From IMG/VR virus record IMGVR_UViG_3300032268_000832, positions 1 to 64,000 of that record: DNA of 64,000 nt. The stretch is one strand, 5' to 3'. Shown here piece after piece: positions 1 to 64,000 of this stretch. The notes beneath the pieces were generated by a model. The model made no database searches and had not been told where the DNA came from. It saw only the letters and a program-made list of their open reading frames with translations. Numbering within the stretch: the first letter of the stretch is position 1; each line of letters starts with the position of its first letter. Made by a program: the position numbers and the translations under genes.

Positions 1-22
1 TAATCAATTAAATAATTTTATT

Positions 23-631
23 ATGGAAAACATTTTAGGTGGACTTAAAGTCCTTGAAGGTAAAACTGAAACCAAATCAATCATAGAGGGTGTTTCGAGT
101 GAATTAAATGGAAAATTCACAATGAAACGTGGTAATTTCAGTATTGATTTAACTTACTATGCTCGTTTGTATGAAAAAAGTTTAAACGATAAAACTCAAA
201 TTGTTATAGCGATTGATGATTGGGAAATTCAAGATAGTACAAATGCAATGCTTGGGGATTTACCGATTGACAATGTTGGTTCTTTGCAAACTCAATTAAA
301 AAATAGTGGTTTATCTACACTTGCCAACAAGATAGGTTTTAATAGTGATGAAGAAAAACAAGCGTTATGTGAGGTTATTAAAAACCACAAATATTTTAAA
401 GTGATATTTGGGAAAAATGCAATTCTTTGGGAATCGTTAACTAAAGATGAACAAAAACTAATGGAGTTAAAGTATGTTTGTGAAAACTACGAAACTTGTG
501 GCGATTTTTATAAAAAAGAAATTGGTGCGTTTTATGGTATTAACAAAGACCCTAACGATGAAAATAACTACGATATAGTTATTCCAACACTTGAAATTTG
601 TCAGCAGAAGTTAGCTGAATTAAGTAAATAA
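23..631 (+). CDS. hypothetical early protein (202 aa)
   Basis: Long ORF with AT-rich CAATTAAAT leader; no recognisable motif. Confidence 0.8.
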   Translation: MENILGGLKVLEGKTETKSIIEGVSSELNGKFTMKRGNFSIDLTYYARLYEKSLNDKTQIVIAIDDWEIQDSTNAMLGDLPIDNVGSLQTQLKNSGLSTLANKIGFNSDEEKQALCEVIKNHKYFKVIFGKNAILWESLTKDEQKLMELKYVCENYETCGDFYKKEIGAFYGINKDPNDENNYDIVIPTLEICQQKLAELSK

Positions 632-671
632 TTTATTTCCATTCTATATATTTATTTATTTCTGAAAAAAT

Positions 672-700
672 CGACACTACTATTTGGTAGTGTCGGTTTT
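672..700 (+). terminator. intrinsic terminator overlapping the -33 box of the next promoter
   Basis: CGACACTAC-tatttg-GTAGTGTCG followed by TTTT. Confidence 0.7.
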
Positions 701-738
701 ATTCTTACCTTTGCACCACCAATTTAAAATAAAATGTT

Positions 739-1038
739 ATGGAACTATTAGTAGAACACATTGAATTAAACCACCCTTTGGCAAATGAGAATAGTACTTA
801 TAATGTCTTTTTAAAAGACAAGAAAGCCAAAAAACCTATCTTTGTTGCAGTTGAGAATAACGGAAAACAAAGACTTGAATTTGAGTTGTCAGGCGACCAT
901 AAATTGATTGCCAAGAATTTTAGAAAAGTAATTTTACAATATAGACTTGGTACTTTTACCGATGAAGACCAAGTAACCCTTGCTGATATTTTTATGTACG
1001 GCAAATTTAACTTATTGATTGACCATAACGTTAATTAA
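739..1038 (+). CDS. hypothetical early protein (99 aa)
   Basis: ATG 26 nt after promoter; followed by hairpin. Confidence 0.8.
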   Translation: MELLVEHIELNHPLANENSTYNVFLKDKKAKKPIFVAVENNGKQRLEFELSGDHKLIAKNFRKVILQYRLGTFTDEDQVTLADIFMYGKFNLLIDHNVN

Positions 1039-1055
1039 TTTAATTGGTGTGAACT

Positions 1056-1085
1056 TCCCGCAGAAATGCGGGATTTTCTTTTTAT
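1056..1085 (+). terminator. intrinsic terminator
   Basis: TCCCGC-agaaat-GCGGGA plus T-rich tail. Confidence 0.7.
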
Positions 1086-1165
1086 AAAAAAAAATGTTAA
1101 AATTTTTGGTAGTGTAAAATAATTGTTATACATTTGTATCGTTAAACCAATTAAATTATATCGTT

Positions 1166-1489
1166 ATGGATTATGTTAATAAAGTTCTTATTTCACTGAC
1201 CGACAATTATGGGTTTGAGTTTGGTAAGAATTACAAAGTTGTTTCTGACAATGGTCGAGAATTAGAATTTGAGAACGGACAACGTTTCTTCAAAGATAGA
1301 ATTGATTTGCATTTTGGCAAAAACTATTCAGAACTATTTGCCAAAGTAAAATATATTGTTGATACCAAAGAAATAGAAAACCATAAATTGTGTATTGAAA
1401 ATATTAGATTGGATAATAGAGTTATCAATAACAAAAAGAAGTTTGCCGAGAACGATAAGTATATCAACCGACTTAAAAAACTTTTGTAA
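1166..1489 (+). CDS. hypothetical early protein (107 aa)
   Basis: ORF behind promoter-leader repeat. Confidence 0.8.
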   Translation: MDYVNKVLISLTDNYGFEFGKNYKVVSDNGRELEFENGQRFFKDRIDLHFGKNYSELFAKVKYIVDTKEIENHKLCIENIRLDNRVINNKKKFAENDKYINRLKKLL

Positions 1490-1551
1490 ATATATTTGGT
1501 AGTGTAAAATATTTGTTATATCTTTGCATAGTTAAACCAATTAAATTAGTT

Positions 1552-1833
1552 ATGGCACATTCAAAAGAATTAATAGCTTTCAAAAAAAGTTTTGAAACCA
1601 ATACAAATATTAAAGTTTTTGGTGTTGAAGAAAATAGAACTTATTATCATTGGAAACGATTGATATTACCAAGTTTAAATTGTCAGGATATGTTAAAAGT
1701 TTCAAACTACATTTCAAACAATTTTTCAACACCAAATAAATTTACTCACTTACAAGTTTCATTGGGAACATATAATGGTAATTTAACCTTAACTTGTGAT
1801 GTTACATATATTAAAGAATTTATTATTAAATAA
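1552..1833 (+). CDS. hypothetical early protein (93 aa; start moved from 1513 to ATG 1552)
   Basis: The track's TTG start lies inside the promoter; ATG 1552 follows the conserved leader. Confidence 0.75.
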   Translation: MAHSKELIAFKKSFETNTNIKVFGVEENRTYYHWKRLILPSLNCQDMLKVSNYISNNFSTPNKFTHLQVSLGTYNGNLTLTCDVTYIKEFIIK

Positions 1834-1839
1834 CCCAGT

Positions 1840-1854
1840 GTACACATTTGTGTC
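1840..1854 (+). promoter_or_regulatory. second-class palindromic motif GTACACATTTGTGTC (also at 8743-8757, 11638-11652, variant 12108-12122)
   Basis: Interrupted palindrome ACACA-TT-TGTGT, 32-35 nt upstream of an ATG in three copies. Confidence 0.55.
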
Positions 1855-1886
1855 ATACACGTATAACCAATTAAATTAAATGACTT

Positions 1887-2306
1887 ATGTATGAAGTTAA
1901 TGAGATAGTAAAAGATTTAATAAAAACCGAAACAGGTATTGATATAAACGAAACAAGCCGATTAAGACCGATAGTTGAAATACGTTCACTTTATTATAAA
2001 ATAGTAAGGGAATTAGCACCAACACAAAGTTATCATCTTATTGGTAAGAGTGTGAAAAAAGACCACGCAAGCGTTATGTATGGTATTGCACAATTTGAGT
2101 TATATGCCAAGTATAATAAGCGTTTAATGTTACATTATCATAATATTAAAAATGCGTTCCTTAAACTTTATGACCATAACAATATTATTGCTTTGGATAT
2201 GGAAATTCAAATATTGGAGTATAAAATAAAAATGCTTAAAGAAAAAAGACTTGAATTAATTAATGCAACAATATTAGAGAATGGTGTTTCTGAACAGCAA
2301 GGGTAA
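1887..2306 (+). CDS. DnaA C-terminal (domain IV)-like HTH protein
   Basis: SRLRPIVEIRSLYYKIVRE...IGKSVKKDHASVMYG resembles the DnaA domain IV signature (IG..F.RDHTTV.HA). Confidence 0.6.
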   Translation: MYEVNEIVKDLIKTETGIDINETSRLRPIVEIRSLYYKIVRELAPTQSYHLIGKSVKKDHASVMYGIAQFELYAKYNKRLMLHYHNIKNAFLKLYDHNNIIALDMEIQILEYKIKMLKEKRLELINATILENGVSEQQG

Positions 2307-2394
2307 GGATTGGTATATTATAAAGGGATATAAAATATGGGCGGAAAGCAAAGAACAAGCCGAACAATTATATGAAAAAATAAAAAATTTTTAA
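2281..2394 (+). CDS. small hypothetical protein (37 aa, MVFLNSKGKDWYIIKGYKIWAESKEQAEQLYEKIKNF)
   Basis: Hand-translated; overlaps the previous gene's end and fills the gap before the next promoter. Confidence 0.45.
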   Translation: MVFLNSKGKDWYIIKGYKIWAESKEQAEQLYEKIKNF

Positions 2395-2462
2395 TAATAA
2401 ATTTGGTATATTAAAAAATTGTTATATATTTGCACTCACAAACCAATTAAATTTATTATATT

Positions 2463-2732
2463 ATGACAAGACAATTTACTGAAAGAATTGAATACAAAGG
2501 CACACGCTTTGAATCTAAAGTGGGTGTTGAATTTGACCAAGAAAATTGGAATGAGCTTTGGAATAAGGGTGTTATGAATGAAAACCAAATTGTATTGGCA
2601 AATGATTGGGAAACCACTTTTCCACCAAACAAATGGGGTACAAAGTATTCAAAGTATATGTATAGTGCAACGCTTGACAGATTAAGAGCGTGTACCTTTG
2701 GCGAGTTTTATGGTGGTGGTATCGTTGATTAA
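2463..2732 (+). CDS. hypothetical early protein (89 aa)
   Basis: ORF behind promoter-leader repeat. Confidence 0.8.
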   Translation: MTRQFTERIEYKGTRFESKVGVEFDQENWNELWNKGVMNENQIVLANDWETTFPPNKWGTKYSKYMYSATLDRLRACTFGEFYGGGIVD

Positions 2733-2744
2733 ATTAAATGACTT

Positions 2745-2951
2745 ATGAAACTATTAAAAAAATTAGTCAATTTAAACACTGGGTATTGGCTTGAAACACG
2801 TTTATATCAATACAAAGGTAAACTTGAAATTGGTTATGTTCTTTATCAAGGATATACCATATTTGGAATAAATGGTAAAGATAGAATTAATGTTTATGTT
2901 GATTTAAAAGACGCTAAAGAAGATTTAGAAAAACTTAATTTAACTGATTAA
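2745..2951 (+). CDS. hypothetical early protein (68 aa)
   Basis: Preceded by short leader ATTAAATTAAATGACTTATG. Confidence 0.75.
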   Translation: MKLLKKLVNLNTGYWLETRLYQYKGKLEIGYVLYQGYTIFGINGKDRINVYVDLKDAKEDLEKLNLTD

Positions 2952-2963
2952 ATTTAATAACTT

Positions 2964-3257
2964 ATGAAAAATAAAGAATTTGGGTTAGTATTAGATTTAA
3001 CTTGGTTAGAAACCAATGAAAGTGTGTTTGCAATATTGGAACGATTTGCAATTAATTTTTATCGTTTTGTTAATAACAAACACGAAATTAAATTAAATGA
3101 CGATAAAGATAAATTATGCGAGTTTCTTAAATCAAATAATATTGATTTCACTTGTGAAGTTAGCAGAGCAGATGAAAAAGATTTTTGGGTTTCATTTGAA
3201 TTAAAAGCTGATACCTATTTAGACGTTACAGACCGAATTGAATTAAGAGCAAGATAA
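2964..3257 (+). CDS. hypothetical early protein (97 aa)
   Basis: Preceded by ATTAAATTTAATAACTTATG leader. Confidence 0.75.
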   Translation: MKNKEFGLVLDLTWLETNESVFAILERFAINFYRFVNNKHEIKLNDDKDKLCEFLKSNNIDFTCEVSRADEKDFWVSFELKADTYLDVTDRIELRAR

Positions 3258-3269
3258 ATTAAATGGCTT

Positions 3270-3437
3270 ATGTTATACGATGAAAATAACCGAGTTATGA
3301 TTAACTCAATTAGTGAAGTAAACAACGCTAAATATAGAGTATCACTAAAAAGAAAAATTAGAAAATTTATACCTAAAGTATTACATAGTTCAATTAATAA
3401 TTTAAGTACAGAAACTTTAGAAAATATTTCATTTTAA
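3270..3437 (+). CDS. hypothetical early protein (55 aa, below track cut-off)
   Basis: Leader ATAAATTAAATGGCTTATG; hand translation MLYDENNRVMINS...ENISF. Confidence 0.6.
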   Translation: MLYDENNRVMINSISEVNNAKYRVSLKRKIRKFIPKVLHSSINNLSTETLENISF

Positions 3438-3508
3438 TATAAAAATATTTGGTAGTTTAAAATATTGTTATATCTTTGCACTCACAAACCAATTAAATTA
3501 AATGTATT

Positions 3509-4006
3509 ATGGAAAATTCAATTTTAAATTACGACTTAACAACATTAAAAAATATTGTTAATAAAAAAAATGTTAATGAAATTATTTTTAAAATTTTTGA
3601 TGACGATAAAAAACCAAATTGGACACCATTAATAAAAGTGGCTACTTTAAAAAAGAAAAGAGAAGAAAATTTAAGATACAATGGGGTTGTTAGTTCGTTT
3701 AATTCTAATGACGATTATAAGTTAGCTAAACTACTTATCAATAGTGGTGCTGATTTAAACTATCAAGATAAAAACGGAAATACCGCTTTGATTTATTGTG
3801 TTTATTATAATAATATTAAATTATTAAAATTATTAATTAAGTCAGGTGCTGATTTGAACATAAAAGATAATAATGGTTCAAGTGCATTAATAATTGCGGG
3901 TTATTCAAATAAATTTAATATTGGCGACATTTTAATTAAGTCAGGTGCTGACCAAAGAATAAAAAATAATAACGGAGATAATTATAGTATCTTTTTAAAT
4001 AAATGA
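3509..4006 (+). CDS. ankyrin-repeat protein
   Basis: Repeats LLINSGADLNYQDKNGNTAL / LLIKSGADLNIKDNNGSSAL / ILIKSGADQRIKNNNG. Confidence 0.9.
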   Translation: MENSILNYDLTTLKNIVNKKNVNEIIFKIFDDDKKPNWTPLIKVATLKKKREENLRYNGVVSSFNSNDDYKLAKLLINSGADLNYQDKNGNTALIYCVYYNNIKLLKLLIKSGADLNIKDNNGSSALIIAGYSNKFNIGDILIKSGADQRIKNNNGDNYSIFLNK

Positions 4007-4299
4007 AATACATAGACGATTTAAGTTTCTCAAACATTATCAATTTGATACAAGGAGAAGAAATAAAAGGTGCTGATATTCTAAATAATATCGCACACGA
4101 AATGGAAGAAAATAATAAAATAATTGAAAAACTTGAAAGCGATTTGGCTCGTGCTAAAAGTCGTAAAGGTGTTTTAATTGAAGGTTCTCAAAGAGTATTA
4201 CAACACTTGAAAAAAGAATATCCGTTAGCAGTTCAAAGGAATGGTTACATAGTTGTGGTTACAAAAGAAAAAATATCAATTGAACGCAATGTCTTGTAG
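4003..4299 (+). CDS. hypothetical protein (98 aa, coiled-coil), followed by attC-like hairpin
   Basis: ORF track; overlaps ankyrin gene stop. Confidence 0.7.
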   Translation: MKYIDDLSFSNIINLIQGEEIKGADILNNIAHEMEENNKIIEKLESDLARAKSRKGVLIEGSQRVLQHLKKEYPLAVQRNGYIVVVTKEKISIERNVL

Positions 4300-4304
4300 C
4301 ATTA

Positions 4305-4440
4305 CTGCCAACGTTTGATGATTGTATTAGTAGCGTTCTAAAATTACCAAACGTTTCAGATTAAAAATTAGATTACAATAAAACGCAAAACATTAAATTA
4401 TTCACAAACGTAGCTATTGATACAATTATTTGTTAGTAGC
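4305..4440 (+). mobile_element. solo attC-like inverted-repeat element
   Basis: CTGCCAAC-gttt-[18 bp stem 4317-4334 / 4413-4430, four G-T pairs]-t-GTTAGTAG. Confidence 0.5.
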
Positions 4441-4460
4441 TGTGTTTAAATTCAAAAATT

Positions 4461-4688
4461 ATGGAAAAATCAGCAGTACAATTTTTAGTGATAAAATTAG
4501 AAGAATTAATGTTAAAAAATGACTTCAATGAAATTTCAGATGAAGAATATTTGAAAGAAAAAGAAAATATTTTGATTATATCTAAACATAAAGAAAAAGA
4601 AAATATGATTAACTTTTTAAAGTCAGTTTTTCAACAAGAAAATTTTGATTATGAAAAAGCTTATAACGATTTTTTAAAACAAAAGTAA
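4461..4688 (+). CDS. hypothetical protein (75 aa)
   Basis: ORF starts 20 nt after the attC-like site. Confidence 0.75.
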   Translation: MEKSAVQFLVIKLEELMLKNDFNEISDEEYLKEKENILIISKHKEKENMINFLKSVFQQENFDYEKAYNDFLKQK

Positions 4689-4689
4689 A

Positions 4690-4887
4690 ATGATAAAAGT
4701 AAATTTAAAATTAATTAGTGAATTTCTCCCGTCAAAAGAAGAAGAAATTGAAATTACATTAGCTGAAATTATTGAATTAGCTAAAGAAAAAATAAAAAAT
4801 CAATATGAAAATGATGTTTATAATACTATTATTTATAAAGGATTTTCTTTTACAGATTCATTAAAAGAAAAAGAAGATATAAAATAA
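4690..4887 (+). CDS. hypothetical protein (65 aa)
   Basis: Tightly coupled ORF. Confidence 0.65.
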   Translation: MIKVNLKLISEFLPSKEEEIEITLAEIIELAKEKIKNQYENDVYNTIIYKGFSFTDSLKEKEDIK

Positions 4888-4944
4888 TTTTTTTATTTCG
4901 GAAATATTTCATATATTTGCATAACAATTTAAAAACAAATAGAA

Positions 4945-5400
4945 ATGAAACTAATAAAAATGACAGATTATATTTCACAAAAAAGAGATATAATAGACGA
5001 AGAAATGAGTAACGAAGACAGATTAACTATTTTACAATGTATTTTTGATTATAGTAAATTTTTAAAGACACCCTTAAAGTTAGATATGTTTATCCCTTGT
5101 GATGAAAAAATGAACATTTTAAAAAAACCTAAAAACAAAAGTAATTTAGGTAGTGGAAAAACTGATAGCGTTGAATTGTTAAAATACGAAAACAAGTTAA
5201 GAGATTACAGTTTTGCACTATCAAAGGTGTTATTTAAAGATTTTCATTTACACAAAGATGATGAAGATAACTTTAAAAAATGTGTTGCTACTCCTGGTTT
5301 TGTTTTACCATTTGAAGTATTATACACAATGAAAATTGAGGATATAGTTGATAACGATATTAAACTTACAAGTTTCGGACTTGCCACAATACATCAATAA
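4945..5400 (+). CDS. hypothetical protein (151 aa)
   Basis: ORF after a degenerate TAtaTTTG promoter. Confidence 0.8.
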   Translation: MKLIKMTDYISQKRDIIDEEMSNEDRLTILQCIFDYSKFLKTPLKLDMFIPCDEKMNILKKPKNKSNLGSGKTDSVELLKYENKLRDYSFALSKVLFKDFHLHKDDEDNFKKCVATPGFVLPFEVLYTMKIEDIVDNDIKLTSFGLATIHQ

Positions 5401-5509
5401 TTTAGTATAGTGTTTGTCGAAAATAAATAAAAAAGTTTTTAATAATTGTTTGGTAGTTTAATTAATTGTTATATATTTGCACTCACAAACCAATTAAATT
5501 TATTTAGTT

Positions 5510-5716
5510 ATGAGCAAATATCAAACAAAAATAGTTGACGCATTAAAAAACGGAGCTAAATTACAATGCACAGAGGGTGCTAATTATAAAACGTGGTTAG
5601 TTTACCCTAATGGTAAAATAGAAAATATTAGACGTGATTCAGCAAATAAAGTTTGTTTAGATTATGAAAATAAATTAGTGTTTGGGTTAAATGAGGGTAT
5701 AAGTTGGAAAAAATAA
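5510..5716 (+). CDS. hypothetical early protein (68 aa)
   Basis: ORF behind promoter-leader repeat. Confidence 0.8.
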   Translation: MSKYQTKIVDALKNGAKLQCTEGANYKTWLVYPNGKIENIRRDSANKVCLDYENKLVFGLNEGISWKK

Positions 5717-5726
5717 TTTTAATAAA

Positions 5727-5933
5727 ATGGAAGTCAAGTTAAAAAATGATGGCGAAAAAACCCCTAAAAGTATTCAAGCTGAAATTGAATTGAATAATAA
5801 AACAGATGATTGGGGTTATTTTAATCTTAAAATAATTGGATATGGAGGGAATGTTACACACGCTAAAATTAACTTAAAATATCAAATAGATGATTTAATT
5901 ACTGAACTACAAAATTTTAAAAATAGTTTATAA
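5727..5933 (+). CDS. hypothetical protein (68 aa)
   Basis: ORF track, A-rich leader. Confidence 0.7.
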   Translation: MEVKLKNDGEKTPKSIQAEIELNNKTDDWGYFNLKIIGYGGNVTHAKINLKYQIDDLITELQNFKNSL

Positions 5934-6003
5934 TTTATAATCTATACACACCAATATAGTTAAATTTTCGTTTTTTCAGTATATTTATATATAAAAAAAT
6001 AGT

Positions 6004-6264
6004 ATGGAAAACGAAATGAGAAAACACATTGACAAGTTTAATAATTTTATTAAAGAAGATATTATTAATAAAGGGGTTAAAACATCAACTAGGTTAGTTC
6101 AAGTTGATTATGAAGGTAAAAAAATGAACGCTGTTGCTATTGGATACGCATCTGGTCCTTATTTTAAGGAAGTTTATTATTTATTAGACGATATTCAATA
6201 TGATAATAATGATTTTAATAATGTAAAAGAAATTAATGGCTCGGATTTAATTATTGGTAGTTAA
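6004..6264 (+). CDS. hypothetical protein under a late-type promoter (86 aa)
   Basis: ATATTTAT at 5981-5988; N-terminus MENEMRKHIDKFNNFIKE ends in I-x-E. Confidence 0.75.
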   Translation: MENEMRKHIDKFNNFIKEDIINKGVKTSTRLVQVDYEGKKMNAVAIGYASGPYFKEVYYLLDDIQYDNNDFNNVKEINGSDLIIGS

Positions 6265-6280
6265 TTTTTTTTGGTATTAT

Positions 6281-6368
6281 ATAAATTAAATAACCCACTT
6301 AAAAAAAAGTGGGTTATTTATTTGGTATATTAAAATATTGTTATATCTTTGCACTCACAAACCAATTA
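6281..6368 (+). repeat. 88 bp perfect direct repeat, copy 1 (terminator + promoter + leader)
   Basis: Identical to 11033-11120; contains hairpin AATAACCCACT/AGTGGGTTATT. Confidence 0.9.
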
Positions 6369-6426
6369 TAAAAGTACAAAACAGAAAACAAATTAATAAC
6401 CAAAGCCTTAATTGCTACAATATATT

Positions 6427-6717
6427 GTTATGCATTCGGCTTTTTATCCACAATTATTATGGCAATTAAAATAGATGAATCACAGGAATATTTATTTGAA
6501 AAAAATCAAAATGTATGTGTTGTAGGTAAATTTCCAATCAATGCGACAAGATTATTTGTAACTAAACAAAAGAAAATAATAAAAGGCTATTGCACTTCTT
6601 GGTGGCAAAATGGTGGTCATTTTAAATCTTCTTTTTTGATTCTAAACGAAAGTTGCTCACAAGCTGATGCATAACGTTTTGCGTATAAAAAATCGTTTTA
6701 ATGTTTTTTATACGATG
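6427..6717 (+). mobile_element. integron-cassette-like unit 1 (one ORF plus attC-like hairpin)
   Basis: Starts GTTATGCATTCGGCTT; the gene ends in the complementary AAGCTGATGCATAAC (stop TAA inside TAAC); 11 bp stem 6682-6692/6704-6714; next GTT at 6717. Confidence 0.6.
6459..6674 (+). CDS. cassette-borne hypothetical protein (71 aa)
   Basis: Stop codon embedded in the TAAC inverse-core-like box. Confidence 0.7.
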   Translation: MAIKIDESQEYLFEKNQNVCVVGKFPINATRLFVTKQKKIIKGYCTSWWQNGGHFKSSFLILNESCSQADA

Positions 6718-6909
6718 TTATAAGATAGTATTTTTTGTGATAAAAGAAGCACCAAATGGTTGCTCAATGTAAAGATACCAACAATAAGGGTAGCGGGTGT
6801 ACAAAAGACCGTTTTAATACTATTTCGTTGGGTTTGGGTGGATGAAACTATAACTGCGGTTGAAACGTACCGTTCACAAAAAATATTTTTTATAACTAAT
6901 ATATGTTAT
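6717..6909 (+). mobile_element. integron-cassette-like unit 2 (non-coding or mini-ORF cargo)
   Basis: Start GTTATAAGATAGTATTTTTTGTG (6717-6739) pairs with end CACAAAAAATATTTTTTATAAC (6875-6896); followed by GTTAT at 6905. Confidence 0.55.
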
Positions 6910-7046
6910 TAATATTTGTTAACATTAATGAAATCAATACTTTAGTATAGTGTTTGTCGAAAATAGATAAAAAAGTTTTCTAAATATTTGGTAGTTTAAA
7001 ATATTGTTATATCTTTGCATCGTTAAACCAATTAAATTATATCGTT

Positions 7047-7205
7047 ATGAGTTCAAATAAAATGATTAAAAAATTATTATCAATAAATAATAATTATAAT
7101 AAAAAATGGTTAAAATCTTTATCTAAAGATTATTTAAACAAATTACTTATTGATAATATGATTATATCACAAGGTTGTCAAAATAAATTGATGTTAAATT
7201 TTTAA
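7047..7205 (+). CDS. hypothetical early protein (52 aa)
   Basis: ATG directly after promoter-leader 6987-7046; hand-translated. Confidence 0.55.
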   Translation: MSSNKMIKKLLSINNNYNKKWLKSLSKDYLNKLLIDNMIISQGCQNKLMLNF

Positions 7206-7219
7206 TTTTAAAATTAATT

Positions 7220-7630
7220 ATGGCTACAATAGAAAAAAAAGAATTTGCTTTATCACAATTAGCACCTTATTACGCTAACCCAAGCACTTGTGGGTATGAT
7301 AAAGAAAAGAAAACTTGTGAATACCTTACAACCGATGGGCGTATGTGTGTTGCAGGAAAGAATATGATTGAACCTAAAATTGGTTTAGTCAAGGGTATTG
7401 ATGATATACTTGCTGATTTAGACCACGAACAAGAGGGTTTATTTAAACCCGAAGTTGTTGGAATTTTAACATCAGTTGAATGGCGACGTATGCAATGTAT
7501 TCACGATAGTATTGCATTAGAACCAAACGACAAAGTTAGACTTAAAGTAACAATATTGCGATTAAATTTATTCACGATTGAAGAATTTGAGGAACGTGCA
7601 GAATTATTAAAAAATAATTTGGTAGTTTAA
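7220..7630 (+). CDS. hypothetical protein (136 aa)
   Basis: ORF track; Cys motifs CGY, CEY, CVAG. Confidence 0.8.
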   Translation: MATIEKKEFALSQLAPYYANPSTCGYDKEKKTCEYLTTDGRMCVAGKNMIEPKIGLVKGIDDILADLDHEQEGLFKPEVVGILTSVEWRRMQCIHDSIALEPNDKVRLKVTILRLNLFTIEEFEERAELLKNNLVV

Positions 7631-7677
7631 ATAATTGTTATATCTTTGCACTCACAAACCAATTAAATTAAATTGAT

Positions 7678-7956
7678 ATGAATTTAGTAGATAAAAGCGA
7701 ATTAGGAAATATTGAAGAAACTAAAATAATAGAATATAAAAATGGTGTTATTCAAGGTATTAAATTAGTTAGAACTAAAGCAACAGGGGAAGTTAGAACA
7801 CAATATATTGCTTATTTAAAACATAGTGTTTACCCAAGTGGAATTTTACGTTTTGAAACTTGTTTAAATGGTGGTGTTATTACAAACGTAAATCAAGCAA
7901 TTAACCAAGCAAAAATATTTGTTGATTGGAAAACAACAAAAGATTTGGTAAATTAA
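7678..7956 (+). CDS. hypothetical early protein (92 aa)
   Basis: ORF behind promoter-leader repeat. Confidence 0.8.
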   Translation: MNLVDKSELGNIEETKIIEYKNGVIQGIKLVRTKATGEVRTQYIAYLKHSVYPSGILRFETCLNGGVITNVNQAINQAKIFVDWKTTKDLVN

Positions 7957-8005
7957 AATAATTGTTATATCTTTGCACTCACAAACCAATTAAAACACTT
8001 AAACA

Positions 8006-8221
8006 ATGAAAAAATTAGTAGTATTATTTATCGTTTCAATAACATTCGTTTCTTGTTATTCAACCAAAGAAATTGTTGATGTACCATTAAAAGATGTTTA
8101 CATTCAATATAAAGAAACTAAATATCAAGTGTATAGATGTAGTGATAAATTTAATTATATTCTTAAATTAGACAAAAAAGGTAGATTGATTAGACAACAA
8201 GTTTATCTTGGTATAAAATAA
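8006..8221 (+). CDS. putative lipoprotein (71 aa)
   Basis: MKK + hydrophobic stretch + lipobox FVS-C17. Confidence 0.7.
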   Translation: MKKLVVLFIVSITFVSCYSTKEIVDVPLKDVYIQYKETKYQVYRCSDKFNYILKLDKKGRLIRQQVYLGIK

Positions 8222-8273
8222 ATATTTTTATATATTTGCACTCACAAACCAATTAAATTAAATTAAATGTATT

Positions 8274-8597
8274 ATGGCAGTTACTAATAGATACGCAAAA
8301 AGACTTCTTTTGGTTGATGAACTAATCAAGTTGAAGTATGATGTTTCCCCGAAGAAAATTAGTCCAAGAAAAAAGAGTTATATTATATCGAAAGATAATA
8401 TAATTTATAGAATGGATTTTAATACTGATTGGGTTACAATTAATCAAGACCAAGATAAATTGTATTGCGGAATAAATTTATTGAGTGGTAAAAGAATTGC
8501 TAATTGTATGGATAATCATTTGGTAAAGTTATTTAATGATGTTGTAGGTATTTTATATAATAAAACTAATATTAACGTACCAACAATTATTTTATAA
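8274..8597 (+). CDS. hypothetical early protein (107 aa)
   Basis: ORF behind promoter-leader repeat. Confidence 0.8.
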   Translation: MAVTNRYAKRLLLVDELIKLKYDVSPKKISPRKKSYIISKDNIIYRMDFNTDWVTINQDQDKLYCGINLLSGKRIANCMDNHLVKLFNDVVGILYNKTNINVPTIIL

Positions 8598-8663
8598 AAA
8601 TATTTGTGAGTGTAAATTATTTGTTATATATTTGCACTCACAAACTAAATTATTCAGTTATAT

Positions 8664-8741
8664 ATGAAAACTAAAAAAATTAAATGGCACAAATATTTTA
8701 TTGTTGCCTTTGGTATATGGTTAATAAATTTATTATCATAG
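8664..8741 (+). CDS. small membrane peptide (25 aa, MKTKKIKWHKYFIVAFGIWLINLLS)
   Basis: Has its own promoter (8603-8634); basic N-terminus plus hydrophobic helix. Confidence 0.55.
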   Translation: MKTKKIKWHKYFIVAFGIWLINLLS

Positions 8742-8825
8742 TGTACACATTTGTGTCTATTACGCGTAGTACTCATTAAATTAAATTATATGACAACGAT
8801 ATATAAACCAACAAATTAAAAAAAA

Positions 8826-9152
8826 ATGAAAGTATTAACAGCAGAATTAGTAGCATCGAATAAAAGAGAACGAATCTCTGGCGGTGTCTACATTGAATTT
8901 GAAACAACTGAAAATGTGAAAAAAGATGACTACTTTAAAGTAAAAGTAGAAGACTTTAGTTATGATTTTCAAGCAAATGGAGTAAAAGTAGAAGGGGATA
9001 AATTGAAAGTAACAGCAAGAGAAGTTGGATATTGGGCACAAAAACTTGACAGAAAGGGCGTTGATTTGAGATTAGTTATCGGAAGCGATGTAATTGCTGT
9101 TACTGATGAATCAGAAAAGTCTAAAATATACGAAAGGTCTTGTTGGTGTTAA
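8826..9152 (+). CDS. hypothetical protein (108 aa)
   Basis: ORF track. Confidence 0.8.
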   Translation: MKVLTAELVASNKRERISGGVYIEFETTENVKKDDYFKVKVEDFSYDFQANGVKVEGDKLKVTAREVGYWAQKLDRKGVDLRLVIGSDVIAVTDESEKSKIYERSCWC

Positions 9153-9169
9153 CAAATGTATTTAATTAT

Positions 9170-9224
9170 GGTAAAGTAAAATAATTGTTATATCTTTGCA
9201 CTCACAAAACCAATTAAATTTATT
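9170..9224 (+). repeat. 55 bp perfect direct repeat, copy 1 (copy 2 at 9617-9671), flanking one gene
   Basis: GGTAAAGTAAAATAATTGTTATATCTTTGCACTCACAAAACCAATTAAATTTATT in both copies. Confidence 0.9.
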
Positions 9225-9229
9225 CAGTT

Positions 9230-9610
9230 ATGATAATACAAATAAAACAATACAAATATGAGAAGACCGAAACGTCTTCAATGGATTTAGAGTTGCCAGA
9301 AGAAACGACTTATTTTTTTGAAACTCACGTTAGACGTTCAATAAGAATTAAACCCATATTCACAACGTGGAACAAGGTACGATACGACAAAGAAGAAGAA
9401 TTGTATTATTTTGAGGTTACTTGTGTTTATTTGTCTTCTAAATGTAAGATTGAGAAGTTTAGAGTTAATTTAGACGATTTCAAAAAAGATAAAGAGGTAA
9501 TTCAAAAGGATAACTTTTTAAATGCGTGGGTTAATGATTGGTTTGACAAGCGAACCAAAGAGCAGTTTGATGTTGATTTGAAAATAGCTATTGATAAAAT
9601 AAATGAATAA
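9230..9610 (+). CDS. hypothetical early protein (126 aa)
   Basis: ORF behind promoter-leader repeat. Confidence 0.8.
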   Translation: MIIQIKQYKYEKTETSSMDLELPEETTYFFETHVRRSIRIKPIFTTWNKVRYDKEEELYYFEVTCVYLSSKCKIEKFRVNLDDFKKDKEVIQKDNFLNAWVNDWFDKRTKEQFDVDLKIAIDKINE

Positions 9611-9676
9611 TTATTTGGTAAAGTAAAATAATTGTTATATCTTTGCACTCACAAAACCAATTAAATTTATTGTATT

Positions 9677-10066
9677 ATGAAAATCAATTTAGTAGAAGTA
9701 CCAAGACCAATGGTAAGCAGTTTTATGATGTTTGCTGAACCTGACTTAAATTTATTAAGAGAAACCAAAACAATAAGAGTTTCTTTTCATCACATTACCA
9801 AAACAAGAATTTCAACAAGTATTCAGTTTGGAGAATATTGTGTTAAAGCCAATAAATTTATTGACGGATATAAAATGCACAAAGACGTACAATGGAATCA
9901 TTTTAGTAGCGGACAACAAACAAGCCATTATTTTGTTAAATCAAAAAAACAAAATTATGATGTTTATAAAGAGTTTGTCATTAAATTAATTGAGAGCGTA
10001 ATAAAAGATAATTTCAAAATGGAATTAGACGAAATTACCATTAATTTGGAACAAAGAGAATTTTAA
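9677..10066 (+). CDS. hypothetical early protein (129 aa)
   Basis: ORF behind promoter-leader repeat. Confidence 0.8.
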   Translation: MKINLVEVPRPMVSSFMMFAEPDLNLLRETKTIRVSFHHITKTRISTSIQFGEYCVKANKFIDGYKMHKDVQWNHFSSGQQTSHYFVKSKKQNYDVYKEFVIKLIESVIKDNFKMELDEITINLEQREF

Positions 10067-10149
10067 CAAAATTTTAACATTTTCCCACTTGTATTAGTGG
10101 GAAATTGTTTTACCTTTGCACTCACAAAACCAATTAAATTTATTGAATT

Positions 10150-10614
10150 ATGAAAAAAGTATTATTAGTATCAGTATTATTTTTAGTTTCTACATTAACA
10201 TTTTCACAATGTTATAGAAGTAAAAGAAATTACGATAGAGAAAGTCATTTTGGACTTGTTGCTAACATCGGTACACTTAAATCATTAGGTGGCGAAATTT
10301 ACGTTAAATTTAATAACCATATAATCGGTGGCGGTTATGCAGGGGAAATTAATGGTGCTAAAGTGGTATCAGAAGAATTTAAAAACGAAACACTATATTT
10401 AACCTATGGTTATCAATATGAAAAATATACCTTTGGTGTTAGATATGGTAAACAAAATAAAGCAAGTTGGATTGATACAACTACAAAAGAAGTAACTCCT
10501 TATTCAACAATGGTTGGCGGTTATATGGGTTACAATTTTACGAATAAAGTTGCTATTAATTTAGGTTACGATACATTTAGCCAAGTAACAATAGGTATTG
10601 TTATGGGGTTATAA
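10150..10614 (+). CDS. secreted, outer-membrane beta-barrel-like protein (154 aa)
   Basis: Sec signal MKKVLLVSVLFLVSTLTFS|Q; alternating G/Y/aliphatic strands (YLTYGYQY, YTFGVRYG, VAINLGY). Confidence 0.6.
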   Translation: MKKVLLVSVLFLVSTLTFSQCYRSKRNYDRESHFGLVANIGTLKSLGGEIYVKFNNHIIGGGYAGEINGAKVVSEEFKNETLYLTYGYQYEKYTFGVRYGKQNKASWIDTTTKEVTPYSTMVGGYMGYNFTNKVAINLGYDTFSQVTIGIVMGL

Positions 10615-10662
10615 ACAATAAAATTAATATCCATAATGTTAATTTGATTTAAAGTTGATTTG

Positions 10663-10700
10663 AATAAGGGTTGTTAAATTTAACAATCCTTATTTTTTTT
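10663..10700 (+). terminator. intrinsic terminator
   Basis: AATAAGGGTTGTTA-aatt-TAACAATCCTTATT plus T run. Confidence 0.75.
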
Positions 10701-10775
10701 TTTAGTATTTGTTTGGTATATTAAAATATTGTTATATATTTGCATAGAATTAATAACCAATTAAATTAAATCATT

Positions 10776-11033
10776 ATGGGACACGAACAATTATTTAACG
10801 CATCAGAGCAACAACTTGCAGATTTTTGTCAAGCAAACATTAACAACAAAATGCAGTTAACACTCAAAGGACAAGGCAATTTTAAACACATTTCAGCAGT
10901 AGGATTGAATATTTGTTGTGTAAGTGTTAGAATGCTCGGGAAAGATAGTTATTATTACTTTGGTTGTATTAGAGCGCATATATATAACGAACTATTATAT
11001 AAGTTTGACCATAGACATAAACGCAGAAGTTAA
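10776..11033 (+). CDS. hypothetical early protein (85 aa)
   Basis: ORF behind promoter-leader repeat. Confidence 0.75.
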   Translation: MGHEQLFNASEQQLADFCQANINNKMQLTLKGQGNFKHISAVGLNICCVSVRMLGKDSYYYFGCIRAHIYNELLYKFDHRHKRRS

Positions 11034-11120
11034 TAAATTAAATAACCCACTTAAAAAAAAGTGGGTTATTTATTTGGTATATTAAAATATTGTTATATCT
11101 TTGCACTCACAAACCAATTA
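11033..11120 (+). repeat. 88 bp perfect direct repeat, copy 2
   Basis: Identical to 6281-6368. Confidence 0.9.
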
Positions 11121-11132
11121 AATTATTTAGTT

Positions 11133-11261
11133 ATGAAATCAATTTCAGTTTCTTTTTACGCTAAAACTTCTGACAACAAAGAAGTTAAATTAGAACAAAA
11201 TCCGTTTGTTGAAGTGTATCTTAAAACACCAAAAGAAACAACCCTTATTTGTGTTAATTAA
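11133..11261 (+). CDS. hypothetical early protein (42 aa; start corrected)
   Basis: The track's start at 11061 lies in the terminator; ATG 11133 follows the leader. Confidence 0.6.
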   Translation: MKSISVSFYAKTSDNKEVKLEQNPFVEVYLKTPKETTLICVN

Positions 11262-11281
11262 CCCAATAAATTAAATGACTT

Positions 11282-11548
11282 ATGAATGTAGATAATAAAC
11301 TAATAGCAGAATTTTTAGGTTACTCACAACCGCACCCTGATTATCCTGATACAACATATTGGTATAAAAAAGACTTTCCACCACTTACAATATTATCTTT
11401 TGACACTGATTGGAATTGGTTAATACAAGTAGTAAAAAAGATTGAGAGTTTGAACAAATTAGATAGTGTATTAATAAACACTGACATCAAAGAAGTTTAC
11501 AACGCTTGTGTAGAATTTATTAAGTGGTATAACGAACAACCTAAATAA
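11282..11548 (+). CDS. hypothetical protein (88 aa)
   Basis: Leader AAATTAAATGACTTATG. Confidence 0.8.
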   Translation: MNVDNKLIAEFLGYSQPHPDYPDTTYWYKKDFPPLTILSFDTDWNWLIQVVKKIESLNKLDSVLINTDIKEVYNACVEFIKWYNEQPK

Positions 11549-11559
11549 ATTAAATCACT

Positions 11560-11631
11560 ATGAAAAAATTAATTATTATAAAAGCAGTTATATTACTTGT
11601 AGTGATACTATTAATCTATCTTTTAAGATAA
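11560..11631 (+). CDS. small membrane peptide (23 aa, MKKLIIIKAVILLVVILLIYLLR)
   Basis: Leader AAATTAAATCACTATG; almost wholly hydrophobic. Confidence 0.55.
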   Translation: MKKLIIIKAVILLVVILLIYLLR

Positions 11632-11686
11632 GGTTATGTACACATTTGTGTCTATTACGTATATAACCAATTAAATTTAATGAATT

Positions 11687-11977
11687 ATGTCAGAATTAGT
11701 AACCAATAGCACCACAGATAATAAATTGATGTGGAGAGTAAATACACCTCAATTACTTAAAGAAATTATGCAAAATAATGAAGTGGCAATATTATCAAAA
11801 CCACTTGAAATATTTGCTACAATACTTGCAGAAGTAGGGGAAAGAGCAAGTGAATTAAATGACCCTAAATTAAACGCTCTTATGTGTCGTTTGGCAATAT
11901 ATGAAGTTGCAGACCCATACGACAAAGAATATAATTCAGAGTTAACCAATGATACAATAAAAAAAGGATACCAATAA
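11687..11977 (+). CDS. hypothetical protein (96 aa)
   Basis: Follows the second-class motif and leader. Confidence 0.8.
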   Translation: MSELVTNSTTDNKLMWRVNTPQLLKEIMQNNEVAILSKPLEIFATILAEVGERASELNDPKLNALMCRLAIYEVADPYDKEYNSELTNDTIKKGYQ

Positions 11978-12006
11978 ATTAAACCACAACCAACACAACA
12001 ACCAAG

Positions 12007-12030
12007 AAACGCCCCAAAAGGGCGTTTTTT
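12007..12030 (+). terminator. terminator closing the early array
   Basis: AAACGCCC-caaaa-GGGCGTTT plus T run. Confidence 0.8.
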
Positions 12031-12141
12031 TATTGTTTAAAGCGTTTTTATTCAAAAATGGTATATTGATACCAAAATTAATTAAACGTGCCTTAAAACG
12101 TATGTATGTACACTTTTGTGTCAGCGCCCACGTGCAAGGCA

Positions 12142-12269
12142 AATAAATTAAACCTCGTGAATAAATTAAACCTCGTGAATAAATTAAACCTCGTGAATAA
12201 ATTAAACCTGATGAATTAAACCTGATGAATTAAACCTGATGAATTAAACCTGATGAATTAAACCTGATG
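12142..12269. repeat. iteron-like tandem repeats (core AATTAAACCT x8)
   Basis: 3x AATAAATTAAACCTCGTG, 1x AATAAATTAAACCTGATG, 4x AATTAAACCTGATG; AT-rich tract at 12270-12323. Confidence 0.9.
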
Positions 12270-12323
12270 AATAAATTTATTTAGTTATTGCAGCATAAAA
12301 TAATAAATAAATAAATTTATTAT

Positions 12324-12537
12324 CACGTATGCGTGTAGCGTGTGTATGTGTGTGTATGTATGCGTGTAGCGTGTGTATGTGTGTGTATGTATGTGCGTAG
12401 CGTGTGTATGTGTGTGTATGCGTGTGTATGCGTGTGTATGCGTGTGTATGCGTGTGTATGCGTGTGTATGTGTGTGTATGCGTGTGTATGCGTGTGTGCG
12501 TAGCGTGTGTGCGTAGCGTGTGTGTGCGTATGCGTGT
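12324..12537. repeat. alternating purine-pyrimidine (TG/CG/TA) microsatellite-like tract
   Basis: Units TATGCGTGTAGCGTGTGTATGTGTGTGTATG and CGTGTGTATG repeated. Confidence 0.9.
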
Positions 12538-12674
12538 TGATTATTATTAAATTAATAACACTAAAAAAAAATTTAAAGTTTTTTATCTTTTTTGTTGTAT
12601 ATTAAATTTATTTTATATCTTTGCGGTGTTCAAAAAGAACGAAATTAAATTTTTAATCATTAAATTCTTACATT

Positions 12675-13235
12675 ATGGAAAATCAAGTTTTAAGAGTTAC
12701 AGAATTAGAGTTAAGCGAAATTTTAAAAAATTTCAAAGTTGTTAAGGGTATGGCGGTTTTTGGTACTATCTTCCAAACTACTATACCAAAAGCGTTAGTA
12801 AAAGATAGAATTACAAAAGAAAAAAACCCTTTTGCGGTTATTCAAAAGCAAAGTAAAGTAAGTTGTATTTTTAACGCTGATTACGAAAAGCAAGTTGTTA
12901 ATCAATTAAAGCGTGAAGATAAACCCGAAACTGATTACCACAAAGGTAATGCGGTTATGGAATTAGAATTTTTTGGTAATAATGACTTTTTTTGTAGAAA
13001 TGTAAAAAATCAAAAATCGGTTGTTAGATACCGACCAAATGACAATGTTAAACCTACTACGGAATATTTTGCTGATGATAAAAAAGTAAGTTTTGAACAA
13101 GTTAAAAATTTGTTGCCTGAAACAAGTAAAGCGACAAATCAAGGTACTGAAAGAGAAATTTTATGGCGAACAATTTATCTTTCAAACATAAACGAAATAA
13201 CGATAAATAAAGTTAAGTATATCGTTATAAGATAA
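12675..13235 (+). CDS. hypothetical protein (186 aa)
   Basis: Own TAtcTTTG promoter (12616-12623) and terminator (13243-13273). Confidence 0.85.
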   Translation: MENQVLRVTELELSEILKNFKVVKGMAVFGTIFQTTIPKALVKDRITKEKNPFAVIQKQSKVSCIFNADYEKQVVNQLKREDKPETDYHKGNAVMELEFFGNNDFFCRNVKNQKSVVRYRPNDNVKPTTEYFADDKKVSFEQVKNLLPETSKATNQGTEREILWRTIYLSNINEITINKVKYIVIR

Positions 13236-13242
13236 TAAATTT

Positions 13243-13273
13243 AATAAGGGCTAAATTTTAGCCCTTATTTTTT
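13243..13273 (+). terminator. intrinsic terminator
   Basis: AATAAGGGCTAA/TTAGCCCTTATT plus T run. Confidence 0.8.
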
Positions 13274-13430
13274 GCCCTATAATTAAATGTTAAATTTATG
13301 TTAAAATTTATATTATTATTTGTATATCTAATTTATTTTACAGCAACTCAAATAAAGCGTTTTAAACAACTTTGTTTAATTCTGGACACGATATACCTTT
13401 TTACAAAGATAATTCAATACAAGCAAAATA

Positions 13431-13660
13431 CACCCCCTATACACCCCCCTACACCCCCTTCCTCGTTACCCCCCTTCCCCTACGTTACCCATGCCGAGCC
13501 AAAGGTGGGGCATGATGATGTTCGCGAAATTTTTCCTGGAAATTTTTTTAGATGAAAAAAAGGGACCTATATAAGATTTTTTTTTTCTGGGGAATTTTTC
13601 GACTTAAAAAAAGAACACCCCTTTTTTCAAAAAAATTTTTTTAGGAATTTTTTGGGGTAA
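13431..13660. other. C-tract cluster (G4/i-motif potential) plus GC hairpin and phased A/T tracts; non-coding
   Basis: C5,C6,C5,C6,C4,C3 runs at 13433-13490; CATGCC...GGCATG at 13490-13514; repeated GAAATTTTT and A6-8 tracts. Confidence 0.7.
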
Positions 13661-13700
13661 AAAAAAGAGGCACCATATTAGCACCTCTTTCTTAGAAAAA

Positions 13701-14333
13701 TTATTTAGGGTTTATTTTATTTTCTAGATTATAGTAGTAAGTGTTTTCGTCACCTTTTTTAATTGTCCATCTATCTGACACTGATTCGCAGCACCATTCT
13801 TTATCATCCACCATCCAATCTGGTTTTTCTGGAAATGGTTTAGTTACGAACGACATATCTTTCCACATTAGTCTATTGTTTGGTTGTAGGGCAAAGTTAC
13901 CGTTATCTAATTTGATTAGGTGAGCTGCTTTGTATTGTGTTGGTTCGTTAGAGTATGGGTTGTCATACCAATCAAATGTCATTATATAGTTACCCCATTC
14001 ATTTGTTCCGTCTTTGAATACTACTTTTACTCTAGATTGCAATAGATAATCATAAACGGTACAAGTTACATCGTAACCGAAGCAGTCCCATAATTGAAGA
14101 TGGTCCAAGGTCATTTTAGGTGTTTCTTCTTTCCATGCTAGCATATGGATAGGGACTCTTGACCTAACGGCGCCTTCTTCTGTCATTACGTGAAAGGTAA
14201 GTGCTTTACCGCCTACAGATTGCGCACCAAATATAATTACGTCTTGCATACCTTGTCTTCCATCATGTTGGTACATGTGTTCGATTCTCATCTTAGCATA
14301 GAAGTGTGGTATTGTAACATTTAATGTGGCCAT
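13701..14333 (-). CDS. conserved phage hypothetical protein (210 aa)
   Basis: Conserved-looking blocks LQLWDCF and LDNGNFALQPNNR; terminator 13659-13690 downstream. Confidence 0.85.
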   Translation of the reverse strand: MATLNVTIPHFYAKMRIEHMYQHDGRQGMQDVIIFGAQSVGGKALTFHVMTEEGAVRSRVPIHMLAWKEETPKMTLDHLQLWDCFGYDVTCTVYDYLLQSRVKVVFKDGTNEWGNYIMTFDWYDNPYSNEPTQYKAAHLIKLDNGNFALQPNNRLMWKDMSFVTKPFPEKPDWMVDDKEWCCESVSDRWTIKKGDENTYYYNLENKINPK

Positions 14334-14336
14334 GTG

Positions 14337-14666
14337 TTATTTGGTTTTGTTTTTAATGATTAGTTCACCGAGCACTTCGAGTCTACCCACTTCTTTTTGG
14401 AATTGTGTTTGGGACATATCCAGAGATATTTTGTTGTAAGTTTCGTTGTATTCTTTTATGGCTTGTTCTATATCAAACTTTCCGTCTATGGCTTTTTTGT
14501 AATAAGCTGGTTTTACGTTAAAGTGGTTATATGTTAGCATTGCGTCGCCGCCTTTTTCTTTTGCGTTTGCTATTATTTTTTCGGCGCCAGCAAGTCTATT
14601 CTTTGCGAAGTCTTTATCGTCGAATACAAAATTTTCTCTAAGCAGTTGTTTTATGGTATGTTTCAT
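14337..14666 (-). CDS. putative internal head protein (N-terminal MKHTIKQLLRE)
   Basis: Shared N-terminal motif; late promoter at 14688-14699. Confidence 0.8.
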   Translation of the reverse strand: MKHTIKQLLRENFVFDDKDFAKNRLAGAEKIIANAKEKGGDAMLTYNHFNVKPAYYKKAIDGKFDIEQAIKEYNETYNKISLDMSQTQFQKEVGRLEVLGELIIKNKTK

Positions 14667-14714
14667 ATTTTTTAATGTTTTAAATTATATTTATAAATAC
14701 ATAAAAAAAGTAAA

Positions 14715-16301
14715 ATGAATACAAACATACGCAATATACTTAGAGAGGGACTTATTGTAGAGGCTTCAAAGAAAGATATTCTCATTAACAAGATTGGGTG
14801 GGATGAGGAGTCGGCTGATATACTTGATAGACTTTGTGGTCCGTTAAGTGTTTGGATGGGCAACAAGATTATTGAATACAAGGTAGAAGACTATGGGGAA
14901 TTTCCTGATGGTACTTCACCTCAAGACATAAAGAAGGTTATAATGGATACTCTTAACGGTGAAAGATTTGTCAACAGAAATCGTCAACAACTTACATCCA
15001 TCATGGACTGGATTCGTGTTGGTCTTAACGGCAACTTGGGTGAAAATAAAAATTTATCTTTTTGGGATTTATACAAAGCATCTGAGAAATGGCATGATGA
15101 ATTGGAAGTTGGTGCTGGTGATATTAACTATATTGAAGAGAATCCTATTATACTTGACTTTAGAGATGCTAACGGCAATGGATTTTATTGGGCTGATTTG
15201 GAAACATCAAGTTCAAAAGAGGAATGTAATCGTATGGGACATTGTGGTACTAGTAGCGCTGGTAGGATTTATTCTCTTAGACAAGTCACACAATTAAATG
15301 AAAAGTATAAGCTTAACAAGTCTGTGTTGACTGCTGCTATTGGTACCGATGGCATAGTGTATCAGATGAAGGGTGGAAAGAATAGCAAGCCTGAAGAAAA
15401 GTATCATCAGTATATTTATCCGTTGTTATTCTTAAAGAATGGTGATGATTATTTTATCAAGGGGTTTGGTAGTGAATATGATAGTGCTAGTGACTTTAAG
15501 TTGACTGATTTTAGTGATGATGTTATTGGTGAGATATTTGCTAAGCGTCCTGAGTTGTTTAACAAGAGAAGTCTTAAGAAGAAATTATTTGCTTTGGGTC
15601 TTATTCCTGAATTGCCTGAGGAGTATGTTAACATTGAGATTGCTGTTGATAATATTGAAAGATATGTAGACAGTAATTATTCTGATGTTATTAAGAGTGT
15701 GTTGAGTGGTGATGATTATGACTTATGGGATAATTATGATGCTGATTGGAAGAGTGCATTGGAGTATCATGTTAATAATGAGAGTACAGTTGAGATAATA
15801 AATGTATTAAGGGAGATGGCGGCAAAGAATGGTGTTGAATTTGATGATAGTATGAGTCTTGAGGAAATGATTGAGGAGTATGATGAGGACCAAGAGGTTA
15901 TAAACGCGATTCAGTTATCTGTCAACGATGCTGAGCGTGATGATTATATTAGTTACATATACAAACAATTAAAAAGTTCGCTTGAGGAATATGGTGGTGT
16001 TGAGAAGTTGGATGATACTGGTGTTAGCATGCGTGTTGATTTGGGCAAACTGATTGATGAATTGGAGGATGATGTTTATGAAGAGATAGCTGACAATTGT
16101 AATGATGATAGTGATTGTATATTTAATGAGATGGTTTCTGATAGTTGGATTGATAAACCTGATTTTTATTTGGATGATAGATATATTCCTGATGTTAGTG
16201 AGGAATATTTTAATGAGTTGTTACAAGAAAGACTTGGTGAGATAAGTTTAAATGAAAGCAAGGCTTTTATAAAGAATATGCTTAGAGAGAATTTTAAATA
16301 A
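14715..16301 (+). CDS. PcfJ-like domain protein with acidic C-terminus; LRE motif at both termini
   Basis: EECNRMGHCG...IYSLR...QMKGGKN; MNTNIRNILRE and FIKNMLRENFK. Confidence 0.65.
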   Translation: MNTNIRNILREGLIVEASKKDILINKIGWDEESADILDRLCGPLSVWMGNKIIEYKVEDYGEFPDGTSPQDIKKVIMDTLNGERFVNRNRQQLTSIMDWIRVGLNGNLGENKNLSFWDLYKASEKWHDELEVGAGDINYIEENPIILDFRDANGNGFYWADLETSSSKEECNRMGHCGTSSAGRIYSLRQVTQLNEKYKLNKSVLTAAIGTDGIVYQMKGGKNSKPEEKYHQYIYPLLFLKNGDDYFIKGFGSEYDSASDFKLTDFSDDVIGEIFAKRPELFNKRSLKKKLFALGLIPELPEEYVNIEIAVDNIERYVDSNYSDVIKSVLSGDDYDLWDNYDADWKSALEYHVNNESTVEIINVLREMAAKNGVEFDDSMSLEEMIEEYDEDQEVINAIQLSVNDAERDDYISYIYKQLKSSLEEYGGVEKLDDTGVSMRVDLGKLIDELEDDVYEEIADNCNDDSDCIFNEMVSDSWIDKPDFYLDDRYIPDVSEEYFNELLQERLGEISLNESKAFIKNMLRENFK

Positions 16302-16329
16302 AAAAAGGGCCAAATGGCCCTTTATTTTT
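16300..16329. terminator. bidirectional terminator
   Basis: AAAGGGCC-aaat-GGCCCTTT between convergent genes. Confidence 0.8.
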
Positions 16330-17779
16330 ATATGAATAATTTTTTTCTTAGTGATTCTTTTATTTGTTGTTTTTGTATTATTTCTTTGTAGTCTTTTTCC
16401 ACACCTAGAAGGTTTGCTATTTCATCTGGTGAGACATGGTTACCGTGTGATGGGTTACCCATTGATTCGTCAAGTGTTTTAATTTTTCTATTTACGTAAT
16501 CGATAAGATAGTTAACCACGTTAGATACGGTTTCAAATACCTTTACCATATTTTCTTTATTTCCACCCCACATGATTGTATAGTTAAGACTTGTTGTTTT
16601 TACGTCGAATCCGAACGCGTACATAAACATCCATGCTGATAGTTCTGCTTGTTGTTCGATTGTTTGGTGGGTGATACCTCTACCGATAAAGAACTTAGAA
16701 GTTTCGTCACCTTTGCTTGATAGGTATTTTTGGTGAAGTAATTCGTGAGTAATTTCGTGTGCTAGTGTTTTTGTAAGACCTACATCGTTTCCTTCGCTTC
16801 TAAGAAGTTTTATGATACCGCTACCGCTTGAACCTCTTGCGCCATCAAGGTCATCGATAAGTTCTGTTTTGATTCCTTTTTCATCACAGAAGTCCATTAG
16901 TGATTGGTATATTGGTCTAACTTCCTCAGATATAAGATTATCTTCATACCATTTGATATCTTTTCTTGCATCTTTTGCTTTTTCGATATAGTCTTCGGTA
17001 CCTTCAATTTGTTTTGTATCGGATACGTCGTATACTGGTGCGAATTTGAATTTAGATGTTAGTGAGTAGCCTCTAAGTTCTTTATCTAGTCTTATTTTTT
17101 CATTAGGTGTAAGTTCTTCGTATGAATTTTTATTTACTGATTTAATAAAGTTTTGTTTTATTATTTCAGCCTTATCTTTTGATATTTTATTGTTAACACC
17201 TTGTGGTGCCCATACCATTAGGGGTTTAGCATTTTCATTAACGGTTCTGTTGTATTTTTCAAGCCAGTTCTTTTTGCTATTAACGATTGAAGCTTTTGGG
17301 TTTTGGATTAGGATAAGGATTGTATTTCCGAATGTAAATTCATAACCTTGAGCAGCTTTAAAAGCGATTATTTTTCCCATTGTTTCTTTGAATTGTTCAT
17401 CGTTTTCAATGTTAACAAGCATTTCTTTGAAAGACGCCAATTTTTCTTTGATATCTTCTTCCTCTTGTTTGGTTAAGCTAAGGTCTGGGTTTGCTGATGG
17501 TTCATTTTCAGAAATATTTTTAATCATTTCGTCAATATCAAACGGCAAGTTTTGTGCTTGTTTAATTTCTTTAAGAGCTGGTTTGATGAGTTTTTCTATT
17601 GTTTCTTGTTCATTTTTCCCTAAGAACCAGAACCAAAATTTATTTGGGTTGTTCCATTTTGCGTTCTTTGATTTAAGAATTTCTTTATAAGGAAATACGT
17701 CACCAGTTATGTATACTATTGGGTATTCTCCAGTTTGTGTTTTTAACTTTGTTTTAAAAAGTTTGATTTCATTTGCCAT
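16328..17779 (-). CDS. polyvalent protein: DUF5710-like + ArdC-like ssDNA-binding + zincin metallopeptidase (ImmA/MPTase-like)
   Basis: YKEILKSKNAKWNNPNKFW; YEFTFGNTILILIQNPKA...W...RTV...LMVWAP; TLAHEITHELLH...EQQAE. Confidence 0.7.
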   Translation of the reverse strand: MANEIKLFKTKLKTQTGEYPIVYITGDVFPYKEILKSKNAKWNNPNKFWFWFLGKNEQETIEKLIKPALKEIKQAQNLPFDIDEMIKNISENEPSANPDLSLTKQEEEDIKEKLASFKEMLVNIENDEQFKETMGKIIAFKAAQGYEFTFGNTILILIQNPKASIVNSKKNWLEKYNRTVNENAKPLMVWAPQGVNNKISKDKAEIIKQNFIKSVNKNSYEELTPNEKIRLDKELRGYSLTSKFKFAPVYDVSDTKQIEGTEDYIEKAKDARKDIKWYEDNLISEEVRPIYQSLMDFCDEKGIKTELIDDLDGARGSSGSGIIKLLRSEGNDVGLTKTLAHEITHELLHQKYLSSKGDETSKFFIGRGITHQTIEQQAELSAWMFMYAFGFDVKTTSLNYTIMWGGNKENMVKVFETVSNVVNYLIDYVNRKIKTLDESMGNPSHGNHVSPDEIANLLGVEKDYKEIIQKQQIKESLRKKLFI

Positions 17780-17833
17780 AATAAATCTTTTTTATGATAA
17801 ATATAATATTTATGAATAAAAGAGACCAATTAT

Positions 17834-18436
17834 ATGAAAAATATCATTAAAAAATTGCTTAGAGAACAATTTGTAAGCGAAGAAAGGTATTCAAATGACA
17901 TACGAAAATTCTTAGACCAAGACCCAAAACGCATGACTACTGGTACTGCGTATTACATATCATCTATGGATACTTATATGAATAAGACGATAACGGATAA
18001 ATTTGGCAATAAGGTACCAAATCCAATGTATGGTAAGATATTCAAACATACTAGATTTATATTTGGTTGGAGGGATACGTTTGAGAGAGCTATGAAGCGA
18101 ATTAACCCTAACTATGTTGTTGGGGCTAAGAGTGGTAACTATAAGCCAGTTGATGGTTATGATATGCTTGAGGAAGGTAAGAATGGGTTATATTTCCCAA
18201 TTATTCCAACTGGGACTGAGTATGTGTATGTAATTTGCAATGGCCCATGTAGAGTTGCTGATAAGAATGAAGTTAAACCATTTTTTAAAGAAACCAATAA
18301 GTCTTATTGGTCAGAAGAAGGTAAAGCACCTTTTAGACAGTTGATAGTTGATAGAGCGGTTAAGATAACTGGTGGTGGTCATGAGTGGATAAATGATAAA
18401 TTAAAGTCTAAATGGCTTGGAATTGGAAATGTATAA
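17834..18436 (+). CDS. putative internal head protein (MKNIIKKLLRE)
   Basis: Shared motif; late promoter at 17806. Confidence 0.8.
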   Translation: MKNIIKKLLREQFVSEERYSNDIRKFLDQDPKRMTTGTAYYISSMDTYMNKTITDKFGNKVPNPMYGKIFKHTRFIFGWRDTFERAMKRINPNYVVGAKSGNYKPVDGYDMLEEGKNGLYFPIIPTGTEYVYVICNGPCRVADKNEVKPFFKETNKSYWSEEGKAPFRQLIVDRAVKITGGGHEWINDKLKSKWLGIGNV

Positions 18437-18438
18437 TT

Positions 18439-20619
18439 ATGAATAGTATAATAAAAAAATTACTTAGAGAATCGTTGGTTGTTGAATTTTATGGCAAAAG
18501 GGTTATTGAACCCATAACAAAAAGATTTAACGATTCTTCTGATGATATGATAAACAAATTGGGTATTGCTTTTTTGTTTAGGTCATTCTTCGGCGACATC
18601 ATGCAATATAAAACCAAAGAACAATTTGAGCAAACATTCAACAAATGGTATGATGGAATATTGAAAGAAATGATAAAAACCAAGGATTTTCCAGATAACA
18701 AAGATTTAGCCAAAAAATACTTAGACGCTTATATAAACAACATAGTTTCTATGGGTGACGCAGCAAGACCATTTTCATTTAAAGACTTAGAGAAAACACT
18801 AGTCGATTTGGTTAACAACAATCGTTGGATTTCAGATGAGGAAGTTAGTACTGGTGCTACGATATACAAACCTAATCAAGAGGATATAATGTATGAGGAT
18901 GACGAAGTCCTTATATTAAACACTGATACCAAGGCTAAATGTGTAAGATATGGTATGGGTGAAACTTGGTGTATAACCAAAGCTGATGCTAATTATTATA
19001 ACACGTATAGACTTAGCTATGGTGCCACACCTTATTTTGTGTTGCAAAAGAATGTTAATGGTGATGAGCACAAGTTGGTTATATTGAATTATGGTGGTCG
19101 TGATGCGTATGCTATTGCTGATAGAAGCAACACTGGTGAAAGAAGTGGTGGTCAACGTGACGCAATGTCTTGGTATGATATAGAGCAACAGTTACCTAAT
19201 TTACAAGGGCTTGAAGAATATTTCCCATATAGAGAGATTACTGATGACGAACGTCAGTATTCTGAATTGTTGGATAAGCTTAAAAATAATTTTATTGCTG
19301 ATGACTTACAAGAACTTATAGATAGATATACTGGAAAATTGGTTATAAACGGTTCGCCTATTACCTCTGGTGATTTTATTAGAGATTTAGCAGCAAATAG
19401 AATGGCATTTAACTTAGAGCAATTAAAGAGTCTAAGAAAAGAAACTATGGATAGTCTTATTGAGGCTGGGTATTTTGTGAATTTATATTACGACACAAAA
19501 TTATATGAGGAAGTGTTATCACCATCTCAAATAAATCGTATTATAAAATTAAAGATTGATAGCAACAAGGTACTTGAGGATGTTTTTTATCAATTTATGA
19601 CACCAGATGCTCTTAAAAAGTACATGATGTTAAGAATAAATGGTCACAACAATGGGGCGAATGATAATTGGAATAGTGGTATTAATGAAAGACCATTAGA
19701 CTACGATGAAGTTAACCTAATTAAAAAAATATTACCAGAAGCTAAAATAAATGCAAACAGATATGATTTTTCTAAAGAATATGATGCATTTTTAGGGTTA
19801 GTTGTTGACCCTAGTGTTATTAAAAACCCAGAAGTTAAAGAAAACTTAAATAAATTTTCAAAGTATCAAATACAACTCTTAATAAACACCAACCCTGATT
19901 TAACTAAATACTTAGTTAGGTTAGATAATTTTAAAGAAATACAAGATTGGCAATTGGCTAATATGTTAGAAGTTAACCCAAAACTTTATAAAGTGATACT
20001 TGACTCTTTACCAGAAGAAAGAAAACAAGAATTGTTAGAAAGATTACAATTTACTGAAATATTACCTTTTTTAATTAGGGATAAATATATCACAATAGAC
20101 ACTGAAGAGGAATTTAAAAAACTTAGATTTTCTCTTTTATACGATGGTAAAGGTAAGGCTTTTGTTTATAAACCAGAATTGTTAAGATTTATTACTAGTA
20201 GCTACGATTTAGAAAAATTGTTAATACAACAACCAACATTGTTTAAATACTTAGGTGATAAAATAGACATGCTAGCTGATTATGATTTAAAAGACATTAT
20301 AGTGAAAAACCCAAAAACCTTAAACTATATACCTGAGGAGCGTCTTGACGCTATGGGTGAGTATAGAATATACAGTATGATATATAGTAAACCAATACTT
20401 GCTCGTCAGTTATATCATAAGATTGGAATAAATTATATTATTGATTTGATTAAATCAGTTCCTAAGGTAATTCAATACTTACCAGATTCTGTACTTAGAC
20501 AATTGGATAAATATGATATGGTTAGTATCTTATACAAAAAAGAGTTGTATCCTTATATGGAACCAATTATTGACAAGTACATACCAGATGATAAAGATTA
20601 TATCTTAGATAGAATGTAA
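18439..20619 (+). CDS. putative internal head protein with PcfJ-related WC[IT] domain and C-terminal helical repeats (start corrected)
   Basis: MNSIIKKLLRE; YGMGETWCITK..YYNTY; repeats NPDLTKYL, NPKLYKVI, QPTLFKYL, NPKTLNYI, VPKVIQYL. Confidence 0.7.
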   Translation: MNSIIKKLLRESLVVEFYGKRVIEPITKRFNDSSDDMINKLGIAFLFRSFFGDIMQYKTKEQFEQTFNKWYDGILKEMIKTKDFPDNKDLAKKYLDAYINNIVSMGDAARPFSFKDLEKTLVDLVNNNRWISDEEVSTGATIYKPNQEDIMYEDDEVLILNTDTKAKCVRYGMGETWCITKADANYYNTYRLSYGATPYFVLQKNVNGDEHKLVILNYGGRDAYAIADRSNTGERSGGQRDAMSWYDIEQQLPNLQGLEEYFPYREITDDERQYSELLDKLKNNFIADDLQELIDRYTGKLVINGSPITSGDFIRDLAANRMAFNLEQLKSLRKETMDSLIEAGYFVNLYYDTKLYEEVLSPSQINRIIKLKIDSNKVLEDVFYQFMTPDALKKYMMLRINGHNNGANDNWNSGINERPLDYDEVNLIKKILPEAKINANRYDFSKEYDAFLGLVVDPSVIKNPEVKENLNKFSKYQIQLLINTNPDLTKYLVRLDNFKEIQDWQLANMLEVNPKLYKVILDSLPEERKQELLERLQFTEILPFLIRDKYITIDTEEEFKKLRFSLLYDGKGKAFVYKPELLRFITSSYDLEKLLIQQPTLFKYLGDKIDMLADYDLKDIIVKNPKTLNYIPEERLDAMGEYRIYSMIYSKPILARQLYHKIGINYIIDLIKSVPKVIQYLPDSVLRQLDKYDMVSILYKKELYPYMEPIIDKYIPDDKDYILDRM

Positions 20620-20625
20620 ATAAAT

Positions 20626-20653
20626 AAATGCTCACAAAAAAGTGAGCATTTTT
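20626..20653 (+). terminator. intrinsic terminator
   Basis: AAATGCTCAC-aaaaaa-GTGAGCATTT. Confidence 0.75.
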
Positions 20654-20714
20654 ATTTGCATTGGAATAAATAAGTTAGTATCTTTGTAAACATAACTAAA
20701 AAAAAACATAAATA

Positions 20715-21950
20715 ATGGGAAGACAAATTAACAAAGAAAAAGTCCTTGAAGAAAAGGGTGAGGTTAAACAATACACGTTATTTCAAGAAAATAGGTCACC
20801 TAAATTAGATTGGTTGTTGGATGTTTATAAGAAAGACCCTTACAAGGCGCGCGTTTTGTATTTTAATAACATTGGGTCTTTTTATTTAGAGCGAAAAGTT
20901 TGTTTTGAAAGGACAGATGGTAGTTTTGAAATTTGCAATTTTAGAAGAACATTTGGCATGACAAAAACCAATAGAATTTATTCTAGAGAAAAGAAAATTA
21001 ATTCGTTGATTTACAAAAACAAAAAGTTTTATTTTAAAAATGGTTCGTCTATTAAACACGCTATGTATGTTGATGTTGCATATCATTTTAATTTTGCCTT
21101 AAATTTTTTACAGACAAAATTTACGTGGATTAGAAATATAAAAGAGAATAAGTATTGTCATAACATTTCATTTTCATCAATTATGACGTATAAATTATTC
21201 AACGCGGATAAAATAATGAAACATTTATATAAGGCACCAACATCTGTAATTAAAACGTTGACCACTGAATATGAACAAAAATCATCTGGCTATGGTTATA
21301 TTTCAAAATTTGAATGGAAAAGAATTAGCCCATATTTAATAAACATTGAAAATTTGAAAACAGAATTTTTTACAAATCATTTGTTTAGGGACACGATTGA
21401 AATGGCGATTAAGTTAGACAAAAAAATTAACTGTTCATGGTCTGATAAAAGACTTAAACATGAACACGATACATGGGCTAAAGAACTACGAAAAATAATG
21501 CTTGAGTTTGAACCAGTGATTGAATTAAACCCTCACAGAATATTTGAAGACTTTGAAAAGTTTACTGGATACAAAATGCTTAGAACCAATCATGATTTGA
21601 TTGAGGAAGGACATAGACAAGACCATTGTGTTGCTGGTTATGGTAGTTCAGTATCAAATGGTTATTGTGGAATTTATCAAGTTAGCGGATACACACTTGA
21701 GGTTAGTTACAGACAAGATTATGGTATTGGTATTAAATCAAACAATCAAAAAACATTACACTATTCTCAGTTAAGAGGTTATAAAAATTGCTCAGCACCT
21801 AAAGAATTAGATGACACTGTTAAATCTTACATTGAAGCATTTAACACTAAATATAATTTTGATGAGTATGAAAAATACTTAAAACAACAAGAAAATACTG
21901 TTCAAGCAGTGTTTAGAGAAATAGAAGAAGTAAATTATCTTCCATTTTAA
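20715..21950 (+). CDS. PcfJ domain-containing protein
   Basis: DLIEEGHRQDHCVAGY...TLEV...QLRGYKN; host-type promoter TAtcTTTG at ~20679-20686. Confidence 0.75.
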   Translation: MGRQINKEKVLEEKGEVKQYTLFQENRSPKLDWLLDVYKKDPYKARVLYFNNIGSFYLERKVCFERTDGSFEICNFRRTFGMTKTNRIYSREKKINSLIYKNKKFYFKNGSSIKHAMYVDVAYHFNFALNFLQTKFTWIRNIKENKYCHNISFSSIMTYKLFNADKIMKHLYKAPTSVIKTLTTEYEQKSSGYGYISKFEWKRISPYLINIENLKTEFFTNHLFRDTIEMAIKLDKKINCSWSDKRLKHEHDTWAKELRKIMLEFEPVIELNPHRIFEDFEKFTGYKMLRTNHDLIEEGHRQDHCVAGYGSSVSNGYCGIYQVSGYTLEVSYRQDYGIGIKSNNQKTLHYSQLRGYKNCSAPKELDDTVKSYIEAFNTKYNFDEYEKYLKQQENTVQAVFREIEEVNYLPF

Positions 21951-21955
21951 ATAAT

Positions 21956-21984
21956 AAAGGGACCCAATCAGGTCCCTTTTTTTT
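21956..21984. terminator. bidirectional terminator
   Basis: AAAGGGACC-caatca-GGTCCCTTT. Confidence 0.8.
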
Positions 21985-22838
21985 TATGTGTTTTCTTGTA
22001 TTGACATTATTTGGTCGTAAGACTTAGAATTTATATCGTTTAATACTTCCATATATGGTGTACGTCTAAGCACTTTAAACACTAGATTTTCTAGTGAATA
22101 TTCACCACCGCTTTCAAGACCGCTTTTTCTATATTTTTTTATTTTGTCTTTAAGTTCTTGTGACTTATCTAAGGCTCTTTGGTAATCACCTTCAGTGTAT
22201 ATTTTTTTGATATCTTTAAGTTTATCAAAAAAAGATAATGCTTTCTTTTTTATTATATTTCTATTTATCTTAAGTTTTTCTTTTTCAGGTTTAAGGAGCC
22301 ATTTATTTCTTTTGACAGAATATACCGCGTTAGCAGAAAGAGTTTCTCTAATGTCTTGTAAATACAATTCTACGTCATATCCTTTGATAGTTATATCATG
22401 ATTCTTATTCCAAAGGTTTTTATAAGAGTCAAATAATTGTTTTATAAATTCTTCTTTGGTATCGATTGTTTCAAAATCAACAATTACATGTAAATCAACG
22501 TCAGAGTATTTTGACCAATTGTAGTTGGCAAGACTACCAGTGAATATAACATCTTTAATCACAAGTTTTTCTGGGCTTTTTAATCCATCAAAAAATTCTT
22601 GTGCTATAAGCATAAGCTGGTCGCTGATATCTTTTCTTAATTCTTCTTTATCCCAGAATTCTGGGTTAAGTGAAGGTTTCAATTGAAAACTATCTAGAAC
22701 TTCTTTTGGGATTTTTAAATCTTTGGTGATAGTATCTCCCAATGCGTTTGCAGCCTCTTCCAATTCATCAAGTTTTTCTGATGCTGGGGTAAGGTTATAG
22801 TTTTCTATTATGATATTTTTTTTGAAAAATAATTTCAT
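21984..22838 (-). CDS. Pol beta-superfamily nucleotidyltransferase
   Basis: GSLANYNWSKYSDVDLHV (GS...DxD) and third acid in YDVELY. Confidence 0.8.
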   Translation of the reverse strand: MKLFFKKNIIIENYNLTPASEKLDELEEAANALGDTITKDLKIPKEVLDSFQLKPSLNPEFWDKEELRKDISDQLMLIAQEFFDGLKSPEKLVIKDVIFTGSLANYNWSKYSDVDLHVIVDFETIDTKEEFIKQLFDSYKNLWNKNHDITIKGYDVELYLQDIRETLSANAVYSVKRNKWLLKPEKEKLKINRNIIKKKALSFFDKLKDIKKIYTEGDYQRALDKSQELKDKIKKYRKSGLESGGEYSLENLVFKVLRRTPYMEVLNDINSKSYDQIMSIQENT

Positions 22839-22889
22839 TTAACGTGTATTTTATCATAAATATTTAGTATTATAGTAAAAAAGTAAATT

Positions 22890-23237
22890 ATGGTAGAAAA
22901 ATACATTATTGACGAAAAAAATTATTGTGGTGAGTGTCCAGAATGCAAAGCATCTTGGGATAAGGGTGAAGCAATAAATCTTGTTCCAGAAAAAACAGCT
23001 AGAGAAGTTTATGGTTGGTCATCGGAAAACCAAAAACACATAAGCAAACTAATCAAGATTGAACCTACTGAATCACAAGCATGGGAAGGAATGAACACAC
23101 ATTTCCAATGCCCTGAGTGTTTTATATCATGGGATGCTATTACTGGTGACAGAACAGAGAAATACAAACTGATGACAGTTGATAACGAGGTGATGAAAAA
23201 ATTTATGGATAAATTAAAAAATAATAACAAAGGGTAA
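22890..23237 (+). CDS. zinc-binding hypothetical protein
   Basis: CPEC...CPEC pairs. Confidence 0.7.
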   Translation: MVEKYIIDEKNYCGECPECKASWDKGEAINLVPEKTAREVYGWSSENQKHISKLIKIEPTESQAWEGMNTHFQCPECFISWDAITGDRTEKYKLMTVDNEVMKKFMDKLKNNNKG

Positions 23238-23256
23238 TTAGTTAATATTTATTAGT

Positions 23257-23961
23257 ATGGGAATACTAGTATCAATTATTATACCATGTAAGAACGAAGA
23301 AGCTTATATTGGTAAACTGTTGGATAGTTTGGTTTTACAAAATCTAACAAACATTTATGAGATTATAATAGCTGACGCTGGGTCAACTGATTCAACGCTA
23401 TCTATAATCGACAATTACAAAGATAAACTTCATAATTTAAAAGTGATTGGCGGTAGTTTACCTAGTATTGGTAGAAACTTAGGTGCCATGGCTGCCAAGG
23501 GTGATATATTGTTGTTTATTGATTCTGATGTTTATTTTAAAGACAATAATATAATAAATCATTCATTTAGAAGGTTTAGAAAAAACAAATCTGAGTTATT
23601 GGGTTGTATGTTAAATATTGAGAATGACTTTTTTGTTAGGTTAATTTATTTTTTATGTAATGGTGTTATCAGGTTGTCAAAGTTAGATAAACCATTTGTT
23701 GTTGGGTCTTATTTTATGATTAACAAAGATAAGTTTTTTAAGCTTGGTGGTTTTGATGAGGATTTGATGCATTGTGAAGATTATTTTCTTAGTAAAGAAA
23801 TTAACCCTAAAAAGTTTAGTGTTGTAAATAAGTATGTTTATACTGACAATAGACGATTTAAAAAAATGGGTTATTTAAAAATGGTTACGTATTTTATTAA
23901 AAATATATTCAAAAAAAACGATAAAGATTATTTTAAAAAAGATATTGGTTATTGGTTATGA
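23257..23961 (+). CDS. glycosyltransferase family 2
   Basis: VSIIIPCKNEE, IIIADAGSTD, LLFIDSD, GGFDE..EDY. Confidence 0.9.
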   Translation: MGILVSIIIPCKNEEAYIGKLLDSLVLQNLTNIYEIIIADAGSTDSTLSIIDNYKDKLHNLKVIGGSLPSIGRNLGAMAAKGDILLFIDSDVYFKDNNIINHSFRRFRKNKSELLGCMLNIENDFFVRLIYFLCNGVIRLSKLDKPFVVGSYFMINKDKFFKLGGFDEDLMHCEDYFLSKEINPKKFSVVNKYVYTDNRRFKKMGYLKMVTYFIKNIFKKNDKDYFKKDIGYWL

Positions 23962-24677
23962 AATGTAGAACTATTATAATATCAGACATTCATTTGGGTT
24001 CACAATATTCTAGAGCCAAAGAAGTTACAGAATTTTTAACAAAAAATTCAGCGGAGACAATTATTCTTAATGGTGATATTATTGATGGTTGGGCTTTGAA
24101 GCGTGGTGGTATTTGGACCGATGAACACATGAAGTGTATTCGAAAATTAATGAAGTTATCAAAGAGTTCGACAGTTTATTGGATAAGAGGTAACCATGAT
24201 GATTTCCTACACGATTTCATTCCATTTGATTTTGGTAAGATAATGTTAAGAGAGAGCTTGTTTCATATAGGTTTAGATGGAAACAAATATTTGGTTTTGC
24301 ATGGTGATATTTTTGATGTTTTTGTTGATAAGATGGGATGGTTGGCTAAGATTGGTTCCGTTGGATATGACATGACTCTTTGGTTAAACAAATGGTATAA
24401 CAAATACAGAGCATACCGAGGATTACCATATTTTTCATTATCACAAAAAATAAAAGCCAGTGTAAAAACGGCAACAAATTTTATTGGTGATTTTGAAAAT
24501 CACATGGTAACACACGCTAGGTCGCTTGAATGTGATGGTGTTATATGTGGTCATATACACAAAGCTGAGATTAGAGATATTGACGGAATGGTATACATGA
24601 ATTCTGGTGATTGGGTTGAATCAAACACAGCTTTAGTTGAAACTCAAAAAGGTAAATGGAAAATAGTTAACTTTTAG
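23958..24677 (+). CDS. UDP-2,3-diacylglucosamine diphosphatase (LpxH-like metallophosphoesterase)
   Basis: SDIHLG, LNGDIID, RGNHD, LHGD, CGHIH, NSGDW; ATGA overlap with GT2. Confidence 0.8.
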   Translation: MKCRTIIISDIHLGSQYSRAKEVTEFLTKNSAETIILNGDIIDGWALKRGGIWTDEHMKCIRKLMKLSKSSTVYWIRGNHDDFLHDFIPFDFGKIMLRESLFHIGLDGNKYLVLHGDIFDVFVDKMGWLAKIGSVGYDMTLWLNKWYNKYRAYRGLPYFSLSQKIKASVKTATNFIGDFENHMVTHARSLECDGVICGHIHKAEIRDIDGMVYMNSGDWVESNTALVETQKGKWKIVNF

Positions 24678-25314
24678 ATTTTGGTGGTCTTTTGGACTTA
24701 GATGACTTGGCAGCCTTAAGCACATTGTTTATCTTAGCTTTTGGGTGTAATTTTTTCTTTTTTGGTTTATCGTCAGTTGTTTTCTTTTTCTTCTTCTTTT
24801 TTGGTATTGTATTTTCGAAGATTCTTTCTTTGAACCCAGACAAGTCTATGTTATATGGTTCCTGTGAAAGCATTGATATATCTAATATCCATTGATGTTT
24901 AGAAAGTAGTTTATGTTTATCAAACGATTCGACAATGTGTTTTTGAATTTGTGATTGAGTCCATTTGTTAACCTTGGCCAATTGTCTGTAACAAATATCT
25001 ACTTTACCGATTGCGATTGACCTACCGATGTGTTTAACCATATGACACTTTGGGCACAACGAAATAAGGCCAGTTAGTTTTTGGGTAAGAGTTTCTTCAT
25101 CGTATTGCCATATTTCATGACATTCTACGTTATGGTTGTATCCTTGGTTTTTACCAGTGTCACCACAAATTTCACATTTATTGTTTGCGTTTGCGTAGGA
25201 TATTTTTCTTATTTTATCCCAATCAGAGGTTGACAGGCATGTTCTCACATTGGAGAAGTGACAAGTCTTAGGGACAAGTTCTATTGTTAGTTTTGGGTTA
25301 GATTTTACGGACAT
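24667..25314 (-). CDS. HNH endonuclease-like protein with Lys-rich tail
   Basis: CEICG...HEIW...LCPKCHMVKH. Confidence 0.75.
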   Translation of the reverse strand: MSVKSNPKLTIELVPKTCHFSNVRTCLSTSDWDKIRKISYANANNKCEICGDTGKNQGYNHNVECHEIWQYDEETLTQKLTGLISLCPKCHMVKHIGRSIAIGKVDICYRQLAKVNKWTQSQIQKHIVESFDKHKLLSKHQWILDISMLSQEPYNIDLSGFKERIFENTIPKKKKKKKTTDDKPKKKKLHPKAKINNVLKAAKSSKSKRPPKSKS

Positions 25315-25750
25315 GAAAATATTGTTTGAAATCTTTTCTTTTTATTAGGTAACCATGAGTTTCGCTACCGATATCACCAGCGTTATAAAATTTTGGGAAA
25401 TCATGTTTTTTTATGAGTTCTTTTAAGTCTTTTGATTTAATAAACCATAATTCACCTAAGTATAAAAAATAAGTCACAAACCAATCGGCTTGTGTTACAC
25501 TAATTCCAGAAATTTTACCTCTAGATTGAAATTCTATAAAAATGTTACCAGTATCAAACAGTGGTGCACATTTTACATCGGTTTTAACTTCGTAAGTTAT
25601 TTCTTTATTGTTATTAGACATTTTGACGTCATAACGATTATCTTTATTTGAATCAACAAATGTTGAACCTTTTGTAATTAAGTATTCAGTAAGTATTTCT
25701 TCACCTTCGTTACCTAATTTTAAATCTTTAATAAAATTTAAATTTGCCAT
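25298..25750 (-). CDS. PD-(D/E)XK nuclease-like protein
   Basis: G..GE...YDV...YEVKTD...NIFIEF. Confidence 0.55.
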   Translation of the reverse strand: MANLNFIKDLKLGNEGEEILTEYLITKGSTFVDSNKDNRYDVKMSNNNKEITYEVKTDVKCAPLFDTGNIFIEFQSRGKISGISVTQADWFVTYFLYLGELWFIKSKDLKELIKKHDFPKFYNAGDIGSETHGYLIKRKDFKQYFHVRKI

Positions 25751-25792
25751 ATCTTTTATACAATAATAAGTAAAATATTTTAATAAGTCAAA

Positions 25793-26038
25793 TTAAAATT
25801 TAAGATATTGTGAGATTAAATTAGTTGTTTCTAAGTTGTTAAAACCAAATACAATTTCTAATGTTGATATCATTTCTTTTTTTAAATAAACTTTATCGTT
25901 TTGATTTGATAGCATATAGGTTTTTCCATTATCAAATATGATAGCTCTTTTAAATTTACCATTGTATTTTATCCTTTGTACCGCGTAGTTTCTATTTAAA
26001 TACTTTTGGATTAATTCTAAATCTTTTTCTGTTATCAT
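25793..26038 (-). CDS. hypothetical protein (81 aa)
   Basis: ORF; ATAAATAT at 26050. Confidence 0.7.
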   Translation of the reverse strand: MITEKDLELIQKYLNRNYAVQRIKYNGKFKRAIIFDNGKTYMLSNQNDKVYLKKEMISTLEIVFGFNNLETTNLISQYLKF

Positions 26039-26100
26039 ATTTTTTAATTATAAATATTGTTTAATTGGGTAATAAGTAGTATCTTTGTAAAAAAAAAATA

Positions 26101-26421
26101 ATGTCTAAGATTGATAATTACATAATTTTATCTATTGCTGAAAAAACATATGAGCAATTTAAAAAAACTAATTACATGACTTATTCTAGTTTTTGTAAAA
26201 AAATGAGTTTTTCTGTTAATTCAAATACGTTATCACAAAAAGAAAAAATTTTTATTTGTGATATAATAGATGAAATTGAATTAATTTATGGGTTAAAACC
26301 TTTGAATATTTGGGATTATATAAATTATTATTTTAATTTAGATGTTGAAGGGTTTGGTGATTATTACAAGTATTTAAAAACAATGGAAACTAACTATCCG
26401 TTATTGTTTATTGATAAATAG
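26101..26421 (+). CDS. hypothetical protein (106 aa)
   Basis: TAtcTTTG promoter just upstream. Confidence 0.65.
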   Translation: MSKIDNYIILSIAEKTYEQFKKTNYMTYSSFCKKMSFSVNSNTLSQKEKIFICDIIDEIELIYGLKPLNIWDYINYYFNLDVEGFGDYYKYLKTMETNYPLLFIDK

Positions 26422-26662
26422 GTATTGGTTTTATTTTACCTTCATTATATTCTGTTTTTTTAAATTCCATAAATTTAATCACAGTTTTAGTGATAAATTC
26501 AATAGTATACGGAGGACAAAATATTTCTGCAACTATTTTAATAACTATGTCAATAGCTGTCTTACGACTTCTTTTTTGACCAACACAATATAAGTAAATA
26601 GCTGGGTGTTCGTCAATTAATTCGTAATGTAAAAATTTGTATAAAATTATTTCGTCTGACAT
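26408..26662 (-). CDS. hypothetical protein (84 aa)
   Basis: ORF track. Confidence 0.6.
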   Translation of the reverse strand: MSDEIILYKFLHYELIDEHPAIYLYCVGQKRSRKTAIDIVIKIVAEIFCPPYTIEFITKTVIKFMEFKKTEYNEGKIKPIPIYQ

Positions 26663-26721
26663 TTATTTTTGGGTATTTAAAATTATATTTATAACTATAA
26701 CAAATTTTTAAAAATAAGTAA

Positions 26722-27039
26722 ATGGCTTTAGAATTAAATGAAAATAACGTTGAAGAGGCGTTGAAAACAAAAAAGATAACAGTTTTAGATTTCTGGGCAC
26801 CATGGTGCGGACCTTGTAGAATGCTTGGGCCGATTATTGATGAATTAAATACCGATAACGCTGATAAAGATGTTACTGTAGCAAAAATTAATGTTGAAGA
26901 AAATCAATCTTTAGCAGTAAAATATGGTGTTAGAGGTATCCCTACTGTTGTAATCTTTAAAGATGGTGAAGAACAAACTAGAAAAGTTGGTGTTGCATCG
27001 AAATCAGAATTTCAAACAATCATTGATGGGTTGTTGTAA
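26722..27039 (+). CDS. trxA: thioredoxin
   Basis: DFWAPWCGPC, cis-Pro GIPT. Confidence 0.95.
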   Translation: MALELNENNVEEALKTKKITVLDFWAPWCGPCRMLGPIIDELNTDNADKDVTVAKINVEENQSLAVKYGVRGIPTVVIFKDGEEQTRKVGVASKSEFQTIIDGLL

Positions 27040-27059
27040 TTTTTAGTTATGTTATGTTA

Positions 27060-27087
27060 AAAAGGTTCGGTTTTCCGAACCTTTTTT
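27060..27087 (+). terminator. intrinsic terminator
   Basis: AAAAGGTTCGG-tttt-CCGAACCTTTT. Confidence 0.8.
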
Positions 27088-27109
27088 GTTTTATAAAATA
27101 TTTATAAGT

Positions 27110-27451
27110 ATGAAAACAAAATTAATAATTACGGAATCGCAATTTAATAAAGTTAAATCTATTTTGGCTGAAAACACTATGCACGCTAGAATGGTAAAAG
27201 AAATGAAAGACTTTTTAAATGCAAACTACACCCCAACTGAAAATTATGTTCGCGAGGGTGGTGAGTATTTTGGTAAAACAATGTTTAAAGTTAACGCTGA
27301 TGAAGAGTTAATCTCAGCTAAACAACTTTATGAATACATGCTTTATAAATACGGTCTTAGTGAATCATTCACCCAACAAGTTATAAAAGATTGGGTTTCT
27401 GGTAAAATTAGTGAGGATAATATGTTATCTAAACATGTACCTATGCGATAG
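27110..27451 (+). CDS. putative internal head protein (MKTKLIITESQ; start corrected)
   Basis: Late promoter at 27098; I-x-E and L-x-E sites near the N-terminus. Confidence 0.75.
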   Translation: MKTKLIITESQFNKVKSILAENTMHARMVKEMKDFLNANYTPTENYVREGGEYFGKTMFKVNADEELISAKQLYEYMLYKYGLSESFTQQVIKDWVSGKISEDNMLSKHVPMR

Positions 27452-27453
27452 TT

Positions 27454-27777
27454 ATGGACCTCAAACCTAAAATACGAAAAATATTAAGAGAACACTACGG
27501 TGAATTTGAAACGTATCTAGAACACAAATACGAAGAAGTTTTGACTGAAAATTTAATCACTGGTTCAACAATAGTAAAAGAAGCTTGGGCAACTTACAAT
27601 CAAGTAGTTTTAGAATTAAAAAACAGTATAAAAAATACTTTAAAATTAAAAGAACTACAATATAAATTAACCGATAACTCAAACCCAAAAGACATGTGTA
27701 TAGAAGTTATTTCTGATATAAAAGACATGTCTCCAGAGCTAAAAAGACTCTATGAAAAGATAAAAAATCTGTATTGA
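27454..27777 (+). CDS. putative internal head protein (KIRKILRE)
   Basis: Shared motif; paralogue of the next gene (LKELQYKLTDNSNP). Confidence 0.75.
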   Translation: MDLKPKIRKILREHYGEFETYLEHKYEEVLTENLITGSTIVKEAWATYNQVVLELKNSIKNTLKLKELQYKLTDNSNPKDMCIEVISDIKDMSPELKRLYEKIKNLY

Positions 27778-27922
27778 TTTGGTTATCAATATTTTATGTA
27801 ACGTATTGATTTTCAATATGTTATAATCTAAATATTTTTTAATAGATAATTTCTATTGTTAGGTCTAACTGTAATGTTTAAGATATTTATAATTAAATAA
27901 CATTTTTAAATTTTGTAGATTG

Positions 27923-28261
27923 ATGGGCGTTAATATTTTTTTAAATACTACATGTCAAACTAAGAGAACTAGGTTAGACAAATTGTATTACGAGCACGTT
28001 AATTGTTTATTAAATGATTTAAACGAAGAGGACGAAATAAAGTGGGAAACTTATGGGTTAATTATAGATAGCTTACTAAATCAAGGGCACAATAATGTTT
28101 TAAAAGAGATTAAGTATAGAATGACAGATGGTGAAAACCCAAATGAAATTATCTTAGACTTAATACAAAGACATTCAGATACAGTTGATGGGATGATTTG
28201 GTTTTTAAAGAGAAGGGTTGAGGAATACTTAGAAGATGATTTTTTTAAAAAATTTTTTTAA
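27923..28261 (+). CDS. hypothetical protein, paralogue of 27454-27777
   Basis: LKEIKYRMTDGENP; late promoter at 27883. Confidence 0.7.
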   Translation: MGVNIFLNTTCQTKRTRLDKLYYEHVNCLLNDLNEEDEIKWETYGLIIDSLLNQGHNNVLKEIKYRMTDGENPNEIILDLIQRHSDTVDGMIWFLKRRVEEYLEDDFFKKFF

Positions 28262-28313
28262 ATTATTGCTTTATTCAATTATTTTTAGTATGTTTGTATA
28301 TTAAAGTATAAAT

Positions 28314-29708
28314 ATGGAAAAAGGTTTAACGGATAGATTAGTGTTTTTAGCTGAAACATTTGATGTTTTTGATTGTTCTTCAGATGAACTTCAAAAAAAG
28401 ATTAGTGGTTTTGAAAAAGAAAACTATGAAGTTCAGACAGTTTATTATGAGCAAAATGTAATTGCGTTGGTTTCATCAAAGGTAAACAACAAAGACCGTA
28501 TCATTAAGAAAGTTAGTGTTTGTATGGATGTTTTTTCTGAAATGATTGCTGCTGACCCAACTAAAAATAAGATGTATGTTCAGTGGATGCTTAACATGTT
28601 TTCTCGTTTTATGAAAGATGTTAAATCACAAGTTTATGGTATTAGGTTAGTTGGTGAAGATTTACCTCAAGCTGAGATGTATTTAAAGTTATTTGAAGAT
28701 AACAAAAGAAAGAAAAAATTTAAAGATTTATGTCTTGGTAGCTATTCATTGAAAGGTATAACGGACCCTACTGATATTAACCAATACAAATCTCTTTCAC
28801 AATTATTTGATTCGGTTGACCCGTTCATTGAAAGAGATGCTAGTGTAATTGAAAGAACCATTATGAAGTATGTAGATTTAGGTAAAGCGTATATTCCTGT
28901 TAAAGACAGAAAATTTACAGTTTATGTTCCTTTGACTTTAGACGCTTCAGTTGTGTTTGCAAAACACGCTAACTGGTGTACAGCTAGGGAAGGTAATGGT
29001 ATGTTTAAAAGTTATACAGAATCATACAAAACACCAGATGGTAAAAAATCTAAGTTATATGTTATCATAAACAACAAATTTTTTAGTGGGGAGTCAGATG
29101 AAATTTTTCAAGTTCATTTTGAGACAAACCAATTAAAAGATAGAAAAAATAGTCAAAACGTTACAATTTTTGAAAACGTTATGGCTGAAAGTGAAGGGGT
29201 TGCAAATTTTTTTAAAGAAGAGTTGTTAGTTTTAGCTAAGAATAAAAAAACAGTAAAACAAAATACGTATTTAGATTATTTATTAAAATTTGGTTTTGCC
29301 GAATCATTATTTGAATTATTGGAAGAAGATACACCTATTATTAAATTTATGGACCGAGAAATACCTAGAATCCCAAATGTTTCTAAATTTAAAAATTTGG
29401 ACCAGATAATTATTACTGGTGCTAAATTACAAGAGTTAGACCCTTCTGTTGGTGAATTAACTAAATTATCTATGTTAGTGTTAGCAAATAATAAATTAAT
29501 TTCTTTGCCAAGTGAGATTGGTAGTTTAAAGAATTTAGAGTTTTTAAATTTAAAAGGAAACAATATTAAATCGATACCTAATGAGATTTCTAATTTAGAT
29601 AAATCCAAAGGTGGTTCGTTATATCGCATAGTTGTTGATAAAAACGATATAGGAGATGAAAATTATAAAAAACTAAAAGAGTTGTTACCAACAACTAATT
29701 TTAATTAA
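28314..29708 (+). CDS. PcfJ-related WCT domain fused to leucine-rich repeats
   Basis: KHANWCTAR; LSMLVLANNKLISLPSEIGSLKNLEFLNLKGNNIKSIPNEISNL. Confidence 0.85.
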   Translation: MEKGLTDRLVFLAETFDVFDCSSDELQKKISGFEKENYEVQTVYYEQNVIALVSSKVNNKDRIIKKVSVCMDVFSEMIAADPTKNKMYVQWMLNMFSRFMKDVKSQVYGIRLVGEDLPQAEMYLKLFEDNKRKKKFKDLCLGSYSLKGITDPTDINQYKSLSQLFDSVDPFIERDASVIERTIMKYVDLGKAYIPVKDRKFTVYVPLTLDASVVFAKHANWCTAREGNGMFKSYTESYKTPDGKKSKLYVIINNKFFSGESDEIFQVHFETNQLKDRKNSQNVTIFENVMAESEGVANFFKEELLVLAKNKKTVKQNTYLDYLLKFGFAESLFELLEEDTPIIKFMDREIPRIPNVSKFKNLDQIIITGAKLQELDPSVGELTKLSMLVLANNKLISLPSEIGSLKNLEFLNLKGNNIKSIPNEISNLDKSKGGSLYRIVVDKNDIGDENYKKLKELLPTTNFN

Positions 29709-29766
29709 AATAATAAGGCTCCATTAATGGGGCCTTATTTATTATAACACATAAAAAATAAATGTT

Positions 29767-30297
29767 ATGGAATGGAAAAGAAATGGCAAGTTAATTGAAG
29801 AAAGTTTAGTAGATTACTTGGAAAAATTATTTGACGAACAGTTAGAAAAAAACAAAATGCTTAAAGTTTCAATTGGAACTGATTCACAAAAACTAAGTAA
29901 AACACTTTATAAGTTTGCTACCGTTATACTTATTTCAACTAGTGAAGATTTAGGTGGTGGTGTTATCGTTGGTCGTGGTGGTATGATTATCGCTTCAACT
30001 TATACACACGATTTCATGAAAAAAGGTGACGATGCTAGATTAAGAGATAAAGAATTAGTAAACGAAAGAATGGTTTTTGAGGTAGGGAAATCAATTGAAG
30101 TAGCAACACAAGTTGCTGAGTTATTAGATTTATATGAAATCCCTTTGGAAATTCACGCGGATATTAATCCAAACCCAAAACACGACTCAAATAAAGCTTT
30201 GCAGTCAGCAGTTGGTTACATTTTAGGTATGGGTTATGAATTTAAAATAAAACCAGAAGCATGGGCAGCCTCAACAGCGGCTGACAGAAAATGTTAA
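29767..30297 (+). CDS. RNase H-like YkuK-family protein
   Basis: SIGTDSQ...E...EIHADIN...A..AAD. Confidence 0.75.
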   Translation: MEWKRNGKLIEESLVDYLEKLFDEQLEKNKMLKVSIGTDSQKLSKTLYKFATVILISTSEDLGGGVIVGRGGMIIASTYTHDFMKKGDDARLRDKELVNERMVFEVGKSIEVATQVAELLDLYEIPLEIHADINPNPKHDSNKALQSAVGYILGMGYEFKIKPEAWAASTAADRKC

Positions 30298-30358
30298 ATT
30301 TATATTATTATTTGTTTTTTTACATAAATGTTAGTATATTTACATAAAAAGAAATCTT

Positions 30359-30520
30359 ATGGCTCGTTACGCATTAAAAACTAAAAATGGTGAAGTTATT
30401 AACACAATTAACGCTGATAACCAAACAACAGCAGCAGAATTATTTGCTGAAATTAAAAAAATTAACACTGAAGATTTGTTAAATATCTATGATGTTGATA
30501 TTTTTATTGGGGTAAAATAG
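30359..30520 (+). CDS. small hypothetical protein (53 aa)
   Basis: Hand-translated MARYALKTKNGEVIN... Confidence 0.6.
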   Translation: MARYALKTKNGEVINTINADNQTTAAELFAEIKKINTEDLLNIYDVDIFIGVK

Positions 30521-30581
30521 TTTTTTTTTATTTTTTGATATATTTATTAGTAAATAAGATTTTATTTTAAACCAAATAGAC

Positions 30582-30785
30582 ATGTCAAACACTAAAAAAA
30601 CTGTTAAAATCAAAGAATCTCACCTTGTTGATTTAATCGACAACATTGTTAATGAAGCTGTTGCTGTAAAAAAACAAGAGTGGATTAATGAACAAGCTAA
30701 AAAACAAAGTGAATCAAGCAAATTAATGGAAGCAAAAATTGCTAAATTAGAAAAAGCTGTTAGAAGACTTACTGAAGGTAGATAA
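30582..30785 (+). CDS. small putative head-associated protein (67 aa)
   Basis: Late promoter at 30540; IKE/VNE/LME/LTE sites; terminator 30813-30840. Confidence 0.7.
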   Translation: MSNTKKTVKIKESHLVDLIDNIVNEAVAVKKQEWINEQAKKQSESSKLMEAKIAKLEKAVRRLTEGR

Positions 30786-30883
30786 TTAAAAACTATCTAA
30801 ATTAAAAAAAATAAGACTGGAACATATATGTTCTGGTCTTTTGTTTTTTATACTTATTGATATATTTATCTTAAAAAGGTTTT

Positions 30884-31573
30884 ATGCAAAAAGTTATCGA
30901 AAAAATGGTAAAAACTCAAACACCATTAACATCATGTGTAATAAGAGATGAATATATTTCAGCTAGTGAAATTGCTTTTGATTGTATTTTTGATGGTACT
31001 TCAAAATTTTATCCATGGGAATTACCTAAATCATTACCAAAAGAATTTAAAATAGGTGTTATCGTTGGGTCTAGCGGTAGTGGTAAATCAACTATGTTAA
31101 AACATTTTGGTTTAGAGCAATCACCAGAATGGAATCCAGAAAAATCAATCATATCACATTTTGATTCACCAGAAGACGGTATAAAAAAACTAAGTTCAGT
31201 TGGTCTTAATTCTGTACCTTCATGGTATAAACCTTATCATGTTTTATCCAACGGTGAAAAGTTTAGAGCTGATTTAGCTAGAAAAATAAAATCTAATTCT
31301 GTAATTGATGAATACACTAGTGTTGTTGACAGAAATGTTGCTAAGGCTGCTAGCGTATCTTTATCTAGATATGTTAAGGATAATGGTATCCAGAATGTTG
31401 TATTGTCAACGTGTCATAGGGATATATTAGAATGGCTTGAACCTGATTGGGTGATTGATACAGATAGTGGTGAGCTAATCGACGGTTTTTTTTTGCCCGA
31501 CCAGAAATCAAACTTGACGTATATCGCGCAAACAATGATAGTTGGAGAATGTTTAGCGACCATCACTATTTAG
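30884..31573 (+). CDS. ABC-type ATPase (N-terminal part of probable ATPase-GNAT fusion)
   Basis: GSSGSGKST, LSNGE, VIDEY, STCH. Confidence 0.85.
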   Translation: MQKVIEKMVKTQTPLTSCVIRDEYISASEIAFDCIFDGTSKFYPWELPKSLPKEFKIGVIVGSSGSGKSTMLKHFGLEQSPEWNPEKSIISHFDSPEDGIKKLSSVGLNSVPSWYKPYHVLSNGEKFRADLARKIKSNSVIDEYTSVVDRNVAKAASVSLSRYVKDNGIQNVVLSTCHRDILEWLEPDWVIDTDSGELIDGFFLPDQKSNLTYIAQTMIVGECLATITI

Positions 31574-31968
31574 ATTCTAAAGTAAATAAAGCCGCTAGGT
31601 TTTATGTTGGAATCTGGGATGGAAATGTTGTTGCTTTTGGCGCGGCCATAACTATGCCTAGTGGTACAATTAAAAACGCGTGGAGGGGTCATAGAACGGT
31701 TGTGTTGCCAGATTTTCAAGGGATGGGTATAGGTGTTCGTTTTTCAGATATAATAGCGCAAATCCACTTAAATGAAGGTCATAGATATTTTTCTAGAACT
31801 GCGCACCCGCGCATGGGAGAATATAGGGAGAAATCACAGCTATGGAAACCTACCAGCAAGAACAAAAAATTAAGAACCGATGTTAAACATGAGAACGTGT
31901 ATAACAATCATTTTGCGGATAATAGACGAGTTTGTTATAGTCACGAATATATTGGTTTAAAAACCTAA
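31486..31968 (+). CDS. GNAT acetyltransferase (-1 frame continuation of the ATPase; ATG at 31549)
   Basis: RTVVLPDFQGMGIG acetyl-CoA motif; frame open from 31474 through the T9 run. Confidence 0.8.
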   Translation, partial: FFFARPEIKLDVYRANNDSWRMFSDHHYLDSKVNKAARFYVGIWDGNVVAFGAAITMPSGTIKNAWRGHRTVVLPDFQGMGIGVRFSDIIAQIHLNEGHRYFSRTAHPRMGEYREKSQLWKPTSKNKKLRTDVKHENVYNNHFADNRRVCYSHEYIGLKT

Positions 31969-32250
31969 GTTTTCTCTAATAAGTTTTTTAATTAATTTTT
32001 TTTGAGATTCTTTTAAATCTTTTTCCGCGTCTTTTTCCATTTTTTCAAGCCTGTCATAATAATCAGGGAATTCTGTAATGTGGTCCATAGCAATTTCTTT
32101 TGCTTTTTCTTTATCGTCGGTATGCTCCGATTCAATTTTAACCCCTTTTTTTAATTGTGCTTGTATTTTTTCAACAGATACATCGAATTTGTCGGCAATG
32201 TTTTGTAGTGACATGTTATCTGATTTACCGCCTTTAATTGTATTTTTCAT
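31957..32250 (-). CDS. hypothetical protein with C-terminal LIKKLIRE motif (start corrected)
   Basis: KGVKIESEHT...AKEIAMDHITEFPDYYDRL. Confidence 0.75.
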   Translation of the reverse strand: MKNTIKGGKSDNMSLQNIADKFDVSVEKIQAQLKKGVKIESEHTDDKEKAKEIAMDHITEFPDYYDRLEKMEKDAEKDLKESQKKLIKKLIRENLGF

Positions 32251-32252
32251 AA

Positions 32253-33020
32253 TTATACATAATCTTCTGGGTGGATTCTTCCCCATTTTCTCATTATTAT
32301 TCCAGCCAACGCGTTAGCTTCATTTTCAATAGGACTACCATCAGCACCATCTTTTTCTGTATCAGTTAAACGGCCATCTAAATTTTGTTTGTGGTGTACA
32401 AGCTCGTGTGCAATTGAACGCATTATGTCAATTTTAGCTCTATCCTTAACGTATACTTTAATTCTGCGGTCACTATTGTGATAATAAGCAGTTGTTTTAA
32501 GGTCTGGTGTTTTTTCAAAGGCTAATTCAACTGTTATATCATCATCAATACCTAACAATTTTTTTGCAAAGTTTACAAAATCAGACATGCTTAACACGTC
32601 TTCTTTTTCTTTGGTCATTAAAGACTCTCTAAGTAGAGCTTTAATTATTGGTTTAAAATCTTCTTTCATACCTAGTGTTTTTGGGTAACGAATCATAGTA
32701 TCGGTATATTCATAATTTTTATTATAACCCTTATTCATTTTGAATCCGAATTTTTTATAAAATTGAACCAACACGTTAACGCTTACACCGTCAATATTAT
32801 CTGGTGTCAATGTTATTATTTTCATGTTTGCATCTGCATATCTAATCAAATCATCCATAACTTTGGTACCAATTTTAAGGTTATTACCATAGTTGTTTTT
32901 TTGATATCTATATTCTGGTTTAACTTTAATCATAGATAACCTTAGACTAGTTTTAGTTTCACTAATATCTAAGTCTGATAAATATTCACCATATTTTTCT
33001 AATAATTCATTTTCTATCAT
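32253..33020 (-). CDS. GNAT-like + zincin metallopeptidase fusion (start corrected)
   Basis: IGTKVMDDLIRYAD...FYKKFGF; internal IIKALLRE; SIAHELVHHKQ...ENEAN. Confidence 0.65.
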   Translation of the reverse strand: MIENELLEKYGEYLSDLDISETKTSLRLSMIKVKPEYRYQKNNYGNNLKIGTKVMDDLIRYADANMKIITLTPDNIDGVSVNVLVQFYKKFGFKMNKGYNKNYEYTDTMIRYPKTLGMKEDFKPIIKALLRESLMTKEKEDVLSMSDFVNFAKKLLGIDDDITVELAFEKTPDLKTTAYYHNSDRRIKVYVKDRAKIDIMRSIAHELVHHKQNLDGRLTDTEKDGADGSPIENEANALAGIIMRKWGRIHPEDYV

Positions 33021-33037
33021 ACATATAAATATAAAAA

Positions 33038-33060
33038 AAACCCACAAAATTTGTGGGTTT
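33038..33060 (-). terminator. terminator after clpC
   Basis: AAACCCACAA-aat-TTGTGGGTTT. Confidence 0.7.
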
Positions 33061-33068
33061 AATTAAAA

Positions 33069-35570
33069 TTACGATTTTTTTGTTTTTTTAGGTTTTTCTA
33101 TTACAAGACTTTCTTGTTCTTTAGAATAAACAATCTTGATTGTATCACCTTCCTCAAACACTTCAGTAAGAATTTCATCGGCTACTAAGTCTTCAACATA
33201 ATGTTGAATCGCTCTGTTTAGCGGTCTAGCACCATACTCTTCGTCATAACCTTCTTTTGCTATAAAATCTAGAGCGCTATCAGAAATGTCTAAGTTAAAT
33301 TTCAATTCAGCTAAACGACTTTCTAAGTGTTTAATCTCAACATTGATAATTTCTCTAATATTTTCTTTTGAAAGAGAATTGAAAATGATAGCTTCGTCTA
33401 TACGGTTAAGAAATTCTGGTTTAAATTTCTTTTTAAGTGCTTTATCAATGATTGCTCTAGATTTAGCTTCTTCATTAAAAGCTGTTGAACCAGTATCAAA
33501 CCCCATAGTCTTACCAAAAGAGTTTGCCTCTTTAACACCGATGTTAGATGTCATAATGATAAGAGCATTTTTAAAGTTAACCTTACGTCCAAGACCATCA
33601 GTTAAATGACCTTCATCAAGTAATTGTAACAATAAGTTAAACACATCATCGTGAGCTTTTTCAATCTCATCAAATAAGATTACACAGTGTGGTTTACGTC
33701 TAACTTTTTCAGTTAACTGACCACCTTGGTCATAACCAACGTAACCTGGTGGTGGACCAACCAATCTAGACACAGAGTGTTTCTCCATGTATTCTGACAT
33801 ATCAACTCTAACAAGAGCATCAGCATCACCATAAACATGTTCGGCTAGCAATTTAGCAAGAAGTGTTTTACCAACACCTGTAGGGCCTAAGAAAATAAAT
33901 GAACCAACAGGTTTGTTTTTATCTTTGATACCAATTCTATTACGTTTGATTGCCTTAACAACTTTAACAACAGCATCGTCTTGACCGATTACTTTACCAC
34001 TCAATTCTTTGTCCATATTCATAAGACGTTTACTTTCTTGAGTTGAAATTTTGTTAAGTGGAATACCAGTCATCATAGAAACAACCTCAGAGATTAAATC
34101 AACACCAACTTCAGTTACTTTAACATCTAGACTTGTTTGCCAATCAACCATAGCTTTTTCTAAACTATCGGTAATTTCTTTTTCTTTATCGCGAAGTTTT
34201 GCAGCTTCTTCATATTGTTGTTTTTTTACGACTTCTGCTTTTTTCTCGTTTATAAGTTTTTTCTCTTCCTCAAGTTCTTTAATAACATCAGGTTTTTCAA
34301 CTGAAATATTAGTAGTAGCACCAGCTTCATCCAAAACATCGATAGCTTTGTCTGGCATTGCTCTATCCATAATGTATCTAGCTGATAATTTAACGCATTC
34401 TTCTATTGCTTCTTCAGTATATTTAACTTTGTGATGTTTTTCATACTTCTCTTTGATGTTCATCAAAATAGTTTTAGTTTGCTCTAAGGTTGGTTCTTCA
34501 ACTAGAACTTGTTGAAAACGTCTAGTTAACGCACCGTCTTTTTCAATGTTTTCTCGATATTCATCAAGTGTTGTAGCACCAATGATTTGTATTTCACCTC
34601 TAGCCAAAGCTGGTTTGAAAATATTAGACGCGTCTAAAGAACCGCTTGAGTTTCCAGCACCTACGATTGTATGTAACTCATCAATGAACAATACAATATC
34701 TGGATTGGCTTTACATTCTTCTAATATGGCTTTCATTCTCTCTTCAAATTGTCCACGATATTTTGTACCAGCAACAATTGAAGCTAAATCTAACATGTAT
34801 ATTTTTTTACCTGTTAGTGTTCTTGGAGCGTTACCCTCAAAAATAAGTTGGGCAAGTCCCTCTACTATGGCAGTTTTTCCAACACCAGGTTCACCAATAA
34901 GGACTGGATTGTTTTTCTTTCTTCTAGATAAAATTTGAGATACACGTTTTATCTCAATTTCTCTACCAACCACTGGGTCCACTTGTTCGTTTTCAACAGC
35001 CTTAGAGATATCTCTACAGAAATTATCTAAAACTGGTGTTTTTGTTTTTGAATCTTTGTTTTTAGGTTTTCTAAAAGATTCATTTTCATCATTTTCATCA
35101 TTGCTAAAAGCACTGTTTTTGTGTTCGAATTTGTCCATATTTGTAACGGTTTTTAAAAATTTGTTGTATGTTATACCAATTTCAGATAACATTTTAATTA
35201 ACGGTAATTTAGAGTCTAAAATACTAAGCATTACATGTGTCGTATCTATGTAGGTATCATTTAGTTTATCACAATGTTTGTCTAAGTTTTTGATTATAAC
35301 TTTCATTTCATCAGAAAATGGTAGACTTTTTCTGTTTGTACCTATTCTAGGGGTCAAGTCACTTTTTCTAACAAAATCAGATACTTTATCGTATACATCA
35401 AAAGTATCCACATTCATAATGTTTAACGCTCTAACACATTCGTTATCGTTGTCTATCATCATAGATAGAATCACATGTTCTGGTTTAATTTTATTATCAT
35501 CATGGTCTTTAGCTTCTCTAATGGCTTGATTCATGATAATTTTAACTTTTGGGTCTATTCTTCTATCCAT
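33069..35570 (-). CDS. clpC: ClpC-type ATP-dependent Clp protease ATPase subunit
   Basis: Clp-N domain; GEPGVGKT/IDELH; UVR-like middle domain QQYEEAAKLRDKE; GPTGVGKT/FDEIEKAH; MGF ClpP-docking loop; GARPL. Confidence 0.92.
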   Translation of the reverse strand: MDRRIDPKVKIIMNQAIREAKDHDDNKIKPEHVILSMMIDNDNECVRALNIMNVDTFDVYDKVSDFVRKSDLTPRIGTNRKSLPFSDEMKVIIKNLDKHCDKLNDTYIDTTHVMLSILDSKLPLIKMLSEIGITYNKFLKTVTNMDKFEHKNSAFSNDENDENESFRKPKNKDSKTKTPVLDNFCRDISKAVENEQVDPVVGREIEIKRVSQILSRRKKNNPVLIGEPGVGKTAIVEGLAQLIFEGNAPRTLTGKKIYMLDLASIVAGTKYRGQFEERMKAILEECKANPDIVLFIDELHTIVGAGNSSGSLDASNIFKPALARGEIQIIGATTLDEYRENIEKDGALTRRFQQVLVEEPTLEQTKTILMNIKEKYEKHHKVKYTEEAIEECVKLSARYIMDRAMPDKAIDVLDEAGATTNISVEKPDVIKELEEEKKLINEKKAEVVKKQQYEEAAKLRDKEKEITDSLEKAMVDWQTSLDVKVTEVGVDLISEVVSMMTGIPLNKISTQESKRLMNMDKELSGKVIGQDDAVVKVVKAIKRNRIGIKDKNKPVGSFIFLGPTGVGKTLLAKLLAEHVYGDADALVRVDMSEYMEKHSVSRLVGPPPGYVGYDQGGQLTEKVRRKPHCVILFDEIEKAHDDVFNLLLQLLDEGHLTDGLGRKVNFKNALIIMTSNIGVKEANSFGKTMGFDTGSTAFNEEAKSRAIIDKALKKKFKPEFLNRIDEAIIFNSLSKENIREIINVEIKHLESRLAELKFNLDISDSALDFIAKEGYDEEYGARPLNRAIQHYVEDLVADEILTEVFEEGDTIKIVYSKEQESLVIEKPKKTKKS

Positions 35571-35668
35571 CGGTTATTTCTTTTTTTTGCAAATATACGA
35601 AAATATTTTTAAATAGCAATATTGATTGTTTAGAAAATTATTAGTATATTTGTACAAAACAAAAAATT

Positions 35669-35890
35669 ATGATACCTACAGCACCTAAATTTGGAAAAGT
35701 TGAATTACTGGTTAAGACTGGCGGGGATGGTAGAACAAACATTACATTCGATGATTGTGGTCTTATGATTACAGGTGATTATATAATAGTAATCTTAGAC
35801 GAAAAAGATGAGTTAAACCACACCCTTACTAGTACTGGTAAAATTTTTCAACTAAAAGATATTGATTCTTATAAAACACATGCAAAATAA
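35669..35890 (+). CDS. hypothetical protein (73 aa)
   Basis: TAtaTTTG promoter at ~35645, divergent from clpC. Confidence 0.7.
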   Translation: MIPTAPKFGKVELLVKTGGDGRTNITFDDCGLMITGDYIIVILDEKDELNHTLTSTGKIFQLKDIDSYKTHAK

Positions 35891-35912
35891 CAATTATTAA
35901 ATAAAACAAATT

Positions 35913-36380
35913 ATGCTTTTAAAAAAACAAGAAAACAACAATGTAACTAAGGCTATTTATAGTTCTTCTAATATCTGCGCATCGACGTATGATAAAACTT
36001 CAAAAGACCTAACAATTATTTTTAACAACGGTGGTCAATACAGATACTCAAACGTTTCTGAAACCGACTACACTCGTTTTGAATTAGCAGATAGTCAAGG
36101 GGTTATTTTTAATTCTCATATTAAAAAACATGACTTTGAAAAAATGGATAAAGTTGACCCTAGTGCAATCTTATTGGAAGTAACTGAATTAAAAGACGCT
36201 GAGAAAAAGATAAAAGCGCAGTATGTTACAAATTCAATGATAACAGCTATCAATGCAGTTTCTGTTTATTACGAAAAAACTGAAAGTATCGACCCAGCGT
36301 TGTATGCTAAAATGAAGTCAGCTATGGATGACTATGAAAAAATAACAGCATCAGCTGCTGCTTCTATAGTTAACGACTAA
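35913..36380 (+). CDS. KTSC-domain protein
   Basis: SSNI...YD...L.IIFNNGGQYRYSNV...ADSQG.IFNSHIK. Confidence 0.8.
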   Translation: MLLKKQENNNVTKAIYSSSNICASTYDKTSKDLTIIFNNGGQYRYSNVSETDYTRFELADSQGVIFNSHIKKHDFEKMDKVDPSAILLEVTELKDAEKKIKAQYVTNSMITAINAVSVYYEKTESIDPALYAKMKSAMDDYEKITASAAASIVND

Positions 36381-36382
36381 CT

Positions 36383-36808
36383 ATGGAAATTACAAACCAA
36401 ACAACAATAAAGGATGTCGAAAGATGTCCTTTTATTGGTATTGTAGATTCGCCAATGTTTATGCATTTTGAACTTGATGAAGTTAGTAATTACGACCCAT
36501 TTTCATTACATAAAGTTAGTAGAGTTGTGATGAACTCTAAACCCATACAAATATTTACATTTAGAGGTAATTATAGAGATTTAGTTACAAACACTCAAGG
36601 TAAGGGCGGTATGGTTTATTTCTACCCAACAGTTGATGGTAAAATAGTTCATAGAGATTGTGATGGTGAGTATGTACGAATGGCTCAAGTTAAACTAACC
36701 AATTATGCTTTCAATCGAAAAGTTTATGAAAATGTTAGACAAGTTTTTGAACCAGAAATTGTTGAAAACCCACAAAAGAATTACAAATACATTTTAATTA
36801 GAAGATAA
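36383..36808 (+). CDS. hypothetical protein (141 aa)
   Basis: ORF in operon. Confidence 0.75.
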   Translation: MEITNQTTIKDVERCPFIGIVDSPMFMHFELDEVSNYDPFSLHKVSRVVMNSKPIQIFTFRGNYRDLVTNTQGKGGMVYFYPTVDGKIVHRDCDGEYVRMAQVKLTNYAFNRKVYENVRQVFEPEIVENPQKNYKYILIRR

Positions 36809-37086
36809 TGAAAAACAAAGACTATAAAAAATTAAGCCTTCTAAACTATGAAGGTGATGTGCTTAAAGCATATCACATTCCAACAGCTAACATTTTTCTA
36901 ATCGTTGATGACCATGGACACATTGTGGAATCTTGTACTAAGAAACAATTAATAGATTTTATTGAAGGGAGAAAAGAAATTACAACAAGTTACGGTAAGA
37001 CTTATAATTTTACCAAAGAACATGATAACGCTAAAAAATCACAAGAAGAAATTAACGAATTTTTAAGTTTACAAAAAGATGAGTAG
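36808..37086 (+). CDS. hypothetical protein (92 aa)
   Basis: TAATG coupling. Confidence 0.75.
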   Translation: MKNKDYKKLSLLNYEGDVLKAYHIPTANIFLIVDDHGHIVESCTKKQLIDFIEGRKEITTSYGKTYNFTKEHDNAKKSQEEINEFLSLQKDE

Positions 37087-37228
37087 TGAAGTAAACCTAA
37101 TAGATGATGATTTATGGGATTATTACAGTGGGTTACCAAATCCAATGTGGTATCAACACATTAAAGAATTAGAAGATGAAGAAGAAGATACAAGTAATAG
37201 TAATGATACTACAGCTGCTACTGAATAA
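37079..37228 (+). CDS. small acidic protein (49 aa)
   Basis: Hand-translated MSSEVNLIDDDLWDYYSGLPNP... Confidence 0.55.
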   Translation: MSSEVNLIDDDLWDYYSGLPNPMWYQHIKELEDEEEDTSNSNDTTAATE

Positions 37229-37252
37229 AATAAAACGTAAAAGAAAAAGCAT

Positions 37253-38569
37253 ATGGGATTTATGAACAAACTAGATAAAGATTACACAGACCTTCTTCAA
37301 GACATTCTTGATAACGGTACTGCTAAATCTGACCGTACTGGAACTGGAACGATATCAGTATTCGGAAGACAAATACGTCACAATATGAAAGACGGTTTTC
37401 CTTTACTTACAACCAAGAAAATGCCATTTAAAACAATTGTAACAGAACTTCTTTGGTTCTTACGAGGTGATACAAATATTAAGTATTTGGTTGATAATAA
37501 TTGTCATATTTGGGATGGTGATGCTTATAAGAACTATTTGAATGTCGTTATGTTTGAAAAACCTGACTACTTACACGAAAAATATGGGCATCTTAATATG
37601 AGTGTAAAAAAAGAAGGTGATAAGTATTTACCATTTACCCAAGAAGAATTTATCAACAAAATCAAAACAGATGATAATTTCGCTAAGACATGGGGTGATT
37701 TAGGTCCAATTTATGGTAAGCAATGGAGAGGTTGGAATGGTGTAGATAAAGAAGCATTTTTCAATTCAGATAATTTGGATGAAAGAAATAAAGATGCAAG
37801 ACACAGTATGTTCTATAAAGAATCTGAAATAGACCAACTTGAGGATGCAATTCAATTACTTAAAACTGACCCAGATTCGAGACGTAATAGAGTTTCTGCT
37901 TGGAATGCAGGTGAAATCAAAAACATGGTATTACCTCCATGCCACACCGACTTTCAGTTTTATACAAGAGAGTTGAGTAGACAAGAAAGAAGTGAATACT
38001 ATTACAAACATGGTAATAGTGAAGGTATAGTAGAAGGAAGTTTAGATAGGCCAATATGGAAAGATGATGAAACTGCCCACAAATGGTATAATGAAAGAAG
38101 CGTACCAACCAGAGCAATCTCTTTAATGTGGAATCAACGTTCAGTAGATACATTCTTAGGTTTACCATTCAACATTGCTTCTTATGGATTGTTATTAGAA
38201 ATAATAGCAAAAGAAGTTAACATGGTTCCTGACCAGTTGATTGGTAATTTAGGAGATGTTCATTTATATTCAAATCATATTGAACAAGCTAAAGAACAGA
38301 TTGGTAGAGAATTTACTGAAGAGGAAATATTAGAACATTTACAACAATCAGGTATGGATGCTTTAAAGCATGAACCTAGAATGGAACACATTTCTAAATT
38401 ACCTAAGCGAACAAGAGAACCCTTTCCGTTGCCAAAATTAGTTATGAACCCAATATTTTTAGCAAACTTAGAACATAAAGGATTTGATGAAGCTATAAAT
38501 GGAGAGGTTAATTTTCAAGTAGAAAATTATCAATCACATCCAACAATTAAAGCACCTTTGTCCAACTAG
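37253..38569 (+). CDS. thyA: thymidylate synthase ThyA with several insertions
   Basis: DRTGTGT, ELLWFLRG, LPPCH, QRSVD..LGLPFN, DVHLYSNH. Confidence 0.95.
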   Translation: MGFMNKLDKDYTDLLQDILDNGTAKSDRTGTGTISVFGRQIRHNMKDGFPLLTTKKMPFKTIVTELLWFLRGDTNIKYLVDNNCHIWDGDAYKNYLNVVMFEKPDYLHEKYGHLNMSVKKEGDKYLPFTQEEFINKIKTDDNFAKTWGDLGPIYGKQWRGWNGVDKEAFFNSDNLDERNKDARHSMFYKESEIDQLEDAIQLLKTDPDSRRNRVSAWNAGEIKNMVLPPCHTDFQFYTRELSRQERSEYYYKHGNSEGIVEGSLDRPIWKDDETAHKWYNERSVPTRAISLMWNQRSVDTFLGLPFNIASYGLLLEIIAKEVNMVPDQLIGNLGDVHLYSNHIEQAKEQIGREFTEEEILEHLQQSGMDALKHEPRMEHISKLPKRTREPFPLPKLVMNPIFLANLEHKGFDEAINGEVNFQVENYQSHPTIKAPLSN

Positions 38570-38596
38570 CATGATATTTATTTATAAAATAGTATC

Positions 38597-39097
38597 ATGT
38601 TTGAAGCGATTAAAAATCTTAGCCCAGCACATAGATTTCAAGCCTTTCTGGTTGTTGTTATCTTATCAACATTAACATCAATAGCAACAGCTTATATGTC
38701 TACAGATGATTGTAGTGGATTAGCTGGTCAGTATAATGTTCTTATTAAAAATTATACGGAAACGTTATCTTTAAATAATCAGTTGGTATCTGATAATAAT
38801 CAGAAGCAAAAGGATTTTATGTTGATTAAGAAAATGCTTGATAGTCTTGATGGGTTGGAACCAGAGATTGTAAAAACAACAACTATGAGTTCTAAAACAG
38901 AACCTAAAGTTATTAAACAACACCATTCTATTGTGACTAACGATACTATAGTTGTTGCAGCTTATAGACCAGAAGTTGTTGAAACACATAAAACTAAAAC
39001 TATAAATACTGAAACAACGATTACAAAAATGAGCGATAAACACAAAAAACTCTTAGGTAGTGTTTATAATGTTATAAATAAACATCAAAAACAATAA
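38597..39097 (+). CDS. membrane-anchored late protein
   Basis: N-terminal TM FLVVVILSTLTSIATAYM; late promoter at 38574; UUCG terminator 39103-39125. Confidence 0.7.
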   Translation: MFEAIKNLSPAHRFQAFLVVVILSTLTSIATAYMSTDDCSGLAGQYNVLIKNYTETLSLNNQLVSDNNQKQKDFMLIKKMLDSLDGLEPEIVKTTTMSSKTEPKVIKQHHSIVTNDTIVVAAYRPEVVETHKTKTINTETTITKMSDKHKKLLGSVYNVINKHQKQ

Positions 39098-39155
39098 AAT
39101 AAAAGCATCTTCGGATGTTTTTTTGTTTTAAGCAATATTTATAATAAAAAGTATA

Positions 39156-39518
39156 ATGGCAATAAATAACGATATAAGTAATTTTATAATACCAGCACAA
39201 TACGCTGGTTTATATGATTTAGTCTATACTAGTGTTGATGGAGGGCCAACGGGTTGTAATATAAACATAAACGGCGTTAATGTACAAATGGGTAGTGGTT
39301 CTACTATTGAAATTTTAGTTAGAACCGTTAGTGGCGGTGCTGGATGTTATTTATATGGTGATTACCCTGACGTTAGTGGTGGTATTAACACACCTTTTAT
39401 CTCAAACCCAATTCAAATAATGGTAGACGCGTTTAAAAATAGAGTTTCTAATGATGGTGGTACTTTTGTTTCAGAAACATGTTTAATAACAGAATTAACA
39501 AATTTAAACAACATTTAA
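39156..39518 (+). CDS. small virion-type beta protein (paralogue of 41094-41339) with C-terminal extension
   Basis: GGPTGC..NINGV.V.MG.GSTI.I.VRTVSGGAGCYLYGD. Confidence 0.75.
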   Translation: MAINNDISNFIIPAQYAGLYDLVYTSVDGGPTGCNININGVNVQMGSGSTIEILVRTVSGGAGCYLYGDYPDVSGGINTPFISNPIQIMVDAFKNRVSNDGGTFVSETCLITELTNLNNI

Positions 39519-39520
39519 TT

Positions 39521-40732
39521 ATGAGTATATTAGATAAAGCTACCTTGTTGGTAACACCAAACGCATATAAAACATCAAAAATATATAGTATTATACCTTC
39601 AGATGGTAGTGGTGATTTTACATTTTCTAGAGCTAGTGGTGCAACTATAATTAATTCAACAGGACAATATGAAATTGTTGGTACTAACATGCCTAGGATT
39701 GATTATGATTTTTCAGGTGGTTGTCCTACAATATTATTAGAACCACAAAGAACAAATCTATTTAGAGATTCAGAACCATCTACAACACCAGTAGCAGGTA
39801 CTATTAGTGGTGTCACTTTTAGTGCAAATGATTGGGGTATTGGTTTAAATGGTAAAGTAACATTTACTGGTAATTCAATACAAGCAACATATTATAATGC
39901 AGCTTCGATTGCCGCTGGTAATTCAATAACTATGAGTTTTATAGCTAAAAGAACGGACGGTCAAGAAGTTAGGTTTGGTTCTGGACTTGACAACGATATA
40001 TATGTTAGTATGCAAAATACAGCTGGTATAGGTAGTATTAGCAAAACATATTTAGGAAACAATTTATGGTATTGTAGTGCTACTAGAACATCTAATGGAG
40101 CTAGTACTAGTTATGGTCCTATTAAACAAACAACAAACGATAATACTGCGGTTGAAGTAAGCGCAATTATGCTGGTAACTAACGGTACTGGTGCCGCTTC
40201 TGCAAATACAGTTACATTAAGACCAGAATCTTATATTAAAACTACTGGTTCTACTGTAACTAAAGCAACTGAATCAATGGTAGATGTTATTAGTGGTTTT
40301 ACAGGTGGTGCAGCTGGTGGGTCATGGTATTTAAAAATAAATAATAACATAGCACAACATAGAGTCGCTACTGGTGGTGCTATTTGGGTTGGAACCAATT
40401 CTGGGTCGTCAGCTACTGGTGATTCAATACGTTTTGTAAATGATGGTACGAATGCTAGGTTAAGATTAACTAAAGTTCTAAATAGTGGTACACCAACAAC
40501 ACTATTAACCACAAGCGCCGACACTTTAAGTGCGGTAATGACTTGGGATGGTACTAATTTAAATGTGTTTACCAATGGGTCTAAAGTAGTAACTAATTCG
40601 GCTTTTTCTGGTTCTACATCATTAAATTATTTAGTTGGTAATGGTACTGATGTTCCTAAATATATAAAAACAATGGCTATATTTCCAATACCATTAACTG
40701 ATGAAGAAGCAATATCTTTAACAAATATATAA
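39521..40732 (+). CDS. putative fibre/spike protein with LamG-like C-terminal domain (start corrected)
   Basis: GDFTFSRAS.AT..NSTG...PRIDY...ILLEPQRTNL; S/T/G/N-rich; AVMTWDGTNLNVFTNG. Confidence 0.6.
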   Translation: MSILDKATLLVTPNAYKTSKIYSIIPSDGSGDFTFSRASGATIINSTGQYEIVGTNMPRIDYDFSGGCPTILLEPQRTNLFRDSEPSTTPVAGTISGVTFSANDWGIGLNGKVTFTGNSIQATYYNAASIAAGNSITMSFIAKRTDGQEVRFGSGLDNDIYVSMQNTAGIGSISKTYLGNNLWYCSATRTSNGASTSYGPIKQTTNDNTAVEVSAIMLVTNGTGAASANTVTLRPESYIKTTGSTVTKATESMVDVISGFTGGAAGGSWYLKINNNIAQHRVATGGAIWVGTNSGSSATGDSIRFVNDGTNARLRLTKVLNSGTPTTLLTTSADTLSAVMTWDGTNLNVFTNGSKVVTNSAFSGSTSLNYLVGNGTDVPKYIKTMAIFPIPLTDEEAISLTNI

Positions 40733-40733
40733 T

Positions 40734-41030
40734 ATGAAAGCATATAAATTAAAATATGAAAATAGTGAATCAGCTATGGCTGATTTTATTAACAAGGGTA
40801 TTTACATTAACACTAATGACGGTTTAGTTTATGGTGAAGGTGTATGTGCAGTTGTTGCCATTGGTTTAATAACTTTAACTGATGGTGTTTATGATAATGA
40901 AGGTAATGAGGTAACACCACCAACATACATTGATGGTTATCATTACGATGTGTTAAGCGAAATTGATTTTAATTTTGGTGACACAGAAATATTCCCTAAA
41001 AACCCAGTTCATGGTTTTTACGGATTCTAA
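40734..41030 (+). CDS. hypothetical fibre-associated protein (98 aa)
   Basis: Coupled to the preceding gene; EVTPPTY.DGYHYDV. Confidence 0.7.
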   Translation: MKAYKLKYENSESAMADFINKGIYINTNDGLVYGEGVCAVVAIGLITLTDGVYDNEGNEVTPPTYIDGYHYDVLSEIDFNFGDTEIFPKNPVHGFYGF

Positions 41031-41093
41031 TATATTTTTAATAATATTAGAATAAATGAAAAAATAATTATATTTATAAGTAAAAGAAAAATT

Positions 41094-41339
41094 ATGCCAA
41101 GAAATAACGATGTATATAGTATAATAGTACCCGCATTATCTGCAAATACAACAGCTCACACGTATACTACAATATATGGTGGTTCAGCTGGTTGTACTGC
41201 AACAATTAATGGTATTTCTGTTAGTGTTGGGGCGTCATCGTCAATTACTATAACAATAAGAACCATAAGTGGTGGTTCTGGTTGTTTTTTATTAGGCGAT
41301 AATCAGAACGTATATTTAGGTTCGCCTAATTTACCATAA
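41094..41339 (+). CDS. small virion-type beta protein (81 aa)
   Basis: GGSAGC..TINGISV...ITITIRTISGGSGCFLLGD; late promoter at 41070. Confidence 0.75.
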   Translation: MPRNNDVYSIIVPALSANTTAHTYTTIYGGSAGCTATINGISVSVGASSSITITIRTISGGSGCFLLGDNQNVYLGSPNLP

Positions 41340-41381
41340 AAAAAAAAAATAATTTAATAAAACAAAAGAAAAAATAAAACT

Positions 41382-42494
41382 ATGGACAAAAATTTTAAAA
41401 TTAATCCAATAGGTCTTAAAGGTAACGAAATTAACGAACGTATGAGACAACTTATGGGTGTTACACCTATTAACGAGGGTTTATCTCGCTCAACAGTTGA
41501 GTTAACAAAACTTGGACCAGATGGTAAGTCATACGGTATTGTTAGAGAAAATCACGAATATTATATCAAAGTATCTGATAAAACTTCAAATTTAACTGTT
41601 GAAGATTTTAAGTATATTGGTGGTTTACAAAATAAAAAACAAGAAGCTTACCCATCATACGCTAAAGCTACTAAACATTTAAACTTAAGATTTAACTCTA
41701 TTTGTGAGTCTTACGATATTGTTAATACATTTAATGTATTTGTTGATGATAAATTATTATCAGAAGGTGTAGCTAAAGAAGCTACAAAACACATTACAGA
41801 TACCAAAGGTAAAGACTTAGACGCTAAGGCTAAAGAAGAAGGTGGTGATAATTTGGCTGGTAAAAAAGTTATGGATGAAATGGAAGAAGTAACACTTACT
41901 GAAGATGAGTTAGCTATTGATGCAATGCTTAATGAAATGGAAGAATTAGATGAAGAAGAATCTAAAGACAACCCATGGGCTATTTGTACTGCTAGTGTTG
42001 GTCGTAAAGACAAAGAAAAATACGAAGCGTGTGTTAGAGACGTTAAAAAAGAAAAAGGTATCAAAGAAGAATTAAAAGGTAACCAATCAAAAATCGATGC
42101 CAATAAAAACGGTAAAATTGATGGTGAGGATTTTAAAATACTTAAAAAAGGTAAAGTTAAAGAAAATTTTGGTGTAGAACCAGAACAAGAACCAACAACT
42201 GATGAGTTAATGGATAGATTAGATAATATGTCAGCAGCTGAATTTATTGAATTATTAGGTGATGCTGGTAAAGATGTTATGAGATTTGCTAAAAGAAAAA
42301 TTGAAGCTGGGACTAAATTTATGTTAAATAAAATGGGTCACGAAGTTGATGAAGCTAAAGATTTCCCTGATTTAACAGGTGATGGTAAAGTAACTAGAGC
42401 TGATATTTTAAAAGGTAGAGGTGTTGATTTAGATGAAGAAATGACTATTGAGGAAATTCAAGAAGCTATTGCTGATTTAAAAAAAAAACTTTAA
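41382..42494 (+). CDS. acidic head-core protein with two EF-hand-like loops
   Basis: IDANKNGKIDGED, PDLTGDGKVTRAD; many L/I-x-E sites. Confidence 0.8.
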   Translation: MDKNFKINPIGLKGNEINERMRQLMGVTPINEGLSRSTVELTKLGPDGKSYGIVRENHEYYIKVSDKTSNLTVEDFKYIGGLQNKKQEAYPSYAKATKHLNLRFNSICESYDIVNTFNVFVDDKLLSEGVAKEATKHITDTKGKDLDAKAKEEGGDNLAGKKVMDEMEEVTLTEDELAIDAMLNEMEELDEEESKDNPWAICTASVGRKDKEKYEACVRDVKKEKGIKEELKGNQSKIDANKNGKIDGEDFKILKKGKVKENFGVEPEQEPTTDELMDRLDNMSAAEFIELLGDAGKDVMRFAKRKIEAGTKFMLNKMGHEVDEAKDFPDLTGDGKVTRADILKGRGVDLDEEMTIEEIQEAIADLKKKL

Positions 42495-44044
42495 CTGAAG
42501 GTAAAAAATACAAACTGAAGTTGGACAATCCAGCGCCAGCGGCTCCTGCCGTTCCTGCGCCTGCTCCAGCTGAACCAATAACAGAACCAGCTGATGACGC
42601 TGGTTTTGGCGATTTTGGTGGTGATGAAACACCAGCAGAAGAACCAGCAAATGATATGTCATTTGAAAAAGAACCTTTTGATGCTGGTGTTGATGCTGAC
42701 GAGGAAACGGACCCTAAAAAATTTATTGAGCAATTGAGTGGTAAGTTAGGTCAATCTTTAAGACAATATACCAAGGACCAAGGTCAACCAGATTTTGAGT
42801 TGGAAAAATTTGCTATTAATTCAGTTATTTCGGCAACACATACAGCTGAAATGGATGAAGAAGATAAAAACGATATTATTAAAAAGATAAATAAATCAGG
42901 TGAAAATGACGCACAAGATTTTGATGGTGACAATCAAGGTGATGCCGATGGTGGAGACAATTCTATCGGTGGACCCGATAACGGGGATGGTGATTCTGAT
43001 GAGCTTGATTTTTCATCAGATGAAGAAGTTAAAGAAAATGATTTCCATATTTATGAACGCGAAGATTTATTCTTAAAAAACCCAAAGAAAAATAATATGT
43101 TTCAACCAAATTCAAATGACATCTTAGATGAAATGAAACCATGTTGGTCAGGGTATAAACAAGTTGGAACGAAGGAAAAAGGTGGAAAAGAAGTACCTAA
43201 TTGTGTTGCTGTAAATGAAAATATTGGTGAATCAAACAATTATATGTTCTGGCAAAACCTTAAAACTATTGTACATGCAGGTTCTGAATTGTTAAATATG
43301 GATAAAAATTCGTTGGACGCTTTATTATCTGATGGACATGGTTGGGCGCTTGACCACATTGCAACTTCAGCAGACGATGTTGAGGAAGTATACCATTTTG
43401 CTGAAGGTGCTTTAAATGAAAGACATGAAGATTCTGGAGAAGAGATGGATTATTCAAAATGGTCAGAACCTATGAAATTAAACAAACCAGTTCAAGTTTC
43501 TAAAGATTTAGCATACCATCTTGCAAATAACATGGCATTGGGGGAATCTATTTTTAGATATGGTTCAGAGAAATTTCAAACACTTTTAAAAGAAGTTACA
43601 CAATTAAAAAATAAGGGTTTAATTGAGCTTAATGAGAATGACCAATTTATCGTTGAAGATTATGACAATGGTTTTATTGTTATTAACGAAAATAGAGTTA
43701 AATTAAATACGATATTTGAAGACTTTGATTCTGAAACTTTAAACGAAGCTGAGTATCAAGGTAAAAAAGTAGAAATAGGTAAACCTAAACGTGGTGGTTC
43801 TAAAAAATTCTATGTTTATGTAAGAAACCCTAAGACGGGTAAAGTTAAAAAAGTATCTTTCGGAGCTAAATCGGGTGGTGGTAATTTAGCAGTTAAATTA
43901 AAAGACCCTAAGGCTAGAAAAGCGTTTGCTGATAGACATAATTGTAAAACTAAAAACGATAAAACAAAACCAGGGTACTGGGCGTGTAGACTTCCAAGAT
44001 ACGCTAAATTATTAGGTTTATCTGGTGGTGGTACATGGTGGTAA
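42479..44044 (+). CDS. modular head-core protein, probable -1 frameshift extension of 41382 (track TTG start 42521)
   Basis: Frame open from 42476; Pro/Ala and acidic linkers; Cys/Lys-rich modules. Confidence 0.75.
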   Translation, partial: KKKTLTEGKKYKLKLDNPAPAAPAVPAPAPAEPITEPADDAGFGDFGGDETPAEEPANDMSFEKEPFDAGVDADEETDPKKFIEQLSGKLGQSLRQYTKDQGQPDFELEKFAINSVISATHTAEMDEEDKNDIIKKINKSGENDAQDFDGDNQGDADGGDNSIGGPDNGDGDSDELDFSSDEEVKENDFHIYEREDLFLKNPKKNNMFQPNSNDILDEMKPCWSGYKQVGTKEKGGKEVPNCVAVNENIGESNNYMFWQNLKTIVHAGSELLNMDKNSLDALLSDGHGWALDHIATSADDVEEVYHFAEGALNERHEDSGEEMDYSKWSEPMKLNKPVQVSKDLAYHLANNMALGESIFRYGSEKFQTLLKEVTQLKNKGLIELNENDQFIVEDYDNGFIVINENRVKLNTIFEDFDSETLNEAEYQGKKVEIGKPKRGGSKKFYVYVRNPKTGKVKKVSFGAKSGGGNLAVKLKDPKARKAFADRHNCKTKNDKTKPGYWACRLPRYAKLLGLSGGGTWW

Positions 44045-44982
44045 AATTTATGAATATGAAACCATATAAAGAAACAGAAAACGGAAACATTATAAGACGT
44101 ACATTTTCAGATAACATACCTGAAAGTGAGTTGGTGTGGCATAGAGACCATGAGGATAGAGTTGTTCTACCACTTAATGAAAATAATTGGATGGTTCAAT
44201 TTGATAACGAATTACCAATGAAGTTAAATGTTGGTGAAGAATTTTTTATACCTAAAGAAACATTTCATAGAGTTATTAAGGGTTCTGGTGAATTGCAAGT
44301 TGAAATTATAAAAACTGATTTTGACGAAGTTATCGAAGAAGGTGAGAAAAAAGCTAAAAGAGACGCTTGTTATCATAAAGTAAGAGCTAGATATGATGTA
44401 TGGCCATCAGCTTATGCTTCTGGTGCTCTTGTTAAGTGTCGTAAGGTTGGCGCTGCTAACTGGGGTAACAAATCGAATGAGGGTGAAGAAAATTTAGATG
44501 AACTGGAAGTTTATGAAGCAAAAAAAACTGATTTTTCAAAAGAAAAATCACAAGGTCTTCATGGATGGTTTTCTAGAAAAGGTGGTGAAGGTTCTAGTGG
44601 TTGGGTTGATTGTAACACATGCAGAAAAGACCCTGATACTGGTAGAAAGAAATGTAAACCATGTGGTAGACAAGATGGTGAAAAAAGAAAGTATCCTGCA
44701 TGTCGCCCAACACCATCATCTTGTGGGACAAGAGGTAAAGGTAAAAAATGGGGTAAAAAAAGTACTAATGAAGGGTTGAATATATCAGAAAAATTTAGTA
44801 TATTTGATAAAAATGAAATTAAGATGAGATTACACGAAACTTTTAACTATGAAGAACCGTTAGTATTACCAGCGGAACCTAAAACAAAACCCAAAGAATC
44901 ACCTATGATTCAACCGTCTAGACGTAATAAACCTTTCTTACCAGAAAGAGAATCACAACCAGACCCAAAAGCTGAAGAATAA
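44035..44982 (+). CDS. modular protein: cupin-like domain plus Cys/Lys-rich mini-modules
   Basis: ELVWHRD..FFIPKETFHRVIKG; RDACYHKV..WPSAYASGALVKCRK; WVDCNTC..CKPC..YPACRP. Confidence 0.75.
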   Translation: MVVKFMNMKPYKETENGNIIRRTFSDNIPESELVWHRDHEDRVVLPLNENNWMVQFDNELPMKLNVGEEFFIPKETFHRVIKGSGELQVEIIKTDFDEVIEEGEKKAKRDACYHKVRARYDVWPSAYASGALVKCRKVGAANWGNKSNEGEENLDELEVYEAKKTDFSKEKSQGLHGWFSRKGGEGSSGWVDCNTCRKDPDTGRKKCKPCGRQDGEKRKYPACRPTPSSCGTRGKGKKWGKKSTNEGLNISEKFSIFDKNEIKMRLHETFNYEEPLVLPAEPKTKPKESPMIQPSRRNKPFLPERESQPDPKAEE

Positions 44983-45395
44983 TGGAAGAATTATATTTGA
45001 TATATGTGAACTATGTGGGTAAAGATTATAAGGGAGATTACCTTTATGAATTTATATTTTCTGACACTACAGAAGATATAGATGGTGATGAGTGGGATAC
45101 ATACCCAGCTTCTGGAAGACCACAACCACCGCATGATTCTTTTATAAAAAAAGTTGGTAGACTTGAATCTGAGTTAAAATTAGATGTGATACAAAATAGT
45201 GACACATTTGCAGTTTGGGACGCTATTGATGGTGTAGTTGCTTTGGCTTGGGAAAATATTGACGATTATGACACGTATCCAGAAAAAAGAATTTGTTTTA
45301 AATTTGGTGAAGATTTATCTGAAGTTGAAGATAAATTATACGAAAAAGACCTAATATTGAATTATAATATAAACAAACATGAACACAAAAAATAA
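44982..45395 (+). CDS. conserved hypothetical protein (137 aa)
   Basis: ORF in late operon. Confidence 0.8.
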   Translation: MEELYLIYVNYVGKDYKGDYLYEFIFSDTTEDIDGDEWDTYPASGRPQPPHDSFIKKVGRLESELKLDVIQNSDTFAVWDAIDGVVALAWENIDDYDTYPEKRICFKFGEDLSEVEDKLYEKDLILNYNINKHEHKK

Positions 45396-46323
45396 ATTAA
45401 AAGAAGCCACATATATTGTCGCATCACCTAATGATGCTCAGACAATGGCTGGTACTAATAAATTAAAAAAAGACGACACTGTTATTATTGATAAAGCAGC
45501 GTCTGCTAAAAGTGCATCTTCAGCTTTGGTTGGTGAAATTGACAATGTAATTCAACCTCAAGATAGAGCAACGATAAAGTACTTATCAAATGTAAAAGAT
45601 GCTGAATCTGGACAAATAGCTCAACCGTTTAACCTTGGTGATAAAAAATACCAAATGGTAAGAGGTATAACACCAGATAAAAATGTAGTCATGGGTGTTT
45701 ATTGTTTTGATGAATTAAATGAAGATGGAAGTAACATGATTTACCATGTTGATGAATTTGAAAGTAAAATAGCTAGACCAATGCTTGAAATGGAAAAATT
45801 AACAACTGAAAGTGAAAATAAAAGCACTGAACCTGAAAGTCTTAACTTAGGTGAATTTAAACATTTTATTGTAAACGAAAAAACTGGTAAATTTAAAAAA
45901 TTTAAAACAATTCCAGAATTGGCCGCTACTACTATGCTTGAAGATGAGCGATATATGGGGTTACATGAATTTAAAAAATTTTTTGAAGGTAGAGTGTTTG
46001 GTACACCTAAGAAAAAAGAGTTAAGTGAAGTTGGATTGACTGGCCAAGAAAGTGATGAAGAAATGACTATTAAAGCTAAAAAATTAATGGGTCTTATTCA
46101 AAAAAGAATTCCAGCAACTATCATAGAGAGTATTAAAACAAACAAGTTGGCACAAAGAGAAGTTATTGCTGCATTTGCTGAAATGATTGGAGTTCCTAGA
46201 AATGGACTTACTGGATTAGTCCAAGGTATTAAAGATTTAGCTAAAACTGGTTCACAACCACAACAGCAACCAGTTATGGAAAATAGAGTAATAAAAACTA
46301 TAAAGAAAAAAGACATAAAGTAA
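45379..46323 (+). CDS. hypothetical late protein (314 aa)
   Basis: ORF in late operon. Confidence 0.8.
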   Translation: MNTKNKLKEATYIVASPNDAQTMAGTNKLKKDDTVIIDKAASAKSASSALVGEIDNVIQPQDRATIKYLSNVKDAESGQIAQPFNLGDKKYQMVRGITPDKNVVMGVYCFDELNEDGSNMIYHVDEFESKIARPMLEMEKLTTESENKSTEPESLNLGEFKHFIVNEKTGKFKKFKTIPELAATTMLEDERYMGLHEFKKFFEGRVFGTPKKKELSEVGLTGQESDEEMTIKAKKLMGLIQKRIPATIIESIKTNKLAQREVIAAFAEMIGVPRNGLTGLVQGIKDLAKTGSQPQQQPVMENRVIKTIKKKDIK

Positions 46324-46326
46324 TAT

Positions 46327-47595
46327 ATGAGCAATTACAGAAAAATAGCTGAACAAGCATTATTAAAATCACTAAACAGAAACAAATCAAAATTAAATGA
46401 AGGTGTTGTTTATGGTGATAATATAACAGAAAGAATGCACCCACAGTTAGAACAAGAATTAGCTGAAAGAAAACACTCGTTAGGTAAACACCCAGCTATA
46501 CCTGAGGGTGATGAAAATAACTTTGAACAAAAGATAATGGGTAAACGTTTCAGTGAAGTTGTTAACCGTTATAAACGCGCATTTGATGTTGATGAAATTG
46601 ATAACACTAAATTAATGTCACAAATGATGCCAATGGTTCACGAAACAATGGTTTTGGAAACTAAACACAAAAAAAACTTAGAAAAATTGGCTGAGAAAAT
46701 GATTCGCGATGAGTATGATATGCCAGAAGATATTGTTGAAATAAGAGCTACTTTGTCACCTAAGATTTCGTTAGAGGGTACTAAAAAACACCCAACACCT
46801 AAATCTAATGATTTTCAATTTGAAAGCCATGAAGATATGGTAAACGCAAAAGGTGAAATTTATAAAAGAAGATTTTTAAACGCAATGATTCAAGGTGCCG
46901 CGAAAAAAACAAATCATATGTTTCATATGGTTGATGATGAATTAACTAACATGGACCCAAGATTATTGAATCGTTATTCAAAGGTTATGTCGGCGGCTGA
47001 TTATATGTATTATGTTATACCTAAGATGGATAACGGTACCAGTGGTGGTGTTGTTAAGGTAACCTTCCCAACCGCTGATAACCCTAAGGCTGTTATTGAA
47101 GCTGAAGCTATGATTTTCCCAGTACTTATTCATGAACTAGTTAAAGGTGTTATGGAATTGTTATCAGCACATGGTTTACCTAAAGATAAAAAGTTAGGTG
47201 ATTATGTTGTTGATAAGGCAGATTTCTTATCAGCTGAACCATGGGATATGAGAATTGGACCAGCATTGTGGGATAGATTTACAGATTGTATTGATGCTGA
47301 CGATTTTAATTTAAAACATCAATTGTACATGGAGTTAGCTTCTATGCCAGTAAATGAATTCAATGAAAATATGAGAGAAATTTTAGCTGGTACAAACAAG
47401 GGTAAAAAAATGGTAAAAGAAATTATGAGTAGTGTTAAACAAGAACTACAAGAAGAAGAATTTGATAACGCTATGAATGAGTTAAATTCTAAAGAAGATA
47501 AAGAATATTACACATTAGATGAAATAATGTTTGGTAACGATATTGAACTGGATGAGGACGATGATGATGTCTTCAATAGTGATGATTTATTCTAA
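46327..47595 (+). CDS. conserved hypothetical late protein (422 aa)
   Basis: ORF; terminator 47598-47625. Confidence 0.85.
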   Translation: MSNYRKIAEQALLKSLNRNKSKLNEGVVYGDNITERMHPQLEQELAERKHSLGKHPAIPEGDENNFEQKIMGKRFSEVVNRYKRAFDVDEIDNTKLMSQMMPMVHETMVLETKHKKNLEKLAEKMIRDEYDMPEDIVEIRATLSPKISLEGTKKHPTPKSNDFQFESHEDMVNAKGEIYKRRFLNAMIQGAAKKTNHMFHMVDDELTNMDPRLLNRYSKVMSAADYMYYVIPKMDNGTSGGVVKVTFPTADNPKAVIEAEAMIFPVLIHELVKGVMELLSAHGLPKDKKLGDYVVDKADFLSAEPWDMRIGPALWDRFTDCIDADDFNLKHQLYMELASMPVNEFNENMREILAGTNKGKKMVKEIMSSVKQELQEEEFDNAMNELNSKEDKEYYTLDEIMFGNDIELDEDDDDVFNSDDLF

Positions 47596-47679
47596 GATAA
47601 GGGGCTTTTAGCCCCTTATTTATTTTAAAACCTTTATTTTACTTGATTTCAGCATATTTATAATATAAAAAGAAGAAAT

Positions 47680-49455
47680 ATGCTAACAGCACAAGAAATA
47701 TTTAAAGAGTATTCTAAATGTCTTATGAATCCAGTTTATGCGATTGAGAATTATTTAGAAACTTTTGATAAAACACAAGAAGGATTTGTACCTTTTAAAT
47801 TATTCCCTAGACAAAAGGAAATTATAGGTGCATATGAAAAACATAGATTTAATTTAGTTACTAAACCTCGACAAGCTGGTGTTTCGACTACAACCGCTGC
47901 TTATATGGCGATTAAAGTTGGTTGGGCTGATGAAGATAACCCAGAAGCTGTTTTGATTATTGCTAATAAGCAAGAATTAGCTTTTGAGTTTTTAGCTAAA
48001 ATTAAAGACTTTTTATCTCAATTACCTAGATGGGTTTGGGGTCACGAATACTACGGAAACCCTAAAAATGATGGTAAAACAATTTTCCTTACTGATTCTA
48101 AAAAAGAAATTAGATTACCTAATGGTAGTCGTGTTAAAGCAGTTGCAACATCTAAAGATGCCTTGCGTGGTTTTACACCTACGTTTCTTATTATGGATGA
48201 GGCTGCCTATATTGACAATGGTGCCGAAGTATTTGGTGCCGCTCTTACGGCATTAGGTACTGGGGGTAGAGCAACACTTATTTCTACACCTAACGGAATG
48301 GATTCTTTATATTTCAAAACTTACGACCAAGCTAAAACAAAAAAGAACAACTTTAATATCATTGAAATGAAATGGTATGAGGATTTGCGTTATAATAAAG
48401 ATTTAAGGTGGGTTAAGGGTGACGATGTAGAAAAAGAATTATATTTTTCATTTGAGTCTTACACAGCTAGGATTGAAGATGGGTGGAAACCTACATCTAC
48501 ATGGTACGAGCAAATGTGTATGGGTATGAACAATGATGCGCGTATGATTGCTCAAGAGCTTGATGTTTCATTTATAGGTTCTGGGGGTAATGTAATTAGT
48601 GAAGAATATATAGGTTTTCATGAAAAAAACAATGTGATTGAACCTAAGATTACTATGGGTCTTGAAAATGAAATATGGATTTGGGAAGAACCACAAGCTG
48701 GTCATCAATATATAATGGGTGTCGATGTATCTAGAGGTGATGGTGAAGATAGTTCTACGATAGTTATAATTGATTTCACTACTATGGAACAAGTCATGGA
48801 ATATCAAGGTAAAATACAACCAGATTTATTAGCTCAAATAGCAGAAGAATACGGTGAGTTATATGAAGCATATACTGTTGTCGATGTAACTGGAGGTATG
48901 GGTGTTTCAACTGTTCTTAAATTGTTGGAATTTAATTATAAGCGTTTGCATTATGATGACGCTAGTGGTAAAATATTATCAGCTAGACAAAGAGAATTAA
49001 CTAGTTATAATCAAAAGGATAAAATCCCAGGATTCCACGCCACAAATGTTCGTTTACCTATGATTTCAAATTTAGAATATAAAATTAGAACCAATGCTAT
49101 TAAAATTCGTTCTAGTAGACTTATTTCTGAAATGAAAACGTTTATTTATAAAAATGGTAGACCAGACCACATGGAAGGTTATCATGATGATTTACTTATG
49201 TCGTTAGCGATGTGTTTATGGGTTATGGAACATTCGTTTAAAAAATTAGAAAGACTAGAAAAACAAAATAAAGCAATTTTAAATAGTTGGTTGAATGGAG
49301 CTACTTCAAGTAGTTTACCTACCGTAACAGAAAGAGACCAAAATACTGGTGTTGTGACAAAAGTAGTTAACACTAACCACCCAGCTTATAAAAACGTTCA
49401 AGACCCTAGAGGTCAATATTCGTGGTTATTTTCTAAACCAGCAAATATGAGGTAA
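47680..49455 (+). CDS. terL: terminase large subunit (T4 gp17-like)
   Basis: KPRQAGVST, LIMDEAA, LISTPNG, nuclease MGVDVSRG.G.DSS, HDDLLMS. Confidence 0.95.
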   Translation: MLTAQEIFKEYSKCLMNPVYAIENYLETFDKTQEGFVPFKLFPRQKEIIGAYEKHRFNLVTKPRQAGVSTTTAAYMAIKVGWADEDNPEAVLIIANKQELAFEFLAKIKDFLSQLPRWVWGHEYYGNPKNDGKTIFLTDSKKEIRLPNGSRVKAVATSKDALRGFTPTFLIMDEAAYIDNGAEVFGAALTALGTGGRATLISTPNGMDSLYFKTYDQAKTKKNNFNIIEMKWYEDLRYNKDLRWVKGDDVEKELYFSFESYTARIEDGWKPTSTWYEQMCMGMNNDARMIAQELDVSFIGSGGNVISEEYIGFHEKNNVIEPKITMGLENEIWIWEEPQAGHQYIMGVDVSRGDGEDSSTIVIIDFTTMEQVMEYQGKIQPDLLAQIAEEYGELYEAYTVVDVTGGMGVSTVLKLLEFNYKRLHYDDASGKILSARQRELTSYNQKDKIPGFHATNVRLPMISNLEYKIRTNAIKIRSSRLISEMKTFIYKNGRPDHMEGYHDDLLMSLAMCLWVMEHSFKKLERLEKQNKAILNSWLNGATSSSLPTVTERDQNTGVVTKVVNTNHPAYKNVQDPRGQYSWLFSKPANMR

Positions 49456-49504
49456 TAACTATTTAATTTTACAATAAATTTAATATATTAAAATAAAAAA
49501 TACT

Positions 49505-51577
49505 ATGGCAAAAGATAATTTAACAATATTTCAAAAATTAAACAGAGTTGTTAACCCTGATTATAATCCACCACAAAAACAAACAACACAAAGATTTAAT
49601 TTGGGTGGTAATGAATTGCTTAAAACTACTAGCAAACAAGAATATGAAACAGCAAAATTACAAGCTCAACAAAATAAGTATTTACAAAGTACTTGGAAAC
49701 GTGTTGAAAATGGTTTGTTTCAACAATCTATAAATTACGAAACTACACGTGTTGGTTCTTACGCTGATTTTGAAGCCATGGAATTTTACCCAACAATCGC
49801 AGCCGCTTTAGACGTAATGATGGAAGAATCAACTACTGTTAATGACAGAGGTAGAGTTCTTAACATTTATTCTGATAGTAAGCGTGTTAAGGGTATCCTT
49901 GAAGATTTATTCTTTAACCGTTTGGATTTACATACTACATTACCTATGTGGACAAGAAATACATGTAAATACGGTGATAATTTTGTTTATTTGAATATCA
50001 ACGATAGACAAGGTATTATTTCCGCAAAACAAATGCCTAACTACGAGATAGAACGTAGAGAAGCTGGTTTATATGATTTAGTTAGCGGTAGAGAATATTC
50101 TGACGACCAATCTGAAAATAGAGATAGAGTTAAATTTTACTGGAGAGGGCGAGACGTTGAATTTAATTCATGGCAAATTGCACATTTTCGTTTGTTAGGT
50201 GATGACAGACGTTTACCATACGGTACCAGTGTTTTAGAGAAAGCTAGACGTATTTGGAAACAACTTATCTTATCTGAAGATTCAATGCTTGTATATCGTG
50301 TTACTAGAGCACCAGAAAGACGTGTTTATAAAATATATGTAGGTAACATTGATGACGCTGATGTTGAACAATATGTAAACGCTATTGCTGATAGATTTAA
50401 GCGTATGCCAATTGTTGACCCTCAAACTGGTCAAATTGATTTAAGATATAATCAGCTTTCTAATGACCAAGATTTCTTTATCCCAGTTAGGGATGAAAGC
50501 GCACCTAACCCAATTGATACGTTGCCTGGAGCTTCAAACTTAGACCAAATTGCAGATATTGAATACTTACAGAGAAATTTATTTACAGCGTTGCGAGTAC
50601 CGAAACCATTTTTAGGTTTCGAAGAAGCAACTGGAGAGGGTAAAAATCTTGCTTTACAAGATATTCGTTTTTCGAGAACAATTAACCGTATTCAACAATC
50701 TATGTTACAAGAACTAAATAAATTAGCAATTATTCATTTATTCTTATTAGGTTTTGAAGATGATTTAGATAACTTTACACTTACGTTAAATAACCCATCC
50801 ACACAAGCTGAAATGCTTAAGGTTGAACATATGCAGGTAAAAGTTTCACTAGTTAAAGATTCTGTATCTGATATTGGTAACGGATTTGGTGTTATGTCAT
50901 GGACTAGAGCTCATAGAGATATATTGGGTTGGTCTGACGATGAAATTAAACAAGATTTACTAGAACAACGAATGGAAAAAGCAGCATCCGCTGAATTACA
51001 AAATACATCAGCTGTTATTAAACATACTGGTATGTTTGACGCTGTTGATAAAATATATGGTGATTACCAAGCAGCTCTTAAAGGTGCTCAAGGTGGTGAT
51101 GAAGCTGGCGCTGAAGGCGGCGGTGGAGGTGGTAGCTTTGGAGGCGGCGGTGGAGGCGGCTTCGGAGGTGGTGGTCTAGGTGGTGAAGATTTAGACTTTG
51201 GAGCAGAAGCTGGTGGTGAAGACGCAGAAGCTGGTGGTGACACAGGTGATTTTGGAGCAGAAGCTGGTGCAGAAGAACCTGCGGCTGGAGCTGAGACAAC
51301 ACCTGATGCTGGTACAACACCTGAAACACCAGAAGCTTTATCGGAATCATTAAATAAAACACAAAAACTTTTAAGTGAACAAAAAATAAAATTAGAAAAT
51401 CAATTAAAAGTAAGGGCTGAAAAATATCAAAAAAGATTTGTTGATGTGTTGGTAGAGTCGGTTAAAAAAAATGACAAAGAACATGATGTTAGAGTTAAAA
51501 TTTACGATAAAAACGTAAAGATTAACGAAGATGTTAATAATATGATAAATGACATAAATAAAATGTTAGATGAATAA
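49505..51577 (+). CDS. gp20: portal vertex protein (T4 gp20-like) with Gly/Glu-rich C-terminal extension
   Basis: LSEDSMLVYRVTRAPERRVYKIYVGN...IDTLPGASNL..I.DIEYLQRNLFTALRVP. Confidence 0.93.
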   Translation: MAKDNLTIFQKLNRVVNPDYNPPQKQTTQRFNLGGNELLKTTSKQEYETAKLQAQQNKYLQSTWKRVENGLFQQSINYETTRVGSYADFEAMEFYPTIAAALDVMMEESTTVNDRGRVLNIYSDSKRVKGILEDLFFNRLDLHTTLPMWTRNTCKYGDNFVYLNINDRQGIISAKQMPNYEIERREAGLYDLVSGREYSDDQSENRDRVKFYWRGRDVEFNSWQIAHFRLLGDDRRLPYGTSVLEKARRIWKQLILSEDSMLVYRVTRAPERRVYKIYVGNIDDADVEQYVNAIADRFKRMPIVDPQTGQIDLRYNQLSNDQDFFIPVRDESAPNPIDTLPGASNLDQIADIEYLQRNLFTALRVPKPFLGFEEATGEGKNLALQDIRFSRTINRIQQSMLQELNKLAIIHLFLLGFEDDLDNFTLTLNNPSTQAEMLKVEHMQVKVSLVKDSVSDIGNGFGVMSWTRAHRDILGWSDDEIKQDLLEQRMEKAASAELQNTSAVIKHTGMFDAVDKIYGDYQAALKGAQGGDEAGAEGGGGGGSFGGGGGGGFGGGGLGGEDLDFGAEAGGEDAEAGGDTGDFGAEAGAEEPAAGAETTPDAGTTPETPEALSESLNKTQKLLSEQKIKLENQLKVRAEKYQKRFVDVLVESVKKNDKEHDVRVKIYDKNVKINEDVNNMINDINKMLDE

Positions 51578-51621
51578 GCTTTTTGCTTAAATCTACCATA
51601 TTTATTAATAAAAAATTAGTT

Positions 51622-52404
51622 ATGCAAAATTTTGGAAAAATAAAAAACGCTTTTAGTGAAATAATTGCAGAAGGGATAGTTTCAAACGATGAATCTAAAA
51701 AGATACTCTTCAAAAAATATATAAAAACACTTAGAGAAAACAAAGCGTTAAAAACACAATTTTTGGTTTACGAAAATATCGAAAATAAAATTGAATCTAA
51801 TAGAGAAAAAGCTACAGAATTTGTTAAAGAAAATATAGCTTTATTAAACCAATTTTCAAAAAAAGAATTACAAGAAGCTAATTTAAAGTTAGCTAAACCA
51901 ATTTTATTTGAAGATAGTTCTGTGATTTCTAATGATACTGAAAAGTTACATGAGGATATTTCTAAATTAATTTTTACCGAAAGAAGTCCTAAGAATATTG
52001 ATACTATAATTGAAGCTATTTCAGATATTGTTGATTACATTCTTGCAAATAAAGAAAAAGTGGTAACAGAATCTTATGGTGTTCCAAATAGTATGTTAAG
52101 TTCTATTCTTGTTGAAAAATATAATGAGAAATATAGTGAATCAATAACTGAAACTGAAAAAGAAGTTATTACTGTTTTAATTGAATCTACTGATGAAGAG
52201 AAAATAGAAGTGTATTCAAAAATATCTAGAGAATGTATTGATTTAATTGATAATAAATTAACAGAATCGGATTTAGAAACAAAAGACAAATTGTTACGTG
52301 TTAAAGATAAATTATTAAGAGACAAAGTGGAGTTAAATGAAGATTTTTCTAAAAACATATCTAAATTAGTTAGTTTAAAATTAACTTTAAATAACGATAA
52401 CTAA
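51622..52404 (+). CDS. helical head-assembly region protein (start corrected)
   Basis: Late promoter at 51598; charged helical protein. Confidence 0.8.
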   Translation: MQNFGKIKNAFSEIIAEGIVSNDESKKILFKKYIKTLRENKALKTQFLVYENIENKIESNREKATEFVKENIALLNQFSKKELQEANLKLAKPILFEDSSVISNDTEKLHEDISKLIFTERSPKNIDTIIEAISDIVDYILANKEKVVTESYGVPNSMLSSILVEKYNEKYSESITETEKEVITVLIESTDEEKIEVYSKISRECIDLIDNKLTESDLETKDKLLRVKDKLLRDKVELNEDFSKNISKLVSLKLTLNNDN

Positions 52405-52415
52405 ACATAAAAAGT

Positions 52416-52640
52416 ATGGGCGAGTTTCAAATGTCACCAAGTGAGAATATCTTAAAATTAAGAAAATTAACAGAAGAAATTTGTAATATAGAACCATCTG
52501 GGGACTGTGTTATTGAAAAATTGAGAACCGCAATTAAGAACGGTACTGAGGATATTTTATCTTCAAAAACGGAAAGAACAAAATTAAAATATTACGAAAA
52601 AATGTTTTCAGAAATTAAAACAATTATAAGCGAAAATTAA
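52416..52640 (+). CDS. hypothetical protein (74 aa)
   Basis: ORF track. Confidence 0.65.
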   Translation: MGEFQMSPSENILKLRKLTEEICNIEPSGDCVIEKLRTAIKNGTEDILSSKTERTKLKYYEKMFSEIKTIISEN

Positions 52641-52651
52641 TTAAAAATAAA

Positions 52652-52993
52652 ATGGCAGAAAATAAAGATACTTGGGCTGATTATAGTAAATTGGTGTTGA
52701 AAGAATTGGAGCGTTTGAATGAGAACCATGAAAAAATGCGTACTGATTTTGATAGTAGACTAAACGAGATGAATCTTAAATTAAACGATGTTAAGGGTAT
52801 TGAGAAATCTGTTAATCAAAACACCGATTGGATTCAAAAAGTTAATGAAATTTGGTCTCCAACTCAAATGAAAGAAGCTAAAGACGAATTATATAGACAA
52901 AAAAATCGTTGGGTCGCTGCAATTGCTATTATGTCTTTTATTCAAATTATTGTTGGTATTATAATATCGATTTGGGGTAAAATGGGGCATTAA
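52652..52993 (+). CDS. coiled-coil + C-terminal TM protein (holin-like)
   Basis: WVAAIAIMSFIQIIVGIIISIW helix after a heptad coil. Confidence 0.55.
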   Translation: MAENKDTWADYSKLVLKELERLNENHEKMRTDFDSRLNEMNLKLNDVKGIEKSVNQNTDWIQKVNEIWSPTQMKEAKDELYRQKNRWVAAIAIMSFIQIIVGIIISIWGKMGH

Positions 52994-53048
52994 GATGTGG
53001 TATTGACTTTTACCAGGTGTTTCATTATATTTGTATTAAAATACGAAT

Positions 53049-53534
53049 ATGAAATCAGGTAAACAAATTAAAGTCCAAGACCAACAAAATTATAACATAA
53101 CTTACGGTTGTGTAGATAATAAAAACCCTAAATCAATATATGTAAATATTACAGCGTGGTTAGAACCATTATCAGAAAACGAAGAAGATTATAATAAGAT
53201 TATAAAAAATCTTAATAAAAAAATTAGACAAAACCTTTATAATTTTTTATCTTCAGATAAATCAACAATTTTTTTAAAAGATAAGACTATTGTTGATTTA
53301 GATTTAAGAGAATCTGGTATTAAATTTGGGAAGAGGAGTTTCATGAGTTGTGAAATAACTTTATTTCAAAATGGTGAAATTTCCATAAATTCAGAATTAA
53401 TGAAACAAAATTTAAACAACGTTTCTTCTTTAATAATAGATAGAACATTTAATGAAGATAAGGACTTTAGATTCCATAAAAAAAAAATAATCAAATTTAA
53501 ACCCAGCAGTTGCTGGGTTTTTTTATTTAATTAA
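53049..53534 (+). CDS. hypothetical protein (C-terminus uncertain at A10 run)
   Basis: Host-type promoter at ~53027; ORF reads into the terminator at 53499-53520. Confidence 0.7.
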   Translation: MKSGKQIKVQDQQNYNITYGCVDNKNPKSIYVNITAWLEPLSENEEDYNKIIKNLNKKIRQNLYNFLSSDKSTIFLKDKTIVDLDLRESGIKFGKRSFMSCEITLFQNGEISINSELMKQNLNNVSSLIIDRTFNEDKDFRFHKKKIIKFKPSSCWVFLFN

Positions 53535-53562
53535 CATATTTATATCTATAAGAGTTTAAACT

Positions 53563-54288
53563 ATGGATATAAATTATAAAAATTTTAAGATATTAAAAAG
53601 AGGTGAAACTGGTTGGGGTGGCCTTATAGAGCATGACGCTGGTTATATATCACCTGATGAACCTAGAAACCAACCTTTCATAAACGAAATAAAAAAATTA
53701 GATACTGGAAATAAATTAGCCATTGTTGAACCTTTGATTGTTTATGTAGTGCTTCAAAAATACGGAATCCTAAACCGTAACGGTAGAGTATACCCAGAAG
53801 CTATTCTAAAATCACAAGACAAATTATACCAACAAGCCATAAAAGAGCGTAGAGCTGTAGGTGAATTAGACCACCCAGAATCTTCTATTATCGCTGGCGA
53901 TAGAATTTCACACAATATTATTGAAACTTGGTGGGAAGGTCATACACTTATGGGTAAGATGGAAATCTTAATGACACCAGGTTTTATAAACTACGGTATT
54001 GTATCAACCAAAGGTGATGAAGTAGCAAATTTATTAAGAAACAGAATTAAAATTGGTGTTTCTTCTAGAGGTGTAGGTTCATTAAAAGAAGGTAAAAACG
54101 GTGAACAAATTGTGCAAGACGATTTTGAAATAATTTGTTGGGATGTGGTTACAGCTCCATCAACACCAGATGCATGGATTGGTCGTAGTGCTGAAGAAAT
54201 GAGACCTTATGTTGAAAACGTAGAAGTTAAAAAACCAATTATAAAAGAAAATTTTAACGATAACTTAGATAAATTTTTATTAGAATAA
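53563..54288 (+). CDS. gp21: prohead core protease (T4 gp21-like)
   Basis: NRNGRVYP, GELDHP, SH.I, GVSSRGVGS, WDVVTAPSTPDA. Confidence 0.93.
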   Translation: MDINYKNFKILKRGETGWGGLIEHDAGYISPDEPRNQPFINEIKKLDTGNKLAIVEPLIVYVVLQKYGILNRNGRVYPEAILKSQDKLYQQAIKERRAVGELDHPESSIIAGDRISHNIIETWWEGHTLMGKMEILMTPGFINYGIVSTKGDEVANLLRNRIKIGVSSRGVGSLKEGKNGEQIVQDDFEIICWDVVTAPSTPDAWIGRSAEEMRPYVENVEVKKPIIKENFNDNLDKFLLE

Positions 54289-54408
54289 AAATATTTATTT
54301 ATTTTTTTTAATCAAAAATTGATTTTTGTTAAAAACACGCATATTTATTAACAAATGGGGTCAAACTCATGTTATTAATTTAATAAAAAAAACTTAATTA
54401 AAAAACAA

Positions 54409-55647
54409 ATGGCAGATAAAAAATCTATACTTGAAGAAGCACTTTTAGATATTAACCATATCAAAAATGCTCTTAATGCCAATACCAAAGAAATACTTCG
54501 TTCTGTTGCGAAAGAAGAAATTAACGGTGTTGTGAAAGAGTCTCTAGAAGAAGAGGCTTATGAAGAAGAAGACTTAGGTGGACCAATGGATGACATGGGT
54601 GCGCCAAGCGAAGAAGAAGGTGATATTGAAGTTGGAGGTTTTGAAGACGAAGAAGGTCTTGAAGACGAAATGGGAATGGATGATATTGAATCATCAGACG
54701 AACTTGATATGACTGGAGCATCAGATGATGAAGTTATTGCTATTTACAAAAAAATGAGTGGTGATGATGAAATCGAAATTGTTGGCGATGAATTACGCTT
54801 AAACATTAGCGAACCAGGAGAATATGTAGTTAAACTTAACGGTGCTGACAACATGGGTGGTGAAGACGAAGAAGATGAATTAGAATTAGAACCAGCTGAC
54901 GATATGTTAGGTGATGATGAAGAAGATTTAGATATCGACATCGAAGACACTGATGAAGAAGGTGACGAAGAAGATTTTGACTATGAAATCGAAATGGGTG
55001 ACGAAGATGAGTCTGAAGAAGACGAAGAATCTGACGAATTCGAAGCTGGTGAAGAAGAAGAAGAAGAAGAAGAAGAATCTGAAGAAGAAGAAGAAGAATT
55101 GGAAGAATCTTTAGGTTACACTAGAGGTTATGCTGGTAGACAAGGTGCTAGAAAAAGTGGTGCTGCTCATTTACCAAAACCAAAAGCTGAAAGTGTAAAC
55201 GAAACAGTTATGGCAAAAAAATTAGTTTCTGAAACTGCTAAAAGATATAATAGCTTATTAACTGAAGCTACTAAACTTAAAGCTGAAAATGTTGAATTTA
55301 GAAAAGCTCTTAAAGAGTTTAGAACTAAATTAGTAGAAACAGTCGTTTTCAACAGCAATTTAACTTACGTAACTAAATTGTTTATGGAGCACTCAACTAC
55401 AAAAGGTGAAAAAGATTCAATCCTTAAAAGATTTGATGATGTAACTAGCCTTAAAGAATCAAAAAAACTTTATAGAACTATTGCGAATGAATTGGAAGAT
55501 AGAAAACCAATTTCAGAATCTTTAGAAAATAAAATAATTAAAGAAGCTACTAGTGGTGTTTCAAAACAAATTGTAGAAAACACTGCATATGTAGACCCTT
55601 CAACAAAGAGAATCATGGATTTGATTAGCAGAGTTGAAAAAAGATAA
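54409..55647 (+). CDS. prohead core scaffold protein
   Basis: Extremely acidic centre, coiled-coil C-terminus; lies between protease and capsid. Confidence 0.8.
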   Translation: MADKKSILEEALLDINHIKNALNANTKEILRSVAKEEINGVVKESLEEEAYEEEDLGGPMDDMGAPSEEEGDIEVGGFEDEEGLEDEMGMDDIESSDELDMTGASDDEVIAIYKKMSGDDEIEIVGDELRLNISEPGEYVVKLNGADNMGGEDEEDELELEPADDMLGDDEEDLDIDIEDTDEEGDEEDFDYEIEMGDEDESEEDEESDEFEAGEEEEEEEEESEEEEEELEESLGYTRGYAGRQGARKSGAAHLPKPKAESVNETVMAKKLVSETAKRYNSLLTEATKLKAENVEFRKALKEFRTKLVETVVFNSNLTYVTKLFMEHSTTKGEKDSILKRFDDVTSLKESKKLYRTIANELEDRKPISESLENKIIKEATSGVSKQIVENTAYVDPSTKRIMDLISRVEKR

Positions 55648-55680
55648 TAATAATAAAACAAAATAAAAACTTAAAAAACT

Positions 55681-57510
55681 ATGTCACATTTATTGACTTC
55701 AGGACAAGTTGGTAACATCGGATTAAACCACATGAAGGCTATCCGTTTGGAAACACAACAAAAATGGGATTCTTTAGGGTTCTTAGACGGACTTAAAGGC
55801 CATGTAAAAGAAAATATCGCTCAGTTATATGAAAACCAAGCTTCTAGCTTGTTAACTGAAGCTACTACAGCTAATTCATCAGGTTCTTTCGAAACTGTTG
55901 TATTCCCAATTGTAAGAAGAGTTTTCTCTAAATTATTAGCTAATGACGTTGTATCTGTACAAGCTATGAACATGCCAATCGGTAAATTGTTCTTCTTTGT
56001 GCCGTTAACTTCAGAGCGTGTAAACGCTTCTGGTCAAGGTGGTGACCCATATGTTGACGGTGCTCAATATTCTGCTCACACTTCATTTGCAAATTACGGT
56101 TTACCTTCATGTGTTCAAACAACTGATGGTTGCGCTGTAACTCAGTGGATGGGTAAAAACTTATACGATTTATTCTACAATGATGGTTTGTTTGATAACT
56201 CTAAAGGTACGCTTACTATTAACACTGTATCTAATTTAAAAGTATATACATTATTAACTGGTGGTACTTTCTCAATAGTAACTGGTGGTTCAACTGTATT
56301 ACCAATCGCTGCTGATGGTTCAGTTAGAAACGTAATTGTTGCTCTTTCTGGTTTCTCAGCTGGTGCTGGTACTAATGGTAGAGAAGTATTGACAGGTCCT
56401 GATGGAAACGCTATGGATACTGAATCATTCTTAGCTTCATTAAAAGTTGTTGCTCCTGCTACATTATTAGATAGAGATGGTAACGCTGTTATCGGTATTG
56501 GTCAAGAAGTTCCTTTTAGACTTGTTACTCAAAGATATGGTGTTGGTATCGTAACTGGTCCAAACGTTGTTACCGATGGTAACGGTGTATGTTGGTTAGA
56601 ATTAGATTTAACTCACCCAGTTGGAACAACTGCTGTTGCTGGTGCTGCTGCTGCTGGTACAGCTACTTACGATGGTTATGTTGGTGCTTCTGCAACTACA
56701 TTTAGTTCATTCTCTGCTTTTACAGCTGCTTACGCTACTTATGCTAGTTTAGAGTTCGAAACAGAAATGGGTGAAGTATCATTCAGACTTGATGAAGTTG
56801 TTGTTTCTGTAGAAGAAAGAAAATTAAGAGCTACATGGTCTCCAGAGTTAGCGCAAGACGTTAGTGCATTCCACAACATCGACGCTGAAGCTGAATTAAC
56901 TGCAATGCTTTCTGAGCAAGTTGCTGCTGAAATTGACCGTGAAATCCTTAGAGATTTACGTAAAGCTGCTGCATGGCAATTACGTTGGGATTACAATGGA
57001 TGGAGAAAAGCTTCTTCTGCTGCGAGCCCATATACTCAAAAAGAGTGGAACCAAACTTTAATTACTAAATTAAACCAAATTTCAGCTCAAATCCATAAAT
57101 CTACACTTAGAGGTGGTGCTAACTTCATCGTTGTATCTTCAGAGATTTCTGCAATCTTCGACGATTTAGAATACTTCCACGTGTCAGACGCTAACCCAGA
57201 GCAAGACCAATACAACATGGGTATTGAGAGAATCGGTTCATTAGGTGGTAGATATCAAGTATATCGTGACCCATATGCACCAGCATACTCAATCATCATC
57301 GGTCACAAAGGGAAATCATTATTGGATACTGGATACATCTACGCTCCGTATGTGCCATTACAGTTGACTCCAACAATGTATAACCCATTCAACTTCGCTC
57401 CAGTGAAAGGTATCATGACTCGTTACGCTAAAAAAGTGGTTAACAACAGATTCTACGGACACTTGAGAGTTGACGGTGTACAAACATTCAACATCAACGA
57501 ATTAAGATAA
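55681..57510 (+). CDS. gp23: major capsid protein (T4 gp23-like)
   Basis: PIVRRVF..LLANDVVSVQAM; RKLRATWSPELAQDV.AFHNIDAEAEL; YAPYVPL; GIMTRY. Confidence 0.96.
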   Translation: MSHLLTSGQVGNIGLNHMKAIRLETQQKWDSLGFLDGLKGHVKENIAQLYENQASSLLTEATTANSSGSFETVVFPIVRRVFSKLLANDVVSVQAMNMPIGKLFFFVPLTSERVNASGQGGDPYVDGAQYSAHTSFANYGLPSCVQTTDGCAVTQWMGKNLYDLFYNDGLFDNSKGTLTINTVSNLKVYTLLTGGTFSIVTGGSTVLPIAADGSVRNVIVALSGFSAGAGTNGREVLTGPDGNAMDTESFLASLKVVAPATLLDRDGNAVIGIGQEVPFRLVTQRYGVGIVTGPNVVTDGNGVCWLELDLTHPVGTTAVAGAAAAGTATYDGYVGASATTFSSFSAFTAAYATYASLEFETEMGEVSFRLDEVVVSVEERKLRATWSPELAQDVSAFHNIDAEAELTAMLSEQVAAEIDREILRDLRKAAAWQLRWDYNGWRKASSAASPYTQKEWNQTLITKLNQISAQIHKSTLRGGANFIVVSSEISAIFDDLEYFHVSDANPEQDQYNMGIERIGSLGGRYQVYRDPYAPAYSIIIGHKGKSLLDTGYIYAPYVPLQLTPTMYNPFNFAPVKGIMTRYAKKVVNNRFYGHLRVDGVQTFNINELR

Positions 57511-57531
57511 TCATAATCTTATATAAATTTA

Positions 57532-57561
57532 AAAAAGGCTACCATTACGGTGGCCTTTTTT
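57532..57561. terminator. terminator after major capsid gene
   Basis: AAAAAGGCTACC/GGTGGCCTTTT. Confidence 0.8.
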
Positions 57562-57564
57562 ATT

Positions 57565-57672
57565 TTATGATAATTTATTAATTTCAGCTCGTATAGCAGT
57601 GCCTAATAATGTATCATTTGGTGTTGATTTAACCAGTTCAATAATTTTTTCTAAAAGTTCTTTATTTTCCAT
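57565..57672 (-). CDS. small protein (35 aa, MENKELLEKIIELVKSTPNDTLLGTAIRAEINKLS)
   Basis: Hand-translated; own TTTG-N20-TAtcTTTG promoter on the - strand. Confidence 0.6.
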   Translation of the reverse strand: MENKELLEKIIELVKSTPNDTLLGTAIRAEINKLS

Positions 57673-57727
57673 ATTTTTTTTTTACAAAGATACTAATTTT
57701 TTTATTAATTTGCAAATATTTATAAGT

Positions 57728-58489
57728 ATGAAAAAATTAATAAAAAAGTTAATTAGAGAAAGTTTAGAAGACATCGCTGGTTTTACAAACATAACACCAG
57801 AGGAACGCAAAGAAATCGATAGAAGATATAAAGAGTTTGTTTTATCTGATACTGAAAGCGCTGTTAAAGCTAAAAAACAACTTGACCATTACAATAAGGT
57901 AATAAGCGACCCAAAATTTGCCAACCAAGAATGGATTCCAAAAGCTTTTAAAGACCAAATTAGTGCATTACAAAATACAATTAATGCTGCTAAAAATAGA
58001 GATAGAAAAGCTGTGTATCATGAAATAGCTAGAAATTATTTATCATGGAAAAGATATGAAGATGATATAGTTAAAGCTAGAGAGTCTAGAACCTTTGGTA
58101 AAGAAGACATTATAAACCTATTTGTAGACGCTTTAGAAGGAGGTTCTAACTATTGGTATGAGATACGTCATTTACCTAACGAAGTTCGCTATAAAGCCAA
58201 GGAAATGGGTCAATCAGTATCTGAAGCTATAGGTGAGTATATTCTTAAAGGTGGTTATGTTCAATTTTATGATGCTGAAGAAGAATATGACGAAGATGAT
58301 TATACTGAAACACATTCAGATAATGGATTGTTGGGTACAGTAGATATGGATTCAATTCTAGAAGCAATAACAATAATAAAAAGAGATTACCCAGATGTTT
58401 GGGAAAATATACTTGATGAGCAATACGATGCAAACGATGCTGATATATTTTTACAATTATGCGTTATGGGTGATGTAGTATTTGGTTAA
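57728..58489 (+). CDS. putative internal head protein (MKKLIKKLIRE; start corrected)
   Basis: Late promoter at 57716; C-terminal ALEGGSNYW...DADIFLQLCVMGDVVFG domain. Confidence 0.8.
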   Translation: MKKLIKKLIRESLEDIAGFTNITPEERKEIDRRYKEFVLSDTESAVKAKKQLDHYNKVISDPKFANQEWIPKAFKDQISALQNTINAAKNRDRKAVYHEIARNYLSWKRYEDDIVKARESRTFGKEDIINLFVDALEGGSNYWYEIRHLPNEVRYKAKEMGQSVSEAIGEYILKGGYVQFYDAEEEYDEDDYTETHSDNGLLGTVDMDSILEAITIIKRDYPDVWENILDEQYDANDADIFLQLCVMGDVVFG

Positions 58490-58490
58490 T

Positions 58491-59135
58491 ATGAAAAAAA
58501 TATTTTTAATAATAACATTGTTCATGACAATGAACGTGTTTTCACAAACAGTTACAACAGATAATAAACTAATAATACCTCACGGGGACATTACGTTGTA
58601 TTTAACGAAAGATACATGTGCTTTGTTATCTAAACATGTTTTAAAGTATTCGAGCTTTCTAAAGCTTGATAAAGAGCGTGATAATCGTTGGTTTCAAGAT
58701 ACGTATAAGGGTAGATATTATAAAGACGCATATTTGAAAACTGGATATGATATTGGTCATCTAACACCGTCGCACATTACATCTTATGATAACGAATTAA
58801 ACCATATGTCTTTTAGCTTGTTCAATGCAGCGCCACAGTTGGCTGGATTTAACAGAGGTAAATGGGCCCAGATGGAAGGAGATGTTGAACGCATAATATC
58901 TGATAACAAACAAGATGTTGTTATTATTACTGGTGTTATATACGACCCAAACAACATAAGGTTTATGGGTAAATCTAGAATTCCTATACCATCAGCATTT
59001 TTTAAGGTTTTATTCATGAACGGTAAAACACAATGTTGGGTTGGTTCAAATATTAATGGTTTGATAGTGACTATTACTTTAAAGGATTTAAACGAATTAT
59101 TCAAAAAGAACAAAATGAATTTAACAATACAATAA
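58491..59135 (+). CDS. secreted DNA/RNA non-specific endonuclease (NucA/Serratia type)
   Basis: Signal MKKIFLIITLFMTMNVFS; YDIGHL, PQ..GFNRGKW..ME, IP..FFKV. Confidence 0.85.
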   Translation: MKKIFLIITLFMTMNVFSQTVTTDNKLIIPHGDITLYLTKDTCALLSKHVLKYSSFLKLDKERDNRWFQDTYKGRYYKDAYLKTGYDIGHLTPSHITSYDNELNHMSFSLFNAAPQLAGFNRGKWAQMEGDVERIISDNKQDVVIITGVIYDPNNIRFMGKSRIPIPSAFFKVLFMNGKTQCWVGSNINGLIVTITLKDLNELFKKNKMNLTIQ

Positions 59136-59657
59136 ATGAAAAATTTGATTAAACAATTACTTCGAGAAAATCTTTTAAGCGAGGTTAGTGATGATATTTA
59201 TGAAATAATTAGAACCCAATACCCTAATGCTAGAATTATGATGGAAGCTAGAGGTTCTGTTGATGGTGATAAGATAATATATAAACCTAAACAACAACCT
59301 GATAAACCTATGGCTAAACCTTTTGGATTATGGTATTCTATAGGTACTGAATGGATTGATTGGGTAAGAATGGAAATGCCACAATGGGAACGTGACCACG
59401 CATTTCTTTTGGATATTGATGATAGTAGATTATTAAAAATTAATACTTATGAAGATTTAAAATTATTTAATGAAGAATATGTTATTGATAATTATTATGT
59501 TGATTGGAAAAGAGTTAGTGAAAAATATGGTGGTATAGAAATAGTACCATATATTTATGAAGCTAGATATGAAATGCTTTGGTATTATACGTGGGATGTA
59601 GCTTCTGGTTGTATATGGGCACCTAATATGCTTAAAAAATCAAAATTAATACAATAA
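59136..59657 (+). CDS. putative internal head protein (MKNLIKQLLRE), possibly ADP-ribosyltransferase-like
   Basis: Shared motif; KPFGLWYS...DW..V...Y.GI...WDVASGCIW. Confidence 0.6.
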   Translation: MKNLIKQLLRENLLSEVSDDIYEIIRTQYPNARIMMEARGSVDGDKIIYKPKQQPDKPMAKPFGLWYSIGTEWIDWVRMEMPQWERDHAFLLDIDDSRLLKINTYEDLKLFNEEYVIDNYYVDWKRVSEKYGGIEIVPYIYEARYEMLWYYTWDVASGCIWAPNMLKKSKLIQ

Positions 59658-59680
59658 AAAAGGGCCATATGGCCCTTTTT
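59657..59680. terminator. bidirectional terminator
   Basis: AAAAAGGGCCATATGGCCCTTTTT. Confidence 0.85.
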
Positions 59681-59681
59681 A

Positions 59682-60725
59682 TATATACGTTAACTCGATT
59701 AATTATTTATTATGCTTTTGTACCGCAACTAGCACAGAACTTGTGTCCTTTACCTAATTTGGCACCACAGTTTGTGCAATATCTTTTTACATTGATATCT
59801 TCAACTGTGTTAACTTTTTGAGATACTGGAAGCAACTTAGCTTCAATAGTATAAAAAGCAAAATATTCAAAATCTTTATTTACTGTTTTGAATTTTTGGT
59901 CAGAATCAGAACCTTCTTCAACTCTACCAGTTTCAATTGATTTAGATTTCTTAGCAACCCCTTTAGTTAGATTTAAAGGTGTTTCAACACTTTTTTCAGT
60001 TTGCATCCAATCCATCGTTGCTGAACCGTCATGTACGCTTGAACTATAAAACGCGCTAGTTGATAAATTACTACTACCTCCAATGATTGTGTTAGTGGTT
60101 GTGAAGGTGTTAGTTATTGGTGTAGTTGAACCATAAACGTAACCACCAGTGTTAGTGTTATCGTAACGGATAATACCTTGGTCGTAGTTTTGTCCACCCC
60201 AGATATCTCTAGTACCACCAATTCTTAATATTGGGTTTCTTGGTCTAGGTTTTGACTCTCTGTAAAATTGAACCTTGAAATCACCATTATTTACTATTGC
60301 TTCTTTCACTTCTTGAGTGTTAGCTACTTCGTATGTGTCGAATAAGAATTTTTTGGCAACGTCTAAGTATCTATCTAAGAATACACGTTGACCTGGGCTC
60401 AATACAAGACCACCCTGTGAGATAACATTTCCGTTAAGTGTAATTTTAGCAAGTACAGATTCCGTAGTTGGATTGAAAAGTTCAATCTGGAACTCTTGCC
60501 CTTTTTGTAAATAATAAGTTGGCAAATCACCTTCTTTTTTGTAAAGTTTAACTCTACTTTTGTTCACAGCAATGTTTGCTGTTGGCATTTTTGGTGCCAC
60601 ATAGTTTAATTGTTTCATTTTTAATTAACTTTTAATTTTTGTTATTATTGTACCAATTTCTTTATTGCCTAGACAACTCTAAAGCCTATTAAGACTCGAA
60701 ACCAATACGTGAGTTAACGTATATA
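59682..60725. repeat. 15 bp perfect inverted repeat flanking one gene
   Basis: TATATACGTTAACTC (59682-59696) / GAGTTAACGTATATA (60711-60725). Confidence 0.85.
59710..60618 (-). CDS. conserved protein with C-terminal zinc ribbon
   Basis: YCTNCGAKL.KGHKFCASCG; beta-rich N-terminal domain. Confidence 0.85.
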   Translation of the reverse strand: MKQLNYVAPKMPTANIAVNKSRVKLYKKEGDLPTYYLQKGQEFQIELFNPTTESVLAKITLNGNVISQGGLVLSPGQRVFLDRYLDVAKKFLFDTYEVANTQEVKEAIVNNGDFKVQFYRESKPRPRNPILRIGGTRDIWGGQNYDQGIIRYDNTNTGGYVYGSTTPITNTFTTTNTIIGGSSNLSTSAFYSSSVHDGSATMDWMQTEKSVETPLNLTKGVAKKSKSIETGRVEEGSDSDQKFKTVNKDFEYFAFYTIEAKLLPVSQKVNTVEDINVKRYCTNCGAKLGKGHKFCASCGTKA

Positions 60726-60764
60726 ATATAAATATAATAATTTTTTTTTTATTTGTCAATACTT

Positions 60765-61103
60765 TTATTGAAAATCTGAACCCATTTCACATAATGTTGA
60801 TTGGATTTGGTGCCAATAAGTATCAGCTTCATCTGGCATTGAATCCCCAGACATACCATATTGTTTTATTTCACCATCAATTTCAATTTGTTCGTTTTTT
60901 AAATTTTTCAAAGGCGCGTAAATTCTTTTCATTACTTTTGTCTTTGTCGCTTCATCCATATCTTTTGTGGCAGCTTTTACATATCTAATTGCTTCGGTGT
61001 ATGAACCTATAGTCATTTTATTACATAGTGATTCCATCGCTGAATTCATTTCTTGACCATCAATAAGTTCCTCTCTTAGTAATTTTTTTATAAATTTTTT
61101 CAT
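60765..61103 (-). CDS. putative internal head protein (MKKFIKKLLRE)
   Basis: Shared motif; coupled to the upstream structural gene. Confidence 0.8.
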   Translation of the reverse strand: MKKFIKKLLREELIDGQEMNSAMESLCNKMTIGSYTEAIRYVKAATKDMDEATKTKVMKRIYAPLKNLKNEQIEIDGEIKQYGMSGDSMPDEADTYWHQIQSTLCEMGSDFQ

Positions 61104-62509
61104 TATTGTCCTTTTCTTAATTCTACTTGATTAACAATATTAAATTGACAAACATTTTTAAGTGTTGTTACTTCTAAATTTGATGTTGCTAATACATCTA
61201 AGTAATATGTGTTAGGGATAAGACTAGGTGTGTCCAATAAGAAATAATAATAATTATTGGCCATTTCTACAGGTTGAAAATCAATCACTGTTAATTCAGC
61301 ACCACCTTCTTTTACATATAATCTATATTGTAAGTTATCGATATATTGTGTTTGTTCTACTGTATATGGTATTCTAGCAGAAACAATAACCCTTCTAACG
61401 TCACCTCTTAATATGTTCTCTTGGTTTCTAACACCGCTTATATTTACAGCAACTTTTTTAGGTAACATATCGTTGGTTCCTATATTATAATATTCAAAAG
61501 AGGATTTAACTACAAAATCTAATGATAATTCTGGTCTAGAAACTCCGTTAATTACAACATTTTTCCAAACATCATTAAACATTGTTTCTACATTTCCACT
61601 ATTAGTAGGTACAATTATATCAATACTATACACACCCTTCGTAACATGGTTAACATCTGAAGAAGTATAAGCGCTAAATAAATTACCATTACTATCGTAT
61701 ACATCTACATTAGGTATTTGGTCTAAATTTGTTGGGTTTCCGCCAATATTTACGTAAAGATATAGTTTGTTATTCTTATCTAAGAAAAAGTTGTTTCTAT
61801 CGTCTTTAATGTGGTTCTCATAAGTTGTTTCAATATATGGTTCGTAGAATGTTTGCGTGTTGTTAGTAAAGAAACCAACATATTGAAGTGCCGTTGTGTT
61901 TAAAAGTTCGTAACCTCTAGCAAACGCAATCCCTAAACCATAGTTCGTATTACCAGTTAACACACCATTAACATAATCAGTAATGTCCATTTCAATATTT
62001 TCATTACCCTTGTCAAAATGTTGTGTTGTTACTGTGATACTAGAAGGTGAACCAGAATAAACACCAGTACCGCCACTCCAATTAAAACCTGTTTTTGGGT
62101 TAACCCAGTTTGATGGTCCTGTTGAGTACAGATAATCACCGCTAGTTAATATTGGAACTTCGTAATCATAACCAACACCGTTATCCCAATCTTGGTTTAT
62201 TTTAAAGAGTATTAAGTCAAACGAAGTAGCTCTATCTTTGGCAGCCATAGTACCGTTTAATAACCCAGTATCAAAAGATGCAGTGTTTGTAAGTCTAAGT
62301 GTATGTTTTAATTTCGATAAATCAGTATAAGTACCACCAGTGTACAACTGTTTTAAATTAGTTTCATCAAAATGAAATAAAAATCTGCTATATTTTTCAA
62401 TACCATCATAACCACCATAAAACAATTCAGTAACAGGATTTAAACCTGTGTTTGCTATTGTATTACTGATTATAGTATTATTTTTGTCGAAATATGTACG
62501 TATTACCAT
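61103..62509 (-). CDS. virion structural protein (baseplate region, beta-rich)
   Basis: Late promoter at 62524; adjacent to a gp5-like gene. Confidence 0.6.
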   Translation of the reverse strand: MVIRTYFDKNNTIISNTIANTGLNPVTELFYGGYDGIEKYSRFLFHFDETNLKQLYTGGTYTDLSKLKHTLRLTNTASFDTGLLNGTMAAKDRATSFDLILFKINQDWDNGVGYDYEVPILTSGDYLYSTGPSNWVNPKTGFNWSGGTGVYSGSPSSITVTTQHFDKGNENIEMDITDYVNGVLTGNTNYGLGIAFARGYELLNTTALQYVGFFTNNTQTFYEPYIETTYENHIKDDRNNFFLDKNNKLYLYVNIGGNPTNLDQIPNVDVYDSNGNLFSAYTSSDVNHVTKGVYSIDIIVPTNSGNVETMFNDVWKNVVINGVSRPELSLDFVVKSSFEYYNIGTNDMLPKKVAVNISGVRNQENILRGDVRRVIVSARIPYTVEQTQYIDNLQYRLYVKEGGAELTVIDFQPVEMANNYYYFLLDTPSLIPNTYYLDVLATSNLEVTTLKNVCQFNIVNQVELRKGQ

Positions 62510-62548
62510 GTTTTGTTTTTATTATAAATATCACAAAACTTAATAAAA

Positions 62549-63550
62549 TTAATTGATTCTAATGTTTTTAGATAACATAGTTTCTTCAAGTTTGGCAGCG
62601 TTCTTTTGAAATTCAAAAACAGCTTGTTTATTACCATCTATTGTTAAATCAGTTGGTGGTTTACCGTTACCGTTATGTACGTGTGATAAGAAAGCTTCTT
62701 TAAGTAAAATAAGGTATTGTAATAACACGTCGCCAAATGGTAATTGATGAGCGGTGGTTAATATTTTTTCCAATTCATCTGTTGATATTAAATCAACGTT
62801 ATTTGTAGTGTTAAAATTAGGTGAACCACCATGAGTTATAAAATTTATTTTATTTGATACGATATTGGTTACGCTACCTACTCTATCAGAAACTTCAGTT
62901 TCAGTTAATTTTGGTAAATTAACTTTGTTTTTGATTTGAATATAAGCTTGAGTTTCCGTATTAAATTTAATAGGGTAAGGGTTTGTTTGTGTGATTTGAG
63001 ACTCCACAAATTTACCAGCTCTAATAACTATTTCATTATCTTTTTGTGTGATGTCTGTATTGTATCTACCTTGAATTGAAATATCGTTTGGGTTCGGGAA
63101 AACACCTTTTAATTCAGGAATATTAGCTGGTGTAACGTTTGGTGCCACTGGACCAAAGGTAAACCCAGCCAACGCAGTTGTTCTGGCAGAATCAAAACTA
63201 AGTTTATTTAACTGAGAAATAATTGGCCCGATATATAAACGGTCAGCGCTTTCTTTTTGTTTGTTTAGTAAAAAGATTAACACCATTTCACCCACTTTAG
63301 GTTTTATTGATAAGTGTTTTGGTAATAAAGGTAAACACCATGGTAAAGCGTCATATCCACTAACACCTTCACCTAATAACTCGTCATCACCACCAGTTGT
63401 GACTGAACCTTTTACCCAAACTTTAACTCTATCTAAACCCAAAGGGTCATCAACGGCCATAACCTCACCAAATTTTAAATATTGAAAATTTAATGGGTCG
63501 TTGTCGTTGTTTTTTACACCTCTAGTTAATCTATTACTACCTTCTAACAT
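62549..63550 (-). CDS. baseplate hub/spike protein (gp5/VgrG-like OB-fold N-terminus)
   Basis: FGEVMAVDDPLGLDRVKV...WCLP...PKVGEMVLI; C-terminal FLSHVH. Confidence 0.7.
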   Translation of the reverse strand: MLEGSNRLTRGVKNNDNDPLNFQYLKFGEVMAVDDPLGLDRVKVWVKGSVTTGGDDELLGEGVSGYDALPWCLPLLPKHLSIKPKVGEMVLIFLLNKQKESADRLYIGPIISQLNKLSFDSARTTALAGFTFGPVAPNVTPANIPELKGVFPNPNDISIQGRYNTDITQKDNEIVIRAGKFVESQITQTNPYPIKFNTETQAYIQIKNKVNLPKLTETEVSDRVGSVTNIVSNKINFITHGGSPNFNTTNNVDLISTDELEKILTTAHQLPFGDVLLQYLILLKEAFLSHVHNGNGKPPTDLTIDGNKQAVFEFQKNAAKLEETMLSKNIRIN

Positions 63551-63732
63551 TAAGCTTCGTTTTTAAGTCTTTTTAAAATAATTTTATTAGCACTTTCAAA
63601 TCGTTTTTCAATTTCGATTAATTTATCGTAATCTTGAACCATTTTTAATTTTAAAGCTTCATAATCAGCTTCCATTTGTTTTATTTCAAACAAGATTTCA
63701 TTGTTTGATTTTTCTTCTAAATCTTCATTCAT
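63550..63732 (-). CDS. small coiled-coil protein (60 aa)
   Basis: ORF track; coupled. Confidence 0.7.
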   Translation of the reverse strand: MNEDLEEKSNNEILFEIKQMEADYEALKLKMVQDYDKLIEIEKRFESANKIILKRLKNEA

Positions 63733-63736
63733 AATA

Positions 63737-64000
63737 TTATCTAATTATTCCATTACCAATACCCATAGTTGTTGTAACACCTTGTATTAATACTGGCGCA
63801 CCTAAGTTTCCAATACCCACACCCATTATACCAACTCCAGGTGGGATGACAACATTAACAACACTTTCGGTTAATATGGCATTTATTATTTCCTCACATT
63901 GAATCGCTAACATAGCTTCAGAAGTGTTTGGACCGTCAGCAAAAACATCACCAACAACTAAACCAGCTTCTGATTGTCTAGAGATAATTCTAGAAGCAAT
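63737..64000 (-). CDS. partial structural protein (5' end beyond the window)
   Basis: Open frame IASRIISRQSEAG...VLIQGVTTTMGIGNGIIR*. Confidence 0.7.
   Translation of the reverse strand: MASRIISRQSEAGLVVGDVFADGPNTSEAMLAIQCEEIINAILTESVVNVVIPPGVGIMGVGIGNLGAPVLIQGVTTTMGIGNGIIR

What the first reader, a model, noticed from the sequence alone, without database searches (positions are those of the whole stretch)
683..12674. Early gene array where nearly every gene has its own copy of a promoter-leader module
Seen: ~19 TTTG..TAnnTTTG promoters in 12 kb, mostly followed by CACTCACAAACCAATTAAATT and a small orphan ORF, all on one strand; some modules also carry a terminator hairpin over the -33 box (672-700, 10081-10104). 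Known: this is the Bacteroidota sigma70 consensus, and T4-type PeSL cassettes and the SPO1 host-takeover module are organised this way. Inference: this is an immediate-early host-takeover/anti-defence library that may also act as an RNA polymerase sink.
Basis: partly seen in the sequence, partly recalled or inferred. Interest (0 to 1): 0.7.

Follow-up and report, generated by a model that had tools for sequence, protein, structure and literature searches.

The report
Shuffling promoter-leader gene cassettes in a phage
A giant T4-like phage from lake water, probably infecting Bacteroidota, carries a one-way row of small unknown genes; about half have their own near-identical host-type promoter and leader, and related phages gain, lose and swap genes exactly at these repeats, as in the known PeSL cassettes of T4-type phages.

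Summary
Window 1-12674 has 18 copies of a ~60-nt module, plus one cut by the contig start. All are on the + strand and occur nowhere else in the 306-kb record. Each has a Bacteroidota-type promoter (TTTG, 19 nt, TAnnTTTG), a conserved spacer, and an SD-less leader ending 25-35 nt downstream at an ATG.

"Nearly every gene" is overstated: 18 of 34 ORFs have their own module. Three have a second conserved box plus the leader, and five have the leader alone.

The phage is a T4-like jumbo myovirus from freshwater metagenomes. A relative 92-99% identical in flanking DNA differs by seven insertions or replacements in 12 kb. Every boundary lies in a module, box or leader, and three show 10-42 nt of overlap inside the shared element.

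Across 80 related contigs there are 316 modules on one strand and 2 on the other. They precede 113 unrelated ORF families at a fixed distance, with variable neighbours.

This is the Bacteroidota counterpart of the PeSL cassettes of T4-type phages: a new variant of a known kind. No data here test early timing, host-takeover function or an RNA polymerase sink.

The parts
1..22 (+). 3' part of a module leader, cut by the contig start; precedes ORF 23-631
   Evidence: G001 and an environmental contig (X16) carry a full module directly upstream of this sequence.
672..738 (+). Hairpin 672-695 with the -33 TTTG (683-686) in its loop, then -7 box 706-713 and leader; precedes ORF 739-1038
   Evidence: In G001 a 344-nt cassette sits here between two modules, and the window holds one hybrid module.
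1056..1073 (+). Terminator-like hairpin just before a module
1105..1165 (+). Module (promoter plus leader) before ORF 1166-1489
1495..1551 (+). Module before ORF 1552-1833; left boundary of a gene replacement relative to G001
1840..1886 (+). Box 2 (15-mer GTACACATTTGTGTC) plus leader before ORF 1887-2306; right boundary of the same replacement
2402..2462 (+). Module before the four-gene unit 2463-3437; G001 has a 255-nt extra cassette at its leader
3448..3508 (+). Module before the ankyrin-repeat ORF 3509-4006
5449..5509 (+). Module before ORF 5510-5716
6287..6377 (+). Terminator hairpin 6287-6320 plus a module with a divergent leader; the next ORF starts at 6459
6987..7046 (+). Module before ORF 7047-7205
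7618..7677 (+). Module before ORF 7678-7956
   Evidence: X5 lake contig joins 3999 to 7613.
7944..8005 (+). Module before ORF 8006-8221; right boundary of the 4,666-nt window-specific block 3273-7938
8207..8273 (+). Module with a degenerate -33 (CTTG) before ORF 8274-8597
8603..8664 (+). Module whose -33 flank and first transcribed bases form a perfect 10-bp inverted repeat; G001 has a 263-nt extra cassette here
8743..8800 (+). Box 2 plus leader-like sequence; left boundary region of a 789-nt replacement
9167..9229 (+). Module with a degenerate -33 before ORF 9230-9610
9614..9676 (+). Module before ORF 9677-10066; right boundary of the 789-nt replacement
10081..10149 (+). Hairpin 10081-10104 in place of the -33 region, then -7 box and leader, before ORF 10150-10614
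10662..10775 (+). Terminator hairpin 10662-10695 plus module before ORF 10776-11033
11039..11132 (+). Terminator hairpin 11039-11072 plus module before ORF 11133-11261
11638..11686 (+). Box 2 plus leader before ORF 11687-11977
12004..12030 (+). Strong intrinsic terminator closing the last cassette
12108..12122 (+). Fourth box 2 copy, conserved with its flanks in all four relatives; no gene follows it here
12591..12674 (+). Last, more divergent promoter of the series, before the conserved ORF 12675-13235

Best explanation
The region is the hyperplastic, probably early, region of a T4-like jumbo phage that most likely infects a Bacteroidota host. Its repeated unit is a self-contained expression cassette head. 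This head has an optional terminator hairpin and a promoter for the host primary sigma factor (TTTG, 19 nt, TAHHTTTG). It also has a conserved A/T-rich spacer and a 21-31-nt SD-less leader (AAACCAATTAAAT type) that places A-rich sequence about 12-20 nt before the ATG. Each head drives one to four small, mostly orphan genes. Because 35-60 nt of near-identical sequence recurs in the same orientation between genes, the phage's homologous recombination can cross over between heads. The shorter leader and box 2 repeats serve the same way. Crossovers delete, insert or replace whole genes without breaking expression of the neighbours. This produces a population-wide pool of interchangeable cassettes on a partly conserved backbone order. 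Shown here: the repeat, its geometry, its restriction to this region, and the coincidence of every rearrangement boundary with a repeat. Inferred: promoter activity, early timing, and recombination as the cause.
For: Promoter reading. The match to -33/-7 has a 19-nt spacer and no G at the two variable -7 positions, as in the F. johnsoniae consensus, where G of the -7 box is at -5 (PMC6847099). The distance from the -7 box to the ATG is tight: 25-35 nt in the window and median 29, 10-90% range 26-31, over 305 cases. About 35 looser promoters of the same grammar lie 5-40 nt before ATGs in 190-306 kb. A different motif, ATATTTATA, precedes structural and other genes: 37 of 59 copies lie within 40 nt of a start, and only one copy is in the array. 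Host. SD-like motifs occur upstream of 0-3% of genes against a 4.2% background. The ClpB-like gene's best matches are almost all Bacteroidota, at 50-59%. The capsid protein is 39% identical to that of Flavobacterium phage immuto. A near-copy of the module precedes a gene in Elizabethkingia phage TCUEAP1. T4-like nature: gp23, gp20 and T4-type terminase. Cassette shuffling. Against G001 there are 7 events in 12 kb; all 14 boundaries lie in a module, box 2 or short leader, and three show 28, 10 and 42 nt of overlap inside the shared element. Seventeen of 33 ORFs are shared and collinear, and none are paralogous. Lake metagenomes show cassette-specific depth and alternative joins. The pan-array has 316 modules on one strand against 2 on the other and 113 ORF families, and 31 of 44 testable families have more than one successor. 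Extra conservation. Array modules carry 15.4 bits in the spacer against 8.3 in the other promoters, and 22.7 bits against 8.4 in -4..+25. Adjacent modules share private variants, such as the extra A at 9185, 9632 and 10105.
Against: There is no transcription start, timing or expression evidence. The RNA-library contigs are short, unstranded and could be DNA carry-over. Boundaries would be intergenic anyway if only intact genes survive selection, so coincidence with repeats does not by itself prove that the repeats cause the exchanges. De Bruijn contigs can misjoin at repeats longer than the word size, which weakens the metagenome joins. Only 7 of 18 window modules, and 39% of the pan-set, have a stable hairpin upstream, so the terminator half of the PeSL design is often missing. 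The host is inferred, not known.
Confidence: 0.7

Rival explanations
1. The modules are only duplicated strong promoters. Rearrangements happen anywhere, by illegitimate recombination or transfer, and the only survivors are those with intergenic boundaries, which in this region always contain a module.
For: Almost every intergenic space in the array holds a module, box 2 or leader, so the null of intergenic boundaries cannot be separated from boundaries in repeats. Some boundaries sit right at the ATG or stop codon (3272, 11286, 11980).
Against: Three events show 10-42 nt of shared sequence spanning the junction, with a single hybrid module where the relative has two. This is the footprint of homologous crossover. 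Neighbouring modules share private variants, which suggests conversion or unequal exchange. Spacer and leader positions that other promoters of the same phage do not conserve are conserved here.
Confidence: 0.15
2. The array-specific leader, and perhaps box 2, is primarily a tag read by a phage factor. This could be a translational repressor or endoribonuclease that shuts off this gene class, as RegA and RegB do for T4 early messages. The sequence is conserved for that reason, and recombination is a side effect.
For: The TTAAAT-type leader lies within 30 nt of the start in 71% of array genes but 8% of the other genes. It also precedes internal genes that have no promoter (2745, 2964, 3270, 11282). 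It is conserved in relatives at 70-85% identity.
Against: No RegA or RegB homologue was found in the record, which is 86% complete, and no candidate factor was identified. The leader's A-rich block at about -12 to -20 already fits general Bacteroidota translation signals (PMC6847099). This rival is compatible with the main explanation rather than exclusive of it.
Confidence: 0.2
3. The array acts mainly as a decoy that soaks up host RNA polymerase. The many strong promoters matter more than the genes they drive.
For: There are 18 or more consensus promoters in 12 kb, and at least 25 in 22.6 kb in G001.
Against: Every module sits at a fixed distance before an intact ORF, and 289 of 305 module-proximal ORFs are complete. 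The ORFs are kept at 78-100% identity between relatives. Terminators insulate the units. A pure sink would not need any of this, and nothing here measures polymerase occupancy.
Confidence: 0.05
4. The repeats are sites for a dedicated site-specific recombination system that captures cassettes, in the manner of an integron. Box 2 or the bracketing inverted repeats would be the recombination site.
For: The cassettes run strictly one way: 316 modules on one strand against 2 on the other. Box 2 is a conserved 15-mer with internal dyad symmetry, found only in the array in all four relatives: 16 copies, all on +. In 25 of 259 modules, the 6 nt after the -33 box are complementary to the 6 nt after the -7 box, against 10.6 +/- 2.8 when partners are permuted. 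This occurs in three co-varying sequence types.
Against: No integrase or recombinase was found among the array ORFs or the larger ORFs of G001's array. Crossover points vary in position within the module (-7 box, leader, ATG), as expected for homologous exchange and not for site-specific exchange. T4-like phages already have very active homologous recombination (general knowledge).
Confidence: 0.05

Closest known systems
PeSL (promoter-early stem-loop) cassettes of T4-type phages: RB49/phi1, T4/PST, KVP40/nt-1 (PMC2839356, PMC4122927)
   Same: Both are found in T4-like myoviruses, in hyperplastic regions of small ORFans. Both are a repeated composite of terminator hairpin, host-sigma promoter, translation signal and ATG. 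Indels and replacements between close relatives are bounded by the repeats, with crossovers inside them.
   Different: The promoter grammar is Bacteroidota -33/-7, not TTGACA/TATAAT. There is no Shine-Dalgarno; a conserved A/T-rich leader takes its place. A hairpin is present at only about 40% of units and sometimes overlaps or brackets the promoter. The density is higher, at 1.4 per kb. A second array-specific box can replace the promoter half. Mini-circles were not tested.
SPO1 host-takeover module
   Same: Both are a dense one-way cluster of small early genes, each or nearly each with its own strong host-type promoter.
   Different: The SPO1 module lies in the terminal redundancy of a Bacillus phage and uses sigma-A -35/-10 promoters and strong SD sites. 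No terminal repeat was found here, and the contig is incomplete. SPO1 is not known for repeat-bounded cassette exchange.
T4 early promoters with extended consensus (general knowledge)
   Same: Conservation extends beyond the two core boxes into the spacer and upstream A/T tract, and defines a phage-specific promoter subclass.
   Different: The sigma specificity differs. Here the conservation continues about 25 nt into the transcribed leader.
Promoter before TCUEAP1_46 of Elizabethkingia phage TCUEAP1 (MN732896.1, 39944-39994)
   Same: It is 82.7% identical over 51 nt to a window module, in an intergenic position with an ATG at the same distance. The host is a cultured member of Flavobacteriales.
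   Different: It is the only match found in that 50-kb phage record by a single blastn query, and no array was seen there.

Membership tests
PeSL regulatory cassettes of T4-type phages | Carried by a T4-like myovirus | tested here: met
   Pfam Gp23 (3.5e-71), Portal_T4 (5.8e-74) and Terminase_6N.
PeSL regulatory cassettes of T4-type phages | Concentrated in a hyperplastic region of small, mostly orphan genes | tested here: met
   34 ORFs with a median of 92 aa; 30 of 33 have no Pfam hit. Modules are absent from the other 294 kb.
PeSL regulatory cassettes of T4-type phages | Contains a near-consensus promoter for the host primary sigma factor | tested here: inconclusive
   The sequence fits the Bacteroidota consensus with a 19-nt spacer. 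No activity or start-site data exist, and the host is inferred.
PeSL regulatory cassettes of T4-type phages | Stem-loop (terminator) directly upstream of the promoter | tested here: inconclusive
   Present at 7 of 18 window modules and 110 of 280 in the pan-set; absent from the rest.
PeSL regulatory cassettes of T4-type phages | Shine-Dalgarno and start codon at the 3' end | tested here: not met
   No SD-like motif lies upstream of any array gene. The ATG is at a fixed distance behind a conserved A/T-rich leader instead. This is expected for a Bacteroidota host.
PeSL regulatory cassettes of T4-type phages | Indels and replacements between close relatives bounded by the elements, with crossover inside them | tested here: met
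   7 events with all boundaries in repeats; 3 have 10-42 nt of overlap. Population variants agree.
PeSL regulatory cassettes of T4-type phages | Formation of excised mini-circles during infection | not testable with these tools
   Needs inverse PCR or long reads from an infected culture.
SPO1-type host-takeover module | Located in the terminal redundancy and transcribed first by host polymerase | tested here: inconclusive
   No terminal repeat was found by blastn of the two ends. The record is linear, 86% complete and cut inside the array.
Integron-like cassette array | Adjacent site-specific recombinase and a defined recombination site per cassette | tested here: not met
   No recombinase domain in the array ORFs of the window or of G001. 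Crossover positions vary.

The most novel reading that the evidence does not exclude
The array-specific leader, the box 2 15-mer and the co-varying inverted repeats that bracket some promoters may together form a cis-acting code. An as yet unidentified phage factor would read this code, either to switch off the whole cassette class at a set time or to promote targeted capture of new cassettes. The array would then be a regulated, integron-like gene-acquisition platform, not a passive product of homologous recombination.
Probability: 0.12. Interest if true: 0.8.

Novelty: new variant of a known kind. Interest (0 to 1): 0.5.

Why it matters
It extends PeSL-type modular shuffling from Proteobacteria-infecting T4-type phages to a T4-like jumbo phage that most likely infects Bacteroidota, a phylum with a different sigma factor and no Shine-Dalgarno use. 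The same architecture appears to have been rebuilt in another transcription and translation grammar. This supports the view that it is selected as a way to carry and exchange accessory genes.

In practice, the 316 natural variants of one compact promoter plus leader, each tied to a real gene, are a ready-made parts list for expression in Flavobacteria. The 113 or more ORFan families behind them are a defined candidate set for host-takeover and counter-defence screens.

The repeats also explain why assemblies of these phages break here. All four related contigs end inside the array.

Tried and rejected
- Nucleotide search of 1-12700 against cultured phages found nothing.
- tRNA scan of the window found none.
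- Rfam on 1-14000 gave only sub-threshold chance hits.
- RegA (PF01818) and RegB (PF10715) were sought in the record; neither was found, and the controls did not ring either, so this is weak.
- PDB sequence search with two array proteins gave nothing.
- Flavobacterium phage immuto, the nearest cultured capsid relative, had one chance-like hit to the strict promoter pattern and no array.
- The 33-nt promoter half (up to 3 mismatches) was sought in 5 Bacteroidota genomes, and the strict -7-box-plus-leader pattern (no mismatches) in 301 sampled Flavobacteriaceae genomes. Neither gave a match, so the module is not a copy of a host promoter in those searched.
- RNA-library contigs were laid on 1-6000 in the hope of finding transcript ends. 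They are short, unstranded and low in depth, so they say nothing about start sites. The short-sided joints there (sides 24-26 nt) were rejected as repeat artefacts.
- Box 2 was tested as an RNA structure. It gives only a 4-bp stem with no compensatory change. As a general promoter class it was rejected, because it occurs nowhere outside the array.
- A terminal repeat that would place the array at a genome end was not found.


Full report
**What is in the sequence**

The window is the first 64 kb of a single 306,463-bp virus record. Between 672 and 12674, a unit of about 60 nt recurs on the + strand. It consists of:
- an A/T-rich run;
- TTTG, usually as TTTGGTAG;
- a 19-nt spacer with a conserved TAAAA..TTGTTA;
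- a -7 box of the form TAYMTTTG followed by CA;
- a leader, usually CTCACAAACCAATTAAATT or TCGTTAAACCAATTAAATT;
- about nine more bases, then ATG.

The two-box pattern matches 22 times in the window against 5.8 expected. A 16-nt core search finds 17 copies in 1123-12625 and no true copy elsewhere in the record. With the copy at 683 this gives 18. The first 22 bases of the window are the tail of a nineteenth. E. coli-type promoters are not enriched, at 107 against 97 expected. Terminator-like hairpins are enriched, at 16 against 3.8 expected. The + strand hairpins sit just before or over the -33 box of a module, or at the end of the array.

**How many genes have a module**

I count 34 ORFs from 23 to 13235, with a median length of 92 aa.

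| Upstream element | ORFs |
|---|---|
| Own module | 18 |
| Box 2 (15-mer GTACACATTTGTGTC) plus the same leader | 3 |
| Short leader only, often overlapping the previous stop codon | 5 |
| None of these | 7 |
| Module cut by the contig start | 1 |

So "nearly every gene" is too strong. The units are mono- to tetracistronic.

**What genome this is**

- Pfam finds T4 major capsid Gp23, T4 portal Gp20 and a T4-type large terminase in the window.
- The capsid protein is closest to those of an uncultured huge phage, a Microcystis phage and Flavobacterium phage immuto, at 39-44% identity.
- The DNA occurs in many freshwater lake metagenomes.
- The record is classed as linear and 86% complete. No terminal repeat is detectable.

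**Host**

Four lines point to Bacteroidota:
- SD-like motifs precede 0% of array genes and 2.9% of the others, below the 4.2% background. Lack of SD is a hallmark of the phylum (PMC6847099).
- About 35 more promoters of the TTTG/TAnnTTTG grammar lie 5-40 nt before start codons, mainly in 170-306 kb.
- The best cellular matches of the phage's ClpB-like gene are almost all Bacteroidota, at 50-59%, while other phyla reach 44-51%.
- The only cultured-phage match to a module is an intergenic sequence in Elizabethkingia phage TCUEAP1, with the same layout and ATG distance.

The host class remains unknown.

**Why the units are read as promoters plus leaders**

In F. johnsoniae the -7 element is TAHHTTTG with its G at -5, and A/T-rich tracts near -18 and -28 are prominent (PMC6847099). 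The modules obey these rules. They have no G at the two variable positions, and their spacers are A/T-rich. The predicted start is therefore in the CACTCAC stretch. The G-to-ATG distance of 25-35 nt then gives a 5' UTR of about 21-31 nt. The leader's AAA block would fall roughly 12-20 nt before the ATG, near the -11 to -14 zone that favours translation in this phylum.

A different motif, ATATTTATA, precedes many structural and other genes. Of 59 copies, 37 lie within 40 nt of a start, and only one copy is in the array. The two promoter-like classes largely divide the genome between them. This is what a temporal programme would look like. It is the only support for "early" timing here, and it is indirect.

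**The modules are a special subclass**

Compared with the phage's other promoters of the same grammar, the array modules carry more information:

| Region | Array modules | Other promoters |
|---|---|---|
| Spacer | 15.4 bits | 8.3 bits |
| -4 to +25 | 22.7 bits | 8.4 bits |

The TTAAAT-type leader lies within 30 nt of the start in 71% of array genes and 8% of the other genes. The 33-nt promoter half of a module found no match within three mismatches in 5 Bacteroidota genomes. The strict core-plus-leader pattern found none in 301 sampled Flavobacteriaceae genomes. So the module is not a borrowed host promoter in those searched.

**Comparison with relatives**

Motif scans and a core-gene search recovered three related fragments, G001, G002 and G003. 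G001 is 92-99% identical to the window in flanking DNA. Its contig carries at least 25 modules over 22.6 kb, of which 15.7 kb upstream of window position 1 has no counterpart in this record.

An environmental contig shows a full module directly before window position 1. All four contigs end inside the array. The array is therefore longer than what is held, and assemblies break on it.

Within the shared 12 kb, the window and G001 differ by seven insertions or replacements:

| Window coordinates | Difference from G001 |
|---|---|
| 706-733 | Extra 344-nt cassette in G001 |
| 1547-1838 | Gene replaced |
| 2448-2457 | Extra 255-nt cassette in G001 |
| 3273-7938 | 4,666 nt with 13 genes and 6 modules, replaced by one 184-nt gene |
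| 8640-8681 | Extra 263-nt cassette in G001 |
| 8822-9610 | 789-nt segment replaced (112 nt in G001) |
| 11287-11979 | 693-nt segment replaced (1,567 nt in G001) |

Every boundary lies in a module, a box 2 or a short leader. Three events show 28, 10 and 42 nt of sequence common to both sides. At 706-733 the window has one hybrid module where G001 has two. This is the footprint of homologous crossover between repeats.

Seventeen of 33 ORFs are shared with G001, in the same order. None has a paralogue within the array. Against the more distant G002, eight ORFs are shared and collinear, except for a moved DnaA-C-like gene.

**Population level**

In four lake DNA runs, contigs covering the array are short and end at modules. 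Depth differs between cassettes within a run: in X5, 2401-4000 is at about 38x and 4001-5400 at 0-5x. Alternative joins occur: X5 joins 3999 to 7613, and X11 joins gene 8006-8221 through a module to the ankyrin gene. These joins carry the usual caveat for de Bruijn contigs at repeats.

A metagenome scan found 76 more contigs with the module. Results over 80 sources and 347 kb:
- 316 modules lie on one strand and 2 on the other.
- 305 module-proximal ORFs fall into 113 families, 58 of them singletons.
- The box-to-ATG distance has a median of 29 nt.
- Of 44 families seen at least twice with a successor, 31 have more than one successor family.
- Some runs of order recur, which suggests a backbone with variable inserts.

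**Gene content**

Pfam finds an ankyrin-repeat protein (3509-4006). It also gives a DnaA C-terminal HTH-like match just under the curated threshold (1887-2306) and a weak OmpA-like barrel with a signal peptide (10150-10614). Nothing else in the array matches. PHROGs hits are to families without a named function. The larger ORFs of G001's extra array include GP88, DUF4241 and DUF932, but no recombinase. "Host takeover or anti-defence" is therefore a reasonable guess by analogy, not a finding.

**Finer features without a settled explanation**

- Box 2 has 16 copies in the four relatives, all on + and all in the array. It usually lies right after a stop codon. An ACGYGT-containing stretch follows it, and then the normal leader, so it takes the place of the promoter half. 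In G002 one copy lies between a -7 box and the leader. It folds into only a 4-bp stem, without covariation.
- In 25 of 259 modules, the six bases after the -33 TTTG are complementary to the six after the -7 TTTG, against 10.6 +/- 2.8 when partners are permuted. This comes in three co-varying types. The commonest type stands before 11 different gene families. The window copy is at 8603-8650.
- About 39% of modules have a stable structure upstream of or over the -33 box.

**Comparison with what is known**

The closest described system is the PeSL of T4-type phages: a composite of terminator hairpin, host-sigma early promoter, SD and ATG, concentrated in hyperplastic regions. It flanks the indels that distinguish close relatives, and it has been shown by inverse PCR to form mini-circles (PMC2839356, PMC4122927).

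The present array meets the phage type, location, orphan content and boundary criteria. It meets the hairpin criterion only in part. It lacks the SD, as expected for its host. Mini-circles could not be tested. A library search found no paper linking PeSLs with Bacteroidota phages, which is not proof that none exists. I therefore file it as a new variant of a known kind, working like PeSLs but written in Bacteroidota promoter and translation grammar.

**Verdict**

The PeSL analogy and variable gene content are supported. Early timing is plausible but indirect. Host-takeover function and the RNA polymerase sink are untested. Interest is moderate: the mechanism class is known, and the phylum, the grammar, the density and the size of the cassette pool are new.

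Noticed in passing
window 1840-1854, 8743-8757, 11638-11652, 12108-12122: A 15-mer (GTACACATTTGTGTC, with one T variant) occurs only in the array. It has 16 copies in four relatives, all on +, and usually replaces the promoter half in front of the normal leader. Its function is unknown.
   Followed up: partly
window 12142-12277 and 12327-12537: Two tandem arrays lie just after the array's terminator and the last box 2. The first has an 18-mer x3.8 and a 14-mer x5.2 that contain AATTAAACC, like the leader. The second is a GT-rich 10-mer x16. G001 has similar repeats; G002 and G003 have a module there instead.
   Followed up: partly
whole record; e.g. window 39130, 47650, 53540: The motif ATATTTATA lies within 40 nt upstream of 37 called starts, out of 59 copies. 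Most are in 12-190 kb, including terminase and other structural genes. It is a candidate phage-specific, possibly late, promoter, complementary in distribution to the host-type promoters.
   Followed up: partly
G000 170-306 kb (outside the window): A second region is rich in small + strand genes. It has about 35 looser TTTG-N19-TAnnTTTG promoters 5-40 nt before ATGs, without the array leader.
   Followed up: partly
window 8603-8650 and related loci: In some modules the -33 flank and the first transcribed bases are perfect inverted repeats, with compensatory changes between module types (GTGGTG/CACCAC, TGAGTG/CACTCA, TGGGTG/CACCCA).
   Followed up: partly
window 1; ends of G001, G002 and G003: All four related contigs end inside the array, and the window starts within a module leader. 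The repeats and the population heterogeneity break assemblies, so the array size is a lower bound.
   Followed up: yes
window 4300-4460 and 6675-6985: Two stretches in the window-specific block have no convincing ORF. The second is relatively G+C-rich. Neither has an Rfam match.
   Followed up: partly
window 1887-2306: A small array protein has a DnaA C-terminal HTH-like match (30 bits, cut-off 31.5). It is 100% conserved in G001. A 38% identical copy lies at a different array position in G002.
   Followed up: partly
window 33069-35570 (-): A full-length ClpB/ClpC-like two-ring AAA+ chaperone is encoded by the phage. Its closest cellular relatives are Bacteroidota, at 50-59%.
   Followed up: partly
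window 37253-38569: A thymidylate synthase of 438 aa aligns to a 266-position profile over residues 9-357, so it carries extra sequence.
   Followed up: no
window 13298-13660: A low-complexity stretch lies after ORF 12675-13235. It has a C-rich 11-mer repeat (13428-13459) and runs of A and T. The 85-aa ORF called there is doubtful.
   Followed up: no
L187 (MN732896.1 39944-39994): Elizabethkingia phage TCUEAP1 has one intergenic sequence 82.7% identical over 51 nt to a window module. It includes a similar leader, with the ATG at the same distance.
   Followed up: partly

What the first reader, a model, noticed from the sequence alone, without database searches (positions are those of the whole stretch)
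4305..4440. Solo attC-like element with an 18 bp stem whose four deviations are all G-T pairs
Seen: AAC-gttt-GATGATTGTATTAGTAGC ... GCTATTGATACAATTATT-t-GTT, directly after a stop codon and 20 nt before the next ATG. It shares AACGTTT and a longer-left spacer with the 6673 site. Four of four mismatches are top-strand wobbles, which argues for selection on a single-stranded structure. Inference: a remnant of the same cassette system or an RNA processing stem.
Basis: partly seen in the sequence, partly recalled or inferred. Interest (0 to 1): 0.6.

Follow-up and report, generated by a model that had tools for sequence, protein, structure and literature searches.

The report
Integron-type recombination site in jumbo phage
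The stem-loop is real and is one diverged copy of a large family of attC-like recombination sites that separate gene cassettes in Flavobacterium phages and chromosomes; here it marks a joint where foreign genes were spliced into a 306-kb phage.

Summary
The 18-bp stem (4317-4334 with 4413-4430; 14 Watson-Crick plus 4 G-T pairs) is there as described. Alone it is weak evidence: about 0.25 such stems are expected per shuffled window. Homologues settle it. A covariance model scores 4301-4444 at 62.7 bits (E about 1e-14), and the 6673 site is a short-loop copy. About 75 copies fill the intergenic gaps of early operons in Flavobacterium phages. Hundreds more form arrays of up to 25 kb in Flavobacterium chromosomes, headed by a tyrosine recombinase gene. 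The arms covary strongly; only TAAC...GTTA, one G-T pair and one mismatch stay fixed. Breaks in similarity between phages fall on the TAAC core, where an integron integrase would cut.

Best reading: an attC-type cassette boundary, with the window's + strand as the "bottom" strand, left at a mosaic joint. The phage holds two copies and no recombinase.

Two departures from classical integrons:
- The array recombinase is Xer-like and lacks the integron-specific insert.
- In phages the genes run in the inverted direction relative to the site.

An RNA role in the phage is neither excluded nor shown. Phage attC clusters were reported in 2023; I found no description of this family.

The parts
4003..4299 (+). 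Upstream cassette-type gene (98 aa, function unknown, PHROG 37199).
   Evidence: 77% nucleotide identity to Flavobacterium phage FCL-2, running to 4318. In five viral contigs its homologues are bracketed by family elements. They share sequence up to the TAAC core only.
4305..4312 (+). 5' half of the base helix, with the core CAAC (TAAC in nearly all relatives) at 4309-4312. This is the inferred crossover core, equivalent to the attC R box on the bottom strand.
   Evidence: AAC is invariant in alignments A2, A3 and A6. Similarity to other phages starts or stops here.
4313..4316 (+). Left-side unpaired spacer GTTT (G4313 may pair with T4431).
   Evidence: A 3-4 nt spacer lies on the 5' side only in all copies.
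4317..4334 (+). Left arm of the long helix.
   Evidence: Pairs with 4413-4430. The arms differ between copies but stay complementary.
4335..4412 (+). 78-nt A-rich loop (variable terminal structure) with the box AACATTAAATTA at 4389-4400.
   Evidence: Loop length is 71-74 nt in most copies and the box is conserved.
4413..4430 (+). Right arm of the long helix.
   Evidence: T4417 is the partner in the family-invariant G-T pair (39 of 39 bacterial copies and 9 of 9 phage copies).
4431..4440 (+). T plus core GTTA (4432-4435) plus the 3' half of the base helix.
   Evidence: TGTTA is invariant.
4441..4460 (+). Short leader with TTTAAATT before the ATG. It travels with the element.
   Evidence: Similarity to lillamy-type phages and L025/L028 runs from 4310 through 4468-4528.
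4461..4688 (+). Downstream gene (75 aa, unknown function), linked to the element.
   Evidence: Its first 68 nt are co-linear with the element in L025 (82% identity over 4310-4528).
6671..6721 (+). Second, short-loop copy: ATAACGT, TTTG, an 11-bp arm, an 11-nt loop, the second arm, ATGTTAT. The TAA of its core (6672-6674) is the stop codon of gene 6459-6674.
   Evidence: Model R1 gives 15.4 bits, E 0.011. The DNA fold has z -2.4. It is 88% identical to L028:1072-1146.

Best explanation
Window 4305-4440 is a complete, AT-rich, somewhat decayed copy of an attC-type recombination site, about 127 nt from core CAAC to core GTTA. Sites of this family separate gene cassettes in two settings: long Flavobacterium chromosomal arrays headed by a tyrosine recombinase gene, and the early operons of many Flavobacterium phages.

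The window's + strand corresponds to the recombinogenic "bottom" strand. It reads 5' core (T/C)AAC, a short unpaired spacer, a long imperfect helix with a fixed G-T pair, a variable loop, then 3' core GTTA.

Inferred mechanism: when that strand is single-stranded it folds. The recombinase binds the folded site, cuts in the TAAC core and exchanges strands with another such site, so cassettes are inserted, lost or swapped.

Shown here: family membership, conserved structure, array organisation, linkage to the recombinase gene, and crossovers mapping to the TAAC core.

Inferred: catalysis by that recombinase, and folding of this particular copy.

In this jumbo phage the site marks a mosaic joint. 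An FCL-2-like gene lies to its left. The site, its leader and the start of the next gene resemble those of other freshwater Flavobacterium phages. With only two copies and no recombinase gene in the phage, it is most likely a footprint of cassette traffic, possibly still usable with a host enzyme, rather than part of an active array.
For: Family membership
- Model R1 was built from nine other copies. It scores window 4301-4444 at 62.7 bits on the + strand (E about 1e-14), against 4.6 bits or less on the - strand.
- The intergenic stretch alone is 80.5% identical to unrelated siphophages, while the flanking genes are not.

Structure under selection
- In A4, 95.6% of cells are paired against about 45% when the partners are slid, and 10 of 25 pairs show double changes.
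- In 39 independent bacterial copies, 87% are paired against 30-47% slid, 21 of 25 pairs show double changes, AAC and GTT are present in 39 of 39, and one G-T pair is present in 39 of 39.

Arrays
- There are 11 and 13 copies in the leftward early operons of lillamy9-1 and hemulen6-1, and none in the other 26 kb of lillamy9-1.
- About 28 copies span 25 kb in F. fragile.
- 85 of 121 sampled Flavobacterium genomes have matches.

Recombinase linkage
- Tyrosine recombinase genes head the F. fragile arrays (L050:162-1199, L054:12235-13338).
- Orthologues lie in the same relative position next to arrays in G037, G029 and G092.

Crossovers
- 31 of 37 similarity breakpoints near elements lie within -10 to +15 nt of the TAAC core, and 3 lie in the rest of the element.
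- Homologues of gene 4003-4299 agree up to ...TAAC and differ from the next base onward.
- In the window, the FCL-2 match ends at 4318 and the other matches start at 4310.

Published parallel
- Phage-borne attC clusters that carry methyltransferase cassettes are described in PMC9892861. Its P12002L attC1 has the same TAACG...TGTTAG layout and sits between two methyltransferase genes.
Against: - No recombination was observed; catalysis is inferred from gene linkage.
- The linked recombinase lacks about 42 residues where VchIntIA has its integron-specific part. It scores below the integron-integrase cut-off (204.9 against 265 bits).
- The phage has no tyrosine recombinase and only two copies.
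- With DNA energy parameters the window copy does not form the long hairpin on either strand. 79% of phage copies do.
- In all phage loci the genes are sense to the model strand, the reverse of chromosomal arrays. A pure DNA-site model does not explain this.
- The published P12002L attC1 did not recombine with IntI1.
- Standard attC detectors could not be run here.
Confidence: 0.68

Rival explanations
1. In phages the element works mainly as RNA. It is transcribed inside the early polycistronic message and folds into a 25-30 bp helix, which would serve as a processing site (RNase III type), a 3' stabiliser, an attenuator, or a device bringing the stop codon close to the next start. The recombination history would then be secondary.
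For: - All of about 75 phage copies are sense to the genes.
- G-U pairs are twice as common on the sense strand in phages (213 against 108). The ratio is 122 against 96 in bacterial copies.
- The window copy forms the long stem as + strand RNA but not with DNA parameters.
- The element has no copy of the phage's own promoter cassette, so it lies inside an operon running 3509-4887.
- The stop codon is often the TAA of the core and the ATG follows within 20-35 nt.
- Loop length is held at 71-74 nt and the loop carries a leader-like box.
Against: - The same family, with the same invariant G-T pair, lies antisense to genes in chromosomal arrays, so the conserved fold is not tied to the transcript.
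- The two strands are equally stable across the family.
- There is no Rfam match.
- No RNA contig covers the element in two metatranscriptomes, which is uninformative rather than negative.
- This reading does not explain why breakpoints sit on a 4-nt core.
Confidence: 0.22
2. A PeSL-like mobile regulatory cassette: a terminator stem-loop plus a promoter that shuffles genes by ordinary homologous recombination between copies, as in T4-type phages.
For: - It runs from stop codon to start codon in a hyperplastic early region of a T4-like phage and sits at mosaic joints.
- PeSLs have this layout (PMC2839356, PMC4122927).
Against: - There is no Bacteroidetes -33/-7 promoter in 4300-4460, while the phage's real promoter cassette is obvious in at least 14 other gaps.
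- No T-run follows the stem.
- Breakpoints are confined to the TAAC core rather than spread over the conserved 100 nt.
- The family also forms recombinase-linked chromosomal arrays.
Confidence: 0.06
3. A selfish miniature inverted-repeat or REP-like element that spread by transposition, or a chance inverted repeat.
For: - It has long terminal inverted repeats around an AT-rich centre and is multi-copy.
- The stem alone is within chance.
Against: - Copies within one genome are about 50% diverged yet keep pairing through compensatory changes.
- There are no target-site duplications and no near-identical bursts.
- There is one site per gene in uniform orientation.
- Covariance-model E of about 1e-14 excludes chance.
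Confidence: 0.03

Closest known systems
Integron attC sites, and clusters of attC sites without an integrase (CALINs) in phage genomes (Qi et al. 2023, PMC9892861; IntegronFinder papers 10.1101/030866 and 10.1101/2022.02.28.482270).
   Same: - Imperfect palindrome with conserved AAC...GTT cores, an unpaired spacer, sequence-variable but complementary arms and a variable loop, 50-145 nt in all.
- One site per cassette in co-oriented arrays beside a tyrosine recombinase gene.
- Crossover in the core.
- Cassettes are mostly ORFans, methyltransferases and defence genes.
- Polaribacter phage P12002L attC1 has the same layout.
   Different: - The linked recombinase aligns end to end with XerA-type enzymes and lacks the integron-specific insert.
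- The recombinase is co-oriented with the cassettes.
- The 7-nt core consensus is only partly met.
- Most copies keep a loop of about 72 nt with a conserved box.
- In phages the genes are inverted relative to the site, so a cassette reads site-then-gene.
- Flavobacterium phages are not named in the main text or in the one supplementary file held of the 2023 phage survey; the survey's own table of phages is not in that file.
PeSL mobile regulatory cassettes of T4-type phages (Arbiol et al. 2010; Comeau et al. 2014).
   Same: Repeated intergenic stem-loop modules that run from stop to start codon in hyperplastic early regions and mark modular gene exchange.
   Different: PeSLs carry a host-type promoter and act as terminators, and their exchange is homologous across the element. 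Here there is no promoter, the crossovers fall on a 4-nt core, and there is a chromosomal counterpart with a recombinase.
RNase III processing hairpins between the early genes of phage T7 (from general knowledge).
   Same: Long imperfect helices with an internal loop between most genes of an early operon. Structure is conserved more than sequence.
   Different: No cleavage evidence here. The conserved TAAC/GTTA cores, the long conserved loop and the antisense chromosomal copies are not expected for RNase III sites.

Membership tests
Integron attC site | Inverted core sites with conserved AAC (5') and GTT (3') triplets. | tested here: met
   Window CAAC 4309-4312 and GTTA 4432-4435. AAC and GTT are invariant in A2, A3 and A4 and in 39 of 39 bacterial copies.
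Integron attC site | Full 7-nt cores RYYYAAC / GTTRRRY (consensus taken from the literature). | tested here: inconclusive
   The window reads TGCCAAC and GTTAGTA, two deviations each. Relatives read, for example, GCTAAC/GTTAGC and TATAAC/GTTATA, with partial complementarity beyond the triplets.
Integron attC site | Second pair of arms that vary in sequence but stay complementary, with an unpaired spacer and unpaired or odd positions that give the site polarity. | tested here: met
   Compensatory changes in 10 of 25 and 21 of 25 pairs. There is a 3-4 nt spacer on one side only, an invariant G-T pair, a near-invariant C-A mismatch and a one-base bulge.
Integron attC site | Variable terminal loop; overall length roughly 57-141 bp (range from the literature). 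| tested here: met
   127 nt core to core in the window. Loops range from 4 to 124 nt across copies.
Integron attC site | One site per cassette, in co-oriented arrays adjacent to the recombinase gene. | tested here: met
   Met for the family. Not met in this phage, which has two copies 2.3 kb apart and no recombinase.
Integron attC site | Cassette boundary or crossover inside the core (top strand G|TT, equal to bottom strand AA|C). | tested here: met
   Breakpoints cluster on TAAC of the model strand, resolved to within the 4-5 nt core. The exact phosphate cannot be told.
Integron (platform) | Integrase of the IntI clade with its specific extra domain. | tested here: not met
   TIGR02249 scores 204.9 bits against a cut-off of 265, in two pieces. 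There are 20 residues where VchIntIA (2a3v) has 62. The protein aligns continuously with XerA structures 4a8e and 5hxy. NF040815 scores 223 against a cut-off of 220.
Integron attC site | Recognised by the standard attC models (IntegronFinder, HattCI) and recombined in an attC x attI assay. | not testable with these tools
   The models are not available here and this is a bench assay. The 2023 phage survey names no Flavobacterium phage in the text held.
PeSL regulatory cassette | Host-type early promoter inside the element. | tested here: not met
   The phage's -33 TTTG / -7 TAnnTTTG cassette is present in at least 14 gaps but absent from 4300-4460.
RNase III-type processing site | Helix of about 20 bp or more in the transcript, with mapped cleavage. 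| tested here: inconclusive
   The helix is present as + strand RNA. No RNA contigs cover the element.
Any Rfam family | Match to a curated covariance model. | tested here: not met
   No match at gathering score in the window, nor at E up to 1 in 4200-4560.

The most novel reading that the evidence does not exclude
Flavobacterium and its phages share an integron-like cassette system that differs from classical integrons. It would be run by a Xer-type recombinase without the IntI domain and would use about 130-nt attC-like sites with a conserved loop. It is present in most sampled Flavobacterium species as arrays of up to 25 kb, and in phages as dense arrays in which the genes are inverted relative to the sites. 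In this reading phages and host arrays trade cassettes (methyltransferases, defence and counter-defence genes), the folded site may double as an RNA element in phage messages, and the window's element is a footprint of that traffic in a T4-like jumbo phage.
Probability: 0.45. Interest if true: 0.8.

Novelty: new variant of a known kind. Interest (0 to 1): 0.62.

Why it matters
Integrons are known mainly from Proteobacteria, and their presence in phages was reported only recently and as rare.

If this reading holds, an integron-like cassette exchange system is common in a major freshwater and fish-associated genus and densely populates its phages. That would give a concrete route by which phages and hosts swap methyltransferases, defence genes and orphan genes.

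It would also show that structure-specific cassette recombination does not require the canonical IntI domain.

For this genome, it explains a mosaic joint in the early region and links a jumbo T4-like phage to the gene pool of small Flavobacterium siphophages.

Tried and rejected
- Megablast of 3500-7500 against phage records found nothing. Only the sensitive mode found relatives.
- No tRNA or tmRNA and no Rfam match.
- AACGTTT and the loop box are not enriched in the window.
- BLAST of the element against its own genome found no second copy.
- A loose hairpin descriptor (AACG...TGTTA with 9 of 10 pairs) gave 13 further hits in the genome. I take these for chance because they lack the rest of the motif.
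- RNAalifold on the MAFFT alignment of unequal-loop copies predicted no pairs, so the structure was written by hand on a cleaner alignment.
- With default filters the model missed the window's own copy; filters off found it.
- Four of 17 viral pattern hits gave no model R1 match and showed no long stem when folded, and 14 of the 18 genome pattern hits gave no R1 match; I treat them as chance matches.
- Promoter reading of TTGTTA-N14-TTTAAA was rejected: the spacing and motif do not fit the Bacteroidetes consensus or the phage's own promoters.
- IS200/IS605-type ends and MITEs were considered from memory and dropped, because the arms pair with each other and covary.
- Lillamy9-1 has no annotated integrase, and gp001 has no Pfam match.
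- Metatranscriptome contigs do not cover the element. One DNA run from another lake carries it unchanged.
- One literature search timed out. Searches for Flavobacterium integrons or integron-like arrays found nothing specific.

Full report
**Setting.** The window is the first 64 kb of a single 306,463-bp viral record from IMG/VR (CheckV completeness 86%). GC content is 24-36%. It encodes T4-type terminase, portal and major capsid proteins. Its nearest cultured relatives by portal protein and by small early genes are phages of Flavobacterium and other freshwater bacteria. The same DNA occurs in lake and freshwater metagenomes from 12 studies. The first 10 kb is a run of small + strand genes.

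**The observation.** It is correct to the base.
- Arms 4317-4334 and 4413-4430 form 18 pairs: 14 Watson-Crick and 4 G-T on the + strand.
- The helix resumes outside a left-side spacer (GTTT) as CAAC/GTTA and a few more pairs, out to 4305/4440.
- The stop codon is at 4297-4299 and the next ATG at 4461.

Taken alone this is not beyond chance.
- Shuffled windows give 0.25 such stems on average.
- The RNA fold z-score is -1.34.
- The shared heptamer AACGTTT is at its expected frequency.

**Homologues.** A sensitive DNA search showed that the intergenic stretch by itself (4310-4468) is 80.5% identical to an intergenic stretch of the unrelated Flavobacterium siphophages lillamy9, morran9, sniff9 and snork. 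The upstream gene (4003-4299) instead matches F. columnare phage FCL-2 at 77% identity, up to 4318.

FCL-2 carries a version of the element with the same end boxes and loop box but quite different arms that still pair. A pattern scan of viral contigs gave 13 more copies.

From nine of these I built covariance model R1 with a hand-written structure. On that alignment:
- 95.6% of cells pair, against about 45% when the partners are slid.
- 10 of 25 pairs show compensatory double changes.

R1 then found about 75 sense-strand copies in 20 loci.
- Lillamy9-1 has 11 and hemulen6-1 has 13, filling nearly every intergenic gap of the leftward early operon.
- There are none in the remaining 26 kb of lillamy9-1.

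With filters off, R1 scores window 4301-4444 at 62.7 bits (E about 1e-14). It scores the 6673 site (6664-6729) at 15.4 bits as a short-loop copy. No other credible copy exists in the 306 kb.

**Anatomy, read on the gene strand of the phages**:
- A semi-conserved flank.
- Core TAAC, whose TAA is often the upstream gene's stop codon.
- A 3-4 nt spacer on this side only.
- An arm of about 21 nt, with one bulge, a near-invariant C-A mismatch and an invariant G-T pair.
- A loop, usually 71-74 nt and A-rich, with an AAACATTAAATTAAT box.
- The second arm, then (T)GTTA.
- 20-35 nt of leader, then ATG.

The window's four G-T pairs compare with the family as follows:
- G4330-T4417 is the family-invariant G-T.
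- G4317-T4430 is G-T in all nine modelled phage copies.
- T4328-G4419 is shared by the closest relatives.
- G4320-T4427 is private to the window; its relatives have A-T.

**Where exchanges happen.** Lillamy9-1 and hemulen6-1 differ by blocks whose ends fall on the TAAC core. Across 14 loci, 31 of 37 similarity breakpoints lying within 200 nt of an element are within -10 to +15 nt of the T of TAAC. Only 3 lie in the remaining 110-150 nt of the element.

Blocks that begin do so at position 0 or up to 8 nt earlier. Blocks that end do so at +3 to +15. The shared core is therefore TAAC(G).

Homologues of window gene 4003-4299 in five viral contigs agree up to ...GGCTAAC and differ from the next base onward. 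One of them has no element after TAAC.

In phages the exchanged unit is therefore site, leader, then gene, ending in the next TAAC. The window fits this: L025 shares 4310-4528, that is, the site and the start of the next gene.

**Chromosomal arrays.** The same pattern scanned over bacterial genomes hit Flavobacterium assemblies. In F. fragile HXWNR69, R1 finds about 28 co-oriented copies over 25 kb on one contig and shorter arrays on two others.

There the genes are antisense to the model strand, so each gene is followed by a site in the classical gene-then-attC order.

Two arrays begin with a 345-367 aa tyrosine recombinase gene that is co-oriented with the cassettes. Orthologues (59-70% identity) sit in the same relative position beside arrays of 16-25 kb in three other genomes.

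85 of 121 sampled Flavobacterium species genomes have matches at E of 1e-6 or better, although only 26 candidates per genome were scored.

The 39 F. fragile copies were not used to build the model. They give:
- 87% pairing, against 30-47% when slid.
- 21 of 25 pairs with double changes.
- AAC and GTT in 39 of 39 copies.
- One G-T pair in 39 of 39 copies.

Cassette genes are mostly ORFans. Identified ones include a GmrSD-type endonuclease, an outer-membrane barrel protein and a LinB-like nucleotidyltransferase.

With genes on the opposite strand, the model strand is the "bottom" strand of integron usage. Its 5' TAAC crossover equals the top-strand G|TT boundary of integron cassettes.

**Comparison with what is known.** The layout matches integron attC sites: inverted AAC/GTT cores, an unpaired spacer, covarying arms, a variable loop, one site per cassette, crossover in the core, and a neighbouring tyrosine recombinase.

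Phage-borne attC clusters were described in 2023. They include a Flavobacteriaceae phage (Polaribacter P12002L) with methyltransferase cassettes (PMC9892861). Its attC1 oligonucleotide maps between two methyltransferase genes, sense to them, with the same TAACG...TGTTAG-leader-ATG layout. R1 finds two further copies in that genome.

The departures are these.
1. The recombinase is not a canonical integron integrase.
   - It aligns without a gap to XerA structures.
   - It has 20 residues where VchIntIA has 62.
   - It is below the TIGR02249 cut-off.
2. In phages the gene orientation relative to the site is inverted in every locus.
3. The long loop is conserved in length and in part in sequence.
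4. The 2023 survey names no Flavobacterium phage in its main text or in the one supplementary file held. The IntegronFinder papers report only In0 elements and a Salinibacter integron for Bacteroidetes.

I could not run the standard attC models. Whether they miss this family is therefore open.

**DNA or RNA.** Family-wide the picture is mixed.
- G-U pairs are twice as frequent on the sense strand in phage copies (213 against 108).
- They are only slightly more frequent on the model strand in bacterial copies (122 against 96).
- Fold energies of the two strands are about equal.
- The invariant G-T keeps its place on the model strand whether genes are sense or antisense. This ties it to the site, not to the transcript.
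- The window copy is unusual. As RNA the + strand forms the long helix. With DNA parameters neither strand does, whereas 79% of phage copies do.
- The window copy lies inside an operon, because the phage's own promoter cassette is absent from 4300-4460 although it is obvious in at least 14 neighbouring gaps.

An added RNA role in phages is therefore plausible but untested. Two metatranscriptomes gave no contig over the element. A DNA run from another lake carries it unchanged.

**Verdict.** It is a footprint of a cassette system shared by Flavobacterium phages and chromosomes.
- Family membership: confidence about 0.95.
- Recombination-site function: about 0.7.
- An additional or alternative RNA function in phages: about 0.2-0.35.

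The element itself is probably a relic at a mosaic joint in this phage. The system it points to appears undescribed for Flavobacterium in the literature I could search.

Noticed in passing
window 632-10149 (for example 3438-3508, 5401-5509, 7631-7677, 9611-9676): At least 14 intergenic gaps carry one repeated early-promoter cassette: TTTGGTA...TTGTTATATCTTTGCACTCACAAACCAATTAAATT...ATG. This is a Bacteroidetes-type -33 TTTG / -7 TAnnTTTG promoter plus a conserved leader, a PeSL-like repeated regulatory module of this phage.
   Followed up: partly
window 12338-12502: GT-rich tandem repeat of GCGTGTGTAT-like units, which dominates any wobble-tolerant stem search.
   Followed up: no
window 33069-35570 (-), 28314-29708 (+), 20715-21950 (+): The phage encodes a full-length ClpB-type two-ring AAA+ chaperone, a leucine-rich-repeat protein and a PcfJ-like protein.
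   Followed up: no
G001 (Flavobacterium fragile) C23:1-26900, C22, C7 (loci L050-L054); also G037:C1:3735792-3762987, G029:C12:208063-228396, G092:C1:206237-243516: Chromosomal arrays of up to 25 kb of the same sites. Each is headed by a Xer-like tyrosine recombinase that lacks the integron-specific insert. Matches occur in 85 of 121 sampled Flavobacterium species.
   Followed up: partly
L050:3100-4460: Inside the F. fragile array, one stretch has 29-30% GC, genes on the same strand as the sites, and sites close to those of lillamy9-1. It looks like phage-type cassettes sitting in a host array.
   Followed up: partly
L010 (lillamy9-1) 4090-4236 and 8342-8488; L011 (hemulen6-1) 2695-2836: In some copies the next gene's ATG lies in the loop, so the right arm encodes the protein's N-terminus (methyltransferase gp009, gp024, hemulen gp005). 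Tiny annotated ORFs gp006 and gp011 lie inside elements and are probably not genes.
   Followed up: partly
L054:11219-11989 (-): The first cassette after the F. fragile recombinase encodes a LinB-like / streptomycin-type nucleotidyltransferase, a resistance-like gene in an environmental array.
   Followed up: no
window 4922-5122, 5981-6049, 6671-6745: Further short stretches of the jumbo phage's early region are shared with small Flavobacterium siphophages and viral contigs (lillamy gp017 region; L028). The whole region is therefore a mosaic of that gene pool.
   Followed up: no

Follow-up and report, generated by a model that had tools for sequence, protein, structure and literature searches.

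A T4-like jumbo phage of flavobacteria (IMG/VR record IMGVR_UViG_3300032268_000832, 306 kb) carries two small, swappable gene cassettes bounded by GTTA/TAAC and by hairpin sites that resemble integron attC sites. They lie at positions 6371-6955 of the window, the 64,000-nt stretch of this record that was analysed. In close relatives of the phage the same slot is empty or filled differently, and the same cassette type is common in flavobacterial phages and genomes. We read the region as an integron-like (CALIN-like, i.e., a cluster of attC-type sites without an adjacent integrase) cassette array, and give this reading a probability of about 0.68; the recombinase has not been identified, and "site-specific" is therefore an inference.

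Anatomy of the two-unit array

All features described here are on the plus strand. The sequence observations of the original prediction, two units each running from GTT to AAC with each end complementary to the unit's own start, were confirmed in every detail. Unit 1 (6427-6675) starts with GTTATGCATTCGGCTT (6427-6442) and ends with AAGCTGATGCATAAC (6661-6675), whereas unit 2 starts with GTTATAAGATAGTATTTTTTGTG (6717-6739) and ends with CACAAAAAATATTTTTTATAAC (6875-6896), its last five nucleotides (6892-6896) being ATAAC. Duplex energies are -18.1 kcal/mol for the unit 1 arms and -17.9 kcal/mol for the unit 2 arms. ATATAT(T)GTTAT occurs at both outer edges. The array follows an early promoter of the Bacteroidetes type (-33 TTTG, -7 TATCTTTG) with a standard leader ending in AACCAATTA (6321-6368), one of 15 near-identical copies in window 1-12.6 kb. 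The next copy (6988-7034) drives the 52-aa and 136-aa ORFs. Relatives break synteny exactly at 6368. The segment 6371-6426 is the 3' half of an attC-like hairpin module, the 5' half of which has been replaced by the promoter-leader; it aligns base for base with the 3' half of a complete hairpin in another IMG/VR locus (L061), with the identity ending right after GTT. Unit 1's own hairpin is truncated by the promoter.

The cargo of unit 1 is a 71-aa ORF (6459-6674) of unknown function, the last 4-5 codons of which are the 3' arm, its TAA stop lying inside ATAAC. A PHROG profile search gave only a weak hit to a family of unknown function. A homologue (P0002, 84% identical, 64 aa) in another phage context lacks the C-terminal residues and both arms. 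The cargo of unit 2 (6740-6874) is 40% GC and holds only a 29-aa ORF (6756-6845), being either a micro-ORF or an ORF-less cassette. The possibility that unit 2 is a structured non-coding RNA was rejected: the whole unit folds well (z=-3.3), but this comes from the arms, since the interior is no more structured than shuffles (z=+0.23). No Rfam 15 family matched at the gathering threshold in the window or in 13 array-bearing loci, only chance-level hits appeared at relaxed thresholds, and neither tRNA nor tmRNA was found by ARAGORN. A DNA similarity search of a phage database with window 5400-8000 returned nothing similar, and in IMG/VR only the source contig was recovered for ORF71, its neighbour and unit 2. 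Unit 2 was found only in this phage.

Between the two units lies a short attC-like hairpin site (6671-6721), reading ATAAC-G-TTTTG, a perfect 11-bp stem (6682-6692/6704-6714), the loop TCGTTTTAATG and AT-GTTAT. What looks like a terminator at 6682-6714 is a short version of the family hairpin described below. A stretch of 28 nt including the loop is identical to a site in Polaribacter phage P12002L, next to one that Qi et al. 2023 (PMC9892861) predicted as an attC site, and the loop is shared with their P12002L_attC1. A second, full-size hairpin site is found outside the array at 4307-4435 (GCCAAC-G ... GTTAGTAGC), preceding the 75-aa ORF at 4461, with 16 of 16 pairs in an architecture scan.

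The right flank of the array (6897-6955) is attI/attP-like, TAATATAT-GTTAT-TAATATTT-GTTAAC..., and aligns with the region just upstream of a Xer/IntI-like tyrosine recombinase gene in temperate flavobacterial phages. This gene is absent here. An exact-match scan of JGI metagenome contigs for the flank found nothing.

Cassette alleles and the wider family

Precise presence or absence at the unit boundaries in relatives had been named in advance as the test of a cassette mechanism, and it came out positive. Close relatives show four alleles at TAAC|TAATATATGTTAT: the slot empty, hairpin plus unit 2, hairpin plus a 129-aa gene, and hairpin plus a 75-aa gene. Relative L168 lacks window 6676-6891 exactly, with the two ATAAC copies merged into one; L166, like the window, carries hairpin plus unit 2; L004 carries a different hairpin plus a 129-aa ORF unit in the same slot; and L164 joins yet another cassette to the same TAAC|TAATATATG junction. 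All four junctions fall inside ATAAC, the resolution being limited to these shared 5 nt. The samples that hold the different alleles are JGI 3300032268, 3300046009 and 3300042868 and SRR27205370, and a 178-kb ENA scaffold is identical to the phage contig across this locus. The second site behaves in the same way, as L164 diverges from the window exactly after GCCAAC|G and carries a different hairpin plus unit there. One correction is needed: the units first delimited are the arm-bounded cargo, while the block that comes and goes at this locus (6676-6891) is the hairpin plus the unit to its right, with the exchange point at the AAC on the 5' foot of the hairpin. Whether the left or the right hairpin generally travels with a unit was also examined, but no pair of similar units flanked by long hairpins on both sides exists in the data analysed.

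Taken alone in an AT-rich window, the unit 1 arms would not stand out, as they were not among the 25 longest of 97 inverted repeats; it is the family evidence that makes them significant. An ungapped GTTAT...ATAAC scan of the window gave only noise, partly because GTTAT is part of the promoter -7 region, and the exact TTCGGCTT motif occurs only once in the window. Unit 1 belongs to a family of at least 49 distinct units with the arms GTTAT-NNN-TTCGGCTT and AAGCTGA-N'N'N'-ATAAC (GTTAT-GCA-TTCGGCTT and AAGCTGA-TGC-ATAAC in unit 1). The three variable bases are perfectly complementary in 48 units and wobble-paired in one, across six base combinations. Across arrays, the 8 nt beyond GTTA/TAAC pair at 7 or more of 8 positions with the unit's own other end in 67% of 79 units, compared to 6.8% for the neighbour across the hairpin (n=133) and 5.6% for random pairs (Mann-Whitney p=2e-16). 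The rule that a cassette's start complements its own end and not its neighbour's thus holds across the whole family.

The imperfect hairpins between units (50-130 nt) have a fixed asymmetric shape, TAAC-G, a 4-nt bulge, 4 bp, a C.A mismatch, a long stem, then N-GTTA, conserved while the sequence varies. There are 131 such sites in the loci examined against 1 in a reversed-sequence control, the dominant spacer class being 5 nt / 1 nt. In 55 hairpins there are 137 G.T pairs, 117 of them with G in the 5' arm, alongside the conserved bulge, the C.A mismatch and a large loop; canonical attC bottom strands are likewise enriched in G:T mispairs and purines and are cut in AAC (PMC5027507). Whole-hairpin folding energies, however, do not differ between the two strands, and the unpaired bulge sits on the AAC arm, whereas canonical extrahelical bases sit on the opposite arm (PMC5027507), so the evidence on whether one strand is the better folder in the attC manner points both ways. 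In phage loci 34 of 34 ORFs lie on the folding strand, but in bacterial loci 15 of 19 units have the ORF on the opposite strand. The structure thus does not follow transcription, which argues for a DNA-level element.

The same 497-nt unit occurs at about 99% identity in three viral contigs (L022, L042 and L049), the flanks of which become unrelated beyond GTTAT and ATAAC. A recombinase link exists in some arrays. In L075 a 267-aa Xer/IntI-like integrase starts 53 nt after the array's last TAAC. In L157, L160 and L162 a cassette 3' arm abuts AAC|TACTATATGTA 45-60 nt upstream of homologous integrase genes, while in prophage L158 the same point abuts host DNA. Integrase adjacency is not a general rule, being absent within 10 kb of the Flavobacterium caseinilyticum array and in most IMG/VR loci. 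No protein family common to all array-bearing loci was found, although methyltransferases and HNH/AP2 proteins recur. The idea that the last hairpin marks the start of one conserved downstream gene was dropped, as the downstream genes are unrelated.

An integron-like reading and its closest known systems

The interpretation put forward originally, integron-like cassettes with self-complementary ends, is supported by these results, with the refinements given above on the exchange point, the truncated hairpin and the unidentified enzyme. The anatomy is what the analysis shows: cargo segments start with GTTA and end with TAAC, a further 8-16 nt of each unit's start are complementary to its own end, and the segments are separated by hairpins which, on the strand that folds with G.T pairs, have the shape described above with an 11-15 bp stem, a loop and a stem before N-GTTA. 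The mechanism is inferred. We propose that in a free circular cassette the two arms pair, extending the TAAC/GTTA "R box" at the foot of the hairpin and giving one folded single-stranded recombination site. A tyrosine recombinase would exchange strands at the AAC on the 5' foot, as IntI does at attC bottom strands, and would insert or remove the block C-G-hairpin-GTTA-cargo-TAA at a recipient AAC, here the TAAC|TAATATATGTTAT site at 6892-6909. That site looks like the attP/attI core found right upstream of the Xer/IntI-like integrase gene in temperate relatives. In this view, the phage has lost that gene, at least at this locus, and the enzyme would act in trans, from a prophage, the host, or elsewhere in the 306-kb genome, while the cassettes are transcribed from the upstream early promoter.

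Several findings speak against this reading. No tyrosine recombinase was found in the window, either by tblastn or among the best 25 of 43 Pfam families from 33 ORFs of at least 200 aa (the 242 kb of the contig outside the window were not searched), or near most arrays. The integrase family that sometimes adjoins arrays is also an ordinary prophage integrase (L158), so that its adjacency could be coincidental; it lacks the IntI-specific insert, scoring 208 bits in two stretches against a TIGR02249 cut-off of 265, and is closest to XerA structures. The window's sites (GCATAAC/GTTATAA and TTATAAC/GTTATTA) deviate from the R-box consensus RYYYAAC/GTTRRRY, as originally stated, although some family members fit it, for example CGCCTAAC/GTTAGGC in L075; the conserved core is (A/C)TAAC / GTTA(T/G). 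Wobble pairs favour the sense strand, as also stated originally. Exchange points are seen at both feet of the hairpin, which a strict one-strand integron mechanism does not predict. A deletion between two 5-nt ATAAC repeats could also arise by slippage, and no circular cassette has been observed. Of the two P12002L sites tested with IntI1, attC2 recombined, whereas attC1, the published site closest to the window hairpin, did not (PMC9892861); recombination was not assayed in the present work.

The closest known systems are integron gene cassettes, in particular the CALINs reported in phage genomes (PMC9892861). As in these, AAC...GTT-bounded imperfect hairpins of about 50-130 nt lie between small, mostly unannotated genes, each cassette's start complements its own end, exchange is consistent with the AAC on the 5' foot of the G:T-pairing strand (PMC5027507), relatives show precise cassette presence, absence and replacement, DNA methyltransferases are frequent cargo, and the window's hairpin is homologous to sites in the published P12002L CALIN region. 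Differences are the lack of IntI (the only recombinase seen next to some arrays being the 267-aa Xer/XerA-like enzyme), the phage genes on the folding strand (the reverse of canonical cassettes), own-end pairing over 8-22 nt instead of about 7, the R-box deviations, the bulge on the AAC arm, exchange also at the GTT foot, and a nearest published site that was not a substrate for IntI1.

Sedentary chromosomal integron arrays with homogeneous attC sites (for example Vibrio VCRs) are comparable to the long arrays in Flavobacterium, Kaistella and Lacinutrix genomes, where sites of about 125 nt and conserved shape lie between small ORFs that are mostly antisense to the folding strand, and one near-identical hairpin precedes many unrelated genes. 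However, IntegronFinder surveys report essentially no complete integrons in Flavobacteriia (PMC9024848), and no IntI was seen beside the arrays sampled here. In CTX-type filamentous phages (IMEX elements), a folded single-stranded attP is recombined by host XerCD. A Xer-family recombinase acting on a hairpin formed by one DNA strand would fit the Xer-like integrase family, the strand asymmetry and the lack of a dedicated IntI, but those elements integrate whole phage genomes at dif and do not build arrays of small gene cassettes; no dif-like site was examined here.

A bolder possibility, which we consider doubtful but which is not excluded, is that Flavobacteriia and their phages carry a previously unrecognised integron-like system, in which a simple Xer-type phage integrase, or the host Xer machinery, would recombine folded hairpin sites and the phage attP core would double as the cassette insertion site. 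Phage cassettes would be built in mirror orientation, with the gene on the folding strand, and would spread even into virulent T4-like jumbo phages that lack the enzyme. This would be a second, independent route to cassette-based gene capture and a major driver of accessory-gene flux in these phages.

Integrons are thought to be nearly absent from Flavobacteriia, and phage-borne attC clusters have only been reported as rare curiosities. Here one cassette architecture recurs in dozens of uncultivated phage contigs, in the isolated Flavobacterium phage 11b (where it is unannotated), in Polaribacter phage P12002L, in many Flavobacterium, Kaistella and Lacinutrix genomes, and in a T4-like jumbo phage whose natural population is polymorphic for cassette content. 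If an enzyme is confirmed, this would give a tractable system for asking how gene cassettes are made and moved outside the IntI world, would explain how small accessory genes such as methyltransferases and likely anti-defence genes flow between temperate and virulent phages, and would show that current integron finders miss a whole clade of elements.

Alternative explanations

Two weaker rivals, both unlikely, survive about equally well. The first, already raised as an alternative in the original prediction, is an RNA-level element. On the phage transcript, the arms and hairpins would form long stems bracketing each cistron, like the processing stems around rRNAs or RNase III sites in phage early mRNAs, and would control mRNA processing, stability or termination, gene swapping being a by-product of recombination between these conserved motifs. 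In line with this, the ORF is on the strand that folds with G.U pairs in all 34 phage units, and a C-to-T change in the unit 1 3' arm of L004 (TGT instead of TGC) keeps a G.U/G.T pair on the plus strand only. A bulged C and tandem U.G/G.U are conserved in the 15-bp stem, a 13-bp hairpin in the leader covers the ORF71 start codon, and attC sites are said to act as weak terminators (PMC9892861). However, the antisense position of the same architecture in bacterial arrays implies that its conservation does not depend on being in the mRNA. Neither the alleles with junctions inside ATAAC nor the homology of the flank to an integrase-proximal site is explained by RNA function, no Rfam family matches, and a phage 11b unit with mismatched arms persists.

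The second is modular shuffling by homologous or microhomology recombination alone, analogous to the promoter-stem-loop (PeSL) modules of T4-type phages (PMC2839356, PMC4122927), in which the shared arms (two dominant variants, CAC and GCG), the hairpins and the TAAC/GTTA repeats would simply provide short homologies for the phage's own recombination machinery. The phage is T4-like, the region is of the same kind (early, hyperplastic, with small ORFs), and the repeated promoter-leaders mark synteny breakpoints (6368) as described for PeSLs. The 99%-identical unit of L022, L042 and L049 is bounded at the outer edges of 15-16-nt arms that many units share, exchange is seen at both hairpin feet, and no recombinase is conserved nearby. 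The cassette junctions examined, however, lie at AAC/GTT (ATAAC) next to structured hairpins, outside the promoter repeat, and so do not fit the PeSL pattern; units carry self-complementary ends and also occur in unrelated siphovirus-like phages and in bacterial chromosomes. Most units outside the TTCGGCTT subfamily have unique arms that pair only with themselves and offer no homology between cassettes, yet own-end complementarity is kept. The asymmetric architecture with covarying stems implies selection on a folded structure and not on sequence homology, and four different left partners join at one 5-nt point.

Still less likely is single-strand transposition of the IS200/IS605 (HUH) type, in which the hairpin would be the strand-specific recognition element of a non-autonomous palindrome-associated element inserting 3' of a TAAC target. 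The hairpin is strand-asymmetric, and insertion lies immediately 3' of TAAC with no target-site duplication beyond it. No TnpA-like gene turned up among the protein families shared by array-bearing loci or in the contexts examined; as no dedicated search was made for a Y1 HUH transposase, membership of this class is left undecided. The elements have one hairpin per unit rather than one at each end, long Watson-Crick pairing between unit ends is not a feature of that family, and in several loci the array end abuts a tyrosine-recombinase core site. Finally, chance inverted repeats plus an ordinary intrinsic terminator, suggested by the 97 inverted-repeat pairs and the terminator-like 11-bp stem, are refuted by the family-wide covariation, the architecture statistics and the allele data, and the hairpin is not followed by a T run.

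Promoter-leaders and arm-bounded units of the early region

The contig IMGVR_UViG_3300032268_000832, of which the window is the first 64 kb, is 306 kb long, and window coordinates equal contig coordinates. Pfam hits among the large ORFs (Gp23 major capsid, T4-type Gp20 portal, prohead protease and T4-type terminase) show a T4-like jumbo myovirus. The window also encodes a ClpB-like AAA+ protein, thymidylate synthase, a non-specific endonuclease, a STAND-like NTPase and leucine-rich-repeat proteins (33069-35570, minus strand, a tentative assignment; the Pfam summary does not say which ORF carries which family). The first 12.6 kb is an early region of small ORFs, among which an ankyrin-repeat protein of 165 aa (3509-4006) sits in the shuffled early genes of this phage lineage (window and relatives L164-L174). 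Most of the small ORFs lie behind one of fifteen near-identical promoter-leaders of about 66 nt (1100-12650) with the Bacteroidetes -33/-7 pattern, of the form ...TTTGG...TTGTTATATCTTTGCACTCACAAACCAATTAAATT...ATG. Close relatives carry the same small genes in different orders, with synteny breaking at the end of this repeat, for example at 6368, which matches the PeSL-type modular shuffling described for T4-type phages. Directly upstream of the promoter lies a GC-containing hairpin, AACCCACTT-AAAAAA-AAGTGGGTT (6275-6332), the promoter-proximal part of which (AAAAAAAAGTGGGTTATTTATTTGGTATATTAAAATA) recurs identically before the promoter at 11090 (11040-11100); this is probably a terminator fused to the promoter module.

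The original prediction described two units with self-complementary ends, and every one of its statements about the sequence is correct. The arms of unit 1 form a 15-bp duplex with one bulged C and a tandem U.G/G.U (-18.1 kcal/mol), while those of unit 2 form 22 bp with one bulge (-17.9 kcal/mol). Within this AT-rich stretch the unit 1 pair would not be remarkable on its own, its significance comes from relatives. A scan of IMG/VR for TGTTATNNNTTCGGCTT returned at least 119 loci, about a third of which carry AAGCTGA-N'N'N'-ATAAC 180-800 nt downstream. Over all sequences examined there are 49 distinct such units, each enclosing one or two small ORFs, and the NNN triplet is perfectly complementary in 48 and wobble-paired in one, across CAC, GCG, GCA, CAT, AAC and GCC. 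P0002, the close homologue of the 71-aa ORF of unit 1 (ORF71), sits in an unrelated phage context and lacks both arms and the last residues that encode the 3' arm. The arm is therefore a nucleic-acid element that the ORF reads into.

The proposed rule, that the end of a unit is complementary to its own start rather than to that of its neighbour, holds generally. When the 8 nt beyond GTTA/TAAC were compared, the start of a unit paired with its own end at 7 or more of 8 positions in 67% of 79 units, with the end of the neighbouring unit across the hairpin in 6.8% of 133 cases, and in 5.6% of random pairs (p=2e-16). The cultured Flavobacterium phage 11b (NC_006356) has an unannotated five-unit array of this kind in its genes 3-6 region (1440-3060), which includes a 150-nt unit with an uncalled 46-aa ORF and one unit (gene 4) whose two arms do not match and which looks like a recombinant.

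Hairpin modules and alleles in relatives of the phage

Between units lies a second element, which reads (A/C)TAAC-G, four unpaired bases, 4 bp, a C.A mismatch, a stem of roughly 15 bp, a 50-90-nt loop, the return strand, one base, then GTTA(T/G), with TAACG pairing with YGTTA at the foot. Stem sequences differ between sites but stay paired. G.T pairs are frequent (137 in 55 sites), and 117 of them have the G in the 5' arm; the folding energies of whole hairpins, however, do not differ between strands, and the bulge lies on the AAC arm, unlike canonical extrahelical bases. A scanner for this architecture found 131 sites in the loci examined against 1 in reversed-sequence controls, the 5-nt/1-nt spacer class being dominant. 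In several arrays (L075 at 2180-3311, a phage locus in which the array lies between the terminase subunit genes, and also L026, L032, L023, L062 and L164) the start codon of the following gene lies inside the hairpin loop, so that the 3' arm of the hairpin and the GTTA arm are translated as the N-terminus, for example ...SPNLAKRVLGD.

In the window, the "terminator" between the two units is a short version of this module (6671-6721). Positions 6371-6426 are the 3' half of a long version, the complete copy of which is in the IMG/VR locus L061, while the 5' half has been replaced by the promoter-leader. In the long leader of ORF71 a 13-bp hairpin pairs TTAATTGCTACAATA (6408-6422) with TATTATGGCAATTAA (6455-6469) and covers the ATG; as one of its arms is the 3' arm of the truncated module, the start codon may be sequestered by a leftover of the recombination site. 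A complete site (GCCAAC-G ... GTTAGTAGC) lies at 4307-4435 in front of the 75-aa and 65-aa ORFs. The unit that follows it has no matching 3' arm in the window (AGCTACTAAC was not found downstream).

Precise presence or absence at the unit boundaries in relatives had been put forward in advance as the criterion for a cassette mechanism, and exact-protein look-ups of the flanking genes retrieved relatives of this very phage from other samples. L166 is identical to the window over the locus. L168 is 99% identical up to 6675 and resumes at 6892, the block 6676-6891 (short hairpin plus unit 2) being exactly absent and the two ATAAC copies merged into one. L004 has in that slot a 115-nt hairpin plus a 129-aa ORF unit with its own matched arms, GTTATCACTTCGGCTT...AAGCTGAGTGATAAC, whereas L164 joins a different hairpin plus a 75-aa ORF unit (arms GTTAGCGGT/ACCGCTAAC) to the same right flank. 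So four different left partners meet the sequence TAATATATGTTATTAATATTTGTTAAC at one point. Starting from the empty allele, insertion of C-G-hairpin-GTTA-cargo-TAA at AA|C reproduces the window exactly, while insertion at the G|TT on the other side of the hairpin does not. At 4307 the window and L164 likewise diverge exactly after GCCAAC|G, where L164 carries a different hairpin plus unit. Exchange is also seen at the GTT foot of the hairpin. Elsewhere, a 497-nt unit is about 99% identical in three viral contigs whose flanks become unrelated immediately outside GTTAT and ATAAC.

Nature of the element and candidate recombinases

In phage loci the ORF of every unit is on the strand that folds with G.T pairs (34 of 34), which on its own would favour an RNA role. 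A scan of one genome per species, however, found the same units and hairpins in 32 loci, mostly in Flavobacterium, Kaistella, Lacinutrix and other Bacteroidota genomes, some being arrays of 6-8 units, and in those bacterial loci the ORFs are mostly on the opposite strand (15 of 19). The structure is therefore conserved regardless of which strand is transcribed, which points to a DNA-level element. In bacteria the geometry is the canonical integron one: the folding, G:T-rich strand is antisense to the genes, and exchange is at the AAC on its 5' foot (PMC5027507).

No recombinase was found in the window, and no protein family is shared by all array-bearing loci, however, there is a recurrent link in a subset. 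In L075 the last cassette (GTTAGGCGAT...ATCGCCTAAC) ends 53 nt before a 267-aa tyrosine recombinase gene, and a homologue (L150) lies at the same end of the Kaistella array, next to a tRNA gene. The link is not universal, as no integrase lies within 10 kb of the Flavobacterium caseinilyticum array. The family is large and flavobacterial, and among solved structures it is closest to archaeal XerA and then to the Vibrio integron integrase. The Kaistella homologue reaches NCBI's "XerA/integron integrase" model, while the L075 protein scores 163 bits against the 220-bit cut-off of that model; both fall below the integron-integrase cut-off, and their matches come in two stretches, consistent with lacking the IntI insert.

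In three further loci (L157, L160 and L162) a cassette 3' arm abuts AAC|TACTATATGTA 45-60 nt upstream of such genes, and in the prophage of L158, a Flavobacterium sp. chromosome, host DNA abuts the same point, which marks it as the core site of the integrase. The right flank of the array in the window aligns with this integrase-upstream region, down to the AATCAATACTT...TA motif that precedes the start codon, but the gene itself is missing. In L158 (1000-5600) a chromosomal cassette array lies about 4.4 kb from the attachment junction of the prophage, whose integrase belongs to the family seen next to phage arrays, and three host genes separate the array from the junction. Several arrays (L042, L061, L067 and L106) end just upstream of a conserved 60-aa protein (MK.YTKTKVIRISESQL.TLQKMKSYNVDVG.FIR.AI.EKI...), located just after the last ATAAC|T of the array. 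Judging by eye this protein may be ribbon-helix-helix-like, so it could be a regulator or a directionality factor.

Relation to published attC clusters

The paired-end array anticipated by the original prediction is real, and its interpretation as integron-like is supported: of the readings considered it is the best supported one, although it remains a reading, while the sequence features and alleles were observed directly. The element is best regarded as a phage-borne attC-type cassette cluster. Clusters of this kind are already known: Qi et al. 2023 (PMC9892861) predicted clusters of attC sites in 17 phages, including Polaribacter phage P12002L, and showed that IntI1 recombined five of six tested sites. 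We found no paper describing the present family, its arm rule, its orientation reversal in phages or its link to Xer-like integrases, although a text search cannot prove absence, and IntegronFinder surveys report almost no integrons in Flavobacteriia (PMC9024848). The P12002L region holds cassettes of exactly this type, methyltransferase and Mom-like genes with matched GTTA.../...TAAC ends. The cargo of unit 2 in the window is either a 29-aa ORF or non-coding. One hairpin of P12002L (30958-30905, minus strand) shares 28 nt with the short hairpin of the window, including the loop TCGTTTTAATG. The published P12002L_attC1 has the same loop, and it was the one site that IntI1 did not recombine.
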